Positions 1-64,000 of a stretch of 64,000 nucleotides of DNA are shown piece after piece; within the stretch, counting starts at the first letter, position 1; the number at the start of each line of letters is the position of its first letter. Under the pieces are notes generated by a model that worked only from the letters and a program-made list of their open reading frames with translations, did not search any database and was not told the DNA's origin. The position numbers were made by a program, and so were the translations under genes. This stretch comes from an uncultured Actinomycetota bacterium (lineage in GTDB: Bacteria > Actinomycetota > Actinomycetes > JAHEKZ01). Where the stretch lies: contig CAVQYR010000001.1 of the NCBI GenBank assembly GCA_963718235.1, forward strand, positions 1,280,001 through 1,344,000, given 5' to 3'.

Positions 1-164
1 CGATCACCGAAGCCGATGTCGACGAGGAAGTCCGTCGCAGCCGGTAGCCCCACAGCGATCGGCCTCTGACGACGAGTAACCGGGTGGCGCACCGGCCGTG
101 GCTGGCTTAGTTCTTGCTGCATGTGAGCGTGCTCGCGCGGGCAAGGCACTCCTAGACTCCGTCT

Positions 165-3100
165 GTGGCCACCTGTCGGGCGTGTGCGAAGGAGCTTCCC
201 GGGGAGTTCCCGTTCTGCCCCTTCTGTGGGGCAGCCGTCGAGCCTGCTCCAGTCGCTGGTGAGCGTGAGCGGCGGGTAGTCACCGTCCTCTTCTGCGACC
301 TGGTCGGCTCCACCGCGGCGGCGGAGCACGCCGACGTCGAGGACGTGCAACGGCGGCTGGTCGAGTACCACGACCTCACCCGCGCGCGCATCGAGGCCTT
401 TGGTGGGGTGGTCGAGAAGTTCGTCGGCGACGCCGTGATGGCGGTCTTCGGCGCTGCGGTCGCGCACGAGGACGACGCCGAGCGCGCCGTTCGCGCAGGA
501 CTCAGCATCGTCGAGGACGTCGCCTCGCTGCGCGACGTCCGGGTCCGAGTCGGGATCAACACGGGCGAGGTCCTGGTGGCCGTGGGTTCTCGCCCGGAGA
601 CGGGCGAGAACTACGTCGTCGGTGACACCGTGAACACCGCGGCGAGAATCCAGACGGCAGCGCACCCCGACACCGTGCTGGTCGGTGAGTCGACCTACCG
701 GGCCACAGACCGGGTCTTCGAGTATGCCGAGCGAGAACCGGTGAGCGCCAAGGGGAAGTCGGATCCGCTGAACGTCTGGCACGCGCTGGCTGCGAAGGCA
801 CGGTTCGGCACGGACATGATGCGCGACCTTGGCACCCCAATGGTCGGGCGATCGCTGGAGCTCGCCGCCCTCCAGAACGCCCTCGCACGGGCCCGCGACG
901 GCGGGATCCAGCTGGTCACCGTCGTCGGCGAGCCCGGGGTCGGCAAATCGCGCCTGGTTGCCGAGCTCTTCGCCCACATCGACCGGTCGGACGAGCTGCA
1001 CGTGTGGCGCCAGGGCCGGTGTCTGCCGTACGGCGACGGCATCGCCTACTGGGCCCTCGCCGAGATCGTCAAGGCTCATCTCGGCATCTACGACGGTGAC
1101 CCGGACGAGCAGGTCCGGCGCAAGCTCGATGCATTCATCGACGCAGGAGAGGATCGAGTCTGGCTGCGCGCACCGCTCGGTAGCCTGGTCGGTTCCTCCG
1201 ACGCGGCAGGTGTCGACCGCGAGACGGTGTTCTCCGCGTGGCGCCACTTCCTCGAGCTCATGGCCGAGGTCAGCCCGGCCATCATCGTGATCGAGGACCT
1301 GCACTGGGCCGACCCTTCGCTGCTGGACTTCCTGGAGTACCTGGCCGACTGGTCGCGAGAGTCCCCCCTGCTGGTAGTCGGAACGGCCCGTCCCGAGCTG
1401 CTCACCAGCCGGCCGACGTGGGCTGCGGGGCTCGCCAATGCGGGGACCCTGCGGGTGTCACCGCTCACCCCCGCCGAGACGAGGGACCTGATCACGTCCC
1501 ATCTCGCGAACACGCCCTTGCCGATCGACGTGCAGAACGCCGTGGTCGAGCGTTCGGGAGGCAACCCGCTGTACGCCGAGGAGTTCGTGCGCATGCTGCG
1601 CGATCGGGGGTCCCTGGATGACTCCGGACGACCGACCGATGACCTCGACCTCAGCAACATCACACTGCCCGAAACCGTGCAGGCGCTGATCGCCGCCCGA
1701 CTCGACACCCTGGCACCTGAGCTCAAGACGGTCGTCCAGGATGCCGCGGTCGTGGGAAAGGTGTTCTGGCGCGGTGCCGTCGCGGAGCTAGGGCAGCGAG
1801 ACACTGCCGATCTGGAGCGTTCGCTGCACGAACTGGTGCGCAAGGAGATGGTGCGCCCACTTCGCCGATCGTCGGTGCAGGGCGACCACGAGTACTCCTT
1901 CACCCACGCCCTCGTCAGGGACGTCGCCTACCAGCGCCTGCCCCGTAGCGAACGCCTGACTAGGCACCTGGCCACGGCGGAGTGGATCGAGCGCCTGGCC
2001 GGTGACGGGATCGGCGACGTCGCCGAGGTGCTCACGTACCACGCGACCTGCGCCATGGAACTCGCCAGGGCAGAAGGTGACACGGCCGCGGCCGAGCGGA
2101 TCAGACCGCTGCTCGTGAGGTATGCCATGCGGGCCGGGGACCACCTGCGCGCCATCGATGCCGTCCGAGCGCTCGCCCTCCTCGACCTCGCTCGCGGTCA
2201 CCTGGCCGACGACGACCCCCTGCGAGGCGAGGTCCTGCGTTCGTGGGCCTGGGCGGCGACGGCGTCCAGGTCCAACGCCGAGGTGACCGAGGCGATCGAG
2301 CAGGCCGTGGCCTTCTACCGCACGGCCGGCACCGACGCCGAACTTGCCGCGGCGCTGACGCAAGCCGCGCATGTGGCCGCCCAAGGCGCTCACCCGGAGG
2401 TGGACGCCGCCTACAACGCCGAGGCTCGGGCCCTGCTCGAGCCGCACGGTGACTCGTTCGCACTGGCGGAGGCGCTGGGCCACAGCGTCGTTCACGGCCG
2501 TGGCACCCGACCGGCCGCCGAGGAGCTCGCCATGGCGCAGCGGGCGGTCGCGATGGCCGACCGGCTCGGTGGTCCGGACGCGCCAGGGTCGGTGGACGCC
2601 TGGCTGTCGTCGCACAACGCGCACGCCACGATCACCCAGTTCGACAGCGCGGACGCCCTGAGCGAGTTCGAGGCGATGGCCGAGGTGGCCGACCGGCTGC
2701 GGCCGGATCGCTCCGACCGGGTCCGCAACAACCTCGCCATGGCCATGGGCTACCGCCTTGGCCCTCGAGCCGCGATCGACACCCTCGACGAGGCGAGCGC
2801 GACACAACGCAAACGCGGTCGCGAGGTGCACGCCTGGTGGCTCGACTCCACGTCCCTGGAGTTCCGGCTGCTCGCCGGCCGGCTGGAGCAGGCGGCCGAG
2901 GTTGCCGAGGCCGCCTTCGTGGCGCTCGGCGAGCGCGGGGTCTCCAGCTCGATCGAGGCGGCGGCGCAGCTGGTGCGCGCCCAGCTGGCGATGGGCCGGC
3001 AGGATGTGGCGCTTCCGGAGTCCGTGAGCGAAGGTCTGGTGACCAGGGACCCTGAGTACCGGAGCATCGCGGGGATCGCTGCCCTCGAGTGGCTGGTTGC

Positions 3101-3560
3101 CGCTGGGCAGGTGCAACGGGCCGGATCATCGCTTGAAGTGCTGTTGGGAGGCCTCGACCTGTTGGAGCTGCTGCCTCGCCTGCCCGCGTTCGCCCGGGTC
3201 GCTGCGGCCGCGGGCCGTCCGGACCTGGTCGGTGCCCTGCGTGACCTCGTCTCGGACGGCACGCCGCTGGGCCGGGCCGGTCGGCTCGCCGCGTCGGGCC
3301 TGGCGCTCGAACCCGCGGACCCGCCAGCGGCAGTCACCGCCTTCGAGGGCGCAGCTGCCGCGTTTGCCGAGCTGGGAGCCCAGTACGAAACGGCGCACAG
3401 TGTCGCCGGCGAGGGTCGCAGCAGGCTGGCCGCCCGTGGCCCCGCTGGTGACCCCGCCGGGGCCCGCACCACGCTGACCGAGGCGGCCCGCATGTTCGAC
3501 GAGATGCAGGCGGTCCCGGCGGGGCAGCGGTGTCGAATCCTGCTGGAGTCGCTCGACTGA
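165..3560 (+). CDS. Class III adenylate/guanylate cyclase-STAND NTPase-TPR-like protein with N-terminal zinc ribbon
   Basis: CxxC...CPFC ribbon; cyclase motifs VLFCDLVGST, EKFVGDAVMAVFG, GDTVNTAARIQ; Walker A GEPGVGKSRL, Walker B IIVIEDLHWAD; Ala-rich helical C-terminus; TAGACT 6 nt before the GTG. Confidence 0.92.
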   Translation: MATCRACAKELPGEFPFCPFCGAAVEPAPVAGERERRVVTVLFCDLVGSTAAAEHADVEDVQRRLVEYHDLTRARIEAFGGVVEKFVGDAVMAVFGAAVAHEDDAERAVRAGLSIVEDVASLRDVRVRVGINTGEVLVAVGSRPETGENYVVGDTVNTAARIQTAAHPDTVLVGESTYRATDRVFEYAEREPVSAKGKSDPLNVWHALAAKARFGTDMMRDLGTPMVGRSLELAALQNALARARDGGIQLVTVVGEPGVGKSRLVAELFAHIDRSDELHVWRQGRCLPYGDGIAYWALAEIVKAHLGIYDGDPDEQVRRKLDAFIDAGEDRVWLRAPLGSLVGSSDAAGVDRETVFSAWRHFLELMAEVSPAIIVIEDLHWADPSLLDFLEYLADWSRESPLLVVGTARPELLTSRPTWAAGLANAGTLRVSPLTPAETRDLITSHLANTPLPIDVQNAVVERSGGNPLYAEEFVRMLRDRGSLDDSGRPTDDLDLSNITLPETVQALIAARLDTLAPELKTVVQDAAVVGKVFWRGAVAELGQRDTADLERSLHELVRKEMVRPLRRSSVQGDHEYSFTHALVRDVAYQRLPRSERLTRHLATAEWIERLAGDGIGDVAEVLTYHATCAMELARAEGDTAAAERIRPLLVRYAMRAGDHLRAIDAVRALALLDLARGHLADDDPLRGEVLRSWAWAATASRSNAEVTEAIEQAVAFYRTAGTDAELAAALTQAAHVAAQGAHPEVDAAYNAEARALLEPHGDSFALAEALGHSVVHGRGTRPAAEELAMAQRAVAMADRLGGPDAPGSVDAWLSSHNAHATITQFDSADALSEFEAMAEVADRLRPDRSDRVRNNLAMAMGYRLGPRAAIDTLDEASATQRKRGREVHAWWLDSTSLEFRLLAGRLEQAAEVAEAAFVALGERGVSSSIEAAAQLVRAQLAMGRQDVALPESVSEGLVTRDPEYRSIAGIAALEWLVAAGQVQRAGSSLEVLLGGLDLLELLPRLPAFARVAAAAGRPDLVGALRDLVSDGTPLGRAGRLAASGLALEPADPPAAVTAFEGAAAAFAELGAQYETAHSVAGEGRSRLAARGPAGDPAGARTTLTEAARMFDEMQAVPAGQRCRILLESLD

Positions 3561-3597
3561 GTGGCCCATCACACAGGCGATGTCCAGTGCGGCGTCG

Positions 3598-4272
3598 TCA
3601 CCAGAGGCCGAGGCCGTCGAGGGCCTTGAGGAGGAACCAGGAACCGAAGACCAGACCGACCACGACGACGATGGCCCGGTTGTGCCGCTCCATCCAGTCC
3701 GACACCCTCGTGAGGAACGCGTCGCTGCGGCGCGGCGCCACGACTGCGACCGCGACCACAACCAGGACCAGCGACTGCGCGAGAAGGACGAACGCGACGT
3801 AGGTCACGACCGCCGCAGTGCCTGTGACGTCTGCCGCCTCGATCGCTCCAAGGGCGGACAGAGTGAACACCCAGAACTTGGCACTGACGGCGATCAGTCC
3901 TGCTCCGAGCAGGAAGGCCTTGCCGGGTCGAACCGCGTCGAAGGCGGCCATCCACCTCGGCGGTGGCGCGTCGGGGTCGTCGTCGGCGAACTGCGCGCGA
4001 GCGGCGGTGACGAGCAGCAGGATGCCGACCACGAGCAGCAGGACCGAGACGACCAGCGCCGGCTCGTCGGAGGAACCCGAGTCATCCGGCCGGACCAGCC
4101 AGCCGAACACGACACCCTGCGCCAGTCGGGTCGCGGTCATGCCGGCCACCCAGGCGGCCGCGGTCTTGCGACCCGCAGGAGCGCGCAGCAGCAGGACGGT
4201 GATCACGATCTGGACCGGTACGACGGTGCTGGCCAGGGCCAGCGGGATGAGGGTCGCCCAGAGCTCGGCCAA
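3598..4272 (-). CDS. GAP/Sap-family multi-pass membrane protein
   Basis: About six hydrophobic segments; PLALAS..PV start, PPRW loop, and WMERHNRAI C-terminal pattern typical of the GAP family; TTG start with GAGGTG SD. Confidence 0.75.
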   Translation of the reverse strand: MAELWATLIPLALASTVVPVQIVITVLLLRAPAGRKTAAAWVAGMTATRLAQGVVFGWLVRPDDSGSSDEPALVVSVLLLVVGILLLVTAARAQFADDDPDAPPPRWMAAFDAVRPGKAFLLGAGLIAVSAKFWVFTLSALGAIEAADVTGTAAVVTYVAFVLLAQSLVLVVVAVAVVAPRRSDAFLTRVSDWMERHNRAIVVVVGLVFGSWFLLKALDGLGLW

Positions 4273-4452
4273 TGCACCTCACCTCGCCCTCGTCGATGCC
4301 TTGCCGATGTCCTGCGGTGACGCTACCGGTCACGGGATCGAGCCGCCGGCATGGTTGCGCGCTCTTCTGCGATGGGCGCTGAGTCTCCCGCGATAGCCTG
4401 CCGGGCAGAGGTCTGCGGTGCCAGGCGGAGGTCCGCGTCAGGGAGGAGTGCC

Positions 4453-5595
4453 ATGAACCGCATCGTGGTCAGGGAGGCTGACGGCTTTCCGCGGGTCAGT
4501 GTCAGTGAGGGCGGACGCGAGGTCGAGCTGCCGGCGCTGTGGCTGCGCCAGTACAGCCCCGAGGCCAGCGAGTGCGACCCGATCACCGGCCAGAGGCTGT
4601 TCGACCCTCACCTGCTGCCGGTCGACCTCCACCTGGTTGCCGTCGAGTCGGAGGGCGACCGCCTCGTCGTCACCTTCAGCGACGGGCACACCTCGACCTT
4701 CGACCAGGCGGAACTTCTCGCCAACGTCGTGCTCTCCGACGGTCTGCCGGCTCCCATTCACTGGCACGCGGACAGCGGCCAGCCTCATGTGCGGTCCTGG
4801 GTCGAGCTTGATGACCCGGCCGCCGAACGGGACGCGCTCGAGGACTTCCTCGCCTACGGCGCGATCGTGTTCGACGGCCTGCCGACGTCCGAGGGCGCCA
4901 TGCTCCATGTGGCTACGCGGTTCGGCTACGTTCGCGAAACCAACTTCGGGCCTGTTTTCGACGTTCGCTCGGTCCCGGACTCGACCGACCTCGCCTACCG
5001 CGCTGTTGCGCTGACTGCCCACACCGACAACCCCTATCGCACGCCCGTTCCCGGGATTCAGCTGTTGCACTGCCTGGTCAACGACACGACGGGCGGTGAG
5101 TCGACTCTCGTTGACGGGCTGGCCGTCGTCGACCAGCTCCAGGCAGATGACCCGGAGGCGGTCGACCTCCTGGCCGCGGTTCCCGTTCGGTTCCACTACC
5201 GCGACGCCGACACCGACATCGTCACGATCCGCCCGGTCGTCGACCGTGACCACTCGGGAACCGTGATCGGCCTCAACTACAGCCCCCGGCTCGACGAGGT
5301 CCCACTCCTTGCTCCTGATGAGACACGGCGGTACCAGTCCGCGCGCCAGCGGCTGGCGCACCTGCTCGCCAGCCCCGAGTTCGAGGTCCGGTTCGCGCTG
5401 GGTGCGGGCCAGCTGATGATGTTCGACAACAACCGCGTGATGCACGGGCGTACCGGATTCGACCCCAGCGAGGGCCTGCGTCACCTGCAGGGCTGCTACA
5501 TCGACCAGGACGGCCCGCGTACCCGCTTCCGGGTGCTCAGTCGACGACTTGCGGCGGCGGGGTCCGCGGCAGAGGAATCCGTGGAGCGTGTGTGA
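4453..5595 (+). CDS. Fe(II)/2OG dioxygenase, gamma-butyrobetaine hydroxylase/TmpA-like (TauD/TfdA)
   Basis: N-terminal WLR..TGQRLF..FSDGH domain; RETNFG, LAY, HTDNPYR (HxD), IQLLHCL, FDNNRVMHGR, RHLQGCYID; ATG at 4453 after GGAGGAG. Confidence 0.9.
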   Translation: MNRIVVREADGFPRVSVSEGGREVELPALWLRQYSPEASECDPITGQRLFDPHLLPVDLHLVAVESEGDRLVVTFSDGHTSTFDQAELLANVVLSDGLPAPIHWHADSGQPHVRSWVELDDPAAERDALEDFLAYGAIVFDGLPTSEGAMLHVATRFGYVRETNFGPVFDVRSVPDSTDLAYRAVALTAHTDNPYRTPVPGIQLLHCLVNDTTGGESTLVDGLAVVDQLQADDPEAVDLLAAVPVRFHYRDADTDIVTIRPVVDRDHSGTVIGLNYSPRLDEVPLLAPDETRRYQSARQRLAHLLASPEFEVRFALGAGQLMMFDNNRVMHGRTGFDPSEGLRHLQGCYIDQDGPRTRFRVLSRRLAAAGSAAEESVERV

Positions 5596-6197
5596 TGACC
5601 ACCACCGACCGTGACCTCGAGCCATCAGGTCCCAGTGTTGCCTTCACCCAGATGAAGGACGGGACGCGCGCTGAGTACCAGTACCTTCGGCGTCTCGAGC
5701 ACGAATACCAGGCTGCGTTGCCCGACCGCGTGATGGCGGCGCTGCGCCGCCTCGACGACGGGCTCGCCGGCTATCAGGTCAGTCGCCTCGAGCACTCGCT
5801 GCAGGCGGCTACGCGCGCGGAGGCTGATGGAGCGGACGTCGAGATGATCGTCGGCGCGCTGGTCCACGACCTCGGCGACGAGCTCGCTCCTGACAACCAC
5901 TCACAGCTGGCGGTGGCGATCGTCCGCCCCTACGTGCGGGCCGAGGTCACCTGGGTGATCGAGATGCACGGCGTCTTCCAGATGGTCTACTACGGCGAGC
6001 ACGTGGGGCTCGACCCGAACGCCCGCGACGCCTATCGCGACCATCAATGGTTCGACAGCTGCGCGACCTTCTGCGAGCGCTGGGACCAGTCGTCCTTCGA
6101 CCCGGACTACCCGACCAAGCCGCTGGAGCACTTCGAGCCGATGCTGCGCGAGGTCTTCGGTCGAACTGCCTTCGACCCCGCCACCGGCTGTCGCTGA
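5592..6197 (+). CDS. HD-domain protein, PhnZ/MIOX-like putative diiron oxygenase
   Basis: EHSLQ..TRA, ALVHDLGD, NH, MHG, WDQ give the H...HD...H...H...D ligand set; GTGA overlap with the dioxygenase stop. Confidence 0.8.
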   Translation: MMTTTDRDLEPSGPSVAFTQMKDGTRAEYQYLRRLEHEYQAALPDRVMAALRRLDDGLAGYQVSRLEHSLQAATRAEADGADVEMIVGALVHDLGDELAPDNHSQLAVAIVRPYVRAEVTWVIEMHGVFQMVYYGEHVGLDPNARDAYRDHQWFDSCATFCERWDQSSFDPDYPTKPLEHFEPMLREVFGRTAFDPATGCR

Positions 6198-6240
6198 CCC
6201 CAGCCGGCCGTCCTGGTTCGGCGGCCGGGCGACCGGCCAG

Positions 6241-8038
6241 TCAGCGCACGGTGACCGACCGGGTCCAGCCCGACCACGAGCCGGCACCAACGCTGTTGAT
6301 GGCACGGATGCGGAACCGGTAGGACGAACCGACCTTGAGGTGGTCGAAGCGCAGCTGACGGACCGTCCCCTTCACGACTCGTTGCTGGCCCCTCGAGGTG
6401 ACGATGCTGTAGCGCAGCACTGGGGCGCCGTTCGGCGGTGCAGCCGTCCAGGTCAGTACGGCTGACTTCCTGGCTGGTTTGGCCGACAGGCGCTGGACCC
6501 GGCCCGGAGCCCCCGCGGGGCGCACGGTGTTGCTCGTGGTGGCCGGTCCGGTGCCCACGTCGTTGGTCGCCGCGACGGTGAAGCGGTAGCGGTGGCCGTT
6601 GCGCAGACCGGTGACGACCGTGCCACGTGCCTTGGCCCCCACGGTCTTGGTCTGCCCGCCCGGCAGCCTGGTCACCACGTAGGAGGTGATGGGTGAGCCG
6701 TTGGGCTTGCCCGCAGTCCAGGTCAGAGTCGCCCGGCCATTGCCCGCCTTGGCGGTGACGACCGACGGCGGTCGTGCGGAGCCTGCGGGCACGACCGCGC
6801 TCGTCGGGCTCGAGGGCGCGCCGGTTCCGGCGTCGCTCTGTGCCACCACCGCGAACGTGTAGGAGCGGCCGTTCGTCAGGCCGTTGACGGTGCAGCTCAA
6901 CGTCGAGGTGGTGCAGGTCCTTGCCCTCGGGAGTCGACGTCGCCACGTACTGCGTGATCGGGTCGCTGCCGGAACTGGTCGGGGCACTCCACTTCACCGT
7001 TGCCGAGGCGTCTCCCGGCACGGCCTAGCGCTTTGCGTGGTGCGCCAGGCGGAGTGGCGGCGATGTTGACGCTGTGCGGTGGCGCTGTCCTTGCTGCCGG
7101 CGTTGTCGGTCACAGTCAGGGTGACCTGGTAGGTGCCGGACGCTGCGTACACATGGGTCGGGCTGGCCGCGGTCGATGTGGCGCCGTCGCCGAACGCCCA
7201 CGCATACGACTCGATCGTGCCGTCGGGATCGCTGGAACCGCTCGAGTCGAAGGAGCACGACTTGTTCACGCAGGAGGACGTGAACGTCGCTGTCGGGGGC
7301 TGGTTGCCAGACGCACCTCGGTCGAGACACGGACGTAGTCGATGTCGCCGGAGAAGTAGTCGCAGGTGATGGTCACCTGGTCGCAGTTGTGCTTGCCGCC
7401 GATGGTGAACGGCTGCTTGTTGTTGATCGGACCTGTCGCGCCGTTCTTGATGGCCACCCGCACACCGTCGACATACTGCTTGACCTGGGTCGCCGTGTGC
7501 ACGCAGGTGACGGTGTGCCACTGCCCGTCGTTCAACGCAGCGGGGGAGCCGGTGCCGACCCGGGTGCCGTCGGCGCCCTTGAAGAGGCACTGGACGTTCC
7601 CTCCGGGACCCTGGACCTTGATCTGGCCGCCCTTGGTCGTGGACTGGCCCTTCTGCATGTAGTTGCCGAAGGGGCGGGTCGTGCGGAACCGGAACTCCAG
7701 GGTGTACGTGGCCGTTGGGGTCAGGGATGTCGAGCCGGATCGTCGTCTGGGACCTGGACGACCCTTGCCTCCTGGACGGGGAGGCAGGCCGGGCACCGCT
7801 CAGCCCAGCTGTAGTACGAGCCGTTGGACGTCAGACCGACCGACGCAGCGTCGGGGCTGATCTGGCCATTGATCCCGTTCCCACTCGAGTCGACCATCAC
7901 CGACGACCCGGCTGACTCGTCGAGCTGCCAGTCGGCGACCACTGCGGTCGCGGCCTGCGCGGGGGCGACCCACGGCGGCGCGGTCAGTCCCACCGCGGCA
8001 AGGGCGAGGACGGTGACCACGATCCCGACACGCTTCAT
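6241..8038 (-). CDS. Secreted LamG/ConA-like + PKD + fibronectin type III protein, broken by at least 4 frame changes (sequencing errors or pseudogene)
   Basis: Signal peptide MKRVGIVV..AQA and WQLDE (7721-8044); LamG LNDGQWHTV..YVDGV..FSGDID (7266-7796); PKD FDSSGSSDPDGTIESYAWAFGDG (6994-7590); FN3 repeats (6107-7021, 6241-6987). Confidence 0.8.
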
Positions 8039-8325
8039 CGACACCCCTGAGGACGATCCTGGACGGCTTGGGGTGCAAAGCCTTGCCCCCCATACGAACG
8101 CACTAGTGAGCCATAGGTATCACCAAATCCGCGTGCGCCGCTGACGAACGACGATCCAGTGAGCGAGCGACTACATCCAGTCATCGCTCCCGACCTGCGG
8201 ACTCCCGCAGACGGGTGCCTTCGTCACGTGCAGTGAGCGCTGGTCACAGCAGGTGACCTTGCGGTCGGCGGCATCGCGACAGACCCCTCGTGCACCTTCG
8301 AGACACGTGCGGTTAGCGTCCAGGG

Positions 8326-9201
8326 ATGCGCATGGGAGTGGTGATCCTTCCGGACAGCCGGTGGCCGGCAGCGCTGGACCGGTGGCGCGAAGCCGAGCGG
8401 TTCGGGTTCGCCACGGCATGGACCTACGACCACCTGTCGTGGCGGTCGTTGCGCGACGGACCCTGGCTGGGCACGGTCCCGCTGCTGGCCGCGGTCGCCA
8501 CCTCGACCACCACCCTGCGGTTCGGCACGCTGGTGGCCAGCCCGAACTTCCGTCACCCAGCGCCGCTGGCCAAGGACGTGATGACTCTCGACGAGATCAG
8601 TGGCGGGCGGCTGGAGCTGGGAGTCGGGGCAGGTGGTGGCGGCTTCGACTCGACGGTGCTCGGGCAGCCGCCGCTGACCGTCGCCCAGAAGGCTGCCCGG
8701 TTCGAGGAGTTCGTCGACGCGCTCGACGTACTTCTGCGCGAGCCAGCCTCTTCGTACTCCGGTGAGTTCTTCACGGTCGTGGAATCGCGGACATACCCGG
8801 GGTGCGCCCAGCGACCGCGGGTCCCTTTCACCGTGGCTGCGTCGGGACCGAGGTCGTTACGCGTGGCCGCTCGACATGGCCAGGGGTGGGTTACGGTCGG
8901 CGCATCCGGGAGCGGCGCGTCGTCGCAGGCATGGTTCGACGCCGTGACCCTCCAGGTCGCGAACCTGGCAGCAGCCTGTGAGCGAGAGGGACGAGACCCG
9001 GACTCGCTGCGCCGGGTCGCGCTGGTCAACCTCGAGGCCCAGTGGGCGCAGGGATCGGTCAGCGTGTGGGACGACTTCTGCGGGCGGGTGGAGGAGCTGG
9101 GCTTCACTGACGTTGTCGTGCACTGGCCACGACCGGAGGACCCGACGTGGCCGGGGCCGCCGATGAACGTGTTCGACGAGATCTGCAGCAGACTGCGCTG
9201 A
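8326..9201 (+). CDS. LLM-class (luciferase-like) flavin-dependent oxidoreductase
   Basis: AERFGFATAWTYDH, GTLVASPNFRHP..LAK...LDEISGGRLELGVGAG; TAGCGT 6 nt before the ATG. Confidence 0.9.
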   Translation: MRMGVVILPDSRWPAALDRWREAERFGFATAWTYDHLSWRSLRDGPWLGTVPLLAAVATSTTTLRFGTLVASPNFRHPAPLAKDVMTLDEISGGRLELGVGAGGGGFDSTVLGQPPLTVAQKAARFEEFVDALDVLLREPASSYSGEFFTVVESRTYPGCAQRPRVPFTVAASGPRSLRVAARHGQGWVTVGASGSGASSQAWFDAVTLQVANLAAACEREGRDPDSLRRVALVNLEAQWAQGSVSVWDDFCGRVEELGFTDVVVHWPRPEDPTWPGPPMNVFDEICSRLR

Positions 9202-9202
9202 C

Positions 9203-10081
9203 TCACCGACGGGTCGGGCGGATCCCGTCGGCGGCCTGAGCGAAACGGTCACCGAGGCGCACGTCGTCACCCTGGTCCAGGACGACGGTGAGCGCGGCGG
9301 CCCAACCGTGACAGAACAGCTGCCAGCCGTCGTGCACGCCGTGCAGCTCATCGAGCTGCCGACGGGCCTGCTCCAGGAACTGCAGGTCGCCTCGGTAGTT
9401 GAGCTCCCAGACGGTGGCCCCGGGTGGGAAACGCACCGAGTCGGTGGTGGGGGAGCCGGGTCGGTCCTTGCCCAACCCGGTGGCGTTGACGATCAGCGAC
9501 CCGGGCGGGGACCCAGCCACCAGGTCATCCCAGGGTCCGCTGCCGAGGTGGTGCTCGACGGACCCTCCGGCTACGCGCGCGAGGCGTGCGACGGCGCCGG
9601 CCCGTGGTTCCGCGCACACGACGCGCACGCGCTCGCGACTCCTCGACAGGTGGTAGGCCAGGGCCAGGCCGGTGCCGCCGGCGCCGAGGCAGGTGACCTG
9701 CCCTTCGGCGGCCGGCCAGATCTGGTCGACGACTCGTCCGACCGAGACCGGGTCGCGCGCCCAACCCTCCAAGGACCCGGTCGGGGTCCGGCGAACCGCG
9801 TTGACCTCCTCGCACGCCTCAGCCACCGGGTCGAGCCAGCTGAAGCGAGACCGACCGGCGTGGAACAGACGCACCTTGTGCGTGGTCACCACCGCACCCG
9901 CCACCGAGGGGTCACGGCCCAGCTCGTCGAGCCACTGCACGTATGCGTCGTCGTCGGCATCGAGCGGGAGGTCGACCCCGCGGAGTCCGCACTGCGTGCC
10001 GAGCAGCGGCCGCCAGAGTGGAAACGCTCGATGGACCGACGAGGCACTGGTCGAGACACCGAGGAAGACGATGTCGGTCAC
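9203..10081 (-). CDS. Shikimate dehydrogenase-like oxidoreductase (non-canonical)
   Basis: GAVVTTHK, LGAGGTG, IVNATGLGKD, WELNYRG, DGW..F..GW; lacks the AroE HSxSP and NTD motifs. Confidence 0.7.
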   Translation of the reverse strand: MTDIVFLGVSTSASSVHRAFPLWRPLLGTQCGLRGVDLPLDADDDAYVQWLDELGRDPSVAGAVVTTHKVRLFHAGRSRFSWLDPVAEACEEVNAVRRTPTGSLEGWARDPVSVGRVVDQIWPAAEGQVTCLGAGGTGLALAYHLSRSRERVRVVCAEPRAGAVARLARVAGGSVEHHLGSGPWDDLVAGSPPGSLIVNATGLGKDRPGSPTTDSVRFPPGATVWELNYRGDLQFLEQARRQLDELHGVHDGWQLFCHGWAAALTVVLDQGDDVRLGDRFAQAADGIRPTRR

Positions 10082-10127
10082 GTGCGGAGTCTAGGTGTCG
10101 GCGCACTCGTCTCGGCGCCACGACGAC

Positions 10128-11189
10128 CTACCGAGCCCCCGGGTGGAGCCTCACGACGGTGCCGGTGGTCGCCGAGGTGCGGGCGGCGTCGAGCACACGC
10201 AGCACCTCGACCACGCCACTCGGTTCGACCGGTGGTGTCGCGCCGCGGAGGATCGACGCGGCAACCGCGGGGTAGTAGCGCTCCCAGCAACCGGAGACCA
10301 GCGGCAGGGAGTCGCCCTCGGGCCAAAGGGCCGACGCCCTCGAAGCAGGCTCTGCCCCCCACGTCGGGTCGCCCGGTCGCCTTCCGGCGCGAAGAGCCTC
10401 CTCCTGACCGTCGAGCCCGTGGACCACCCAGCTGCGCTGGTCGCCGAGCACCCGGAAGCGCGGTGCCGGGTCGGCCGCCAGGACGCTGGCCCACGCATGG
10501 CTCACCGACCCGCTGACGTGGGTCAGGGCCACGAACACGTCGTCGTCGGCCGCCGCAGGGATTCTGACCGAGCCGACCTCGGCGTACACCGACTCGACCG
10601 GACCAAGCGCCAGGACCAGCTGGTCCACCAGGTGGCTGCCGAGGTCGTACAGCAGGCCACCCATGGCGACCGGGTCCGAGCGTTCGCGCCACCCACCGCT
10701 GGGGATCGGTCTCCAGCGCTCGAACCGTGACTCGATGCGATGCACGTGACCGAGACGCCCTTCGGCGAGCAGCGACTGGAGGGTCAGGAAGTCGGAGTCC
10801 CAGCGACGGTTCTGGAACACGTGCAGCTGACGCCCGCCGGACCGCGCGTGCTCGAACAGGGACCGGGCGGTCTCGGCGTCGGGTGCCATCGGCTTGTCGA
10901 CGACGACGTGCAGGCCGTGGTCGAGCGCCGCCCGGACCAGCGGGACGTGCGCGATGTTCGCCGTGGCCACGACCGCGAGGTCGAACTCGTCAGCGCGGGC
11001 GAACGCCGCGTCGGCGTCGGGCAGGAGGGTGGCTTCGGGGTGGTCGTCGGCGGCGACAGCAGCGCGCTCCGGGTCACTGGTCACGATGGCCGCCAGCTCG
11101 AGTTCGCTGGCAGCGGAGATGAGTGGCGCATGGAAGACCCGACCGGCCAGCCCGTAGCCGTGGAGCAGGACACGCAGTCGATGCGGCAT
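10128..11189 (-). CDS. Gfo/Idh/MocA-family oxidoreductase (YhhX/IolW-like)
   Basis: GYGLAGRVFHAP, HVVVDKP, FQNRRWDSDFLT, DLGSHLVDQ. Confidence 0.9.
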   Translation of the reverse strand: MPHRLRVLLHGYGLAGRVFHAPLISAASELELAAIVTSDPERAAVAADDHPEATLLPDADAAFARADEFDLAVVATANIAHVPLVRAALDHGLHVVVDKPMAPDAETARSLFEHARSGGRQLHVFQNRRWDSDFLTLQSLLAEGRLGHVHRIESRFERWRPIPSGGWRERSDPVAMGGLLYDLGSHLVDQLVLALGPVESVYAEVGSVRIPAAADDDVFVALTHVSGSVSHAWASVLAADPAPRFRVLGDQRSWVVHGLDGQEEALRAGRRPGDPTWGAEPASRASALWPEGDSLPLVSGCWERYYPAVAASILRGATPPVEPSGVVEVLRVLDAARTSATTGTVVRLHPGAR

Positions 11190-11229
11190 GCTGACCAGTG
11201 AACACCCGTCGTCGACCTAGGGAGTGCCG

Positions 11230-11967
11230 ATGCCCGCCGAGACACGAGACCTGGCCGGAACCGTGGTGGCCATCACCGGGGCCACGGCCGGTATCGGCGC
11301 CGCCGCGGCACGCCTCCTGGTCGAGGCCGGTGCGAACGTGGCCCTCAACGGCCGTCGCCAGGACCGGTTGGACGCCTTGACGGCCGAGCTCGGTGCGGAC
11401 CGGGTCGTCTCGGTGCCCGGCGACGTCCGGACCCCGGAGGACCACGCTGCGCTGGTTCGCGCCGCACTGGACCGGTGGGGGCGACTCGACTCCGTCGTGC
11501 CGAACGCCGGGATCGGGATGTACGGGAGCATCCTGGACTACCCCGACGACGAGATCGCGCGCATGGTCGACACGAACTTCACCGGCACCGTGTGGTCGGT
11601 GCGGGCCGCGCTCCCGGCCATGCTGGAGACCACTGGTGGCGGCGACGTCGTCATCGTGGCCTCGGTGGCGGGGCTTCGCGGTGGCGGCGACGAGGCGGTG
11701 TACGCCGGCACGAAGTTCGCCCAGGTGGGCCTCGCCGGCGCGCTCGACCGTGAGCTTCGCGAGCGCGGCGTGCGCGTCTCGGCAATCTGCCCGGCCGGTG
11801 TCGAGACCGAGTTCGCCCTCGGTGCCGGCCGCACTGCCGGTGACCCCTCGATGGAGGCGTACCTGCGGCCGGAAGACGTCGCCCACGCGGTGGTCACCGT
11901 GCTGAAGCAGCCACGACGCGTGCGGACCACGCTGTGGGCCCTGTGGTCCATGGGACAGCAGTCCTGA
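11230..11967 (+). CDS. Short-chain dehydrogenase (ribitol/pentitol dehydrogenase-like)
   Basis: TGATAGIG, NAG, ASVAG, YAGTK; directly upstream of xylB. Confidence 0.85.
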   Translation: MPAETRDLAGTVVAITGATAGIGAAAARLLVEAGANVALNGRRQDRLDALTAELGADRVVSVPGDVRTPEDHAALVRAALDRWGRLDSVVPNAGIGMYGSILDYPDDEIARMVDTNFTGTVWSVRAALPAMLETTGGGDVVIVASVAGLRGGGDEAVYAGTKFAQVGLAGALDRELRERGVRVSAICPAGVETEFALGAGRTAGDPSMEAYLRPEDVAHAVVTVLKQPRRVRTTLWALWSMGQQS

Positions 11968-11982
11968 CGGACGGGCCGAACC

Positions 11983-13497
11983 TTGAGTGCGAGCGCCGCA
12001 GTCGGACGCGAGTACGTCGTCGGGATCGACGTCTCGACGACGGCCACGAAGGCGGTGCTCGTCGACGAGACGGGTCGGGTCGCGGCGGTCGGGGTCAGCG
12101 AGTACGGCTTCGACACCCCGCGCCCCGGGTGGTCCGAGCAGGACCCGGCGCTGTGGTGGGCGGCCACGCGGCACGCGGTCGGGTCTGCCCTCGATGACGC
12201 CCAGGTCCCAGGGGATGCGGTACGGGCGGTCGGGCTGACCGGCCAGATGCACGGCTCGGTGCTGCTGGACAGCGCCGGCGAGGTCGTGCGTCCGGTGCTG
12301 CTGTGGAACGACCAACGAACTGCGGCGGAGTGCGACGAGATCCGCAGGCTCGTCGGAACCCAGCGGCTGGTCCAGCTGACCGGCAACGACGCGCTCACTG
12401 GTTTCACCGCCCCCAAGCTGCTGTGGGTCCGGCGGCACGAGCCGGGGGAGTGGTCGCGTGTGTCGCACGTCCTCCTGCCCAAGGACTTCGTTCGGCTCCG
12501 GCTCACGGGTGAGTACGCCACCGACGTCGCTGACGCGTCCGGAACCCTGCTCGTCGACGTGACGGCGCGCACCTGGTCGGCGGACGTGCTCTCGGCGTTG
12601 TCGCTCGATCCCGCGTTGCTTCCGAGCCTGTTCGAAGGCCCGGAGGTGACCGGGCTCATCACGGAGGACGCCGCCGCGGCCACGGGTCTGGCGGTCGGCA
12701 CACCAGTCGTGGCAGGAGGTGGCGACCAGGCCGCCAACGCAGTAGGGGTCGGTGCAGTGGCAGGTGGTATTGGCGCACTGTCACTCGGCACATCAGGGGT
12801 GGTGTTCGTCCCCACCGACCGGCCAGTGATCGAGCCTCACGGGCGCGTGCACTCCTTCTGCCACGCCGTGCCCGACACCTGGCACGTCATGGGAGTGATG
12901 CTGTCGGCAGCGGGTTCGCTGCGTTGGTACCGCGACACGGTGGCTCCCGGGGTCCAGTTCGGGTCGCTGGTCGACGAGGCGAGCGGCATCCCGCCGGGGG
13001 CCGAGGGTCTGTGGTTCCTTCCGTACCTGACCGGCGAGCGGACGCCGCACGCAGATCCCAACGCTCGCGGGGCGTTCATCGGACTGACGGTCCGGCACAC
13101 GCGCGCACACCTCACCCGGGCCGTCCTCGAGGGTGTTGCGTTCGGGCTGCGTGGTGGGCTCGAGCTGATGGTGTCGGCAGGCGTCGCGCGGCCTGAGGAG
13201 TTCCGGGCCTCCGGGGGTGGGACCAAGAGCCCGCTGTGGCGACAGATCGTGGCTGATGTGCTCGGGGTCCGGCTCAGCCTCACGCAGACAGCCGAGGGTG
13301 CGGCCTACGGCGCAGCCGTCCTGGCCGGGGTGGGTGCCGGTTGGGGTTCGAGCGTCCCGGAGCTGGCGGGAGCCTTCGTGCATGTCGAAGGCCCGGCGAC
13401 CGACCCGGTCTCCACGGGCGCGTACGAGGGACCGTACGCGTCGTTCCAAGGTCTGTACCCGGCGCTCGCGCCGACCTTCTCGGCGCTCGACGCCTGA
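11983..13497 (+). CDS. xylB: Xylulokinase
   Basis: GIDVSTTATKA, GLTGQMHG, LWNDQRT, GFTAPKLLW, GGGDQAA, SLGTSG, LPYLTGERTPH; xylA and xylFHG nearby. Confidence 0.93.
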   Translation: MSASAAVGREYVVGIDVSTTATKAVLVDETGRVAAVGVSEYGFDTPRPGWSEQDPALWWAATRHAVGSALDDAQVPGDAVRAVGLTGQMHGSVLLDSAGEVVRPVLLWNDQRTAAECDEIRRLVGTQRLVQLTGNDALTGFTAPKLLWVRRHEPGEWSRVSHVLLPKDFVRLRLTGEYATDVADASGTLLVDVTARTWSADVLSALSLDPALLPSLFEGPEVTGLITEDAAAATGLAVGTPVVAGGGDQAANAVGVGAVAGGIGALSLGTSGVVFVPTDRPVIEPHGRVHSFCHAVPDTWHVMGVMLSAAGSLRWYRDTVAPGVQFGSLVDEASGIPPGAEGLWFLPYLTGERTPHADPNARGAFIGLTVRHTRAHLTRAVLEGVAFGLRGGLELMVSAGVARPEEFRASGGGTKSPLWRQIVADVLGVRLSLTQTAEGAAYGAAVLAGVGAGWGSSVPELAGAFVHVEGPATDPVSTGAYEGPYASFQGLYPALAPTFSALDA

Positions 13498-13525
13498 CGA
13501 GGCCCCGCCGCTCGCCTGACCCGGG

Positions 13526-15211
13526 TCACCCGGTGGAGGGTGTCCAGATCTCAGCGTCGGTCGCGCCGCGCGCGAGCAGGGCGAACTGGTTGGCATCCAC
13601 GGTCACCCACGGGCCGGTCTCTCCATCGGGCCACTCCACGCGCACGTCGACCTGGTCGGCGTCGCCCAGACCCAGATGGACCCACCCGAGCTGCCCACTC
13701 GCATGGCCGCCACCGATCGTCAGCTGGCGGCTGACCGTGCCGGCGTCGGTGCGCATCTCGAGCCATGCGCCGACCGCATCGCGGTTGCTGCCGGGCTGGT
13801 GCAGTCGCAGCGCAGCCCAGTTCCCCATGGGCTCGGGGTTGGCCTTGTCCCCGGAGCCCACGTTGCGCCACAACCGCACGTTCTCGCCACGGTTGACCTC
13901 GACGAGGTCGAGCATCCCGTCGAGGTTGAAGTCGGCCAGGGCCGCCCCTCGGCCTCGCCCGAAGCTCACGATCCCGGCCTCCCTGGCGCTCTCGGTGAAG
14001 GTGCCATCGGTGTTGCCCAGGAGCAGGTTGCTCGGATCCTCGGCAGCGTGGTCGGCCTGGGCATCGACGTTGCCCTTGGAGATGAACAGGTCGATGACCC
14101 CGTCGTTGTTCACGTCGGCGAACTCCGGGTGCCAAGCGGTCGAGGGGAGGAGAGGGTCGCCCATGAAGGGTCGGTGCGCGGTCACGCCGCGGCGGATGGC
14201 GATGTCCCCGTACGTCGGCCGCTCCGGACCGTCGGTGAGGGTCTGCAGTCTGTTGTCGCCCTGGCTGGTGATGAAGACCTCCGGGAGGCCGTCTCCGGTC
14301 ACGTCGTAGGTGGCGATGCCCATGCCCCAGATCTGCAGCGGCTGCCAGCCCTCCTCGAGGGTGTAGGGGCGCGGCGCCTCACCGCCGTCGACCCGCCACA
14401 GCTGCTCCTGTCCATCGGTGTAGTAATGGCGGTCGTTGGCCATCCGCAGGTCGTGCCGGCCAGTGTGGTTCCAGTCGGCGAAGAGGATCGACAGCGTGCA
14501 CAGCCCCGGTGCCAGCGTGATCGGTGGTCGGTAGCCAGCCCCGTCCGCGGCCGGTCGGTACATCGCACTGTCCGTGCAGCCGCGGGCGTTCTGCTTGTCC
14601 GCCTTCACGTCGAGGTAGTTGCCGAAGGCGAGAGTCGGTAGCGCGGTCGGGTCCTCCCAGGTGGCCGAGAACGCGTCCGTCCAGGCCTTGCCGCCGTCGA
14701 AGGCCCACGTCTCGTTGGCCCGCTCGAACCGACAGCCGCCCAGCCCTCGCAGCAGCACGTTCTCGCCGACCCGCAGCACGGCCAGGTCGAGGTTCCCGTC
14801 GGCGTCGATGTCGATCGGGTACGCGCCGGTGACCTCGGTGAGGTCGGTTGCGGCGTCGGGCACCTCGCTGAACCTGAGCTCGCCGCCGACCGAGCTGTCG
14901 TTGTGGAACAGGGCGGCGGGCTCCTCGCCACCCGCCAGGTAGAGGTCCGGGCGACCGTCGTCGTCGCAGTCGAACGTGGCGACCCCTCCACCGACGTAGA
15001 ACCTGAAGTCGCCGTCGTACACGTGCCGGATGCCAGAGGCGCTGGTCTCCTCGACGAAGCGAGGGGGACTGGCCGCTGACGGCTCCTCGGCGGCAAGGGG
15101 GCCGACCGCCACGACGAAAGCGGCGGCGCCGGCGAGGCAGCCGGCGAGGATCCCGCCCAGGAACCATCGGACACCCCCTGCCCGGCGCGAGACCGGCGGC
15201 AGCTCGCTCAT
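13526..15211 (-). CDS. CRTAC1-family FG-GAP repeat / ASPIC-UnbV protein, exported or membrane-anchored
   Basis: Repeated DxDxDGxxDL motifs; C-terminal NRDAVGAW..GGGHASG...HLGLG..VRVEWPDG; N-terminal hydrophobic helix; ATGA overlap with upstream gene. Confidence 0.88.
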   Translation of the reverse strand: MSELPPVSRRAGGVRWFLGGILAGCLAGAAAFVVAVGPLAAEEPSAASPPRFVEETSASGIRHVYDGDFRFYVGGGVATFDCDDDGRPDLYLAGGEEPAALFHNDSSVGGELRFSEVPDAATDLTEVTGAYPIDIDADGNLDLAVLRVGENVLLRGLGGCRFERANETWAFDGGKAWTDAFSATWEDPTALPTLAFGNYLDVKADKQNARGCTDSAMYRPAADGAGYRPPITLAPGLCTLSILFADWNHTGRHDLRMANDRHYYTDGQEQLWRVDGGEAPRPYTLEEGWQPLQIWGMGIATYDVTGDGLPEVFITSQGDNRLQTLTDGPERPTYGDIAIRRGVTAHRPFMGDPLLPSTAWHPEFADVNNDGVIDLFISKGNVDAQADHAAEDPSNLLLGNTDGTFTESAREAGIVSFGRGRGAALADFNLDGMLDLVEVNRGENVRLWRNVGSGDKANPEPMGNWAALRLHQPGSNRDAVGAWLEMRTDAGTVSRQLTIGGGHASGQLGWVHLGLGDADQVDVRVEWPDGETGPWVTVDANQFALLARGATDAEIWTPSTG

Positions 15212-17073
15212 CTGGACTCCCCGAAGTACGTCTGGGCCTTGGCCCAGGCAGCCTTCCCGCACGCGCTGCCGATGGCCCGACCCTCGAGGTCGTCGGCCCG
15301 CACGTGAATACCGCCGTAGAGCCGGGAGATGCCTGCCTGGTCCGACGCGTCTGCGTAGGTCGCCGACTGGAGCACGACGTCCTTGGTCGGCCCAGCCTCG
15401 AACTCCAGCGATCCGGCGGGAATGGTCCAGCTGAAGAGTCCGCCCGGGAAGTACTCGCTGCCGGTCATCGCGGTCAGCACCTCTGCGGCAGCCCGGCTGA
15501 ACGTGCTGTGTCCGGACACGTAGGCCGCGAACGCCGGGGTCACGAAGGTGTCCCGCTGGTAGGGCACCCAGTCAACCGCTCGGATCCAGTCGACCCCGCC
15601 GGTCTGGGTCTCCGGGTCGTCCGGAGTGCCGGTCCACGAGCGCACCGCGATCTCGCCCTCGTGGCCGGCCAGCTCCTCGTGCCGGTGCCCGGGCCGGGTC
15701 GTCCTCGACGTGACCAGCTCGACCAGCCCCGGCACGAGCGGAAGACCCTCGCGGTCGTAGGAGGGAAGGCTCGGGTCGCTCGACTGACCCAACCCACCCA
15801 GGTAGCGGATCATCGAGATCGGACGGGACGTGTCGTAGAAGCCCTTTACCCCCCAGGCGGCGACGGCCGCGTCGTGCGTCGCGCCGTTGAGCGCGAAGTA
15901 GAGCTCCACGTCCCACTGCAGGCGATCGACCGTCGGTCCTGAACCACCGATCCGCAGCTCAGGGGCGAGCTGGTCGGACACGGCGTTGGCGATGGTGTTC
16001 CAGTGGCCGGGTGGTGTCTCGGACTTCGGGCCGTCGGCCCAGAACTCGGCGACCGCACGTCCGAAGTCGGCCTGGTTCACCGGGTTGGGCGGGTAGGGCT
16101 CCCCGGTCACCGGGTTCAGCGGATGCCCAGTTCCGTCGTACGTACCCAGAGGGTTGGCGCCGAGTGAACCGGGTGACGCGTCGACCACGACCCCTTGGTT
16201 CGGGTCGAGCTCGCTGCTGAGCCGGATCACCTCGACGGCGGCCTCCTTGAACGCGCCGTCACTGCTCGGGTCCTCCAAGCGAGGCGGCGGTCCGGGGTCG
16301 ATCGGGAGGCCCTCGTCGCCGCCGTCCGGAAGGGCGAAGCCGGTGACGCGACCCCACTGGGTGCCGATGGCCTTCTGGACGTTGTCCTCGGCAGGGATCC
16401 CGTTCTGTGAGGTCAGCTGCTCGATCTGGAGCGGCTGCCAACGGTTGGGGTCGGTCATCGTCGTCCCGGGCTTGGCCACGACGAGGGGCGGGTTGACGGG
16501 GACGTAGTCCGGATTGGTGTATCGGCCGGCCTCGTTGGAGCCGTCGTCGACTCCGGACGCGAGCACCGCGGCGGCGATCCGGTTGCCGAGTGCGGCCGGG
16601 CTGTCCCCCTCCGTGGTGTCCACGTCGGTCGAGTAGCACATCGACGTCATCAGGGCATCGAAGGCCGGGATCGAGTCCGACGCGCCGACCGCACCCAGGT
16701 AGCGGGACTCGAGCACGCGGTACGCGGCATAGCTGATCGCCTCGTCTCGGGCGGCAGCCACGTCGGCGGCATCGTGCTTCTCGTCCAGGAAGTAGCCGCG
16801 TGCCTGGGGGTCGTAGGCGGCCCAGGCGTCCCACATCGCCGCCGAGACGTGGAAGAGGTTGCGGGCGTGGACCGGCGGGTTCGGGATGTCACGGCGGATC
16901 GCGTCCAACGTGGCCTCGTCCCACGCACGGGCCACCGACCACTCCGGGTGGCTCGCCGCGCAGTCCGGCTCCTCAGATGCGTCTCGGGCCAGGGAGAGCC
17001 CGCCGAACGCGAACGCAAACCCGAGGACGGCACCGAGGACCGAAGCCGCACCGCGCTTGGCGCCGTTGCTCAC
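15208..17073 (-). CDS. Vanadium-dependent haloperoxidase-like protein (PAP2 fold), exported
   Basis: Vanadate-site motifs K-x6-RP (KGFYDTSRP), PxFxxYVSGHS, R-x5-H-x3-D (SRLYGGIHVRAD); FWADGP; N-terminal hydrophobic segment; GTG at 17073 with GGAAGG SD. Confidence 0.85.
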   Translation of the reverse strand: MSNGAKRGAASVLGAVLGFAFAFGGLSLARDASEEPDCAASHPEWSVARAWDEATLDAIRRDIPNPPVHARNLFHVSAAMWDAWAAYDPQARGYFLDEKHDAADVAAARDEAISYAAYRVLESRYLGAVGASDSIPAFDALMTSMCYSTDVDTTEGDSPAALGNRIAAAVLASGVDDGSNEAGRYTNPDYVPVNPPLVVAKPGTTMTDPNRWQPLQIEQLTSQNGIPAEDNVQKAIGTQWGRVTGFALPDGGDEGLPIDPGPPPRLEDPSSDGAFKEAAVEVIRLSSELDPNQGVVVDASPGSLGANPLGTYDGTGHPLNPVTGEPYPPNPVNQADFGRAVAEFWADGPKSETPPGHWNTIANAVSDQLAPELRIGGSGPTVDRLQWDVELYFALNGATHDAAVAAWGVKGFYDTSRPISMIRYLGGLGQSSDPSLPSYDREGLPLVPGLVELVTSRTTRPGHRHEELAGHEGEIAVRSWTGTPDDPETQTGGVDWIRAVDWVPYQRDTFVTPAFAAYVSGHSTFSRAAAEVLTAMTGSEYFPGGLFSWTIPAGSLEFEAGPTKDVVLQSATYADASDQAGISRLYGGIHVRADDLEGRAIGSACGKAAWAKAQTYFGESR

Positions 17074-17323
17074 GCTGACCTTCCGAGACCTGTTCGGAGA
17101 CCCTGTCCGACGGACATGATTCTGTCTCATCGGAGGGACGGTCGAGCCCCTCGGCGGCGGACCGGCGCACCCACCACGTCGCGGGCGCGCTCAGGGTGAC
17201 CCCAACGAAACCATTCCGTTACGCGAAGGGGACGTTTGGCCCGAGTTGCAAGGGGGGTCCTCGTCGCTAGGGTGAGGGCGTTGATCAACTGTGGTCACCA
17301 GACTCGGAAATGGAGGAGCAGCC

Positions 17324-18460
17324 TTGTCGAAGCTTCGATACTTCGTGCTGCTACCCGTTGCTGCGCTCGCGCTTGCCGCCTGCAGCAGCGACGACGGCGG
17401 AGGCGGCGGTGATACGACTGCGGCGGCAGAAGGAATCACGGTCGGGGTCTCCTGGAACAACTTCAACGAACCACGCTGGGCCAAGGCCGACGAGCCGGCC
17501 ATGCAGGAGAAGCTGACCGAGCTCGGTGCCGAGTACATCTCGACCGACGCCGGATCGTCAGCGGACCAGCAGCTCACCGACGTCGAGAACCTGATCACCC
17601 AGGGTGCTGACGTGCTGATCATCCTGGCCCAGGACGGCACGGCGATCCTGCCGGCGGTTCAGAGCGCGACCGACCAGGGGATCCCGGTGATCAGCTACGA
17701 CCGGCTCATCGAGGATCCCAACTCCTTCTACCTGACGTTCGACAACGTCGAGGTCGGTCGGATGCAGGCCCAGGCCATCTACGACCTGGTCCCCAAGGGC
17801 AACTACGTGTTCATCAAGGGCAACGCGGCTGACGCCAACGCAGACTTCCTGCGCGGCGGGCAGGAGGAGGTCCTGACCAAGGCGACCGGGTGCAAGGAGC
17901 TCAAGCCGCCGTGCGACATCGTCAACGTCGGCGAGTCCTACACGGACAACTGGGAACCGGCGGTCGCCCAGACGAACATGGAGCAGTTCCTGACCAAGAA
18001 CAACAACAACGTCGACGCAGTGGTGGCCTCGAACGACGGCATGGCCGGCGGCGTGGTGGCAGCACTGGAGGCCCAGGGCCTCGCCGGTGACGTTCCGGTG
18101 TCTGGCCAGGACGGTGACGCTCCGGCACTCAACCGGGTCGCGCTCGGCACCCAGGCGGTCGACGTCTGGAAGAACGCCTTCGAGCTCGGCAAGGCGGCAG
18201 CGGAGATCGCCGTCCAGCTGGCTGACGGCACCGCGCTCGCGGACGTCTCGATCACCAGCGACCTGGGTGACACCGCCCCGGCCGCAGGTCCTGACGCCCA
18301 GCCGTTCACCACTCCAGAAGGCAACGAGGTCTCGTCGCTCATCCTGACCCCGATCCCGATCACCCAGGACAACCTCAACGTCCCGGTCGATGCGGGTTGG
18401 ATCACCCAGGAGGAGCTCTGCCAGGGCGTCAAGGCCGGCTCTGTGGCGGCCTGCCCGTAG
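17324..18460 (+). CDS. xylF: D-xylose ABC transporter substrate-binding lipoprotein
   Basis: Lipobox LAAC; [39 protein letters not shown]; TTG after GGAGGA. Confidence 0.88.
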
Positions 18461-18555
18461 GTCATCACCGATGACCAGCTCGTAGATCGATCTGTGCGGT
18501 GCTGGCGGACCAGGGTTCGCCAGCACCGCACAGAACCACGAACGGAGGGTGCTCC

Positions 18556-19873
18556 TTGAGCGACGCGTCTACAGTTGCGGCTCCGGTTGAGCAGGGCGAG
18601 CCCAGCAAGCGCAGGGGCGCCTCCGCAGTGCTGCGCTCGATGGAGCTGGACCCCCGGCTGTTCGGGATGCTCATCGCGCTGGCGGTCATCTGGATCGTGT
18701 TCGACATCTGGTCCGGCGGCACGTTCCTGTCGCCACGGAACCTGTGGAACCTGTCGGTGCAGACCGCCGTCGTCGGAATCATGACGACCGGAATGGTGCT
18801 GGTCATCGTCACCCGCAACATCGACCTGTCGATCGGCTCGATGCTGGCCGTGATCGGCATGTTCATGGGGCTCCTGCAGGCCGAGTGGCTGCCCAAGTGG
18901 ATCGGGTTCGACCACCCCTTCACCTGGTTGATCTCCTTGGCCGCGGGGATCGCGCTCGGGGCGGCGATCGGGGCCTTCCAGGGGTCGCTCGTCGCCTATG
19001 CAGGCGTGCCGGCCTTCATCGTCACGCTGGGCGGGCTGCTGGTCTGGCGTGGTGTGGCCTGGTGGATGGCCTCGGGCCGGACGATCGCGCCGATGGACAC
19101 CAACTTCCAGCTCCTCGGCGGTGGCTCCAAGGGCACCATCGGCGGCACCTGGACCTGGATCATCGCGGTGGTCGCCTGTCTGGGCATCGTGCTGTTCCTC
19201 GTGAGCAGTCGACGACGACGCAAGAAGTTCGGGTTCACCCTGCGCCCCGTGTGGGCCGACGTCACCATCGCCATCGTGGGGTGCGTGGCGGTGATCGTCT
19301 CCGCGTGGGTGATCAACTCCTACCCCATGCCGCCGGCACTGGCCCGCCAGTACGCCGAGGACAACGGGATCGCCTGGCCAGAGGGTGGCCTGGAGATCCC
19401 CCTCGGTCTGGCCAACCCGGTGCTGATCTTGATCGTGGTCGGGCCTGGTGATGACCTTCGTCGCCACCCGGCTGAGCTTCGGGCGCTACGTGTTCGCCAT
19501 CGGTGGCAACCCGGAGGCCGCCGAGCTGAGCGGGATCAAGACCCGCTGGACGATCGTGCGGGTGTTCATGGTGATGGGCATCCTGGTCGCCATCGCCGCA
19601 GCCGTGTCGACCGCCCGGCTCAACGCCGCCACGAGCGGCCTCGGGCAGCTGGCCGAGCTGTACGTCATCGCGGCCGCGGTCATCGGCGGTACCTCCCTGG
19701 CCGGGGGCATCGGCACCATCCCTGGCGCCATGCTCGGCGCCCTGGTCGCGCAGTCGCTGCAGTCGGGCATGGTGCTGATCGGGGTCGACGCGCCGGTCCA
19801 GGACATCGTCGTCGGTGTCGTGCTGGTGTTCGCGGTGGCTCTTGACTCCCTCTACCGACGGAGGTTGACATGA
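18556..19873 (+). CDS. xylH: Xylose ABC transporter permease (one +1 frameshift near 19441-19443)
   Basis: [21 protein letters not shown], then [15 protein letters not shown] and [14 protein letters not shown] in the next frame; extra G in a GGG run. Confidence 0.88.
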
Positions 19874-20668
19874 CGGCAGAGTTGGCTGCTGAGCCTATCC
19901 AGCCCCTAGTGGAGATGCGTGACATCCGGGTGGCGTTCGGTGGGGTCCACGCCGTCGACGGCGTCACCGTCGACCTGTTCCCGGGCGAGGTGGTCGCGCT
20001 GGTCGGCGGCAACGGCGCCGGCAAGACCACGCTGATCAAGACCCTGTCCGGGGCGCACAAGGCCGACTCCGGCCAGATCATCGTCAACGGGGAAGAGGTG
20101 ACCATCAACAACCCCCGCGACGCCCAGCTGCTGGGTGTCGAGACGATCTACCAGACCCTCGCCCTTGCCGACAACATCGACGCCCCGTCGAACATCTTCC
20201 TCGGCCGCGAGGTGCGCACCCGGTGGCGGACCCTGGACGACACGGCCATGGAGGACGCCAGCCGCAAGCTGATGGGGCGGCTCAACCCCGGTTCCGCAAC
20301 TTCACCGCCCCGGTGAGCTCACTGTCGGGTGGACAGCGGCAGTCGGTGGCGATCGCCCGGGCCGTTCACTTCAACGCCCGCATCCTGATCATGGACGAGC
20401 CCACCGCCGCCCTCGGCCCGGCTGAGACCGAGCAGGTGCGCGACCTGATCCGTCAGCTGAAGAAGGAAGGCATCGGGATCTTCCTGATCAGCCACGACAT
20501 CCACGACGTGTTCGACCTGTCCGACCGGATCAGCGTGATGCTGCAGGGCAAGCTCGTCGGCACCGTCAACAAGTCCGACGTCACCAGGACGAGGTGCTGG
20601 CGATGATCATCGCCGGCAAGAAGCCCGGCGAAGTGACTGCCAAGGACATCGAGCAGCTGCACCTCTAG
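19870..20668 (+). CDS. xylG: Sugar ABC transporter ATP-binding protein (frameshifts near 20288 and 20586)
   Basis: Walker A GGNGAGKT; [15 protein letters not shown] and ISH in the next frame; final frame [12 protein letters not shown] ends at 20668. Confidence 0.85.
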
Positions 20669-20707
20669 CGGACACCGTCGTCCCTGGCGCTCGAGGTTTG
20701 CTCACGG

Positions 20708-22036
20708 CTACTGCGTCTTCCACAGCGTCCGGTTGACCAGGTTCTCGAGCTGCTCCTGACGCCCGCTCACCGGTGATGGGTCGATACCGCCTTCGGCCAC
20801 TCGCTTCTCCAGGTCGGCCAGGGACAGTCCACCTGCCAAGATCTCCAACCCCAGGCGCTGCGACCACCCGGCGTACCTCGCGTCACGTGCAGCTTCGATG
20901 TACCCGTCCTCGACCATCCTGGCCGCCACCAGCAGCGACAGGGCGAGGACGTCCATGCCTCCGATGTGCCCGTGGAACAGGTCGTCGCGCGCCAGGCTCT
21001 GGCGTCGGAGCTTGGAGTCGAAGTTCATGCCACCGGTGGTGAAGCCTCCGCCGCGCAGGATCTCGTACAACGCCAGGCTCATCTCCTCGATGGAGTTGGG
21101 GAACTGGTCGGTGTCCCAGCCGTTCTGCGGGTCGCCACGGTTGGCGTCGATGCTGCCGAAGACCCCGTTGTCGACGGCGTACGCGACCTCGTGGTGGAAG
21201 CTGTGCCCGGCGAGGGTCGCGTGGTTCACCTCGATGTTCACGAAGTACTCACCGAGCAGGCCGTACCGCTCGAGGAAGCCGTGGACGGTGGCACAGTCGT
21301 AGTCGTACTGGTGCTTGGTCGGCTCCTGCGGCTTGGGCTCGATGAGCAGGGTCCCTTCGAACCCGATCGAGTGCTTGTACTCGGCCACGAGGTGCAGGAA
21401 CCGCGCGAGCTGGTCGGCCTCCTGCTTCATCCGGGTGTTGAGGAGGGTCTCGTAGCCCTCGCGCCCGCCCCAGAGCACGTAGTTGGCGCCACCCAGCCGG
21501 TGCGTCGCATCGAGCGCGTTCTTCACCTGCGCGGCCGCGTAGGCGAAGGCCTCCGGGTTGGGATTGGTGGCCGCACCCGCTGCGAACCTCGGGTGGCTGA
21601 ACGCGTTGCTGGTGCCCCAGAGCAGTCGGACCCCGGTGCGCACCATCTGCTCCCCGGCATAGTCGACCATCTCCTCGAGGTTGCGTCGGCTCTGGGCGAA
21701 GTCGTCGCCGGCCGGGGCCATGTCGATGTCGTGGAAGGTGAAGAAGGGAACCCCCAGCTTGGCGAAGAGCTCGAACGCGGCATCCATCTTCTGACGCGCG
21801 GCTGCCATGGGGTCGGACGCCGGCTGCAACCACGGCCGGTCGAAGGTGCCCGATCCGAACACGTCGCTGCCCGGCCAGTTGAACGAGTGCCAGTAGCACA
21901 CGGCCATCCGCAGGTGCTCGTCCATGCGCTTGCCGAGCACGAGCCGCTCGGGGTTGTAGTACCGGAAGGCGAGGTCGTTCTCGGTGTCTGGGCCCTCGAA
22001 GGCGATCGGGCTGACGTCGGCGAAGAACTCGGGCAC
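20708..22036 (-). CDS. xylA: Xylose isomerase, class II (about 440 aa)
   Basis: [54 protein letters not shown]. Confidence 0.97.
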
Positions 22037-22059
22037 GGTGGCCTCCTGGAGTGGTCGGG

Positions 22060-23028
22060 CTACGACCCCAGTATCTCGTCTATCACCCTCATGTTCGCCA
22101 TCGCGTCGGAAACGGGCACGGGGACGTCGGTGTCGTCCAGGATCGCCCGGCTGAACAGCTCGGCCTGGAGGGTGTACTGGTTGGCCGGAGGGAAGGTCAG
22201 GCTCTCCGCGTCCGCGCCGTCGACCGTGAGGTGGATCCGCGTCTCGCGGTCCCAGGGGATGTTGAAGGGGATCTCGACCTCGATCCGCCCTCGCGTCCCC
22301 ACGATGTTCACCCGCTGGTAGGGCTCACACCGGATGCAGACGGTGAAGGTCGACTGGCCACCGTCGGGGAAGGCGAGGACGGCAGAGGTCGTGGTGTCGA
22401 TCCCCATGACCGGGTCACGTCGGACCTGGGCGGCGACCGCCGTGGGTTCCGCCAGGAAGAGCATCCGGGACAGGTTGATCGGGTAGCAGCCGATGTCCAT
22501 CAGGGCGCCACCGCCGTGGCCGACCTGGTTGCGGATGTTGGCCGGGTCGTCGTTGTAGTAGCTGAACCAGGTCTGGACCCCCTGCAGGCGACCGATCGCG
22601 CCGGTCCGGACGAGCCTGGTGGCCTCGACCCAGGTGGGGTGGTGGCGGTACATGAACGCCTCCTGGAGCTTGACGCCGGCCTGAGCACAGGCGTGCGCCA
22701 TCTCCTGGGCCTGCGCTGCGCTCAGGGCGAGCGGCTTCTCACACAGGACGTGTTTGCCCGCCTGTGCCGCCTTGAGGGTCCACTCCGCGTGCTGGTCGTT
22801 GGGCAGCGGGACGTACACGGCGTCGACATCCTCGGCCGCGAGCAGGGCCTCGTAGCTCTGGTAGGCGGCAGGGATGCCCAGCCGTGCGGCTGCAGCCTCG
22901 CTGCGGCTCGCGTCGCGAGAGGCGATGGCCACCACCTCGCACCCCTGCGCGCGCTGGATCGCGGGGGTCACCTCGACCATGCCGATGTCTGCGGTGCTGA
23001 GGACTCCCCATCGAACGGTGCTCACCAC
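22060..23028 (-). CDS. Gfo/Idh/MocA oxidoreductase (possible aldose/xylose dehydrogenase)
   Basis: [36 protein letters not shown]; 23 nt upstream of xylA. Confidence 0.88.
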
Positions 23029-23083
23029 TCACCGACTCTCGCCGTCGGTGGGTGGCCCTGCCCAAGGTGGCACAAGGGGCGGG

Positions 23084-23596
23084 TCAGCCGCGCTTCAGCA
23101 GCTTGGTCGGCCCGGCGTGGCCGCCAGTGACCGAGCCGTAGTTGTTGCCGTCGGCCTCCAAGCGCACACTGTTGGGTGCGTTGTCGAGGCAGGAGCGCGG
23201 GATCACGATCCGGTAGGCGCCGGTGGCCTTGACCCGGCTGAACTCGAACGTTCGGCAGCGCACCGCCTTCGCGTCCTCCGGTTGACCCGTCGAGGTGTAG
23301 TACAGGTCGGTTGCCCACTTGGCGCCATAGCAGCCGCCCTGGGCGAAGTAGAGGACCTTCCCTGCACGGTTCTCGAGGTTGACCGTGAGGGTCTGGGCGC
23401 CCCCGCACGCCTTGCCGAGCCCGAAGACCTGGGCCGTCACCGCGTTCGCCCCGTTGTTAGCGACCAGCTTCGTGATGTCGCCGCGGCCAGGGCCAGGGGC
23501 GCTGCCGAGGACGGTCTGCGACTGCGCGCTGGCCACACCGGCACCAAGGACGGTCATGCTGGCCAGGACGATGGCGGCAACTGCTGCTCGGCGCAT
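23084..23596 (-). CDS. Secreted hypothetical protein (4 Cys)
   Basis: Signal peptide MRRAAVAAIVLASMTVLGAGVASA; GC3-rich coding frame; no recognisable domain. Confidence 0.7.
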   Translation of the reverse strand: MRRAAVAAIVLASMTVLGAGVASAQSQTVLGSAPGPGRGDITKLVANNGANAVTAQVFGLGKACGGAQTLTVNLENRAGKVLYFAQGGCYGAKWATDLYYTSTGQPEDAKAVRCRTFEFSRVKATGAYRIVIPRSCLDNAPNSVRLEADGNNYGSVTGGHAGPTKLLKRG

Positions 23597-23740
23597 GGAG
23601 GTCACCTCTGCTCGACGGGTTGCCGACCCTAGCGACGCCCCTGAGGCTTGTCAGTCGAAGGCCAGAAGTTCACGCCGAAGGACGATCAGACGGCATCCTG
23701 TGACCGGCAGTACGCGCAGCTTGCGGAAGGTGGGGCGAAG

Positions 23741-25288
23741 GTGGATGGCGCAGTGGCGAGCCCGCATCGTCTGGCGACGGCAGCGGGTGAGCAGGTGCTC
23801 GCGGAGGGCGGGTCCGCGGTGGACGCTGCCATCGCGACAGCGGCTGTGCTTGCCGTGGTGGCGCCTCATCAGTGCGGGATCGGTGGTGATGCGGTTGCGC
23901 TGGTTGCCGAGCCCGGTGCGGACATCGCCTGCTACCAGGGGGCCGGTCGGTCGGCGGCTGCGGTCGACGTCGACGCCGTGCGGCAGCTCGGGCACGGCCC
24001 GATGCCGGTGTTCGGTCCACACTCGGTCACTGTTCCCGGGGCGGTCTCCGCGTGGGCCGCGATGCATGCCGACGCGGGCCGGCTGCCCTGGTCCGGGTTG
24101 TTCGACGACGCGACCACGTTGGCCGCGGACGGCTTCGGCGTCGGCCGCGGGCTGAGCGAGGCGATCGCCGACAGCTCGGGCCGGGTCCGTGTGGATCCTG
24201 GCCTGCATGCTCTCCTGACCCTGGACGACAAGCCTCTGACGCTCGGTGACCACCTGCAGCAGCCGGCGCTCGCGCAGACCCTCACCGCACTGGCCTCCGC
24301 CGGACCGGATGCGCTGTACCGGGGGCCGGTCGGAGCGTCACTGGTGGAGCATCTGCGGTCCCTCGGGTCGTCGTTGTCCGTCGAAGACCTCACCGGTCAC
24401 CTGTGCGAGCGCCCCGAACCGATCGAGTCAGCGTGGAGGGGCGCCAGGCTGTGGACTGCTCCACCCCCGTCGCAAGGGGTGGTCCTGTTCCACATCCTCG
24501 CCCTCCTGGACGAACTCGGTGGCTCGAACGACCTGCTCGGGTCAGACGCCGACCTGTTGGCCGGGGTGTTCGCGGCGTCGACCACGTTCCGGGAGGAGCG
24601 GCTGGCCGACCCGCGGGCGTCGCCGGTCGACGTCTCCCACGGGGTGCACCCGGACGACATCGCGAGGACCGCGGGTCAGATCAGGGAGGGGGCACGACCG
24701 GCGGCCGCGCCCTCGCCCTCGCCCCGGCGTCCCGACGGCGACACCGTGGCCGTCGTGGCTGCGGACGCCGAAGGAGGCTTCGTCTCCCTCATCTTCAGCC
24801 TCTTCTACTCGTTCGGTTCAGGGATCTGCGACCCCTCCACCGGAGTGGTCCTGCACAACCGAGGGGCCGGGTTCACCCTGGACGCCGGGTCGCCGAACTG
24901 CCTGGCGCCGAGCCGTCGCCCGGCCCACAGCCTGATGCCGTTGCTGCTGGCCGACGACGAGGGCGTGTTCGCCGCGCACGGCACGATGGGGGGCTACGGC
25001 CAGCCGCAGATCCACGCCCAGCTGCTGCTGCGCCTGGATGCGGGGCAGACGCCCACCGAGGCGGTGACCGCCCCCCGATGGGTGGTCGGGCGCCCAGACG
25101 ACGACGGCGGCCTCCAGATCGAGGTCGAGCGCTCCGCGCCGGGCGTGGTCCAGGACTCACTGGGCAGAGCCGGGCTTCCCGTCCAGCTGCTGGCCGACCT
25201 GGACAGCGAGGTTGGTCACGCCCAGCTGGTGCGTCGCGATGCCTCGGGCGCGCTGCTGGTCGCGACGGACCCACGCGCCGAAGGCTGA
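23741..25288 (+). CDS. Gamma-glutamyltransferase family (Ntn-hydrolase)
   Basis: GGSAVDAAIA, CGIGGD, TVPG, catalytic GDT, LHNRG, RPAHSL, GTMGG.GQPQ, DPRAEG. Confidence 0.9.
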   Translation: MDGAVASPHRLATAAGEQVLAEGGSAVDAAIATAAVLAVVAPHQCGIGGDAVALVAEPGADIACYQGAGRSAAAVDVDAVRQLGHGPMPVFGPHSVTVPGAVSAWAAMHADAGRLPWSGLFDDATTLAADGFGVGRGLSEAIADSSGRVRVDPGLHALLTLDDKPLTLGDHLQQPALAQTLTALASAGPDALYRGPVGASLVEHLRSLGSSLSVEDLTGHLCERPEPIESAWRGARLWTAPPPSQGVVLFHILALLDELGGSNDLLGSDADLLAGVFAASTTFREERLADPRASPVDVSHGVHPDDIARTAGQIREGARPAAAPSPSPRRPDGDTVAVVAADAEGGFVSLIFSLFYSFGSGICDPSTGVVLHNRGAGFTLDAGSPNCLAPSRRPAHSLMPLLLADDEGVFAAHGTMGGYGQPQIHAQLLLRLDAGQTPTEAVTAPRWVVGRPDDDGGLQIEVERSAPGVVQDSLGRAGLPVQLLADLDSEVGHAQLVRRDASGALLVATDPRAEG

Positions 25289-25311
25289 CCCGGCCGGTGT
25301 TGAATGCCCGG

Positions 25312-26991
25312 ATGAGCGACCCGAGTGCTGCCCGAGACTCCGTCCAGCCGTCCGCCAGTGGCCCTGCCGACCTCGTCATCACCGACGCCGACGTCTACAC
25401 CGTCGACGCGGCCCGCAGCTGGGCCAGGGGACTGGCCGTGCGTGGCGGCCAGATCATCGCTGTCGAGCCCGATCCAACCGACCTCGAGGCGCACATCGGT
25501 CCACGCACCGAGGTGCTGTCCCTGCCCGGGCGGATGGTCGTGCCGGGGTTCCAGGACGCACACATCCACACCCCCTTCGCGGGGCGTAACCGACTGCGCA
25601 TCTTCCTCAACGACCTCGAAGGGCGCCAGGAGTACCTGGAGGTGATCGCCCGTTACGCGGCGGACAACCCGGATGAGCCGTGGATCGTCGGTGGGGGCTG
25701 GGCCATGGAGTACTTCCCCGGGGGGACGCCGACCAAGGACGACCTCGACGCCATCGTTGCCGACCGGCCGGTCTTCTTGTTGAACCGTGACGTCCACGGT
25801 GCCTGGGTCAACTCCAAGGCGCTGGAGATCGCCGGGATCGACAAGGACACCCCGGACCCGGCCGACGGGAGGATCGAGCGTGACCCGGTGACGGGGGAGC
25901 CCTCCGGAACCCTGCACGAGGGGGCGGCCTACTCGTTCAACGACCGGGTCGTTCCGCTGCCGGACCGCGCCGAGTGGGAGGCCGCGATCCTGGAGGGGCA
26001 GCGACACCTGCACTCTCTCGGTATCACCGCTTGGCAGGACGCCTGGGTGACGCCCGGGACCTTGGAGGCGTACCGATCCCTGGCCGACTCCGGCCAGCTT
26101 CAGGCTCGCGTGGTCGGGTCCCTGTGGTGGGACCGCCACCGAGGCCTCGAGCAGATCCCTGAGCTGTTGACCCAGCGGGAGTCCGGCACGGTCGGGTCGT
26201 TCAGTGCGACCACGGTCAAGATCATGACCGACGGTGTGCTGGAGAACTTCACCGGCGCCCTGCTGGAGCCGTACTGCGACGGGTGCGGCGGACACACCGA
26301 CAACCACGGTCTCTCCTACGTCGAGCGGGACCTGCTCGCCGCCGCCGTCACCGAGCTGGACCGGCTTGGCTTCCAGGTGCACATGCACGCGATCGGCGAC
26401 CGTGCGGTTCGTAACGCGTTGGACGCCGTCGCGGCAGCCCGGGCGGCCAACGGCATGAATGACCGGCGCCACCACATCGCCCACGTGCAGATCGTCCAGC
26501 CGGAGGACGTACCCCGGTTCCGCGAGCTCGGCGTCGTGGCCAACTGCCAGCCCTTCTGGGCCCAGATGGAGCCCCAGATGGAGGAGCTGACCCTGCCGTT
26601 CCTGGGCCGGGACCGGGCCGACCTGCAGTACCCCTTCGGTGACCTCCTGCGCTCCGGCGCCGTGCTGGCGGGTGGCAGCGACTGGTCGGTGACCACCGCC
26701 AACCCGCTTGAGGAGATCGAGGTGATGGTCAACCGGGTGGGCACCGAGAACCGCGGAGGAGCCCCCTACCTGCCCGAGCAACGGGTCCCCCTCCCCGCGG
26801 CGTTCGCCGCCTTCACGATGGGCACCGCCTACGTCAACCACGACGACCACGCTTCGGGGTCGGTCGAGGTCGGCAAGCGAGCCGACCTGGCGGTTCTGGA
26901 CCGAAACCTGTTCGCCGCCGGTGCTGGAGCGGTCGCCGAGGCCCACGTCGAGGCCACCTACGTGGGGGGTCGGCAGGTGTTCGGTGAGTGA
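25312..26991 (+). CDS. YtcJ/NfdA-like amidohydrolase (amidohydrolase_3)
   Basis: PGFQDAHIH, HGAWVNSKAL, KIMTDG, HAIGDRA, HIAHVQ, GSDW, GKRADLAVLD. Confidence 0.9.
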   Translation: MSDPSAARDSVQPSASGPADLVITDADVYTVDAARSWARGLAVRGGQIIAVEPDPTDLEAHIGPRTEVLSLPGRMVVPGFQDAHIHTPFAGRNRLRIFLNDLEGRQEYLEVIARYAADNPDEPWIVGGGWAMEYFPGGTPTKDDLDAIVADRPVFLLNRDVHGAWVNSKALEIAGIDKDTPDPADGRIERDPVTGEPSGTLHEGAAYSFNDRVVPLPDRAEWEAAILEGQRHLHSLGITAWQDAWVTPGTLEAYRSLADSGQLQARVVGSLWWDRHRGLEQIPELLTQRESGTVGSFSATTVKIMTDGVLENFTGALLEPYCDGCGGHTDNHGLSYVERDLLAAAVTELDRLGFQVHMHAIGDRAVRNALDAVAAARAANGMNDRRHHIAHVQIVQPEDVPRFRELGVVANCQPFWAQMEPQMEELTLPFLGRDRADLQYPFGDLLRSGAVLAGGSDWSVTTANPLEEIEVMVNRVGTENRGGAPYLPEQRVPLPAAFAAFTMGTAYVNHDDHASGSVEVGKRADLAVLDRNLFAAGAGAVAEAHVEATYVGGRQVFGE

Positions 26992-27136
26992 CGAGGGACT
27001 CGGCGCTGCCGAGTCTCGTAACGATGTGGTCGCAAGTGGTCCCGCACCCCTGGACGGTCTGGTTGACTCGGGGCCTACGCGACGGTCCGGTGCGGCGGGC
27101 GTCGCGCGCCTGTCGACGAGGAGAGGTTCTTAGCCT

Positions 27137-28273
27137 GTGAGTGGCGACAAGGGCTCGGTCGAGCTGGTCAACGTGACGAAGAAGTTCGGCGACTTCACCG
27201 CCGTGGACGCCCTGAACCTCCAGGTCGAGCCGGGCGAGTTCCTCTCGCTGCTGGGGCCGAGTGGCTGCGGCAAGACGACGACGCTGCGCATGCTCGCCGG
27301 CTTCGAGGAGCCGACCGCGGGCGAGATCCTCATCTCGGGCCAGCCGGTCCAGGGTCGCCCCCCCTACAAGCGCGACGTCAACACCGTCTTCCAGGCGTAC
27401 GCCCTGTTCCCGCACATGACCGTCGCGGAGAACGTCGCCTACGGGCTTCGGCAGAAGAAGACGGGCAAGTCCGAGATCAACTCCAAGGTCAGCGAAGCGC
27501 TCGACATGGTGAAGATGCGGGCGATGGCGGGGCGTAAGCCCAACCAGCTTTCCGGCGGTCAGCAGCAGCGGGTAGCCGTGGCCCGGGCGCTGGTCAACCG
27601 GCCGAGCCTGCTGCTGCTCGACGAGCCTCTGGGCGCCCTCGACCGCAAGCTGCGCGAGGAGATGCAGATCGAGCTGAAGCTGTTGCAGAGCCAGCTCGGG
27701 ATCACGTTCATCTTCGTCACCCACGACCAGGAGGAAGCGCTGTCGATGAGTGACCGGATCGCGGTCATGCTCGACGGACACGTCGAACAGCTCGCCGATC
27801 CCTACGCGATCTACGAGCACCCCGCGACCGCTTTCGTGGCCGGCTTCATCGGCCAGCAGAACTTCTTCGAGGGCACGGCGTCCGACGGGGGCAAGACCGT
27901 CACCGGCGACGGCTGGGTCGCGCAGACCGACCGCCCCTCGGAGCCGATCTCCGACGGCGCGGAGGCGCTCGTCGCCGTAAGGCCGGAGACCGTCTCGGTC
28001 GGGGAGGACCGCCCTGACCAGAACACGAACCTCCGCCACGGGACTCTCGCGGGTGTGTCGCACCTCGGCGACGTCATCCAGTTCGTGGTCTCCACCGGCG
28101 AGGGCAAGGAGATCCTCAGCCGGGTGCCGCGCACCAAGGCCCCGAGGCTTCTCCCCGGAGCGTCGGTGTGGTGCTCCTGGGACGCCGAGCACACCTACGT
28201 CTTCGGGTCATCGCAGGCCGACATCGTCCTGGCCGACCCAGCTGAGCTGGTCGAGACCGGCCTCGGTGAGTAA
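27137..28273 (+). CDS. potA: Polyamine-type ABC transporter ATP-binding protein (PotA-like)
   Basis: GPSGCGKTT, RDVNTVFQAYALFPH, LSGGQQQR, LLLDEPLGALD, VTHDQEEAL, C-terminal TOBE-like domain. Confidence 0.9.
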   Translation: MSGDKGSVELVNVTKKFGDFTAVDALNLQVEPGEFLSLLGPSGCGKTTTLRMLAGFEEPTAGEILISGQPVQGRPPYKRDVNTVFQAYALFPHMTVAENVAYGLRQKKTGKSEINSKVSEALDMVKMRAMAGRKPNQLSGGQQQRVAVARALVNRPSLLLLDEPLGALDRKLREEMQIELKLLQSQLGITFIFVTHDQEEALSMSDRIAVMLDGHVEQLADPYAIYEHPATAFVAGFIGQQNFFEGTASDGGKTVTGDGWVAQTDRPSEPISDGAEALVAVRPETVSVGEDRPDQNTNLRHGTLAGVSHLGDVIQFVVSTGEGKEILSRVPRTKAPRLLPGASVWCSWDAEHTYVFGSSQADIVLADPAELVETGLGE

Positions 28274-28324
28274 CTCGCTTCCGTGCGCAGGAACGCGCAC
28301 GGACCAACTGGAAGGACACCGCAG

Positions 28325-29512
28325 ATGAGTGACGAGCCCACGCTGAAGATTCTTGCCTCGCGTGAAGGAGCTCGGCAGATCTCCCGGCGCGCCTTCATGG
28401 CAGGTGCCAGCGTCACGGCAGTCGGGGGGAGCCTGATCCTCTCGGCCTGTGGCGGCAGCGACGACACCGGCGGGGAGCCGACGCCCAGCGCAGCCCCGTC
28501 GGGAGCCGTCGAGAGCGCGCTCAACATCTACAACTGGGCCGACTACAACGACCCCAAGCTGTACAAGAAGTTCACTGCGGAGACCGGGGCCAAGGTCCAG
28601 GTCGACATCTTCGACTCCAACGAGCAGGCCGTGGCCAAGCTGAACGCCGCGGGCGGCACCAGCGGTTTCGACCTCATGTGTCCCACGGGCACGTTCATCC
28701 CCCTGATGGTTCAGCAGCAGCTGATCCAGCCGCTGGACACCGCGCGCCTGACGAACTTCGGCAACATCGCCCCGGAGTACCTCGACCAGTCGTGGGACCT
28801 GGGGAACAAGTACTCCGTCCCCAAGGACTGGGGTACGACCGGCTTCATGTACGACAAGCGCGCGATCACCCGACCCATGAAGACCTGGCAGGACTTCATG
28901 GACGCCATGCAGAACGAGGCCGCGAACAACACCTCGGTGCTCGCTACGCCGAACAACTTGTGCTCCCTGTTCTTCTGGACCCAGGATCCGGTCCTCGACT
29001 GGACAACCACGGACACCGCTGAGCTGGACGCGTGCGAGACGTACATCCTCGAGGAGGTGGCGCCCTACGTGAAGGCGTACGACTCCTACCCCGGTATCGC
29101 GATCACCCAGGGCAAGTACGTGCTGTCGCAGATCTGGAACGGTGACGCCCGCGCCGGGCTGACGCGTGGCGACAACCCGGAGAACTTCGAATGGGTCTTC
29201 CCAGACGGGACCACCGAGATCTGGATGGACACCTGGACGGTGGTGGCCGGCGCGCCGAACCCCAACGCCGCCTACGCCTGGATCGACTGGATCCTGCAGC
29301 CGGAGATCTCCTACATCGACCTCAAGTACCACGGCTACAACACTGCCATCAAGGGGATCGAGGAGAAGGCGCTGGCCGACGGCATCCCCTACCCGGAGAT
29401 CATCTTCTTCGACGAGGACCAGGTCGCACAGATGGTGGCCGGCGCGGTCAACGAGGGTCTGGACCGGCAGAACGAGATCTACCAGCAGGCCAAGGCCGTC
29501 TCCGCCAGCTGA
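28325..29512 (+). CDS. potD: Polyamine-binding Tat lipoprotein (PotD/PotF-like)
   Basis: Twin-Arg SRRAFM, lipobox LSAC; LNIYNWADY, FDSNE, YSVPKDWGTTG, WNGD, WMD. Confidence 0.88.
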   Translation: MSDEPTLKILASREGARQISRRAFMAGASVTAVGGSLILSACGGSDDTGGEPTPSAAPSGAVESALNIYNWADYNDPKLYKKFTAETGAKVQVDIFDSNEQAVAKLNAAGGTSGFDLMCPTGTFIPLMVQQQLIQPLDTARLTNFGNIAPEYLDQSWDLGNKYSVPKDWGTTGFMYDKRAITRPMKTWQDFMDAMQNEAANNTSVLATPNNLCSLFFWTQDPVLDWTTTDTAELDACETYILEEVAPYVKAYDSYPGIAITQGKYVLSQIWNGDARAGLTRGDNPENFEWVFPDGTTEIWMDTWTVVAGAPNPNAAYAWIDWILQPEISYIDLKYHGYNTAIKGIEEKALADGIPYPEIIFFDEDQVAQMVAGAVNEGLDRQNEIYQQAKAVSAS

Positions 29513-29535
29513 CCCGAAGGAGTACCTGTCCACCC

Positions 29536-30519
29536 ATGAGCACCCAGGCTCCGGAGCGGCCGCCAGCCGCTGCGCCTCCGCCGGTCGCGCCCGCGCCCAG
29601 GGCGCGTCGGCGGGCGCCGAAGTTCACCATGGCGATCCCCGCGTGGGCGTGGCTGCTGGTCTTCTTCCTGATCCCGGTCGGCTTCATCCTCGTCTACAGC
29701 TTCGGGCGCAAGCCCGGGCTGCTGGAGCTGAAGCCCGGCCAGATCAACACGATCGCCCTCGACCAGTGGCCGACCTTCGAGCGCTACCAGGAGGTGCTGG
29801 ACGGCCCGATCCTGTCGACCTTCCAGAACACCCTGCAGATCGCCATCATCGGCACCCTGGCCTGCCTGCTGATCGGCTTCCCGTTCGCCTACTGGCTGGC
29901 GGTCAAGGTGCCGGAGAGGTACCGGGCGATCCTGCTCGGACTCATCCTGGTGCCGTTCTGGACCAACTTCTTGATCCGAACGATCGCCTGGCAGATCCTG
30001 CTGTTCCCCGAGGGCTGGTTCTCCGGACTGCTCCAGGACATCGGGTTGCTGGGCGGTCCACTCGCGGTGCTCGACACCAGAGCGGCAGTCCAGATCGGGG
30101 TCGTCTACAACTACCTGGTCCTGATGATCCTGCCCTTGTTCGTGGCGCTGGACCGGATCGACCCGGCCCTGCGCGACGGCAGCAAGGACCTGGGTGCCAA
30201 CCGGATCAAGACGTTCATGCAGGTGACCTTGCCCCTGGCGATGCCTGGGGTCGTCTCGGGGCTGCTGCTCGTGTTCATCCCGTTGATGGGCGACTACATC
30301 ACCGCCTCGATCCTCGGTGGCGCCAAGGGCACCATGGCTGGACAGCTGGTCTACGACCAGTTCCTGGTGGCGCAGAACTGGGCACTGGGGTCGGCGATGG
30401 CCATGTTCTTGATCATGACGATCCTGGTCACGGTTCTCGTCTTTGCGGCGGTGTTCCTACTCGTTGCCTGGGTCCTGAGACGTCGCCGCCGGGTCACCTT
30501 GACGGAGGTGACCGCATGA
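29536..30519 (+). CDS. potB: Polyamine ABC permease (PotB-like)
   Basis: PFWTNFLIRTIAW, YNYLVLMILPLF, DLGA...VTLPL.MPG, GDYIT..ILGG. Confidence 0.88.
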   Translation: MSTQAPERPPAAAPPPVAPAPRARRRAPKFTMAIPAWAWLLVFFLIPVGFILVYSFGRKPGLLELKPGQINTIALDQWPTFERYQEVLDGPILSTFQNTLQIAIIGTLACLLIGFPFAYWLAVKVPERYRAILLGLILVPFWTNFLIRTIAWQILLFPEGWFSGLLQDIGLLGGPLAVLDTRAAVQIGVVYNYLVLMILPLFVALDRIDPALRDGSKDLGANRIKTFMQVTLPLAMPGVVSGLLLVFIPLMGDYITASILGGAKGTMAGQLVYDQFLVAQNWALGSAMAMFLIMTILVTVLVFAAVFLLVAWVLRRRRRVTLTEVTA

Positions 30520-31400
30520 CCGCAGTCGCTGCTGCTCCCGCGCCGGCCCCGGTGGTCAAGCGGAAGATCGACTGGGTCACGGTAGGGCTCTACGTGTGGG
30601 GCATCGCGACCCTGATCTTCCTGTTCCTGCCGGTCATCCTGGTCACCGTCTACTCGTTCAACTCCGGTCCGGCGCTGCTCGTCTGGCGTGGGTTCAGCAC
30701 CGAGCCCTTCGGTACCGCACTTGCCGACTCCCAGCTCACCGGACCCATGATCACCTCGGTGAAGGTGGCGCTGGGCGCTGCCGTCATTGCGACCATCCTG
30801 GGGACCTTCGCCGGCATGGCACTGGGCCGGCGTCCGGGCAAGTGGACGGTCCTCTTCATCGGTCTGATCGCTCTGGTGCTGGTCACGCCTGAGATCGTCG
30901 ACGGCATCTCCATGTTGCTGTGGTTCGTCCAGCTCGGTGACATCCCGGGCCTGGCGTTCTTCGACAACGGGCTCATCCGACTGTTCATCGGCACCTCGTT
31001 GTTCGCAGTGGCCGTCGTCACGCTGATCGTGCGCGCGCGCGTGGCTGGGCTCTCGGAGTCACTCGAGGAGGCCGCCGCCGACCTCTATGCCGCACCGTGG
31101 AACCGGTTCCGCCAGGTCACGTTCCCGTTGTTGGCTCCGGCGATCATCTCCGGCGGCTTGCTGGCGTTCTCCCTGAGCCTGGACAACACGATCATCGCCC
31201 AGTTCGTCAGCGTCGGTGGAACTGCGACCTGGCCGGTCTACGTGTGGGGGTCGGTCCGGCAGGGGCTCAAGCCGGAGGTCGCGGCGATGTCCACCCTGCT
31301 GCTGATCCTGACCCTGACCTCGCTCATCCTGGTGGCTCTGGTGCTCCGCCGCTCCGGGGCGTCGTCCAAGGAGATCGCCACGACCATGGCCGGCCAGTAG
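30516..31400 (+). CDS. potC: Polyamine ABC permease (PotC-like)
   Basis: YSFN, TPEIV, LEEAAADL, FSLSLDN; ATGA overlap with potB. Confidence 0.88.
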   Translation: MTAVAAAPAPAPVVKRKIDWVTVGLYVWGIATLIFLFLPVILVTVYSFNSGPALLVWRGFSTEPFGTALADSQLTGPMITSVKVALGAAVIATILGTFAGMALGRRPGKWTVLFIGLIALVLVTPEIVDGISMLLWFVQLGDIPGLAFFDNGLIRLFIGTSLFAVAVVTLIVRARVAGLSESLEEAAADLYAAPWNRFRQVTFPLLAPAIISGGLLAFSLSLDNTIIAQFVSVGGTATWPVYVWGSVRQGLKPEVAAMSTLLLILTLTSLILVALVLRRSGASSKEIATTMAGQ

Positions 31401-31410
31401 ACCCACGCGA

Positions 31411-33084
31411 CTACAGGAAGTACAACCGGTTCAGGCTCACCGACTGCGCGGGCTCTGCGGTCAGCAGCTCGCCGTCGAACCGCACGGTTGCCTGTCTCGG
31501 GTCGACCTGGGTACGGCCGATCGTGTCGTTGCGCACCATGTCAGCCAGGCCGATCCCGCGGCAGTGGCGCACCGCGACCCGCTTCCGGTGGGTCTTCATC
31601 CGGTCGGCGTCGTTCTGCAGGGCCGCCTCACTGACGAAGGCCACGGCCAGGTCCGGGGCAGCCAGGCCGTGGGCGCCGAACTGGGGGCCGAGGACCAACG
31701 GCTCGGCCCGGTCGACGCTGGCGTTGGGGTCACCGGTGACGCCCCAGGCGGGGAAGCCGGCCTTCAGGACAAGGTGCGGCTTGGCGCCGAAGAAGACGGG
31801 CTCCCACAGCACGATGTCAGCGAGCTTGCCCGGCTCGACTGAGCCGATCTCGTGCGACAACCCGTGAGCGATGGCCGGGTTGATCGTGAGCTTGGCCAGG
31901 TACCGCAGCACCCGGTGGTTGTCATGGCGGTCGTCGTCGGGTCCGCGGTCGAGCCGGTTCTTGCCGGCGAGGGCGAAGGTGCGTCGGACGGTCTCCCCGG
32001 CCCGTCCCATGCCCTGCGCGTCGGATGACGTGATCGGAATCACGCCGAGGTCGTGCAGGACGTCCTCGGCCGCCATCGTGGTGCCGCGGATGCGGTCCTG
32101 CGCCAGCTTGAGGTCGGTCGGCAGGTCACGCTTGAGACCGTGGCTGGCGACGATCATGTCGAGGTGCTCGGCGACGGCGTCACGTCCGTAGGGCAGCGTC
32201 GGGTTGGTCGACGAGCCGATCACGTTGCTGACCCCGGCGAGGGTCAAGACATCGGGTACGTGTCCTCCGCCGCAGCCCTCAACGTGGAACGCGTGGATCG
32301 TGCGGCCGTCGATCGCCGCCAGCGTGTCGGCCACCGAGAGGCTCTCGTTCAGCCCGTCGGTGTGCAACGCCACCTGTACGTCGAAGTCCTCGGCGACCCG
32401 AAGTGCGGTGTCCAGGGCACGCAGGTGGGCACCCGTGTCCTCGTGCACCTTGAACCCACAGGCCCCTCCTTCGACCAGTGCCTCCACCAGTGGCGCCTGA
32501 GTGGACGACGACCCACGGCCGAGGAAGCCGATGTTGACCGGCCAGGCGTCGAAGGCGTCGAAGGCGGTGGCGATCCCCCAGGGGGAGTTCACGCCCACGC
32601 CCCACACCGGTCCGAACTCCTGCCCCAGGATGGTGGTCACTCCTGAGGAAAGGGCGGCCTCCATGATCCGCGGTGACATCAGGTGCACGTGGGTGTCGAT
32701 CGCACCGGCCGTGGCGATCAGCCCCTCGCCGCTCACGACGGCCGTTCCGGTACCGACCACGACGTCGACGTCGTCCAAGGTGTCGGGGTTGCCGGCCCGA
32801 CCGATCGACACGATCCGGCCCTCGCGGATGCCGATCGACACCTTGCCGATCCCGATCACGGCGTCGATCAGGACGACGTTGCTGATGACGAGGTCACAGG
32901 TATCACGCACAGTTGCGGCCTTGAGGTGCATGCCGTCGCGTGCGGTCTTCCCGAAGCCCATCAAGAACTCGTCACCGGGCCGCTGTGAGTCATGCTCCAA
33001 CTCGATGACCAGCCCTGTGTCGGCGAGGTGCACGCGGTCACCCACGGTGGGTCCGTGCACGCCAGCCAGCTCCGCGCGGCTCAT
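31411..33084 (-). CDS. ureC: Urease alpha-subunit homolog with remodelled substrate pocket
   Basis: GPTVGD, DTHVH, FKVHED, LHTD.LNE, HAFHVEG.GGGH, SSTNPT, SSDAQGMGR, TINPA; flap reads MIVASHGL rather than MLMVCHHL. Confidence 0.88.
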   Translation of the reverse strand: MSRAELAGVHGPTVGDRVHLADTGLVIELEHDSQRPGDEFLMGFGKTARDGMHLKAATVRDTCDLVISNVVLIDAVIGIGKVSIGIREGRIVSIGRAGNPDTLDDVDVVVGTGTAVVSGEGLIATAGAIDTHVHLMSPRIMEAALSSGVTTILGQEFGPVWGVGVNSPWGIATAFDAFDAWPVNIGFLGRGSSSTQAPLVEALVEGGACGFKVHEDTGAHLRALDTALRVAEDFDVQVALHTDGLNESLSVADTLAAIDGRTIHAFHVEGCGGGHVPDVLTLAGVSNVIGSSTNPTLPYGRDAVAEHLDMIVASHGLKRDLPTDLKLAQDRIRGTTMAAEDVLHDLGVIPITSSDAQGMGRAGETVRRTFALAGKNRLDRGPDDDRHDNHRVLRYLAKLTINPAIAHGLSHEIGSVEPGKLADIVLWEPVFFGAKPHLVLKAGFPAWGVTGDPNASVDRAEPLVLGPQFGAHGLAAPDLAVAFVSEAALQNDADRMKTHRKRVAVRHCRGIGLADMVRNDTIGRTQVDPRQATVRFDGELLTAEPAQSVSLNRLYFL

Positions 33085-33776
33085 GAGGTGGCCTCCGCCC
33101 CGAGGTAACCACAGGCCCGGGCCTTCTCCAGGGCGCGCTCCTGCGCGCCTGGGGCGTCGAGGGGACCGTCGACCAGGCCCGCGAAGCCGACGATGACGCG
33201 GGCGCCGCCGACTGGGGTGAGCTCGACCCGCGACGTGGACCCCGGCTCGAAGTGCAGGGCCGCCCCGGCGGCGATGGCCAGTCTCTTGCCGTAGGCGGCC
33301 GCACGGTCGAAATGGAGCCGGGGGTTGACCTCGAAGAAGTGGAAGTGGGAGGTGACGCTGATCGGCACCTCTGCGGTGTTCGTGACGACCACGGCGGTGA
33401 GTGGTCCGAACTCCGGCAGGACCGGCCAGTCGTCGTGAACCATGGCCCCTGGCGCGACCTCCCCCAGTGACTCACCTCCGATCGGGTCGGGGACGACGAC
33501 GAGTCGGGAGCCGTCGTCGAACACGGCTTCGACCCAGACCTCGGTGACGATGTCGCTGACACCGGGAAGGACGTCGCCAGGTCCGAGCACCGCGCGCCCC
33601 GCCTGCAGTGCGTCGGCCAGCCTCCGCCCGTCGCGTGCTGCCTCGCACACGGTGTCGGCGACGAGTGCTGTCGCTTCGGGCACGTTGAGCCGCAAGCCGC
33701 GGGCACGGCGTCGTCGGGCCAGCTCGGCAGCGGTGAAGATCAGCAAGCGATCGCGTTCGGAAGGGGTGAGCCGCAT
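33081..33776 (-). CDS. ureAB: Fused urease gamma/beta subunit homolog
   Basis: MRLTPSE..LL...RGLRLNVPEA (gamma); SHFHFFEVNP..FDR..AYG.RL..FEPG (beta); ATGA overlap with alpha. Confidence 0.9.
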   Translation of the reverse strand: MRLTPSERDRLLIFTAAELARRRRARGLRLNVPEATALVADTVCEAARDGRRLADALQAGRAVLGPGDVLPGVSDIVTEVWVEAVFDDGSRLVVVPDPIGGESLGEVAPGAMVHDDWPVLPEFGPLTAVVVTNTAEVPISVTSHFHFFEVNPRLHFDRAAAYGKRLAIAAGAALHFEPGSTSRVELTPVGGARVIVGFAGLVDGPLDAPGAQERALEKARACGYLGAEATS

Positions 33777-33811
33777 GCCCCCGATCATGCCGTGCCAGGG
33801 GGTGAGGGACC

Positions 33812-33817
33812 TAGGCT
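33812..33817 (+). promoter_or_regulatory. Putative -10 box of the tRNA promoter
   Basis: TAGGCT 10 nt upstream of the tRNA 5' end; matches actinobacterial TANNNT. Confidence 0.45.
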
Positions 33818-33827
33818 AAGGCGCACC

Positions 33828-33901
33828 GGGGCGGTAGCTCAGTTGGTCAGAGCAGCGGACTCATAATCCGTCAGGCGTGGGTTCAAGTCCCACCCGCCCC
33901 A
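33828..33901 (+). tRNA. tRNA with CAT anticodon (probably tRNA-Ile2; elongator Met not excluded)
   Basis: Acceptor GGGGCGG/CCGCCCC + A discriminator; D arm GCTC-AGTTGGTCA-GAGC; anticodon arm GCGGA-CTCATAA-TCCGT; T arm GTGGG-TTCAAGT-CCCAC; CCA not encoded; paired 1:72, so not initiator. Confidence 0.95.
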
Positions 33902-34033
33902 CCCTTCATGGCCTGTGACCGCATGCACCAACACGACGATCGAGGCCGTCTCTTGCCAACTAGACTGATCCGACTGGCCGGCACCAGCGCCAGTGGGGTC
34001 GCTCACCGATGTCCAGGCTGACAAGGACGCGCA

Positions 34034-35686
34034 ATGGACGAAGCCGACGATCTGCCCCAGGCTGTGACCGTTGACGTTGCAGTGGTGGGAGCTGGCTTCT
34101 CCGGCCTGTACCTGCTCCACCGGCTGCGTCAGTCGGGCCTTTCCGTACGGGTCTTCGAGAAGGGCGACAGTGTTGGCGGTACATGGCACTGGAACCGCTA
34201 TCCCGGGGCCCGGTGCGACATCGAGAGCTTCGACTACTGCTTCTCGTTCTCCTCAGAGCTGCTGACTGACTGGCGGTGGAGCGAGCGCTACGCCGCCCAA
34301 CCGGAGATTCTCCAGTACCTCAACCATGTAGCCGACCGGTTCGACCTGCGCCGCGACATAGCGTTGGAGACGAACGTCGTCTCCGCGCACTTCGACGAAG
34401 GCCGGGCCTCGTGGACTCTCGAGACCAGCGGTGGCGGCCTGGTGCAAGCGCGATACTGCATCCTCGCGGCCGGCAATCTCTCGGCTGTCCAGCCACCCAA
34501 CTTCCCGGGGCTCGACACGTTCGCGGGGGACTGGTATCACACCGGCCAGTGGCCGCCCGAACCCGTCGAACTCGCCGACAAGCGAGTGGCTGTGATCGGA
34601 ACGGGATCGTCGGGAATCCAGACGATCACCGCAATCGCCCCAGTGGTCGCCCGCCTGTACGTCCTTCAACGCACGCCGAACTACAGCATGCCTGCGCACA
34701 ACCGCGCCATCGGCGAGGCGGAACGGGCAGCCGTGCTGGCTGACTGGGAACGACGACGACGGATCTGCGAGGAGTCGGACGCCGGCACGCCCCTGCCCGC
34801 GCCAACACGCAGGGCGGTCGACGTCAGCGCCGCCGAACGCGAGGCCGCCTACGAGGAGGGTTGGCGGCGTGGTGGCATCAGTGCCCTGTCAGGGGCGTTC
34901 ACCGACATGTTCACCAGCGAAGAGTCCAACTTCTTCGCTCAGGAGTTCGCTCGCCGCAAGATCCGCGAGACCGTGCATGACCACGACACCGCTGAGGTGC
35001 TGAGTCCTCGGCACCATATTGGTACCAAACGAACCTGCGTCGACACCGGCTACTTCGAGACGTTCAACCGTGACAACGTCGAGCTCGTCGACGTGAGGCA
35101 GTCACCCATCCAGGGGATCAACCGCGACGGGATTCAGACAGCCGACGCGCAAATCGACGTCGACGCCATCATCTTCGCGATCGGCTTCGACGCGATCACC
35201 GGCGCCGTCGATCAGATCGAGGTGAGGGGGAGACGGGGACAGCTCCTGAAGGATCACTGGGCGCGGGGGCCACGCACCCTCCTGGGGTTGCAGACCGCAG
35301 GCTTCCCGAACCTCTTCTTCGTCACCGGGCCGGGGAGCCCCTCCGTGCTCAGCAACATGGTCGTCTCCATCGAGCAGCACGTTGGCTGGATCGCCGAGTG
35401 CCTCGAGCGCATGCAGGAGTCCGGACACGACACCATCGAGTGCACGGCGGAGGCCGAGGACGACTGGATGAACCGGGTCGACGACCTGGCGAGTGCCACG
35501 CTCTACCCAGAGGCCGACTCCTGGTACCTGGGAGCGAATACTCCGGGAAAGCCCCGGGCGTTCACCGTGTACGTCGCCGGGTGCGGCCCCTACCGGAGAG
35601 AGTGCGACCAGGTCGTCGCAGCCGGATACCGTGGCTTCGCGATGACCAGATCGACCGAGGCGTCAGGAACGGAGAGCACGGTATGA
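34034..35686 (+). CDS. Type I Baeyer-Villiger monooxygenase (CHMO/PAMO family)
   Basis: GAGFSG, GGTWHWNRYPGARCD, fingerprint FAGDWYHTGQWP, GTGSSG, QRTP, TKR, SWYLGANTPGKPR. Confidence 0.95.
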   Translation: MDEADDLPQAVTVDVAVVGAGFSGLYLLHRLRQSGLSVRVFEKGDSVGGTWHWNRYPGARCDIESFDYCFSFSSELLTDWRWSERYAAQPEILQYLNHVADRFDLRRDIALETNVVSAHFDEGRASWTLETSGGGLVQARYCILAAGNLSAVQPPNFPGLDTFAGDWYHTGQWPPEPVELADKRVAVIGTGSSGIQTITAIAPVVARLYVLQRTPNYSMPAHNRAIGEAERAAVLADWERRRRICEESDAGTPLPAPTRRAVDVSAAEREAAYEEGWRRGGISALSGAFTDMFTSEESNFFAQEFARRKIRETVHDHDTAEVLSPRHHIGTKRTCVDTGYFETFNRDNVELVDVRQSPIQGINRDGIQTADAQIDVDAIIFAIGFDAITGAVDQIEVRGRRGQLLKDHWARGPRTLLGLQTAGFPNLFFVTGPGSPSVLSNMVVSIEQHVGWIAECLERMQESGHDTIECTAEAEDDWMNRVDDLASATLYPEADSWYLGANTPGKPRAFTVYVAGCGPYRRECDQVVAAGYRGFAMTRSTEASGTESTV

Positions 35687-37086
35687 GCAACACCGGGAAT
35701 CGCGCCCCCGCCGCCACCGATGTGCTGCGGCAACTGCAGGATGCGGGCGTTCGGACGGTGGTGGTAGGGGGTAGCGACACTCATGGCGTGATGCGTGGCA
35801 AGCGCGTGCCGATCGGGCAGCTGCCTCACCTCCTCGAGCACGGAATGGCGCTGTGCGACGTCTTCTGGGTGCTGCACATCGATGACTCAGATCGAGTCCT
35901 GCGTCCGGCGGACCACCGCGGCTACTTCCCCAACGAGGCACAGGGCTACCCGGACATCGTTGCAGCGGCAGACCTGGCGACTGCCCGGGTGGTGCCCTGG
36001 CACCCCGACACTGGGCTGCTGATCTGCGACTGGCTCCTGCCGCACGACGGCGGTCCGGTGCCGATCGCACCGCGATCGATCCTGCGCCACGTCGTCGAGC
36101 AGGCCTCCGACATGGGATATGCCGCCCTGAGTGCCCTGGAGCTCGAGTTCTACATCCTCGACGAGCCAACCGGCACTGAGCACCGCAAGCGTGCTGCCGA
36201 GCTGGTCCCCCTGCAGGAGCGGCCAAGCACGTATGGGGTGGTTTCCGGATCGAACCAGGAGCACATCGGTTCCGTGATCCGTGACCACATGATGGACTTC
36301 GGGCTTCCGATCGAAGCCTGCAACGCGGAGACCGGGCCAGGCCAGTTCGAGATCAACCTCCGCTACGGGCCGGCCGTGTCGGCTGCCGATGATGCCTTCT
36401 TGTTCAAGTCAGGCGTCAAGGAGGTGGCTGCGCAGAGCAACTGGCTGGCGACCTTCATGGCCAAGCCCCACTCCGACTGGGCTGGCAACAGCTGTCACAT
36501 CCACATGAGCCTGCGCGACCAGGAAGACCATGGAGTCCTCTTCGATGCCGATGCTCACCTCGGCGTCTCAAGAGTGATGCGCCACTTCATCGGCGGGGTC
36601 CTGAGCACGATGCGGGAGTTCACCGCGATCATGGCTCCGACCCCCAACTCCTACCGCCGCTACTCCCCGCACTCGTGGGCCGGGTCCACGGCAACCTGGG
36701 GCATCGACAACCGCAGCGCGGGCCTGCGCGCGATCATCGAGGGCGCAGAGGGCACGCGTCTCGAGCACCGTCAGGCAGGCGGCGACGTGAACCCCTACCT
36801 CGCTACGGCGGCCATGCTGGCTGGCGGCCTGCACGGGATCGAGAACGGCATCGAGCCACCTGAGCCGGCCGCTTTCGACGTGTACGTGCAGTCGGCAGAA
36901 GGGGCGCCAGCACTTCCGCGCTCGCTTCCGGAGGCGCTCGATGCGCTGGGAGGTAGTGGAGTAGCCCGTCAGTGGTTCGGGGACGACTTCGTGGATCACT
37001 TCGTCGTGATGAAACAGGCCGAGATCGACGCACAAGCCTGGTTCGTCACCGACTGGGAAGTGGCCCGCTACCTCGAGGCTCTCTGA
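35683..37086 (+). CDS. Glutamine synthetase-like gamma-glutamyl-amine ligase
   Basis: MRGKR, ELEF, ETGPGQFEINL, TFMAKP, GNSCHIHMSL, NSYRR, DNR, RLEHR..G.DVNPYL; flap HSWAG has Trp in place of the GS Glu327; ATGA overlap with BVMO. Confidence 0.9.
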   Translation: MSNTGNRAPAATDVLRQLQDAGVRTVVVGGSDTHGVMRGKRVPIGQLPHLLEHGMALCDVFWVLHIDDSDRVLRPADHRGYFPNEAQGYPDIVAAADLATARVVPWHPDTGLLICDWLLPHDGGPVPIAPRSILRHVVEQASDMGYAALSALELEFYILDEPTGTEHRKRAAELVPLQERPSTYGVVSGSNQEHIGSVIRDHMMDFGLPIEACNAETGPGQFEINLRYGPAVSAADDAFLFKSGVKEVAAQSNWLATFMAKPHSDWAGNSCHIHMSLRDQEDHGVLFDADAHLGVSRVMRHFIGGVLSTMREFTAIMAPTPNSYRRYSPHSWAGSTATWGIDNRSAGLRAIIEGAEGTRLEHRQAGGDVNPYLATAAMLAGGLHGIENGIEPPEPAAFDVYVQSAEGAPALPRSLPEALDALGGSGVARQWFGDDFVDHFVVMKQAEIDAQAWFVTDWEVARYLEAL

Positions 37087-37117
37087 CACCAAGACCACAC
37101 CCTGACCGGGAGGCGGC

Positions 37118-38038
37118 ATGGCACTTGACCCCGTGGCCGCGCGACTTCTCACCGAGGCGGCCCGTTCCGGTGAACCCAACGCGCACCTACTGCCCATCGA
37201 TGCGGCTCGCAAGAAGATCTCGAGCTTCTACGCGGCCTTCACGGGGCCGGACCTGGCCCGTGTCGAGAACTTCATGATTCCAGTCGGGGGAACCTCGATT
37301 CGTGGGCGGGCATACCTGCCCTCATCGGAGACCGGGTCACCGATCATGGTCTACTTCCACGGCGGAGGGTGGCTGCTCGGCGACATCGATGACTATGACG
37401 TCGTGGCTCGCAAGCTTGCTGCCGCCACCGGATGCGTCGTGGTGTCCGTCGACTATCGTCGCGGACCCGAGCACCGGTTCCCGGCTGCGGTCAACGATGC
37501 ATTCTGGTCCGTGCGATGGGCCGCGTCACACGCTGGCGCTCTTGGTGCCGACGGGTCAAGGATCGTGCTGGCTGGTGACAGCGCCGGTGGCAATGTCGCC
37601 GCGGTGACCGCGGCGAGATGTCGTGACGAGCACGGACCGACGATCCGTCACCAGCTGCTGGTGTACCCGGTCACCACGTGTGACCTCGACCTCGGCTTCG
37701 ACACGCAGTACGACGGTGTCGTGCTCGAGCGGGACGAGCTGCTGTGGCACCAGCACAACTACCTCAGCACACCGGACCAGAGGCTCAACCCACTTGTGTC
37801 TCCACTCCTTGCGAACCTCGCCGGTCTGCCATCTGCCACAGTCGTGCTCGCTGAGTGCGACCCGATCGCTGTGCAGGGACGACGCTATGCGGCCGCCCTT
37901 GCCGCGGCCGGAGTCCACGTGACGGTACGCGAGTATCCGGGCATGATCCATGGCTTCTTCGGCCTGGACGAGGTCTTCGACCAGGCTGCCGAGGCGATGG
38001 CCTTCGTCGCCGAATCCCTCGGCGGAACCGGATACTGA
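37118..38038 (+). CDS. HSL-family alpha/beta hydrolase (esterase)
   Basis: HGGGW, GDSAGG, ECDP, HGFF. Confidence 0.92.
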   Translation: MALDPVAARLLTEAARSGEPNAHLLPIDAARKKISSFYAAFTGPDLARVENFMIPVGGTSIRGRAYLPSSETGSPIMVYFHGGGWLLGDIDDYDVVARKLAAATGCVVVSVDYRRGPEHRFPAAVNDAFWSVRWAASHAGALGADGSRIVLAGDSAGGNVAAVTAARCRDEHGPTIRHQLLVYPVTTCDLDLGFDTQYDGVVLERDELLWHQHNYLSTPDQRLNPLVSPLLANLAGLPSATVVLAECDPIAVQGRRYAAALAAAGVHVTVREYPGMIHGFFGLDEVFDQAAEAMAFVAESLGGTGY

Positions 38039-38081
38039 TGAGCCAGCTTCCTGCCTGCCGACTCAGAACCCGGCTGTATCC

Positions 38082-38753
38082 ATGAGTGTCGCCCGGCGGC
38101 CTCCGCACCCGTTCGTGGATCAGGACCGGGCGACGCCTGTCGTTGTCCTCTGGTGTGCCGGGGCCGACCGGGGGCTCGCTCGTCGCTTGATCGGGTGTGA
38201 AGGACTGGCGAGCCTGGGGGTTCCCACCGGCGTCGCACGGGTGATCAACCTCTGCAGATCGTGTGGAAGTGCCAGCCACGGGCAGCCGGTGCTCGCCCCG
38301 ATCCCCGAGACTGTCGCGCCTCACGTGAGTATCAGCTACGCCGAAGACGTAACTGTGGTCGCGCTCACCAAGGCGGGCCCAGTCGGGGTGGACGTCGAGC
38401 GCTACGACGCGGCGTCCTTCCCCGGCTTCGAGGCAGTTGCCGCCCACGAGAAGGAGGGGATGCACGACACGCGCGCCAGAACCATCACCTGGACCCGCAA
38501 GGAGTCTCTGCTCAAAGCCACCGGGCGCGGCCTCACCGTCGACCCGCGGCTGGTGCTCCTCACCGAACCACAGAGGCCCCCGGGCCTCGTCGAGTGGACC
38601 GCGCCTGACCCACCTCATGGATCGGTGTGGATGATGGACGTCGAGATCACGAGCGCGCACGTGGCGGCTGTGACGGTGCTGTCCGAAGACCGACCCGATC
38701 TTGTTGTCAGGAGGGCAGAGCCGGCAGCTCGACCTCCGCAAGCCAGCGGGTGA
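38082..38753 (+). CDS. 4'-phosphopantetheinyl transferase (Sfp-like)
   Basis: CxxC..HGQP, VSISY, VGVDVE, WTRKES.LKATG.GL. Confidence 0.88.
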   Translation: MSVARRPPHPFVDQDRATPVVVLWCAGADRGLARRLIGCEGLASLGVPTGVARVINLCRSCGSASHGQPVLAPIPETVAPHVSISYAEDVTVVALTKAGPVGVDVERYDAASFPGFEAVAAHEKEGMHDTRARTITWTRKESLLKATGRGLTVDPRLVLLTEPQRPPGLVEWTAPDPPHGSVWMMDVEITSAHVAAVTVLSEDRPDLVVRRAEPAARPPQASG

Positions 38754-40020
38754 ACAGCTCCCCGAGATCACAGCCGGACACCTGCTCGGAGAGGTCGATG
38801 AACATTCCGGTCGTGACTGACCCGTAGGCGTTGCGCGCGACCCACTCGCGAAGGAGAGCGAAGAACGTGTCGTCGCCGACGGTCAGTCGCAGCGCGTGGA
38901 GCAGCAGAGCTCCCCGCTTGTAGACCCGGTCGTCGAACATGCACTCGGGCCCCGGATCGCCGAGCTTGAGGTCCTGCTTCTTGGCGGCAAGCTTCTTCCA
39001 GTGGTCGACGGCGCGGTCGTGCGTCGAACGGTTGCCGGACTCCTCCGACCAGAGCCACTCGCAGTAGCAGGCAAAGCCCTCGTGCAACCAGATGTCACGC
39101 CAGGTCTCGAGCGTCAGGCTGTTGCCGAACCACTGATGGGCGAGCTCATGGGCCACCAACCTCACGGACTCCCAGTCGTCGTCGAGGAAGTTGGACCCGA
39201 AGACAGAGAGCCCTTGAGCCTCGAGGGGAATGTCGAGCTCGTCGTCGGTGATGACCACGGTGTACCCGCGAAAGGGGTACGGGCCGAAACGGCGGACGAA
39301 GAAGTCGATCATCTCCGGCTGCCGGCCGAACGCACGGTCGTAGCGGTTGAGGAGGCGCTCGGGCAGGACGGCGGTGGTCGGGACCGGCGAGGTGGGCACA
39401 TCCCGCGACACATAGCGTCCGACGTGGACCGTGGCGAGGTAGGTGGCCATCGGCTCGGTCTGCTCATAGACCCAGGTGGTCGTGCTAGCCCCTCGGTGGC
39501 GACTGGCGAGAGTCCCGTTGGCCACGACGTGGTAGGCCGAGGGCGTGGTGACGGCGATCCGGTAGCTTGCCTTGTTGGTCGGCCGGTCGTTGCAGGGGAA
39601 CCAGGACGGCGCCCCATGGGTCTGGCCGGCCACGATGACCCCGTCGGTGAGCTCCTCCCAGCCCATCACGTCGCCGCCGTCGGGAATCGGCCTCGGCCGG
39701 CCGCCGTACCTGACCATCACGCGAAACAGCTCTCCCTGCTCGATCACCTCCTTGGTGCGGATGACGAGCTTGCCGCGCTTCACCGAGAATCTCGCAAGGG
39801 GTACCGCGTCGAGGCTGACCTTCGAGACCTTGAGCCCACGCAGGTCGAGTGACAGCTCGTCGAGGTCGGTGAGTGCCACGGCTTCGAGCACCGCTCGCCC
39901 ACTCAGATGGTTCGACTCCAGCTTGTAGTCGATGGTCAGGTCATAGCTGCGCACGTCGTACGAGCGGTCCCCGCTCTGCGGGAAGTAGTCGTCGGCGACG
40001 TCGGATGTGCCGGCGCTCAT
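38707..40020 (-). CDS. M1-family zinc aminopeptidase
   Basis: WFPCND, MATYL, PLEAQ, HELAHQWFGN...WLHEGFA (HExxH-x18-E), VYKRGA. Confidence 0.93.
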   Translation of the reverse strand: MSAGTSDVADDYFPQSGDRSYDVRSYDLTIDYKLESNHLSGRAVLEAVALTDLDELSLDLRGLKVSKVSLDAVPLARFSVKRGKLVIRTKEVIEQGELFRVMVRYGGRPRPIPDGGDVMGWEELTDGVIVAGQTHGAPSWFPCNDRPTNKASYRIAVTTPSAYHVVANGTLASRHRGASTTTWVYEQTEPMATYLATVHVGRYVSRDVPTSPVPTTAVLPERLLNRYDRAFGRQPEMIDFFVRRFGPYPFRGYTVVITDDELDIPLEAQGLSVFGSNFLDDDWESVRLVAHELAHQWFGNSLTLETWRDIWLHEGFACYCEWLWSEESGNRSTHDRAVDHWKKLAAKKQDLKLGDPGPECMFDDRVYKRGALLLHALRLTVGDDTFFALLREWVARNAYGSVTTGMFIDLSEQVSGCDLGELFTRWLAEVELPALPS

Positions 40021-43000
40021 CGCGACCCACCCAAGGAGTCGTCATCGACCCAGGGGCCGATCGGATTGCCGATCCAGCGGGTCTTGTCGGGTACGAACTC
40101 GCCCCTCATCACCAAGGACACCGGTCCGACGGTAGCGTGCCGACCCAACACGGCTGCTGGAAGGATCACGCTGTTCGGGCCCAGAGTCGAACCCACGCGA
40201 AGGGTGACCCTGTCCATGCTGAGCATGCGGTCATGGAACAGGTGCGTCTGCACCACGCAGCCCTGGTTGATCGTTGCGCCGTCGCGCAGATCGATCAAGT
40301 CCGCCTCCGGCAGCCAGTAGGTCTCGCACCAGACTCCCTTGCCGATCTTCGCCCCCATCGAACGCAGCCACGTGTTGAGCACGGGAGTCCCGATGGCCGC
40401 CCGGGCGAACCATGGCGCGGCAATGACCTCCACGAAGGTGTCCGCAAGCTCATTCAGCCATACGAACGAGCTCCAAAGCGGATGGTCGGACACCCGGAGA
40501 CGCCCAACGAGCAGCCACTTCGCAGCGGTGGTCACCGCAGCGGCAACGGCGCCCGCGACAATGAGCACGACGCCGGACAGAGCTGCCGCGAGGAGCCATC
40601 CCGCATTAGCGGTGAGCAGCTCGAGCGTGACGACGACGCCAAGGCCAATCGCCGCGTAGAGAATCACGGGGACTACCCGCAAGAGCTCGACGCCTGCCCG
40701 CGCCAACCGGAGTCGGGTGGCTGGGTTGTAGGTGCGGCTGTCGTCAATGGTTGCTGACGGTCGTCGCAGCTTCGTGGGTGGACTGCCGATCCACGATGTG
40801 CCGCTCTTGGCCTGTTTCCGTCGTGGTGCGGCTGAGAGAACAGCGACCAAGCCCCTCTTCGGGACCTTCCGGCCCGGGGCCGTCATTCCCGAGTTCCCGA
40901 CGAATGCGTGCTTGCCGACCTTCACCCGCTCGATCCTCAGCCAACCCCCGCTGAGCTCGTACCCACCGAGCAACGTGTCGTCTGCCAGGAAGGCGCCGTC
41001 ATTGACCGACGTGAGGGCAGGAATCAGCAAGACCGTGGACGCCTCGACGTTCGACCCGACCCGCGCCCCGAGCACGCGCAGCCAAGCGGGGGTGAGAGTG
41101 CTGGAGTACAGAGGGAACAACCAGGTACGTGCCTCGTCGAGTACCCGCAGAATCGACCAGGCCTGCCATGCACGACGGCTCTGCACAGGGTGCGGTCCGC
41201 TCTCCAGGCCAAGCGAGAGGAGCCGCACCGACAGCCAGACGAGCAGCGTCAGTGCCAGCATGCCCACCACGACTCCAAGGGGGAGGTAGACCAGTGCTGT
41301 CACGGCGGCGTCATCCAGGGCCGTTGCTGCGCGCAGTGCGGGCACTGCCAAGCCCGCGCCCGCGACCACGGCGACGATGGGGAAGGTCGAGATCAGCACC
41401 GCCATGGCCGCGTAGCCCAGCACCCAGATCGGTCGATTGTGCGGAGCCGCCTCCTCCCAAGGGCCACGCGCCGCGCCGACCGGCCGAGCGGGTGCGCCAG
41501 ACCACGCCTCGTCGGCTGGGACTTCGCCGAAGACGGCGGATCCTGGCGCGATCTCCGCCCCTGCGCCGATCGAGGCGCCAGGAAGAAGCGTGCTGCGAGC
41601 ACCCACCTGAGCGCCTGCACCCACCTCCATCCTCCCCACGTGGAGGACCTCGCCGTCGAGCCAGTGCCCTCGCAGGTCGACCTCGGGCTCGACGGCACAC
41701 CCCGAGCCCAGGGTGAGCAGCCCGGTCACGGGAGGGATGGAGTGAAGGTCGACGTGGTTGCCGACCCTCGCGCCGAGCGCACGCGCGTACTGCCGCATCC
41801 ACGGCGCGCCCGCGAGGTTCGCCGCCCCCATCTCGTCAGCGACGCGCTCCGCGAGCCAGACCCGCAGATGCACGCTCCCGCCCCGGGGATACTCGCCGGG
41901 CGCTACACCGTGCAGCAGTGCTCGCACAGCAGCAGCGGTGAGCAGCATGCGGCCCGGCGGGGAGACCAGCAACAGCCACCCAGCCGCTACCCACCACCAG
42001 GACAGGTACGGAAGCCACGTGACTCCGAACAACGATGCGCCGAGGTTGTTGCCGGCGGCGATCCAGGTGAGCCACCTCAGTCCGGTGATCGTGCGGAGGC
42101 CGAAGGTGAGGGCAACCTGGCCGACCTGGGTCCTCACCGGCACTGGTCGCACGGGTCGGTTGGTCCTCGTCGTCGGGCCAGCCATCAGGTCCAGACTCGC
42201 CGAGAGCCCGCCGATCGTCGGGCTCTCGTAGACATCGGCGACGGTGACCTCCGGAAAGCGCTCACGCAGCCGCGCCACCAGCTGGGCCGCGGTCAGACTG
42301 CCGCCGCCGAGGTCGAAGAAGTCGTCGTTGGGTCCGGTGACCGCGGCGCCCAGGATCTCCATCCACAGGTCCTGGATCCATCCAGCGGTGCCTTCGAGAT
42401 GAGGTCCACCAGCTGCGGAGTCGCCGCCCGCCAGGGGCCACGGCAGCGCATCACGGTCTACCTTTCCGGACGTCTTTGTCGGTATCGCGTCGACCTGCGC
42501 GAGACGGGGCACCATTGCTGCGGGCATGGTCTCGCGCAGCCGTTCAACCGCCGCTCCGGCATCGAAGTGGCCGTCGACGGCTACGTATCCAACCAGCAGC
42601 TTGTTCCCCGAACCGGTGCTCCGCACCGCGGCCGCTGCGCCGGTGACCCCCGGGAGGTCCAGCAGGGCGCTGTCGACCTCACCCAGCTCGATGCGGCGGC
42701 CCCCGAGCTTCACCTGGTCGTCGGCCCGGCCGACGAACACCAGCCCCTCCTCCTCGTACCGGACCAGGTCACCGCTGCGGTAGGCGCGCGACCAGCCAAG
42801 TGTCGGCAGGTCGGCGTACTTCTCGGCGTCCTTCTCCGGGTCCAGGTAGCGGGCCAGCCCGATGCCACCGATGATGAGCTCGCCGGTCTCTCCGGGGTTG
42901 ACGCTCTGCCCAGCCTCATCGACGACCGCGAGGTCCCAACCGTCCAGGGGAAGTCCGATCCGTACCGGTGGCTCGCCGGTCAGCATGGCGGCGCAGGAGA

Positions 43001-43880
43001 CGACGGTGGCCTCCGTGGGCCCGTAGGTGTTCCACACCTGGCGGTCGGAGGACGCGAATCGCGCGCCGATCTCGGGTGGGCACGCCTCGCCTCCGAGGAT
43101 GAGCAGCCGAATGTCGGCAAGCGCCTCGACCGGCCACAACATCAGCAAAGTGGGGACCGTAGAGACCACCGTCACGTCGTTCGCGACCAGCCACGGGCCG
43201 AGATCCATCCCGCTGCGCACAAGTGACCGAGGTGCCGGGACCAGGCATGCGCCGTATCTCCAGGCGAGCCACATCTCCTCGCACGAGGCGTCGAACCCGA
43301 CCGAGAGACCAGCCATCACCCGGTCACCGACCCCCAACGGCCGTTCCTGGAGGTACAGACGTGCCTCGGCGTCGACGAAGCCCGCTGCCGACCGGTGTGA
43401 GACCGCGACTCCTTTGGGTGTGCCTGTGGATCCGGAGGTGAAGATCACCCAGGCGTCATCGTCGTGCTCGGGGGCTGGGGCGGCCACCTCGGCCCTTCGT
43501 GGCCGACGGGTGGCGACCACCAGGTCGTTGCCGATGATCGCGGCGACGTCGGCCTCGTCGAAGACCATCCGTGCGCGCTCATCGGGATCGTCGGCGTCCA
43601 CGGGGACGTAGCACCCACCTGAGAGGAGGACACCCATGATGGCGACGTAGAGGTCGATGGTGCCGGAACTGATCCTGACCCCCACCCGGTCCCCGGGCCC
43701 GACGCCGAGGCCGTTGAGCTCGACGGCAACCTCATCGGCGGCGTCCAAGAACTCTCGGTAGGTGAGGACAGCCGCTCCATTGTCGATCGCCGAAGCGTCC
43801 GGGTACTCCTCCACTGTCGCGCGGAAGATGTCGACCAACGTGCGAGGGGCCGGAGCGTGGGTTGCGCGCAGCAGTGTCAA
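40017..43880 (-). CDS. pls: Pls/PosA-type single-module membrane NRPS (epsilon-poly-L-lysine synthetase-like)
   Basis: A domain FTSGSTGTPKG, FDAS, NTYGPTE, YRSGD, SGKVDR; T domain FFDLGGGSL; three C-like repeats (..LGARVG.., QTHLFHDR) separated by TM helices; no TE. Confidence 0.93.
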   Translation of the reverse strand: MTLLRATHAPAPRTLVDIFRATVEEYPDASAIDNGAAVLTYREFLDAADEVAVELNGLGVGPGDRVGVRISSGTIDLYVAIMGVLLSGGCYVPVDADDPDERARMVFDEADVAAIIGNDLVVATRRPRRAEVAAPAPEHDDDAWVIFTSGSTGTPKGVAVSHRSAAGFVDAEARLYLQERPLGVGDRVMAGLSVGFDASCEEMWLAWRYGACLVPAPRSLVRSGMDLGPWLVANDVTVVSTVPTLLMLWPVEALADIRLLILGGEACPPEIGARFASSDRQVWNTYGPTEATVVSCAAMLTGEPPVRIGLPLDGWDLAVVDEAGQSVNPGETGELIIGGIGLARYLDPEKDAEKYADLPTLGWSRAYRSGDLVRYEEEGLVFVGRADDQVKLGGRRIELGEVDSALLDLPGVTGAAAAVRSTGSGNKLLVGYVAVDGHFDAGAAVERLRETMPAAMVPRLAQVDAIPTKTSGKVDRDALPWPLAGGDSAAGGPHLEGTAGWIQDLWMEILGAAVTGPNDDFFDLGGGSLTAAQLVARLRERFPEVTVADVYESPTIGGLSASLDLMAGPTTRTNRPVRPVPVRTQVGQVALTFGLRTITGLRWLTWIAAGNNLGASLFGVTWLPYLSWWWVAAGWLLLVSPPGRMLLTAAAVRALLHGVAPGEYPRGGSVHLRVWLAERVADEMGAANLAGAPWMRQYARALGARVGNHVDLHSIPPVTGLLTLGSGCAVEPEVDLRGHWLDGEVLHVGRMEVGAGAQVGARSTLLPGASIGAGAEIAPGSAVFGEVPADEAWSGAPARPVGAARGPWEEAAPHNRPIWVLGYAAMAVLISTFPIVAVVAGAGLAVPALRAATALDDAAVTALVYLPLGVVVGMLALTLLVWLSVRLLSLGLESGPHPVQSRRAWQAWSILRVLDEARTWLFPLYSSTLTPAWLRVLGARVGSNVEASTVLLIPALTSVNDGAFLADDTLLGGYELSGGWLRIERVKVGKHAFVGNSGMTAPGRKVPKRGLVAVLSAAPRRKQAKSGTSWIGSPPTKLRRPSATIDDSRTYNPATRLRLARAGVELLRVVPVILYAAIGLGVVVTLELLTANAGWLLAAALSGVVLIVAGAVAAAVTTAAKWLLVGRLRVSDHPLWSSFVWLNELADTFVEVIAAPWFARAAIGTPVLNTWLRSMGAKIGKGVWCETYWLPEADLIDLRDGATINQGCVVQTHLFHDRMLSMDRVTLRVGSTLGPNSVILPAAVLGRHATVGPVSLVMRGEFVPDKTRWIGNPIGPWVDDDSLGGSR

Positions 43881-43991
43881 GGAGTCCTCGCAAGTGGGAT
43901 CCGTCTTGGCGTCCTTCGATTATCGCGGCTGTGTCTGATGCTCTCGCGGATGGGTGCTTGGAGGCCGGTGGTTTGGATGGCTGGCCCCGCG

Positions 43992-44444
43992 TTAGTGGGT
44001 TACCGCGAATCCGAGGAGTGCTCCGAGGTCCTCGCACTCCTTCAGGTCGTCACGGGTCGGCTCACCGGTGACGGACACGTCAGGCGCCACCTGCTTCCAG
44101 CCCAGGCCGCCGACGATGGTGTGGATCGAGCGGAGAGCTCCTGCGGTGTCGTCGTTGCCGTGCACATAGATGCCATACGGCTTTCCGGTGGTGACTTCCA
44201 GGCACGGGTAGTAGATCTGGTCCAGAAAGTGCTTCAGCGCCCCCGACATGTAGCCGATGTTGGCCGGCGTCCCGAGGATGACACCGTCCGCTGCCAAGAC
44301 ATCGGCAGGACCGGCTGACAACGCTGCTTTGACATCGACGGTGACGTCCTTGACCTCTGGGTGCCGAGCGCCGCGCAGCACCGCTTCGAGCATGTCCTGA
44401 ACTGCTGGAGACGGTGTGTGCTGAACCACCAGGAGCGTCGGCAC
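43992..44444 (-). CDS. Flavodoxin/WrbA-like FMN-binding protein (intact copy)
   Basis: LLVVQHTPSP, ILGTPANIGYMSGALKHFLD, HGNDDT.GA, C..LG. Confidence 0.85.
   Translation of the reverse strand: MPTLLVVQHTPSPAVQDMLEAVLRGARHPEVKDVTVDVKAALSAGPADVLAADGVILGTPANIGYMSGALKHFLDQIYYPCLEVTTGKPYGIYVHGNDDTAGALRSIHTIVGGLGWKQVAPDVSVTGEPTRDDLKECEDLGALLGFAVTH
44227..44279. repeat. 53-nt direct repeat, copy 1 (att-core-like, inside the flavodoxin gene)
   Basis: aagtgcttcagcgcccccgacatgtagccgatgttggccggcgtcccgaggat; 52/53 identical to 45643-45695. Confidence 0.9.
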
Positions 44445-44580
44445 GAGCCCATGGTGCCTGACAACGTCGGTCGGGGCCAGCGACACCACGACGGGAGGTG
44501 GAGGTTGGCTGAGCCCTTTTCACCAGCAGATGTGTGAGGAAGACTCGAGCATCGTCGGACAGGGCAGCGTTGGAGGCACC

Positions 44581-45543
44581 ATGAACGGGATAACGGTCGC
44601 TGCGATCCAGGCCGCCTATCACCTGATGGACCGGGATCGGACGATTTCCCGGGTTGACGAGTTGTGCTCCGAGGCGGTCGGGCGAGGCGCCCAGCTCGTG
44701 GTGTTCCCCGAGGCATTCGTGCCGGGCAACCCGCTGTGGATTGACGCCTACCCCATCTGGGACGACGACGACGCGTGGTTTGCCCTCCTGGCCGCCAACA
44801 CCGTCGAGATCCCGGGTCCCCACTCGAGTCGTCTCGGTGCGATCGCGCGGAGCCACGGCATCTGGTTGGTCGTCGGCGTCCACGAGCGCGAGCAGCACGG
44901 CGGAACCATCTACAACACCGTGGCCACCTACTCGCCCGAAGGCGAGCTCGCCAACCTGCACCGCAAGCTCGTCCCCACCGGCTCCGAACGGACGGTCTGG
45001 GGGATGGGTGATGGGTCGACGCTGGGTGTTGTCGACATGGGCCCGGTCCGAGTGGGTGGGCTCATCTGCTGGGAGAACTACATGCCGCTCGCGAGGTTCC
45101 ATCAGTACGCGCAGGGAGTTGAGCTCTGGCTGGCGCCGACCTTCGCGACCGGGGACGGCTGGATCGCGACGCTGCGGCACATCGCCCAGGAGAACTCCAT
45201 GTATGTGGTTGGGGTCAACTCGGTCCTTCACGCCGACCAGGTCCCTGCGGAATTCCCCAACCGCGAGCGCCTTACGAGCAGCCCCGTCTTCGCCTCTGAG
45301 GGCGGCTGGCTGGAGGCGGGGAATTCGGTCGTCATTGACCCGTATGGCAAGGTCCTTGCCGGACCAGTACGGCAGAGTGAGGAGATCCTCCTGGTGGACG
45401 TCGACCTGGATCTCGTCCGCAGCGCTCGGCGGATGATTGACCCAGTTGGGCACTACAACCGCCCAGATATCTTCCGCCTACTCGTGGACACCGAGCCGCG
45501 CCAGCCCGTCGTAGAGGCCCGGCTGACGATGTCTGCCGAGTAG
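44581..45543 (+). CDS. Nitrilase (carbon-nitrogen hydrolase, branch 1-like)
   Basis: VFPEAF, HRKLVPT..ER..WG.GDG, LICWENYMP (E-K-C triad), DPVGHY.RPD.F. Confidence 0.9.
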   Translation: MNGITVAAIQAAYHLMDRDRTISRVDELCSEAVGRGAQLVVFPEAFVPGNPLWIDAYPIWDDDDAWFALLAANTVEIPGPHSSRLGAIARSHGIWLVVGVHEREQHGGTIYNTVATYSPEGELANLHRKLVPTGSERTVWGMGDGSTLGVVDMGPVRVGGLICWENYMPLARFHQYAQGVELWLAPTFATGDGWIATLRHIAQENSMYVVGVNSVLHADQVPAEFPNRERLTSSPVFASEGGWLEAGNSVVIDPYGKVLAGPVRQSEEILLVDVDLDLVRSARRMIDPVGHYNRPDIFRLLVDTEPRQPVVEARLTMSAE

Positions 45544-45638
45544 CCCGTTCGCGGCAAGGACGCGATGGGCGGACGGGGCAAGAACCTCTGCCACGGGAAG
45601 TGGGTGCATGATCGTTCCCTCCTCCACCGGCAGTCACC

Positions 45639-45860
45639 TCAGAAGTGCTTCAGCGGCCCCGACATGTAGCCGATGTTGGCCGGCGTCCCGAGGATCAGCG
45701 CGTCAGCCGCGAGCACGTCGGCCGCCCCGCAGGCCAGGGCGGCGCGCACGTCGACGTCGAGTGGACCCAGCTCGGGGTGTCGAGTCCCGCGGAGGACCGC
45801 CTCCAGCAACTCCTGCGTCGCTGGCGACGGGGTGTGCTGAACCACTAGCAAGGTCGGCAT
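45639..45860 (-). pseudogene. 3'-truncated flavodoxin-like gene (5' half only)
   Basis: MPTLLVVQHTPSP...ILGTPANIGYMSGPLKHF*; collinear with the first about 73 aa of 43992-44444; no 3' half follows. Confidence 0.85.
45643..45695. repeat. 53-nt direct repeat, copy 2
   Basis: aagtgcttcagcggccccgacatgtagccgatgttggccggcgtcccgaggat. Confidence 0.9.
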
Positions 45861-45965
45861 CGACCCATGATGCCCCAGGTCGGTGGTCCGGGAGGGGCCG
45901 CACGAGAGCAGCCGCGTGGCGGTGAACGATGACCTAGGGTGGCGTCCCTGACGAACGGGGATGTC

Positions 45966-46586
45966 ATGGTGGAACCTCACCTGGACGCGGTCTACCGGGC
46001 TGGCAGCTCGACCGAGGTCGCCCAGACCTATGACGCCTGGGCCGACACCTACGAGGACGACATGGCGCGCCTGGGGTACCGCCACCCGGCGGTCTGCCTC
46101 GCCCTGCTGTCGCGGCACCTGCCCAGAGGGTCGGGGCCCGTCCTCGACGCAGGCTGCGGGACCGGTCTGGTCGGTGAGTGGCTCGGCATTGTCGGCTACC
46201 CGCAGGTGGAGGGCCTTGACGTGTCTGAGGGCATGCTCGGCGTGGCCATGTCCAAGGGTGTCTACCAACGACTCCACCTCGCGACGCTCGGCAGCGCCTT
46301 GCCCTTCGGCGACGGGCAGTTCAGCGCAGTGGTGTGCGCGGGTGTGTTCACCACCGGACACGTCGGGGCCGACGGCGTCGACGAGCTGGTACGCGTCGTC
46401 CGTACTGGGGGAGTGATCGTCGTGACCGTGAAGGAACGGAGCTGGGCCTCCGGTTTCCAAGCGCACGTCGAGGCACTGGGCACGAGTGGCTCGGTCCGCA
46501 TCGTCGAGCAGACCCAGCCCTACGTGTCGATGCCGGGACACCCGCAGACCGAACCGAGCCGAGCGGTCGTTCTGGGGATCCGATGA
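45966..46586 (+). CDS. Class I SAM-dependent methyltransferase
   Basis: YDAWADTYE, VLDAGCGTG, LDVSEGML, GVFT.GH. Confidence 0.88.
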   Translation: MVEPHLDAVYRAGSSTEVAQTYDAWADTYEDDMARLGYRHPAVCLALLSRHLPRGSGPVLDAGCGTGLVGEWLGIVGYPQVEGLDVSEGMLGVAMSKGVYQRLHLATLGSALPFGDGQFSAVVCAGVFTTGHVGADGVDELVRVVRTGGVIVVTVKERSWASGFQAHVEALGTSGSVRIVEQTQPYVSMPGHPQTEPSRAVVLGIR

Positions 46587-48112
46587 AACCCGACCCGTGG
46601 CGAAGGCAGCATCTTGGGTCGTTGGACGGAGCTGTGGAACACGACCTCGTGCTGCGCGGGGCCCGAACCATCGACCCCGCGAGTGGTCTGGACGCCGTCC
46701 GCGACGTTGCAGTCACCTCCGGACAGATCTCCGCCGTCTCGCCCGCAGGTGCGAAGGACATCTCGAGTCGGGTCGACCTGGACGTCACCGGTTCGGTGCT
46801 GGCACCCGGGTTCATCGACCTGCACAGCCACTGCGACGACCTGCCCTCGCGGTGGCTCCAGGCCTGCGACGGGGTGACGACAGCGCTGGACCTCGAGGCC
46901 GGCGCGCTGCCCGTCGGTCGTGCGTACTCACAGGCGGCACTCGACGGACGCCCGATCAACTACGGGTACTCGGCTTCGTGGGCGCTCGCGCGGATGGCCG
47001 CCTGCGGGCTCGACGCCTCAGGCGGGCTGGGTGAGTTCCTGAGGCTCGTCGATGCCCCAGCCTGGCACCGACCGGTCACCGGACCGGAGCGGCAGGCGCT
47101 GCTCGAGCGCATCGGTGGCGAGCTGGCCGACGGTGCGCTGGGGATCGGCGTCCTGCTCGGCTACTGCGAGGAGTCCGACGCCGGCGAGTACCTGGATGTC
47201 GCACATCTGGCCGCGGCGGCGGGGGTGCCGACCTTCACTCACGTGCGTGAGCTCGGGCGGGTCGACTCGGGGCTGATGGGCGCCGCAGAGGTCGTGACAG
47301 CCGCGCTGGCGAGCGGAGCCCAGATGCACGTGTGCCACGTCAACAGCACCTCGTTGCGCCACGTCGACCAGGTAACCGACCTGATCGGCCGGGCCAGGCA
47401 GCAGGGGCTCAGGGTGACCACCGAGGCCTACCCCTACGGTTCCGGGGCGACCGGGATCGGCGCGGCCTTCCTCGACCCCTCGACGCTGGCGGACCACGGT
47501 GTGCAACCGCATGACATCCGCTACCTGCGCACCGGGGAGCGCCCGGCGACGCACCGGCGGCTGGCCGAGCTCCGTGCCGACGACCCCGGTGGACTGGCGG
47601 TCATCGACTTCCTCGACGAGACGAACCCTGAGGACGTCGGCTTCCTCACCCGGGCCCTTCTGTTCGAGGACACAGCGGTCGCCTCCGACGCCATGCCGCT
47701 GGTGCCGGGGTCGGGCACCCCGGCGGCGGGTGGTGGCTGGCCGATTCCATCGGGTGTGATGACCCATCCCAGGACGGCGGGGACGTTCTCCCGGGTCCTG
47801 CGCTGGTACGTGCGTGAACTGGACCTCCTCTCGCTGCCCGACGCCATCCGGCGATGCACCCTGGTTCCGGCCCAGATCCTCGAGCAAGTGGCTCCCGCGA
47901 TGACTCGCAAGGGCAGGGTGCAGGTCGGAGCCGACGCCGACCTTGTCGTCTTCGACCCCGAACGCGTCAGTGACCAGTCAACCTATGGTGACCCCGTGCG
48001 TCCCTCGACCGGCATCAGGCACGTCCTCGTCGCTGGGGAGTTCGTGGTCCGCGAGGGGATGCTGGACACCTCGTCTCGTCCTGGCGGCCCGGTGCGCGGA
48101 GTCGGCCTCTGA
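46583..48112 (+). CDS. D-aminoacylase/dihydroorotase-like amidohydrolase
   Basis: APGFIDLHSH, DGVTTALDLEAG, HVCHVNS, EAYPY, VASD, HPRTAGTF, GADADLVVFDP; ATGA overlap with the methyltransferase. Confidence 0.88.
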   Translation: MKPDPWRRQHLGSLDGAVEHDLVLRGARTIDPASGLDAVRDVAVTSGQISAVSPAGAKDISSRVDLDVTGSVLAPGFIDLHSHCDDLPSRWLQACDGVTTALDLEAGALPVGRAYSQAALDGRPINYGYSASWALARMAACGLDASGGLGEFLRLVDAPAWHRPVTGPERQALLERIGGELADGALGIGVLLGYCEESDAGEYLDVAHLAAAAGVPTFTHVRELGRVDSGLMGAAEVVTAALASGAQMHVCHVNSTSLRHVDQVTDLIGRARQQGLRVTTEAYPYGSGATGIGAAFLDPSTLADHGVQPHDIRYLRTGERPATHRRLAELRADDPGGLAVIDFLDETNPEDVGFLTRALLFEDTAVASDAMPLVPGSGTPAAGGGWPIPSGVMTHPRTAGTFSRVLRWYVRELDLLSLPDAIRRCTLVPAQILEQVAPAMTRKGRVQVGADADLVVFDPERVSDQSTYGDPVRPSTGIRHVLVAGEFVVREGMLDTSSRPGGPVRGVGL

Positions 48113-48153
48113 CCGGTCGTTCACGGGCGGGAATGGGCGAAGGACGTGCCTGG

Positions 48154-48537
48154 TCAGTCGACGACCACCCGGTGCTCGCCGTCGTCGAGCCAACGCAGCA
48201 CGGCCTCGCGGGACAGCGTGCGTGCGCCGCAGTCGCACCAGGCCGGCAGCGCATCATCGACCGACGGTCCGTCACCTGCCGCCAGCAGGTCGAACCACCG
48301 GTGCGGGTGCTGGTCGCCGCGCGGCTCATCGGGAAGGTCAGACGCGCCGTGCGACCTGGCTCGAACCGGGGCGGCGTAGACCAAGCCGGCGTCAGTCGCA
48401 TACACCGACGCGACGTGGTGGCTGTGCGCACACTGGACACGGAGCCTGATCGCATCGTGTCCGCCGTGCGGCAACTTCGACCAGGCACGCTCGGCCACCA
48501 GGCTGCGGTCATGATGAGTGAGGTTGGACGTCGTCAT
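48154..48537 (-). CDS. Small hypothetical protein, possible Zn-binding
   Basis: C-x3-HH and WCDCG motifs; GGAGG before the ATG. Confidence 0.6.
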   Translation of the reverse strand: MTTSNLTHHDRSLVAERAWSKLPHGGHDAIRLRVQCAHSHHVASVYATDAGLVYAAPVRARSHGASDLPDEPRGDQHPHRWFDLLAAGDGPSVDDALPAWCDCGARTLSREAVLRWLDDGEHRVVVD

Positions 48538-48569
48538 GCCTCCATGGTCGATCGACGTGCAGGTCTGCG

Positions 48570-48923
48570 CTAGGGCTGCAAGTCCCCTTCGAGGATCACG
48601 TACACCTTGCGGACCGGACCTGACTGGGTCCAGGTGCACGGGGTCCCCTTGCGGATGGCGAACCCGTCGCCCGGAGTGAAGACGGACTCATGGCCGTCCG
48701 CGTCGGTGAGCGTGACCTGGCCGGACAGCAGGAAGCACACCTCGTCGACCGGGTAGGCGTCGATCTGTTGGCTGAACGCACCCGCCTCCCACAGGCCCGA
48801 CGTCAGCCTCTCGTCGTGGCCCCGGAAGAGCTCGAGGAACGACGTGCCCGGCTCGTCGGGGTCGGCCGGCAGCTGCTCCGGAGTGACGGTGAGGCGGGCG
48901 ATCCCGGATTCTGGGTGCGTCAC
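48570..48923 (-). CDS. Cupin (DUF861/EutQ-like)
   Basis: SGLWE, DEVCFLLSG.V.L, GD.F.I.KG..CTW...VRKVY. Confidence 0.85.
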   Translation of the reverse strand: MTHPESGIARLTVTPEQLPADPDEPGTSFLELFRGHDERLTSGLWEAGAFSQQIDAYPVDEVCFLLSGQVTLTDADGHESVFTPGDGFAIRKGTPCTWTQSGPVRKVYVILEGDLQP

Positions 48924-49046
48924 GGTGGTGACCTCTCGCTGGTCGTAGCGGGGCTCGGGCTGGGTCGCCGAGACTACGCCGAGGTCTGGCAAGGGCCACC
49001 AGCCGGACCCAGAGCTGGACTCGCAGGTGCGTGAGACCGTGGACTC

Positions 49047-49703
49047 GTGCGCTCTCCAGCCGTTCGTCCTCTGGCGCTGGTGCTTGTCGTGCTGGTCTGG
49101 ATCGGTTCATGCACGGCTGCGCCCCGGGCACACCACCGGGCCGCGCGGCCCGCTCCCACTGCGACATCAACCACGAAGCACCCAACGCCGTCAACGGACG
49201 ACGGTCACCCCACGACAGGCCACCTCAGGCCGAGGGGAGCCACGAGCCGGGGGTGGAGCGTTGGTCGGGTCGTCGACGGCGACACGGTGGTGGTCACCCG
49301 AGGCGTCCGCGAGCTGACCGTTCGGCTGATCGGGATCGACACCCCTGAGACGGTCGCGCCGGGGGAGCCGGTGATGTGCTTCGGGCCACAGGCGACCCAC
49401 TTCGCACAGGGTCGGCTGGAGGGCAGGGACGCGCTCCTGGAGTTCGACCGGAGCCAAGGTCGACTCGACCGGTACGGCCGGACCCTGGTCTATCTCTGGA
49501 CCACCCGGCCCGACGGCTTGGTGATGTTCAACGTGCGTGCAGTCCGGGCCGGCTTCGCCCGGGAGTACACCTACGACTCTCCCTACGTCTGGCAGCGCGT
49601 CATGCGTCGCGCCGAAGGAGTCGCCAGTGCGGCCGATCGTGGGCTCTGGGACAAGAGCACCTGCAACGGCGACATCGAGCAGCCGGACCACCTGACGCAC
49701 TGA
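49047..49703 (+). CDS. Thermonuclease (staphylococcal nuclease-like), exported
   Basis: N-terminal hydrophobic segment; VVDGDT, VRLIGIDTPE, DRYGRTL.Y, RGLW. Confidence 0.9.
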   Translation: MRSPAVRPLALVLVVLVWIGSCTAAPRAHHRAARPAPTATSTTKHPTPSTDDGHPTTGHLRPRGATSRGWSVGRVVDGDTVVVTRGVRELTVRLIGIDTPETVAPGEPVMCFGPQATHFAQGRLEGRDALLEFDRSQGRLDRYGRTLVYLWTTRPDGLVMFNVRAVRAGFAREYTYDSPYVWQRVMRRAEGVASAADRGLWDKSTCNGDIEQPDHLTH

Positions 49704-49777
49704 CCGACCTTCGGCTGGCACGCGTTCGCGGGGCGCATGGGGTTCCGCACGCCGTCGGTCAGGGCTACGGTCCGAGA

Positions 49778-51862
49778 GTGGTGGCAGTGCCGGACGCACC
49801 GTCTGGACGCCCCCTGGCCTTGACGGTGAGGGGAGCGTGTCCGCACGACTGTCCGGACACCTGTGCCTGGACCGTGACGGTGGAGGACGGTCGCGCCACC
49901 CAGCTGCACGGCGACCCGGAGCATCCGTTCACCCGAGGTGGGCTGTGCGCCAAGGTCAACCGGTTCCTGGACGACCGCGTGTACCACCCCGACCGGTTGC
50001 TCCACCCCCTGCGACGCACCGGTACCAAGGGGACGGCGACGTTCACGCGGGTCTCCTGGCAGGAGGCCCTGGAGGAGATCGCCGAGCGCCTGAAGCAGCT
50101 GGTCGACCAGCACGGCGGCGAAGCCGTCCTGCCCTACAGCTACCTGGGGACCCAGGGGATGGTGCAGGGCAGTGGGGTGAGCGACGTCTTCTTCGCCCGG
50201 CTCGGCGCCACGAACCTCGTGCGCGCCGTGTGCGGAAGCGCCGGCAACGCTGGTGCGTCGGTGACCATGGGTCACGGGGTCGGCTTGCTGCCCGAGGAGC
50301 TGCGGCACGCACGGTTCATCGTGCTGTGGGGGACGAACACCGTGTCCACGAACCTGCATCTTTGGCCGTTCCTTCGCGAGGCTCGCGAGCACGGAGCGAA
50401 GCTCGTGGTGATCGACCCACTCCTGACCAGGACGGCGAAGGCAGCGGACTGGCATCTGCGTCCTATGCCCGGCACCGATGCCGCCCTGGCCCTCGGCCTG
50501 ATGCGCGTCATCGTCGACGAGGGGCTGGTCGACCAGGCGTACGTCGCCGAGCACACCGTCGGGTTCGACCGACTCGTCGAACGCCTTGCCGACTACTCCG
50601 TCGAACGGGTCGCAGTGCTCACCGGGCTGGACGCCGACGAGATCGTCCGGCTCGCCCGTGAGTACGCCGCGGGCGCGCCATCGGCGATTCGGGTGCTGGT
50701 CGGCATGGAGCACCACCAGTTCGGCGCAGAGTCCTTCCGGGCGATCGCCTGCCTGCCGGCACTCGTCGGAGCCTGGCGCCAGCGCGGCGGTGGACTGTGT
50801 CACATGACGTTCCAGCTGTTCGCCGAGCTCGACTGGTCATGTGGCCTCGAGGCTCCCGAGAACAACGCGCGCTCGGTGAACATGGTGCAGGTGGGTCGCG
50901 CGCTCACGAGGCTGGAACCGCCCGTTCGGGCGCTCGTCGTGTACAACTCCAACCCGGCAGTCATCGCACCCGAGCAGAACCTCGTGCTCGCCGGTTTGGC
51001 CAGGGACGACCTGTTCACCGTGGTCGTCGAGCACGTCATGACTGACACGGCGCGCTTCGCGGACTTCGTCCTCCCGGCCACGACGCAGGTCGAGCACCAC
51101 GACGTCCTGTGGTCGTGGGGGCACAGCTACCTCGCGTGGAACGAGCCGGCGGTCGCCCCGGTCGGGGAGGCGCTCCCCAATGCCGAGATCTTCAGGCGGC
51201 TCGGGCGAGGAATGGGCTTCACCGACCCAGCCTTCCACGGCACGGACCGCGACCTCGCCGAGGCGGCCATTGGGCCACTCGGTGCAGAACGCGGGTCACT
51301 CCTCAAGGCACAGGGCTGGCTGCAGATGGACGACCAGCGCCACACGCTTCCGTATGCGCAGGGCGGCTTCGACACCCCGTCGGGCAAGGTCGAGCTCTTC
51401 AGCGCTTCGCGGGCCGCGGCCGGCTTGGATCCCCTGCCCGCCTACCGACCCGCCCACGAAGGGGCGCACGGCGACCCGGAGCTGTCCAGGCGGTACCCCC
51501 TGCTGGCTCTGACGGCGAAGTCGGCACATCACTTCCTGAACTCCAGCTACGGACACGTCGAACGAGCCAGGCGGGCGGAACGGGAGCCGAGCGTCGACAT
51601 CCATCCGACGGATGCGGGTGCGCGCGGCATCGCCGACGGCGCCACGGTGCGCGTCCTCAACGACCGAGGCGCGCTGACCCTGCGGGCCAGGGTCGGTGCC
51701 TGGGTCCGGCCTGGCGTCGTGTCGGTGCCTTCTGGGTGGTGGGCGTCAGCCGCACCCGACGGCCGGTCGGCGAACACGCTGACCCCGGACGGGATCTCCG
51801 ACCTGGGCGAGGGCGGCGACTTCCACGACTGCCTGGTCGAGGTGGTCGCCGTCGAGGAGTAG
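49778..51862 (+). CDS. Molybdopterin (bis-MGD) oxidoreductase with N-terminal 4Fe-4S (YyaE/YoaE-like)
   Basis: CPHDCPDTC..LCAK, WGTN, PGTDAALA, YNSNP, TDTA.FAD.VLPA, HHFLNS; TACGGT 6 nt before the GTG. Confidence 0.9.
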   Translation: MVAVPDAPSGRPLALTVRGACPHDCPDTCAWTVTVEDGRATQLHGDPEHPFTRGGLCAKVNRFLDDRVYHPDRLLHPLRRTGTKGTATFTRVSWQEALEEIAERLKQLVDQHGGEAVLPYSYLGTQGMVQGSGVSDVFFARLGATNLVRAVCGSAGNAGASVTMGHGVGLLPEELRHARFIVLWGTNTVSTNLHLWPFLREAREHGAKLVVIDPLLTRTAKAADWHLRPMPGTDAALALGLMRVIVDEGLVDQAYVAEHTVGFDRLVERLADYSVERVAVLTGLDADEIVRLAREYAAGAPSAIRVLVGMEHHQFGAESFRAIACLPALVGAWRQRGGGLCHMTFQLFAELDWSCGLEAPENNARSVNMVQVGRALTRLEPPVRALVVYNSNPAVIAPEQNLVLAGLARDDLFTVVVEHVMTDTARFADFVLPATTQVEHHDVLWSWGHSYLAWNEPAVAPVGEALPNAEIFRRLGRGMGFTDPAFHGTDRDLAEAAIGPLGAERGSLLKAQGWLQMDDQRHTLPYAQGGFDTPSGKVELFSASRAAAGLDPLPAYRPAHEGAHGDPELSRRYPLLALTAKSAHHFLNSSYGHVERARRAEREPSVDIHPTDAGARGIADGATVRVLNDRGALTLRARVGAWVRPGVVSVPSGWWASAAPDGRSANTLTPDGISDLGEGGDFHDCLVEVVAVEE

Positions 51863-51887
51863 CCGTCGCCTTCAGCGGGTCGCTCGT

Positions 51888-52565
51888 TCAGGTCAGCCGC
51901 CAGTCGACTCCGGGTGACCCTTGCTCGGCGAGCAGGGCGTTGACCCGGCTGAAGGGCCGTGAACCGAAGAACCCCCGGTCGGCCGACATGGGACTCGGGT
52001 GGGCACTGGCCACGATCGGGACGCCGCGAAGTCGCGGGGTGAGCGACTGGGCGTCGCGGCCCCACAGCACCGCCACCAGCGGGCCACCTCGGGACACGAG
52101 CGCGTCGATCGCCTGGTCGGTGACCGCCTCCCAGCCCTTGCCACGGTGCGAGCCCGGCTGCCCCGGCGCGACGGTGAGCACCCGGTTGAGCAGCAGGACC
52201 CCGTGCTCGGCCCAGGGGCTCAGGTCACCGGTCGACGGCCGCGGCAGACCGAGGTCGCCCACGTACTCGGCGAAGATGTTCTGCAGGCTGCGTGGCAGGG
52301 GGCGGGTCTGCGGGCTCACCGAGAAGGACAGCCCCACCGGATGACCCGGGGTGGGGTAGGGGTCCTGCCCCACGATCAGTACCCGCACGTCGGCCAGGGG
52401 CTGGGTGAAGGCGCGCAGGACCCGGTCGCCGCTGGGCAGGTAGGTCCGCCCCTGGGCGATCTCCTGGCGCAGGAAGTCGCCCATGGCCTGGATCTGCTCG
52501 GACACCGGGGCCAGTGCGGCCGCCCAGTCCGGGTCGACGAGCTCGGCCAGCGGCACGCGGGTCAT
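51888..52565 (-). CDS. ung: Uracil-DNA glycosylase (family 1)
   Basis: GQDPY, GLSFS, GVLLLN, SHRGKGW, HPSPMS. Confidence 0.96.
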
Positions 52566-52575
52566 CCCCGTGGCC

Positions 52576-54009
52576 TTACGCATCGCCGTGCTGAGGCCAA
52601 CGGCTCGGATCGTCCGTGTGGACTAGGGCTGCCCGTCTGTCCGTACGGGCGACGGCAAACAGGCCCCAGCTGCCGGGCACGCCCTTCAGCTCGGCAACCC
52701 CACGCTCCTCGAAGGCGATTCCCGACCCGGCGACCAGGTCCTTGACCGTGCCCGACACGAGCACCTCGTCCGCGGCCGCCTGAGCCGCTATGCGCGCACC
52801 GATGTGCACGGCGATCCCACCAACCTTCCCGTCGAGCACCTCGCACTCGCCGGTGTGCAGCCCCACGCGCAGCTGGAGCCCGAGGTCGTGCACTCCGTCG
52901 CTGATCGCCGTCGCGCAGCGGATCGCGCGCGCCGGCCCGTCGAACGTGGCGAAGAATCCGTCACCGGCGGTGTCGACCTCGCGGCCGTTGAAGCGGGCCA
53001 GCTGGCCGCGGATAAATCGGTGGTGCTCACTCAAGAGCTCGCGCCATCGTCGGTCGCCGAGCTCGGCGAGCTGGGCGGTCGCGCCCACGATGTCGGTGAA
53101 CAGCACCGTGGCGAGCACCCGGTCCGGCTCCACGGCGTCCCACTCGCCGTCGCGCAACAGACCCTGGAGGAACGACTGGGCGGCGTCGACGATCTGGTGG
53201 GAGTCGACCCACCAGCTGTGGTCGATGCCGTCGAGCTCGACGAACTCGGCGCCGGGGATCCGCTCTGCGAGGTATCGCCCCTCGTCGGCCACCACGTCCT
53301 CGTCGCCGACCCGGTGGAGCACGAGTGTCGGTACGCGTACGGCAGGCAGGACATTACGTACGTCGATCTCGGCATTCATCCGGCTCAACTGCGACACCGT
53401 GCTGGGGCTTGCACTGATCCGACACCACCGACGCCACCAGCGACGCGTCGCCTCGTCATCGGCAACGGTCGGGGCCAGACTCTGGAGCACCCAGTCGCAC
53501 CACTCGTCGGTGAGCCGACGGCCGGAGCGTTCCATCTCGCGGAGCTCCTCGAGCATCTGATCGCGCGGAGTTGCCCATGGGTAGTCCGCTGCGGGCGTGT
53601 AGGTGGTCAGTGTCGCCAGCGCCCCGAACAGCACCAGGGCAGCGGTGCGCTCCGGGTGTGACGCGGCGAAGAGCATCGCCATGGGCCCGCCCTCAGAAAC
53701 CCCGACGATGGCGGCCCGTCGGGAGCCAACCGCGTCCATGACCGCACGCACGTCGTCCATGCGGGTCTGCAGGTCGGGGATACCGGTCACCCGGTCGGAC
53801 AGGCCGGTTCCCCGCTTGTCGAACAGGATGAGCCGGCAGAAGGACGACATCTGCTCGTAGAACTTGGCCGGAAGACCTTCCCACGCCGTCTCGAAGTTCG
53901 ACAGGATCCACCCGCTGATGAAGACGATGTCGAAGGGCCCGTCTCCCATGGTCGCGTACGCAATGCTGATGTCGCCGCTGCGGGCATATCGGATCTCCGG
54001 CCCTTCCAT
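52576..54009 (-). CDS. Alpha/beta hydrolase-class III nucleotide cyclase fusion (LipJ/Rv1900c-like)
   Basis: [22 protein letters not shown]; cyclase [28 protein letters not shown]. Confidence 0.9.
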
Positions 54010-54102
54010 GGGCCCAGTGTCTTGTGTGCCAAGGCCACGGGCAAGGGGAGCCGTCCTGAATCGCCCGACACGGGAGGGACGGGTCGCCGTACGCTGCGTG
54101 CC

Positions 54103-56079
54103 ATGACGGCGCCCACCTTCCCTCACCTGTTCAGTCCGCTCCGGGTGGGGTCGGTCAGGCTCAAGAACCGGATCGTGTCCTCCGGACACGACACCGTGAT
54201 GGCCGAGAACGGACGCGTCACCGACCGGCTCATCGCCTACCACGAGGCGCGGGCGGCCGGAGGTGTCGGGCTCATCGTCCTGCAGGTGTCCGGTGTGCAC
54301 GAGACGGCGAAGTACACCTCCCACGTCCTGATGGCCGACACCGACGACGGCATGGACGGCTACCGGCGGCTGGCCGAGACGGTGCACGCCCACGACTGCC
54401 TGGTGTTCGGACAGCTGTTCCATGGGGGCCGGGAGATCATGGAGAGCCAGGACGGCTCGCTGCCGGTGTCCTTGGCCCCCTCGTCGGTACCGAACGAGCG
54501 GTTCCACGTGATGCCGAGGTCCATGCCCCCGGCCCTGATCGGCGAGGTCGTCGACGGGTACGCCAGTGCTGCGCGCAGGCTGCGCGACGCCGGGCTCGAC
54601 GGCGCTGAGGTGGTCGCGTCGCACGGGTACCTCCCAGCCCAGTTCCTGAACCCCCGGGTGAACCTGCGAACCGACTCCTACGGCGGCACCGACGAGAACC
54701 GGCTGCGTTTCCTCCGGCAGGTCCTGGCGGCGGTGCGCGGTGAGGTCGGCACCGACTTCGTCGTCGGGCTGCGGGTGTCGGTGGGGGAGGAGTCGGACGA
54801 GGGGCTGGACGTCGACGAGGTCCTGGCCGCATTGCGGCAGCTCGACGGGGACCGGACCCTCGACTACGTCAGCGTCGTGGCGGGCACCTCGGCGACGCTG
54901 ACCGGGTCGGACCACATCGTGCCTCCCATGAGCTTTCCCGCGGCGTACACCGCCCCGCTGGCGGCCAAGGTCAAGAGCGTCGTGAGCGTCCCGGTGATGG
55001 TGGCTGGGCGGATCAACCAGCCGCAGGAGGGGGACCAGGTGATCGCCGCGGGGCAGGCCGACGCCGTGGCGATGACCCGTGCCCTGATCTGCGACCCGGA
55101 CCTGCCGGCCAAGGCGTCCGCGGGCCAGGTCGAGGAGATCCGGGCCTGCATCGGCTGCAACCAGGCCTGCATCGGGCACTTCCACAGCCGGCTACCCGAT
55201 CTCGTGCATCCAGCGACCCGAGACGGGGCGCGAGCGCTTGTACGGACTGGTGGTCCCGGCCAAGGAGCCCCGCGAGGTGATGGTCGTCGGCGGAGGGGTC
55301 GGGGGCATGAAGGCGGCGGTCGTCGCGGCCAGTCGCGGCCACCGGGTCACCCTGTACGAGGCGGCCCGACGCCTCGGCGGCCAGGTGCTGCTGGCCGAGC
55401 AGCTGCCCGGACGTGCGGAGTTCGGCGGGGCGGTCACCAACCTGCTGGGCGAGGTCGAGCGGGCCGGGGTGAAGGTCGTGACCGGGGTCGAGGTCGATGC
55501 CGACGTCGTCGTCGACGCCGCCCCGGACGTGGTGGTGGTCGCCACGGGCGCCCGGCCCCGGCGCCCGGCCCTGGAGCTGCTCGACGACCCGGTCGTCCTC
55601 GACGCCTGGCAAGTGATCTCCGGTTCACATGTGCCTGCCGGTCGGGTCGTCGTGGCCGACTGGCGCTGCGACTGGGTCGGCCTCGGCGTCGCGACGATGC
55701 TGGCCGAACGCGGGCACAAGGTCACTCTCGGCGTCGACGGCTACATGGCCGGGCCAGCGCATCCAGCAGTACGTGCGCGACGAGATGACCAAGCACGCGG
55801 TGCTGGCCGGTGTGTCGATCGTCACCCTCGTGCGCCCCTACGGCGCCGACGCGGACACGGTGTACCTGCAGCACGTGCTGACTGGAGAACCGGTGATCAT
55901 CGACGACGTGGCCGCGCTGGTGCTGGCCCAGGGGCACGAGCCGGTGACCACCGTCGCCGACGTCGCTGGGCTCGTCCGCCGCCTTCACCGGGGAGGTGCA
56001 CCAGGTCGGGGACTGTCTGGCGCCGCGCACCGTCGAGGAAGCGGTCCTCGAGGGCCTGCAGGTCGCCACCCGCCTCTGA
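54103..56079 (+). CDS. FadH/OYE-family NADH:flavin oxidoreductase (about 3 frameshifts)
   Basis: LKNRIV, ARAAGG.GLI, SHGYL..QFL, RTD.YGG..ENR, CIGCNQACIGH; frame changes near 55187, 55752 and 55950-55980; VVGGG.GG and VGDCLAPR. Confidence 0.85.
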
Positions 56080-56116
56080 CCCATCTGCTGACGGTCGGAC
56101 GCTAGGCTCACTCGCC

Positions 56117-56773
56117 GTGAGCAACGATCCGTTGGCCCTGCTGCCGGGCGAGAAGCTGGTCCTGAAGTCGCACCCGCACTGGTGGTTCTTCTGGCAGTAC
56201 GTCGTGGCGGCGCTGGTGGTGCTCGGGCTGCTCGTCCTCGGGTCCGTGGTCGGCGGCAGCGTCGGGAGCTTCCTCCTCTGGGTCGCCCTAGCGGCGTTCG
56301 TCGTCGATCTGCTCGCCACCTTGGCCCGGTTCGTGATCTGGCGCACGACCACCTTCGCGGTCAGCGACAAGCGGGTGGCCTACCAGTCGGGCCTGGTCAG
56401 CCGGCGCGGGGTCTCGATCCCGCTGAACCGAGTCAACAACGTCAACTTCAGCCAGGGCGTGATCGACCGGATGCTCAACAACGGCACGGTGACCATCGAG
56501 TCGGCGGGGCAGACCGGTGACTCGGTGTTCGAGAACATCCCCGACCCGCAGACCGTTCGGCAGATGATCTTCACCCAGATGGACGCCGACGAGCAGGCTG
56601 ACTCCCACCGCGACGCGGCGGCGATCGCCGACGCGCTCAAGCAGGCGCCGGGGGCCGGGGCGTCGCCGGCTGCGCACGACCGGCTGACCCAGCTCGAGGC
56701 GCTTCGGGCCAAGGGGCTCGTCACCGATGACGAGTACGCGGCCAAGCGCGCGGAGATCCTCGGCGACCTGTAG
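56117..56773 (+). CDS. Bacterial PH-domain membrane protein with C-terminal SHOCT
   Basis: LLPGE...HPHW, two TM helices, SIPL.RVNNV...GTV.IESAG; SHOCT L.QL..L..KG.VTD.EY..K..EIL. Confidence 0.85.
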   Translation: MSNDPLALLPGEKLVLKSHPHWWFFWQYVVAALVVLGLLVLGSVVGGSVGSFLLWVALAAFVVDLLATLARFVIWRTTTFAVSDKRVAYQSGLVSRRGVSIPLNRVNNVNFSQGVIDRMLNNGTVTIESAGQTGDSVFENIPDPQTVRQMIFTQMDADEQADSHRDAAAIADALKQAPGAGASPAAHDRLTQLEALRAKGLVTDDEYAAKRAEILGDL

Positions 56774-56803
56774 GAGGGTCGACCCAAGCGGGTAGCGGCC
56801 GGG

Positions 56804-57583
56804 TCAGCGACCCTGCCAGACGGGTGAGCGTCCCTCGGCGAAGGCCTGCGGACCTTCGAGAGCGTCGGACGACGTCAGCATCCGCTGGTACGCGGGCAGC
56901 TCGCCGCTGCGCAGGCGGGCGTAGCCGGCCTCGACGCCCAGCCCCTCGGTCTCACGCACGACCTCGAGCACCGCGGCGACTGCCAGGGGCGCCCCCTCGG
57001 CCACGGCCCTGGCGAGCTCGAGCGCCGCGGGCAGCAGTGCGGTGGCGTTCACCACCTGGTTGACCAGCCCGAGCGTGGCTGCCTCCGCCGCCCCGAGCCG
57101 GCGTCCGGTCAGCAACAGCTCCAGTGCGACGGCCCGGGGGAGGCGCGCGGGCAGGCGGAGCAGGCCACCGGAGTCGGGGACGATCCCGAGCCCGACCTCG
57201 GGCAGGGCGAACTCCGCGTGGTCTGCGGCGACGACCAGGTCGGCCGCGAGGGCGAGCTCGAACCCGCCTCCGAGGGCCAGTCCGTTCACCGCCGCGATCA
57301 CCGGTTTGCCGAGGCCGAACAGCTCGGTCAGCCCGGCGAACCCACCCGGTCCGTGGTCGGCGTCGACCGCCTCGCCGGCGGCGGCGGCCTTGAGGTCCCA
57401 ACCGGCGCAGAAGAACCGCTCGCCGGCCCCGGTGATCACGCCGACGCGCAGCGAGGGATCGTCACGCAGCCGGGCGAAGGCGTCGTAGAGGGCGCGGCTC
57501 ACCGTGACATTGACCGCATTGGCCTTCGGGTTGTCCAGCGTGACGACCAGGGTGGTGCCGTCGACGGCGACGTCGACGCTCAT
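56804..57583 (-). CDS. caiD: Enoyl-CoA hydratase, carnitinyl-CoA dehydratase/crotonobetainyl-CoA hydratase-like
   Basis: [43 protein letters not shown]...G..PDSGG, DA.EGP.AFAE. Confidence 0.85.
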
Positions 57584-58749
57584 CGCGCCTTCGCCTCGAT
57601 CGGGCGGAGCAGGCCGCGGGAGATGATGTGGCGCTGGATCTCGCTCGTGCCGTCCCAGATCCGTTCGACCCTGGCGTCGCGCCACCATCGCTCGACCTGG
57701 TACTCGCGGACGAGTCCCATGCCGCCGAAGGTCTGCACCGCGCGGTCGGTGACGCGCCCCAACGCCTCGGTGGCGTAGAGCTTGGCCATCGCGACGTCAA
57801 TGTCGCTGAGCGTCCCGGCGTCGGAGCGGGAAGCGGCCTGGAGCGTGAGCAGCTGGGCGGCCTCGATCTCCACGGCGGAGTCGGCGAGCTGGAAGCCGAG
57901 CCCCTGGAAGCGACCGACGGGCTGGCCGAACTGCTGGCGGTTGGCGGCCCACTCCAGGGAGGTCTGCAGCACCCGCTGCGCCCGACCCACGCAGTTGGCG
58001 GCGACGGCCAGCCGGGTGGCACCCAGCCAGGTTCCCATCAGGTCGAAGCCGCGACCCTCGTCACCGAGGACGGCGGACCGGGGGACGCGGACGTTCTCGA
58101 AGTACAGCTCACAGTGGTGGTAGCCACGGTGGGAGACGCTCGGTGACCCGCGCGTGATCGTGAGACCGGGAACGTCGGTGTCGACGAGGAACGTGGTGAT
58201 CCGCTTGCGTGGCCCCCGCTCCGTCTCATCGACCCCGGTGGTGGCGAACAGGATGATGAAGTCGGAGATGTCCGCGTGGCTGATGAACTGCTTGGTGCCG
58301 TTGATGACCCAGTCGTCGCCATCGGGCACAGCGCTGGTGGACATCCCACGTACGTCTGATCCGGCGCCCGGCTCGGTCATGGCCAGACACTCGAACCGCT
58401 CACCACGCACGGCCGGGAGCAGGTAGCGCTCGACCTGCTCCCCGACGCAGCCGCGGAGGATGTTGCTCGGCCGGGCCACGAGATGGTGCAGCGCGAACGA
58501 CGTCTTGCCCAGCTCGCGCTCGACGAGGGTCAGGGACAGCGAGTCGAGGCCCCCGCCGCCGAGGTCGTCCGGCATGTTCGGCGCGTAGAGCCCGGCGTCC
58601 AGCGCCTTGCGTCGGATCGCATTCCTCAGGTCCTCGGGTACCTCGTCGAGCCGTTCGACGTCGTCCTCGTGAGGCATCAGCTCTCGTTCGACGAACGTGC
58701 GCACGGTGTCGACGATCGCGCGCTGCTCATCGGTCAGTGCGAAGTCCAT
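57580..58749 (-). CDS. Acyl-CoA dehydrogenase (gamma-butyrobetainyl-CoA dehydrogenase-like)
   Basis: [37 protein letters not shown]; in the carnitine operon. Confidence 0.88.
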
Positions 58750-58782
58750 GGTGCCTCTCCACTCGTGCGGATGGTGAACGGT

Positions 58783-59343
58783 TCATCGCCGGGGGAGCCC
58801 CATCACGTGCCCGACGTAGTCGGGGACGGGAAGCTGGGCGTGGGCGTCCCGGATCGCCTCGAGCCGGCTGAGCAGGTGCTCGGGCATGGGCGCGACCTTG
58901 CCTGCAGCCATGTCGACGTGCAGCAGCATCTGCTCGGCCGTGGCGACGAGGTCATCGGTGTCACAGCGACGGATCTCGTGCACGATGTGCACCCGTTTGG
59001 GGTCGACGCCGAGCACCTGCAGGGTGAAGCAGAGCTGGTCGCCCTCGCTGGTCTCCCGAAGGTGGTGCAGGTGGGTCTCGGCGGTGTAGAGAGAGCCACC
59101 GTTGGCCCGGTAGTCCTCGTCGATCCCGAAGTACCGGAAGAAGGCATCGGCGTTGTCTCCCACGGCCAACAGGTACGACGACTCGCTGGTGTGTCCGTTG
59201 TAGTCGACCCAGGCATGCGGAACGGCCGCCTCGTGAAGTCGAAGCGGGGCCTCGATCGGCGCCGTGTCGTCCCACCCGGCATGGGCCACGCCCTCGCGAG
59301 GAGTCGTGACGCGACGCGGCGCCTCCTGGTGGCTCTCGGTCAT
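58783..59343 (-). CDS. Hot-dog thioesterase (betainyl-CoA thioesterase CdhB-like)
   Basis: WVDYNGH, YTAETH...LRE, D.KR.H, AEQMLLHVD; GGGAGG SD. Confidence 0.85.
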   Translation of the reverse strand: MTESHQEAPRRVTTPREGVAHAGWDDTAPIEAPLRLHEAAVPHAWVDYNGHTSESSYLLAVGDNADAFFRYFGIDEDYRANGGSLYTAETHLHHLRETSEGDQLCFTLQVLGVDPKRVHIVHEIRRCDTDDLVATAEQMLLHVDMAAGKVAPMPEHLLSRLEAIRDAHAQLPVPDYVGHVMGLPRR

Positions 59344-59372
59344 GCGTGTGCCTCCCGTGGCACGATCGACCC

Positions 59373-59828
59373 ATGACTCATGCCTCGGCCTTTCGTGAGT
59401 ACCGCTGCGAGGTGCCCGAACGCTTCATCGACTACAACGGGCACATGAACGACGCGTCGTACGCGCAGGTGCTCACCGATGCCAACGAGCTGTTCCTCGA
59501 TGCTCTGGGGCTGAGTGCGGCCTACCGTGAGGCCACCGGGTGCGCCCTGTACACCGTGGAGATGAACATCCGGTTCCTGCGAGAGGTTTCGCTGGGCGAC
59601 GTGCTCACTGCGGAGACGGTGCTCTCCGCGCACGACCGCAAGCGCGTGCGACTCGGTACGACGGTGCTCGACGCCGACGGCGAACCGGTGGCCACGGGCG
59701 ACTCGTTGTACCTGCACGTCGACACCGGCGAAGGGTCGGTCACGGAGTTCCCCGCCGACCGGGCCGAGGTCTTGGACCGCACCCAGCAGGCTCATGACAC
59801 CTCGGCTGACACGTCGGCCGATCGCTGA
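59373..59828 (+). CDS. Second hot-dog thioesterase paralog, antisense to the operon
   Basis: FIDYNGHMNDA.Y, YTVEM.IRFLREV, DRKR, LYLHVD; CACGAT 6 nt before the ATG. Confidence 0.85.
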   Translation: MTHASAFREYRCEVPERFIDYNGHMNDASYAQVLTDANELFLDALGLSAAYREATGCALYTVEMNIRFLREVSLGDVLTAETVLSAHDRKRVRLGTTVLDADGEPVATGDSLYLHVDTGEGSVTEFPADRAEVLDRTQQAHDTSADTSADR

Positions 59829-60808
59829 CGCAGCGCCTGCTCGTAGTCGGCGAGCACCTCACCCGCGCCGTAGCCGGTGGTGCGCAGCCCTTGCAGGACG
59901 GCGACCACGCAGTCGTCGCGTAGCTGCTCGAGCTCGCGCACCGAGGCACCACCGGCCTGGGCGTCGCTTTGCGCCTCGATCCGGTCCAGCAGCTCGTCGG
60001 TGAGCTCGGGCACGTCGGTCAGCCGGCTCCACGGCCACTGGAGCGCGGGCCCGAACTGGGCCATGAAGTGCCTCATCCCGCCCTCACCTCCGGCGATCCG
60101 GTAGGTCAGCATCGTGCCCATGGACGCCCAGCGCAGCCCGGCTCCGAAGCGGATGGCGTCGTCGACCTGCTCGACCGTGGCGACGCCGTCGGCCACCAGG
60201 CCCAGCGCCTCACGCCACAGTGCCTCGAGCAGCCGGTCTGCGACGAACCCGTCGATCTCGTGCTGGAGGACGAGCGGGCGCATCCCCAGTGAGGTGTAGA
60301 CCTCGGTCGCGCGACGGACCGCTGCCTCGCTGGTCTGGCTGCCGGGGCACACCTCGACCAGGGGGAGCAGGTAGACGGGGTTGAACGGGTGCCCGACGAC
60401 CAGGCGCTGCGGGTGCGCCATGTCGGCCTGGAGCATGGTGGGCAGCAGCCCGGACGTCGAGGACCCGATGACGACCTCGGGGGCCGCCGCCCGGCTGGCC
60501 GCCGCGAGCAGGGCCTGCTTGATCGACGCGTTCTCCGGGGCGCTCTCCTGGATGAACTCCGCGTTCGCCGCGGCCTCCTCGGGGGTGGCCACGATCGTCA
60601 CCTGCCCCTCGGCCGGCAGCGGCGCGTCGGTGAGGCTGCCCCAGGCCCGGCGGGCGTTGGTCATGACCTCCTCGACCTTGCGGCCCGCCTGCGGGTCGGG
60701 GTCGAACAGGTCGACGTCGAAGCCGTTGAGGGCGAAGCGGGCGGCCCATCCGCCGCCGATGACGCCCCCGCCGAGCAGCCCGACGCGCCGACCCGTCGAC
60801 TCAGCCAT
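59792..60808 (-). CDS. lcdH: L-carnitine 3-dehydrogenase
   Basis: GGGVIGGGW, QESAPE, SSTSG, HPFNPVYLLPLVE, DRLLEALWRE, GLRWA.MG..LTY.IAGG..GMRHF..QFGP. Confidence 0.9.
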   Translation of the reverse strand: MAESTGRRVGLLGGGVIGGGWAARFALNGFDVDLFDPDPQAGRKVEEVMTNARRAWGSLTDAPLPAEGQVTIVATPEEAAANAEFIQESAPENASIKQALLAAASRAAAPEVVIGSSTSGLLPTMLQADMAHPQRLVVGHPFNPVYLLPLVEVCPGSQTSEAAVRRATEVYTSLGMRPLVLQHEIDGFVADRLLEALWREALGLVADGVATVEQVDDAIRFGAGLRWASMGTMLTYRIAGGEGGMRHFMAQFGPALQWPWSRLTDVPELTDELLDRIEAQSDAQAGGASVRELEQLRDDCVVAVLQGLRTTGYGAGEVLADYEQALRQRSADVSAEVS

Positions 60809-61703
60809 GCTTGACCAGGCCGAGGGTGTCGCGCACCTCGGCTGCGGTCTTGACCCGGATGTTCATCGACTCCAGCAGGGTGACCGCGCGCGACACGAGC
60901 TGGCCGTTGGTCGCGAGGACACCCTTGGACAGGTACAGGTTGTCCTCGAGCCCGACCCGGACGTTGCCGCCCATGAGGGTGGCCATGGCCGCGTAGGGCA
61001 GCTGGTGGCGCCCGATCGAGAACGCCGAGAAGACTGACCCGCTCGGGAGGTTGTTCACCATGGCCTGCAGCGTGGAGGGGTCGTTGGGAGCGCCGTAGGG
61101 GATACCCATGCACAGCTGGACCATGGCGGGATCGTCGATCAGACCTTCGGCGACCAGCTCGTTGAGCAGCACCAGGTCACCGGTGTCGAAGACCTCGACC
61201 TCCGGCTTGACACCGAGGTCCTTGATGCCTTGAGCCATCGCCCGGACCATGTCAGGGGTGTTCACCATGATGTAGGCACCGCCTGCGGCGAAGTTCATCG
61301 TGCCGCAGTCGAGGGTGCAGATCTCCGGGCGCAGCTCGGCGACGTGCACCAGCCGCTCGGCCGCGCCCGCCATGTCGGTGCCGGTCGACGGCGGCAGCGG
61401 GTTCTCCGCGCCGCCGAGCACGAGGTCGCCCCCCATTCCTGTGGTCAGGTTGAGGACCACGTCGGTTCCCGACGAGCGGATGATCTCGACGACCTTGGCG
61501 TACAGCTGCGGGTCGCGGGCCCCCTTGCCGGTCTCGGGGTTGCGCACATGGATGTGCACCACGGCCGCACCGGCGGCTGCCGCCTCGAGGGCCGAGGCGG
61601 CGATCTGCTCGGGGGTGACCGGAACCTTGTCGCTGACGCCGGTGGAGTCACCGGACCCGGTGACGGCGCAGGTGATGAAGGCGGCGGTTGAGACGGGGAG
61701 CAC
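60801..61703 (-). CDS. Beta-keto acid cleavage enzyme (BKACE; dehydrocarnitine cleavage CdhC-like)
   Basis: ITCAVTG, HIHVR, NLTTGMGGD, CTLDCGTMNF, EVFDTG, RVGLEDNL; GTG with GGAGG SD. Confidence 0.9.
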   Translation of the reverse strand: MLPVSTAAFITCAVTGSGDSTGVSDKVPVTPEQIAASALEAAAAGAAVVHIHVRNPETGKGARDPQLYAKVVEIIRSSGTDVVLNLTTGMGGDLVLGGAENPLPPSTGTDMAGAAERLVHVAELRPEICTLDCGTMNFAAGGAYIMVNTPDMVRAMAQGIKDLGVKPEVEVFDTGDLVLLNELVAEGLIDDPAMVQLCMGIPYGAPNDPSTLQAMVNNLPSGSVFSAFSIGRHQLPYAAMATLMGGNVRVGLEDNLYLSKGVLATNGQLVSRAVTLLESMNIRVKTAAEVRDTLGLVKHG

Positions 61704-61759
61704 GAGACCTCCACGGGTCGGGGGTGCCGGGTGCGGCTGGGTAGGGCTGAGTAGGGCTC

Positions 61760-61797
61760 TTGCACGATATGAACAAATGGTTACTATCGTGAACAAA
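61760..61797. promoter_or_regulatory. Putative IclR operator region
   Basis: AT-rich intergenic between divergent cdhC-like and iclR genes; CACGATA (61763-69) / TATCGTG (61785-91) inverted pair; TGAACAAA repeated 20 bp apart. Confidence 0.6.
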
Positions 61798-61837
61798 CGC
61801 TAGGAGTCCACCCGCAGCGTGTCAAGGGAGGCCGGAC

Positions 61838-62596
61838 ATGTCGACACCGAACGGTCCCGCCCAGCCGGTGCAGTCGGTCGACCGGGCCATGACCCTGCTG
61901 GCGGGAGTGGCATCCAGCCAACGAGCGCTGACCGCGGCCGAGCTGGCGCAGCGGTGCGGCCTGAACCGCAGCACGGCCTGGCGGCTCCTGGCCACCCTCG
62001 AGGCGCACGGCATGGTCGAGCGCGACCACGCCGGTGGCTACAGGGTGGGTTACGGCGCCCTTCGGCTGGGTGCGGCGGCCGACGTCGACTCCGTCGTGCG
62101 ACGGGTCAAGCCCGAGCTCGAGAGACTGTCGGCGCAGGTGGGGGAGACCGTGAGCCTGGCGGTGGTCAAGAGCATGAGCCTGGTCTACGTCGACCACGTC
62201 ACGGTCAACGGCGTCGCCTACCAGCCATGGACCCAGGACCGGATCTCCCTGCACTCGACGTCGAGCGGGAAGATCTTCCTGGCCTGGCTGTCCGAGCAGG
62301 AGCGGGAGGGAGCAGTCCCCGGCACCCTGGAACGCTTCACCGACCGCACCACGACAGACCGGGCGGTCCTCGACGCAGAGCTGGCGAAGGCGCGACGACT
62401 CGGCTACGCCCGTTGCGCCGGCGAGGACGCCGCATTCACCAACGGAGTCTCGGCCGCGGCTCTGGACGCCCGACAGCGCCCCATCGCCGTGGTCAACGTG
62501 TGGGGCCCCGAGCGACGGATCCCGGTCGCCAGGTTCGACGAGCTCGGGCCCGCGGTCGTCGAGGCGGCCGACCGGATCGCTGCCCTGCTGGCGTAG
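61838..62596 (+). CDS. IclR-family transcriptional regulator
   Basis: VQSVDRA..LL, HTH LNRSTAWRLL.TL, GETV.L, LH.TSSGK.FLA, R..GYA. Confidence 0.93.
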   Translation: MSTPNGPAQPVQSVDRAMTLLAGVASSQRALTAAELAQRCGLNRSTAWRLLATLEAHGMVERDHAGGYRVGYGALRLGAAADVDSVVRRVKPELERLSAQVGETVSLAVVKSMSLVYVDHVTVNGVAYQPWTQDRISLHSTSSGKIFLAWLSEQEREGAVPGTLERFTDRTTTDRAVLDAELAKARRLGYARCAGEDAAFTNGVSAAALDARQRPIAVVNVWGPERRIPVARFDELGPAVVEAADRIAALLA

Positions 62597-62679
62597 CCCG
62601 ATGCCTGAGGGCGCAGAGGGTCGATGGGCTCTACCTCGCCCTTGCCCGGCCTCGTAGCGTGAGAGTGGAGGTGGCGACC

Positions 62680-63789
62680 ATGTCCGCGACCCTTCACACC
62701 CGCCCTGAAGAAGACACGCACACGCTCGACTCGGCACTGCGCGAGCTGGTCAGTTCCGGTGAGTTGACCGACGCGCAGGCACACCGGGTGCACGACGCCG
62801 TCCTCGCCCAAGGATCTGCTCGCGTGAGCGCCCCGGCGACGACACCACGTCGAAGCGAGGGCTGGGCCGGCCGTCTGATCGAGGTCGGTGCCTACCTCGG
62901 CGCCGCACTCGTGGCGGCTGGCGGAGTTCTCGTGGTCGGCCAGCAGTGGGAGCAGCTCGGTCGCAGTGGTCAGCTGGCCGTTCTGGCCGGGGTCATGATC
63001 GCCCTCGGGGTCGCGGGACTCACGGTGGTCGCGGTGACGCGCCGTAGTCGTACCGACCTGGACGCCGCCGTGCTGCGTCGGCTGGCCAGCACCCTGCTCA
63101 CCCTGTCCGCTGCCGCGTCGGCCGGGCTGGTGATCCGGGTCTACCTGCCGGACACCGGAGAGGCCTCGGACACCCGGGTCGGGTGGATGTTCCTGACCGC
63201 CGGTCTCGTGGCAGGCCTCATCCTGTTGGCCGCGCGGCTCATCGCGCCTAGCGCCGTGGCCGAGGTCGGACTCTACGGCGCACTGCTTGGTGCACTGGGC
63301 GGGACCATGATGCTCGTCGGACCGACGAACGACCCGACCGCAGCCATCGTGGCGTTCTTCTGCATCGGGGTCGGCTACGCGTCGGCGTCCGTGCTGACCC
63401 GCCTGCTGACGGTTCGGACGCTGGGGTTGGTGCTCGGCCTGGGCACCGCGTTGTTCGCCTCGCTCGTCGGCGAAGAGACCACCAGCCGGGTGCTGCTCGC
63501 CGTCCTGGCGGTGGGCTGCTTCGCCGCCTACCTGGCGCGGCCGCTGTGGCCGTTGGTGACCGTCGCGATGGTGTCGGCCGTGGGGTTCTCGTTCCTGCTG
63601 GTCGGTGACACGTTCGGTCCGGCTGTCGCCATGCTCGTGTCCGGGCTGGTGCTCCTGGCGCTTGCCGCTGGCGCGCTGCTGCTACGCCGTCGTCACGTTC
63701 ACGGCGAGGAGCACGGCCACGTACTGCACGAGGTAGGCCGCGATGGTGAAGGCGTGGAAGACCTCGTGGAACCCGAACCACGAGGGTGA
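62680..63789 (+). CDS. Multi-pass membrane protein (DUF2157-like)
   Basis: LV.SG.LT..QA N-terminal motif; E...YLG...W..L; about 10 hydrophobic helices; GGAGG SD. Confidence 0.7.
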   Translation: MSATLHTRPEEDTHTLDSALRELVSSGELTDAQAHRVHDAVLAQGSARVSAPATTPRRSEGWAGRLIEVGAYLGAALVAAGGVLVVGQQWEQLGRSGQLAVLAGVMIALGVAGLTVVAVTRRSRTDLDAAVLRRLASTLLTLSAAASAGLVIRVYLPDTGEASDTRVGWMFLTAGLVAGLILLAARLIAPSAVAEVGLYGALLGALGGTMMLVGPTNDPTAAIVAFFCIGVGYASASVLTRLLTVRTLGLVLGLGTALFASLVGEETTSRVLLAVLAVGCFAAYLARPLWPLVTVAMVSAVGFSFLLVGDTFGPAVAMLVSGLVLLALAAGALLLRRRHVHGEEHGHVLHEVGRDGEGVEDLVEPEPRG

Positions 63790-64000
63790 CGGGTCGGGGC
63801 GCTTGAGTGCGTACACCACGGCGCCGCAGGTGTAGAGCAGGCCGCCTGCGGCGATGAGGAGCACGATGAGGACACCGCCCGCCGTCCACAGTGCGGGCAG
63901 GAAGGCGACGGCCACCCAGCCGAGCGCGATGTAGGTGCTCACGTACAGCCAGCGGGGTGCCCCCACCCACACGACCCGGAACACCACCCCTGCGAAGGCC
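63682..64000 (-). CDS. Hemolysin III/PAQR-family membrane protein (5' end beyond the window)
   Basis: APRWL....YI.LGW, GG.LYT.GA..YA...P.P...FGFHEVFH. Confidence 0.9.
   Translation of the reverse strand, partial: AFAGVVFRVVWVGAPRWLYVSTYIALGWVAVAFLPALWTAGGVLIVLLIAAGGLLYTCGAVVYALKRPDPSPSWFGFHEVFHAFTIAAYLVQYVAVLLAVNVTTA

Follow-up and report, generated by a model that had tools for sequence, protein, structure and literature searches.

The ureAB2–ureC2 gene pair

The window, i.e., the whole 64-kb stretch of DNA analysed here, harbours on its minus strand two adjacent genes of the urease family. ureC2 (31411..33084) codes for an alpha subunit of 557 residues belonging to the clade-2 or 'ure(AB)C-only' type, and ureAB2 (33081..33776 or 33788) codes for a fused gamma/beta subunit. 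The latter has two start candidates, namely, the Met at 33776 (MRLTP...) and an upstream ATG at 33788, and the family models align from the former, which is residue 5 of the longer ORF. According to the ORF coordinates, the end of ureAB2 overlaps the beginning of ureC2 by 4 nt (33081..33084), suggesting translational coupling. The same order is widespread: in 75 of the 81 clade loci, ureAB immediately precedes ureC.

With regard to domains, Pfam assigns Urease_alpha (PF00449) and Amidohydro_1 (PF01979) to ureC2, and Urease_gamma and Urease_beta (PF00547 and PF00699) to ureAB2. The alpha subunit passes the NF009686 subfamily model (751 bits, cut-off 354), fails the TIGR01792 urease-alpha equivalog (655.7 bits, cut-off 680) and lies far under the cut-offs of the remaining alpha equivalog models. 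ureAB2 passes the NF009671 bifunctional gamma/beta model (309.7 bits, cut-off 243). ureC2 shares about 50% identity with solved ureases, and proteins of this kind are labelled 'urease subunit alpha' in public annotation.

The pair is bounded by a potC-like gene ending at 31400 and by a tRNA-Met (CAT) gene on the plus strand (33828..33903; ARAGORN; Rfam RF00005, 76.3 bits), in agreement with the first-pass annotation, which had placed it between potC and the tRNA. Separated from the start of ureAB2 by about 50 nt and encoded on the opposite strand, the tRNA gene bounds the promoter region. It was the only RNA element found by Rfam in the 64-kb window, with no riboswitch upstream of the pair, and consensus scans of positions 31000-34200 found no promoter-like or terminator-like sites.

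The other neighbours are all encoded on the plus strand. A gamma-glutamyltransferase-family gene (23648..25288; Pfam G_glu_transpept, 362 bits; TIGR00066, 259 bits, below the cut-off of 357.85) heads an importer array. Next to it lies the gene for a YtcJ-like Amidohydro_3 metal hydrolase (25312..26991; Pfam PF07969, 304 bits), whose nearest solved chains, 3icj and 3igh, are described as 'uncharacterized metal-dependent hydrolase'. The importer itself comprises a PotA-like ABC ATPase (27137..28273; TIGR01187 polyamine subfamily, 382 bits, above 355.6), a PotD/PotF-like solute-binding protein (28325..29512; Pfam SBP_bac_8; PotD model, 122 bits, below the cut-off of 582) whose top solved matches are polyamine-binding proteins, a PotB-like permease (29629..30519; NF007044, 208 bits, under its cut-off), and a PotC/PotI-like permease (30552..31400; NF007889, 161 bits, and NF007047, 158 bits, both under their cut-offs). 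The stop of the last gene is located 10 nt from that of ureC2, and the two genes are convergent. The Pot transporter previously invoked as fitting a carbamoyl-amine substrate is indeed a polyamine-type importer adjoining the pair, but this convergent arrangement means that the two do not share a transcript. Beyond the tRNA gene, a glutamine-synthetase-like gene (35788..37086; Pfam Gln-synt_C), assigned to the gamma-glutamyl-polyamine synthetase type, matches the glutamine synthetase III, GlnA and gamma-glutamylputrescine synthetase models, each time under the cut-off.

Active site and substrate pocket

Residues of ureC2 were assigned by alignment to the urease chains of Klebsiella aerogenes. 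All six metal ligands, reported as present at first reading, including the carbamylation Lys, are intact, namely, H132/H134, K212, H241, H267 and D355 (H134/H136, K217, H246, H272 and D360 in K. aerogenes). The catalytic residues H214, D216, H315 and R331 (H219, D221, H320 and R336) are intact as well.

The pocket loop reads GQEFGPVWGVGVN----SPW, with a deletion of four residues compared with K. aerogenes and a GG to QE replacement in the GGGTGP motif. In the flap, C319 and H321 are replaced by S314 and G316, and other motifs carry G358 for A363, A356 for S361 and F44 for G47. The alignment thus reproduces the altered loop, flap and two other motifs that had been read from the sequence. The flap change noted as 'His to Gly' is also real, but the affected His is the non-catalytic H321, and the catalytic H320 is kept. 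Three substitutions had escaped the earlier reading (A276 to C271, T273 to V268 and F332 to L327). Canonical ureases shape their urea pocket with the A167 loop, A363, the flap Cys C319 and the GGGTGP motif, none of which is retained in ureC2 according to the alignment.

A distinct and conserved clade

In the tree, the window pair falls within a monophyletic actinomycete clade, on one side of a branch with an SH-aLRT value of 100. This clade is of the 'ure(AB)C-only' type, like Streptomyces SCO5525/5526, and the pair belongs to it by its fused gamma/beta subunit and by passing both NF009686 and NF009671. Motif tables place the clade signature (GF[GA]K, QE[FIV]GP.WGVGV, EGCGGGH and SSDA[QL]GMGR) in ureC2. 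Both the separate clade and the score under the TIGR01792 cut-off bear out the distinction from canonical urease made in the first-pass annotation.

The ligands and catalytic residues are conserved in 86 of 86 clade members, which span many families and 59% to 98% identity, and this retention favours a functional enzyme maintained by selection. Also invariant in all 86 are F44, Q155, E156, W161, C271, I311 and G358, each differing from the seven canonical actinomycete ureases compared (7/7); the flap Cys position is variable within the clade. Overall, 172 of the 557 alpha-subunit positions are invariant. A fused-AB urease type that is accompanied by UreG has the four-residue deletion and A363G too; therefore, these two features alone are no mark of a new substrate.

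Absence of accessory genes

The genome containing the window (3.17 Mb in 2 contigs, 95.3% complete) has one ureC copy. Searched as a whole at this completeness, it gave no match to the UreD, UreF and UreE_C models, and no UreG was found, the sole match (33 bits, cut-off 204) being HypB within a hypA-hypB-[NiFe] hydrogenase cluster. The lack of ureD/E/F/G, first noticed in the window, applies to this 95%-complete genome as well.

No accessory genes were found linked to the clade in the 81 loci. We further analysed 301 actinomycete genomes, of which 46 carry the clade and 34 of these have no other 'urease'; these counts include close kin, since 15 of the 46 belong to one family and 13 to one genus. 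UreG is present in none of the 34 clade-only genomes, in 12 of 12 with both types and in 54 of 59 with the canonical type only. Among the sampled Streptomyces genomes (g33) with the clade, 12 of 13 also keep a canonical urease and UreG, and the thirteenth (G177) has its canonical copy in broken form only. Four of the 14 named clade-bearing genomes are without UreG, and no urease test results were found for these four strains. For Kineococcus, PMC7601052 reports urease in 2 of 9 strains.

Gene linkage across the clade

A gene of the PAD_porph (agmatine-deiminase) family is found in 58 of the 81 clade loci, in 54 of them directly next to the pair, which bears out the link to agmatine deiminase in Streptomyces suggested in the first-pass annotation. 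By genome, this family is present in 41 of 46 clade-2 genomes versus 21 of 255 others. Its arrangements vary between lineages, and the linked deiminases represent at least three subfamilies; a single substrate is therefore not implied. The linked gene scores above the AguA equivalog cut-off, with 505-545 bits, in four genomes (G238, G209, G241 and G122), which makes N-carbamoylputrescine a concrete candidate substrate, and in G209 and G241 ureAB, ureC and aguA are co-directional. No putrescine-carbamoyltransferase-like gene was found in these four genomes, and the AguB cut-off is reached in 0 of the 301 genomes. An argument from a 'missing enzyme', based on the lack of AguB-like or carbamoyltransferase-like genes in G209 and G241, is incomplete: both encode 2-3 further amidase-signature paralogues, one of them about 14 kb from the locus, so that an AguY-type N-carbamoylputrescine amidohydrolase is possible there.

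Of the 81 loci, 19 contain a gene from the protein cluster of the YtcJ-like hydrolase, and at least three arrangements are seen. In family f1, importer, Amidohydro_3 and ure(AB)C genes occur together convergently at every locus (13 of 13). They are also found, co-directionally, in a distant low-GC genome, whose array additionally includes formamidase-like, Ntn-hydrolase-like, amine-oxidase-like and B12-dehydratase genes. PAD_porph was not found in five clade-2 genomes, three of which (G274, G168 and G222) have an Amidohydro_3 neighbour instead. Two of the 15 genomes of the window's family (G217 and G233) carry broken ure copies. Their assemblies consist of 3 and 5 contigs, and neighbouring genes are split too, making assembly error possible. 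A joint decay of importer and ure genes in these genomes was rejected as evidence, given the few-contig assemblies and possible frameshift errors.

The AguA linkage seen in the four genomes does not occur in this window. The genome encodes four agmatine-deiminase-family enzymes, and its bona fide AguA is located elsewhere, beside a putrescine-carbamoyltransferase-like gene and a permease. Two agmatinase equivalogs, i.e., urea-producing enzymes, are present as well, and a genome search found no urea carboxylase or other urea-degrading enzyme and no UrtA; a plain urease would therefore be useful here.

Comparison with known systems

Canonical Ni-ureases composed of UreABC and matured by UreDEFG (K. 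aerogenes, Yersinia enterocolitica and Sporosarcina pasteurii) share with the window pair the fold, the domain order, the metal ligands and the residues H219, D221, H320 and R336, with about 50% identity. The pair differs from them by its fused subunits, the lack of accessory genes, a shorter loop with GG replaced by QE, the changes C319S, H321G, A363G, A276C and G47F, and its TIGR01792 score under the cut-off.

Streptomyces coelicolor SCO5525/5526 and the S. avermitilis counterpart have the same organisation, with a fused gamma/beta gene, an alpha gene and no accessory genes beside them. Identity to the window protein is 73-77% for the Streptomyces members, which belong to the same clade. However, Streptomyces also possesses a canonical ureABCFGD set, whereas the window genome has none, and the dependence of the clade enzyme on accessory proteins can therefore not be judged there. 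The neighbourhoods differ as well, an AguA-like deiminase followed by TetR in Streptomyces and the Pot-type importer and YtcJ-like amidohydrolase in the window. The 'ure(AB)C-only' cluster is listed as urease in PMC2492869, PMC3293853 and PMC5489568, and the literature searched, which consisted mostly of journals outside subscription, yielded no study of its function.

AguB (CN-hydrolase fold) and AguY (amidase-signature fold) catalyse the reaction proposed below, and the window pair has no homology to either. As an N-carbamoylputrescine amidohydrolase (EC 3.5.1.53), it would be at most a nonhomologous, metal-dependent analogue. The AguY report (PMC12283126) describes the discovery of this enzyme through its juxtaposition with aguA, likewise in Actinomycetota, and mentions urease 0 times.

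Proposed function and alternative explanations

From the anatomy of the pair, its clade, the missing accessory genes and the gene linkage, all of which are observed, we infer an activity, a substrate and a metal. Our preferred reading, tentative and held at somewhat less than an even chance, is that ureAB2–ureC2 is a self-maturing hydrolase of N-carbamoyl-amines, e.g., N-carbamoylputrescine. It would be an active binuclear-metal enzyme of the urease family whose carbamylated-lysine metal centre is assembled without UreD/E/F/G, a self-maturation that we infer by analogy with other enzymes of the amidohydrolase superfamily. The Gln-Glu-Phe...Trp loop, shorter by four residues, together with Ala363 to Gly, Ala276 to Cys and the variable flap Cys, forms a remodelled pocket that would have room for a urea substituted at one of its nitrogens. 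The predicted reaction converts R-NH-CO-NH2 into NH3 and a carbamate, which would decay to R-NH2 and CO2. The likeliest substrates would be N-carbamoyl-amines generated by agmatine-deiminase-family enzymes, N-carbamoylputrescine foremost, and imported compounds may be used too, via the adjoining polyamine-type importer and the YtcJ-like amidohydrolase. The enzyme would then help the cell to recover nitrogen from guanidino and polyamine compounds.

The main alternative, which appears somewhat unlikely, is a true urease (EC 3.5.1.5) whose maturation is independent of UreDEFG and which recycles agmatinase-released urea. Such a helper-free variant could acquire nickel by another route, HypA and HypB both being encoded in the genome, or use another metal, as does Helicobacter mustelae UreA2B2. 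UreA2B2 (3qga/3qgk) is a two-subunit true urease made without nickel and not known to have dedicated accessory genes; its pocket is canonical, and its lineage is that of the Helicobacter ureases, outside the clade of the window pair. The chain 3qga_C is a 526-bit match, and UreA2B2 contains iron and is made under nickel scarcity according to PMC3919588. The complete urease catalytic set, the two agmatinases in a genome with no urea carboxylase or UrtA found, and the public annotation also speak for urea as the substrate. However, a change of metal or maturation would not obviously require the remodelled pocket residues to be frozen in 86 of 86 members, nearly all sampled clade-bearing Streptomyces keep a canonical urease with UreG in addition, deiminases and amidohydrolases, not urea transporters, recur next to the pair, and ureC2 scores under the urease-alpha equivalog cut-off.

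The low-GC array, the Amidohydro_3 neighbour in three of the five clade-2 genomes that yielded no PAD_porph gene, and the diversity of linked deiminase subfamilies would also suit another small C-N substrate, with N-carbamoylputrescine at most one of several. The product of the YtcJ-like amidohydrolase, alkylureas, hydroxyurea, and biuret-like or guanidine-derived compounds are candidates. We regard this as quite improbable, since the data point to no specific compound and the adjacency of a bona fide AguA in four genomes favours N-carbamoylputrescine. That the pair is what is left of a urease operon stripped of its accessory genes, either decaying or without catalytic function, is very improbable: the broken copies in G217 and G233 would fit decay, but they come from assemblies in which the error described above is possible, and the reading frames are intact, the gene order is conserved, and the 172 invariant positions and the catalytic residues are maintained across many families.

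Going beyond the N-carbamoyl-amine hydrolase reading, and with more doubt, we consider it possible that the clade represents the first substrate switch within the urease family, giving a self-assembling, metal-dependent and possibly nickel-free N-carbamoyl-amine hydrolase that brings the agmatine-deiminase route to completion. This would add a further nonhomologous N-carbamoylputrescine amidohydrolase to AguB, AguY and putrescine carbamoyltransferase. Agmatine and polyamine metabolism in bacteria would then include a new enzyme, one that would be widespread among actinomycetes of soil and fresh water and is now annotated everywhere as 'urease'. The urease scaffold would also prove able to dispense with the UreDEFG maturation system. 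Genome and metagenome surveys score each UreC match as urea-degrading capacity, and such counts would be wrong for soil and freshwater actinomycetes if the clade is inactive on urea. A nonhomologous enzyme for the N-carbamoylputrescine step was reported as late as 2025 (PMC12283126).

Occurrence in environmental reads

Two metatranscriptome runs from one study (X11 and X20) yielded short contigs covering 32018-32248 and 33224-33431, with 2 differences each, at a depth of 2-3 and from a type of library in which DNA can occur. In the habitat search, the run shares were at most 0.41. Several pieces with 0-1 differences were present in run X1, which may be the source sample.

The gene pair and its active site

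The two urease-like genes lie on the reverse strand and comprise a fused urease gamma/beta subunit gene, ureAB2 (33081-33788, 235-aa ORF), and an urease alpha subunit gene, ureC2 (31411-33084, 557-aa ORF), whose ORFs overlap by 4 nt. Both were identified with Pfam and belong to NCBIfam subfamilies NF009671 and NF009686, respectively; with the urease-alpha equivalog model TIGR01792, the alpha subunit scores 655.7 bits and thus falls short of the cut-off of 680. The gamma/beta gene probably starts at the ATG at 33776, since alignments to the family models begin at residue 5 of its ORF, in agreement with the start given in the first-pass annotation. A tRNA-Met is located about 50 nt upstream on the opposite strand, and a convergent gene for a PotC-like permease ends 10 nt from the ureC2 stop.

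Alignment to the K. aerogenes urease chains, whose numbering is used here, revealed that the metal ligands H134, H136, K217, H246, H272 and D360 are all retained, as are H219, D221, H320 and R336. Every pocket, flap and motif difference listed in the first-pass annotation proved real, although its flap 'His to Gly' change concerns H321, the catalytic H320 being intact. The K. aerogenes pocket loop reads GQEFGPVWGVGVN----SPW in the window protein and is four residues shorter, while further substitutions replace C319 by Ser, H321 by Gly, A363 by Gly, S361 by Ala and G47 by Phe, to which the alignment adds A276 to Cys, T273 to Val and F332 to Leu. We take A167, A363, C319, H321 and F332 to be residues lining the urea pocket. 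C319 variants of the K. aerogenes enzyme remain active.

A clade with a frozen pocket

Near relatives of the window protein are plentiful (73-97% identity) and annotated as 'urease subunit alpha'. We fetched 80 named loci from Streptomyces, Kitasatospora, Nonomuraea, Sphaerimonospora, Kineosporia, Kineococcus and uncultured actinomycetes. In a UreC tree of 44 sequences (quick IQ-TREE search), a branch with an SH-aLRT support of 100 separates the 33 clade members from the rest, namely seven canonical three-subunit ureases, two ureases of a fused-AB type with accessory genes and two of a further orphan type. The window pair is a member of this clade and no one-off. The cluster type, ure(AB)C-only, is listed as urease in three publications (PMC2492869, PMC3293853, PMC5489568), one of which also relates SCO5527 by homology to a gene of the arginine decarboxylase pathway (PMC3293853); no functional test of it was found in the literature searched.

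Across 86 clade sequences, the ligands and catalytic residues are all invariant, and so are F44, Q155, E156, W161, C271, I311 and G358 (window protein numbering), while the C319 flap position varies (V in 57, S in 14, A in 8, C in 7). The four-residue deletion and A363G occur as well in fused-AB ureases with accessory genes, and the clade-specific changes are therefore limited to GG to QE, the Phe and Trp, A276C, G47F and the lost CHH flap motif. The two fused-AB ureases concerned (L104, G167:C3; L106, G145:C1), whose accessory genes include UreG, keep GGG and the CHH flap; their pocket looks like an intermediate form. In the further orphan type (L102 in G099, 4237-7704; L103 in G164, 4226-7704), the alpha subunit shares 47% identity with the window protein and sits on a long branch; its ligands are intact, its pocket loop is shorter still (ITAGFE--EPPMA), and a divergent AguA-like gene lies immediately upstream together with a TetR gene. 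One clade member with 73% identity to the window protein, L022, lies on a 10.9-kb contig with neither deiminase nor Amidohydro_3 neighbour; its bin is labelled a Bifidobacterium breve MAG, which may reflect a binning error.

Absence of maturation genes

The lack of accessory genes reported for the window extends to the whole genome (3.17 Mb, 2 contigs, 95.3% complete, single ureC), in which UreD, UreF and UreE_C were not found and the sole UreG match (33 bits) was identified as HypB, belonging to a hypA-hypB-[NiFe] hydrogenase cluster. The presence of this cluster means that nickel is handled by the organism despite the lack of ureDEFG. The hypA, hypB and [NiFe]-hydrogenase small subunit genes (G000:C1:1359671-1361709; L116 1671-3709) lie about 16 kb past the window end.

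For the INDEPENDENCE from UreG, the sample comprised 301 genomes of the class, drawn from the same species-genome collection as the 80 loci and hence overlapping with them, and UreG was scored with TIGR00101, the partner of TIGR01792, at E <= 1e-30. Identities to the window protein fall into two groups (>=56% or <=54%). The clade is held by 46 genomes, 12 of which also carry a canonical copy. UreG was found in 0/34 clade-only genomes (one of them, G177, with a broken canonical copy), in 12/12 with both types and in 54/59 with canonical urease alone, the five exceptions being G282 (69% complete), G014 (75% complete, unpublished), G143, and G099 and G164, which hold the further orphan type. Kin are not independent, the window's family contributing 15/46 clade genomes and one genus 13/46; the clade-only state without UreG spans 13 families. 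Bacillus subtilis produces active urease without accessory genes.

Linkage with deiminases

Neighbouring genes were called by codon-usage score and clustered by BLASTP. The ureAB gene is immediately upstream of ureC in 75/81 loci. A PAD_porph cluster (agmatine-deiminase family, by its representative) occurs in 58/81, as immediate neighbour in 54, and its position varies: Streptomyces has it downstream of the pair and Kitasatospora upstream, and Kineosporia and Kineococcus carry it on the opposite strand. For a YtcJ-like Amidohydro_3 cluster the count is 19/81, with three or more arrangements. At least one of these two clusters occurs in 76/81 loci, four of the five exceptions being contigs of 1-4 genes. 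Genome-wide, PAD_porph was detected in 41/46 clade genomes vs. 21/255 others; three of the latter carry the further orphan type, with the deiminase again adjacent. Of the five clade genomes in which PAD_porph was not detected, three have an Amidohydro_3 gene adjoining the pair.

Three or more subfamilies are represented among the linked deiminases; the window genome has one of each, located elsewhere, and a fourth paralogue. The Streptomyces type scores under the AguA equivalog cut-off (309 vs. 381.8), which is passed by the linked gene in G238, G209, G241 and G122 (505-545 bits); in G209 and G241, ureAB, ureC and aguA follow one another in that order on the same strand. These four genomes have no putrescine-carbamoyltransferase-like gene (best 217-269 bits vs. 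453 in the window genome) and no AguB match above cut-off was obtained in any of the 301, so that the ure pair would be a candidate there for the step after AguA. This argument is weakened by AguY, an amidase-signature enzyme shown able to perform that step (2025; PMC12283126); urease goes unmentioned in that paper. G209 and G241 each encode two or three further amidase-signature paralogues.

Possible function of the pair

We consider the enzyme very likely to be active and infer that it matures by itself, without UreDEFG; a mere relic of a urease operon is highly improbable. We tentatively favour a hydrolase of substituted ureas, for which N-carbamoylputrescine is the first candidate substrate, because of the frozen pocket remodelling and the lasting linkage to enzymes making N-carbamoyl-amines. 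A true, helper-free urease stays plausible, if somewhat doubtful, since the window genome encodes two agmatinase equivalogs and neither urea carboxylase nor UrtA was found in it. That the pair hydrolyses some other small C-N substrate appears rather unlikely.

Importer array and agmatine genes

The window pair faces an array of Amidohydro_3, PotA, PotD, PotB and PotC genes, a layout conserved in 13/13 family loci. The best matches of its binding protein among solved proteins are polyamine-binding proteins. GGT-family, glutamine-synthetase-like and nitrilase-like genes are also near, and the tRNA and the glutamine-synthetase-like gene enclose a Baeyer-Villiger-type flavin monooxygenase gene (34034-35686, forward strand), which best matches the pentalenolactone D synthase model (281 bits, far under its cut-off of 1100). 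Two genomes of the same family as the window, G217 (L141) and G233 (L142), have a ureC interrupted by frameshifts or a stop, and the adjoining importer and amidohydrolase genes are split as well, reflecting either joint module decay or errors of few-contig assemblies.

In the window genome, a bona fide AguA (557 bits) is encoded in a separate, complete agmatine-deiminase-pathway operon (G000:C1:284746-288545; L113 4746-8545), together with a putrescine-carbamoyltransferase-like gene (453 bits, cut-off 500) and an amino-acid permease gene. Elsewhere (G000:C1:395057-397813; L114 6057-8813), a BetI-type TetR gene stands between two AguA-like paralogues, neither of which reaches the cut-off (243 and 305 bits), and a second YtcJ-like Amidohydro_3 gene is 3.3 kb away, a layout mirroring the Streptomyces deiminase-TetR module adjoining ure(AB)C.

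In the distant low-GC genome G222 (GC 0.48, 1.7 Mb), the parts of the window array stand on one strand in a single co-directional array (L149, 391-19622). It opens with formamidase-like, HbpS-like, B12 diol-dehydratase subunit and reactivase, and Amidohydro_3 genes, followed by ureAB, ureC with the clade signature, Ntn-hydrolase-like and FAD (amine-oxidase-like) oxidase genes, and PotA, B, C, D and D.
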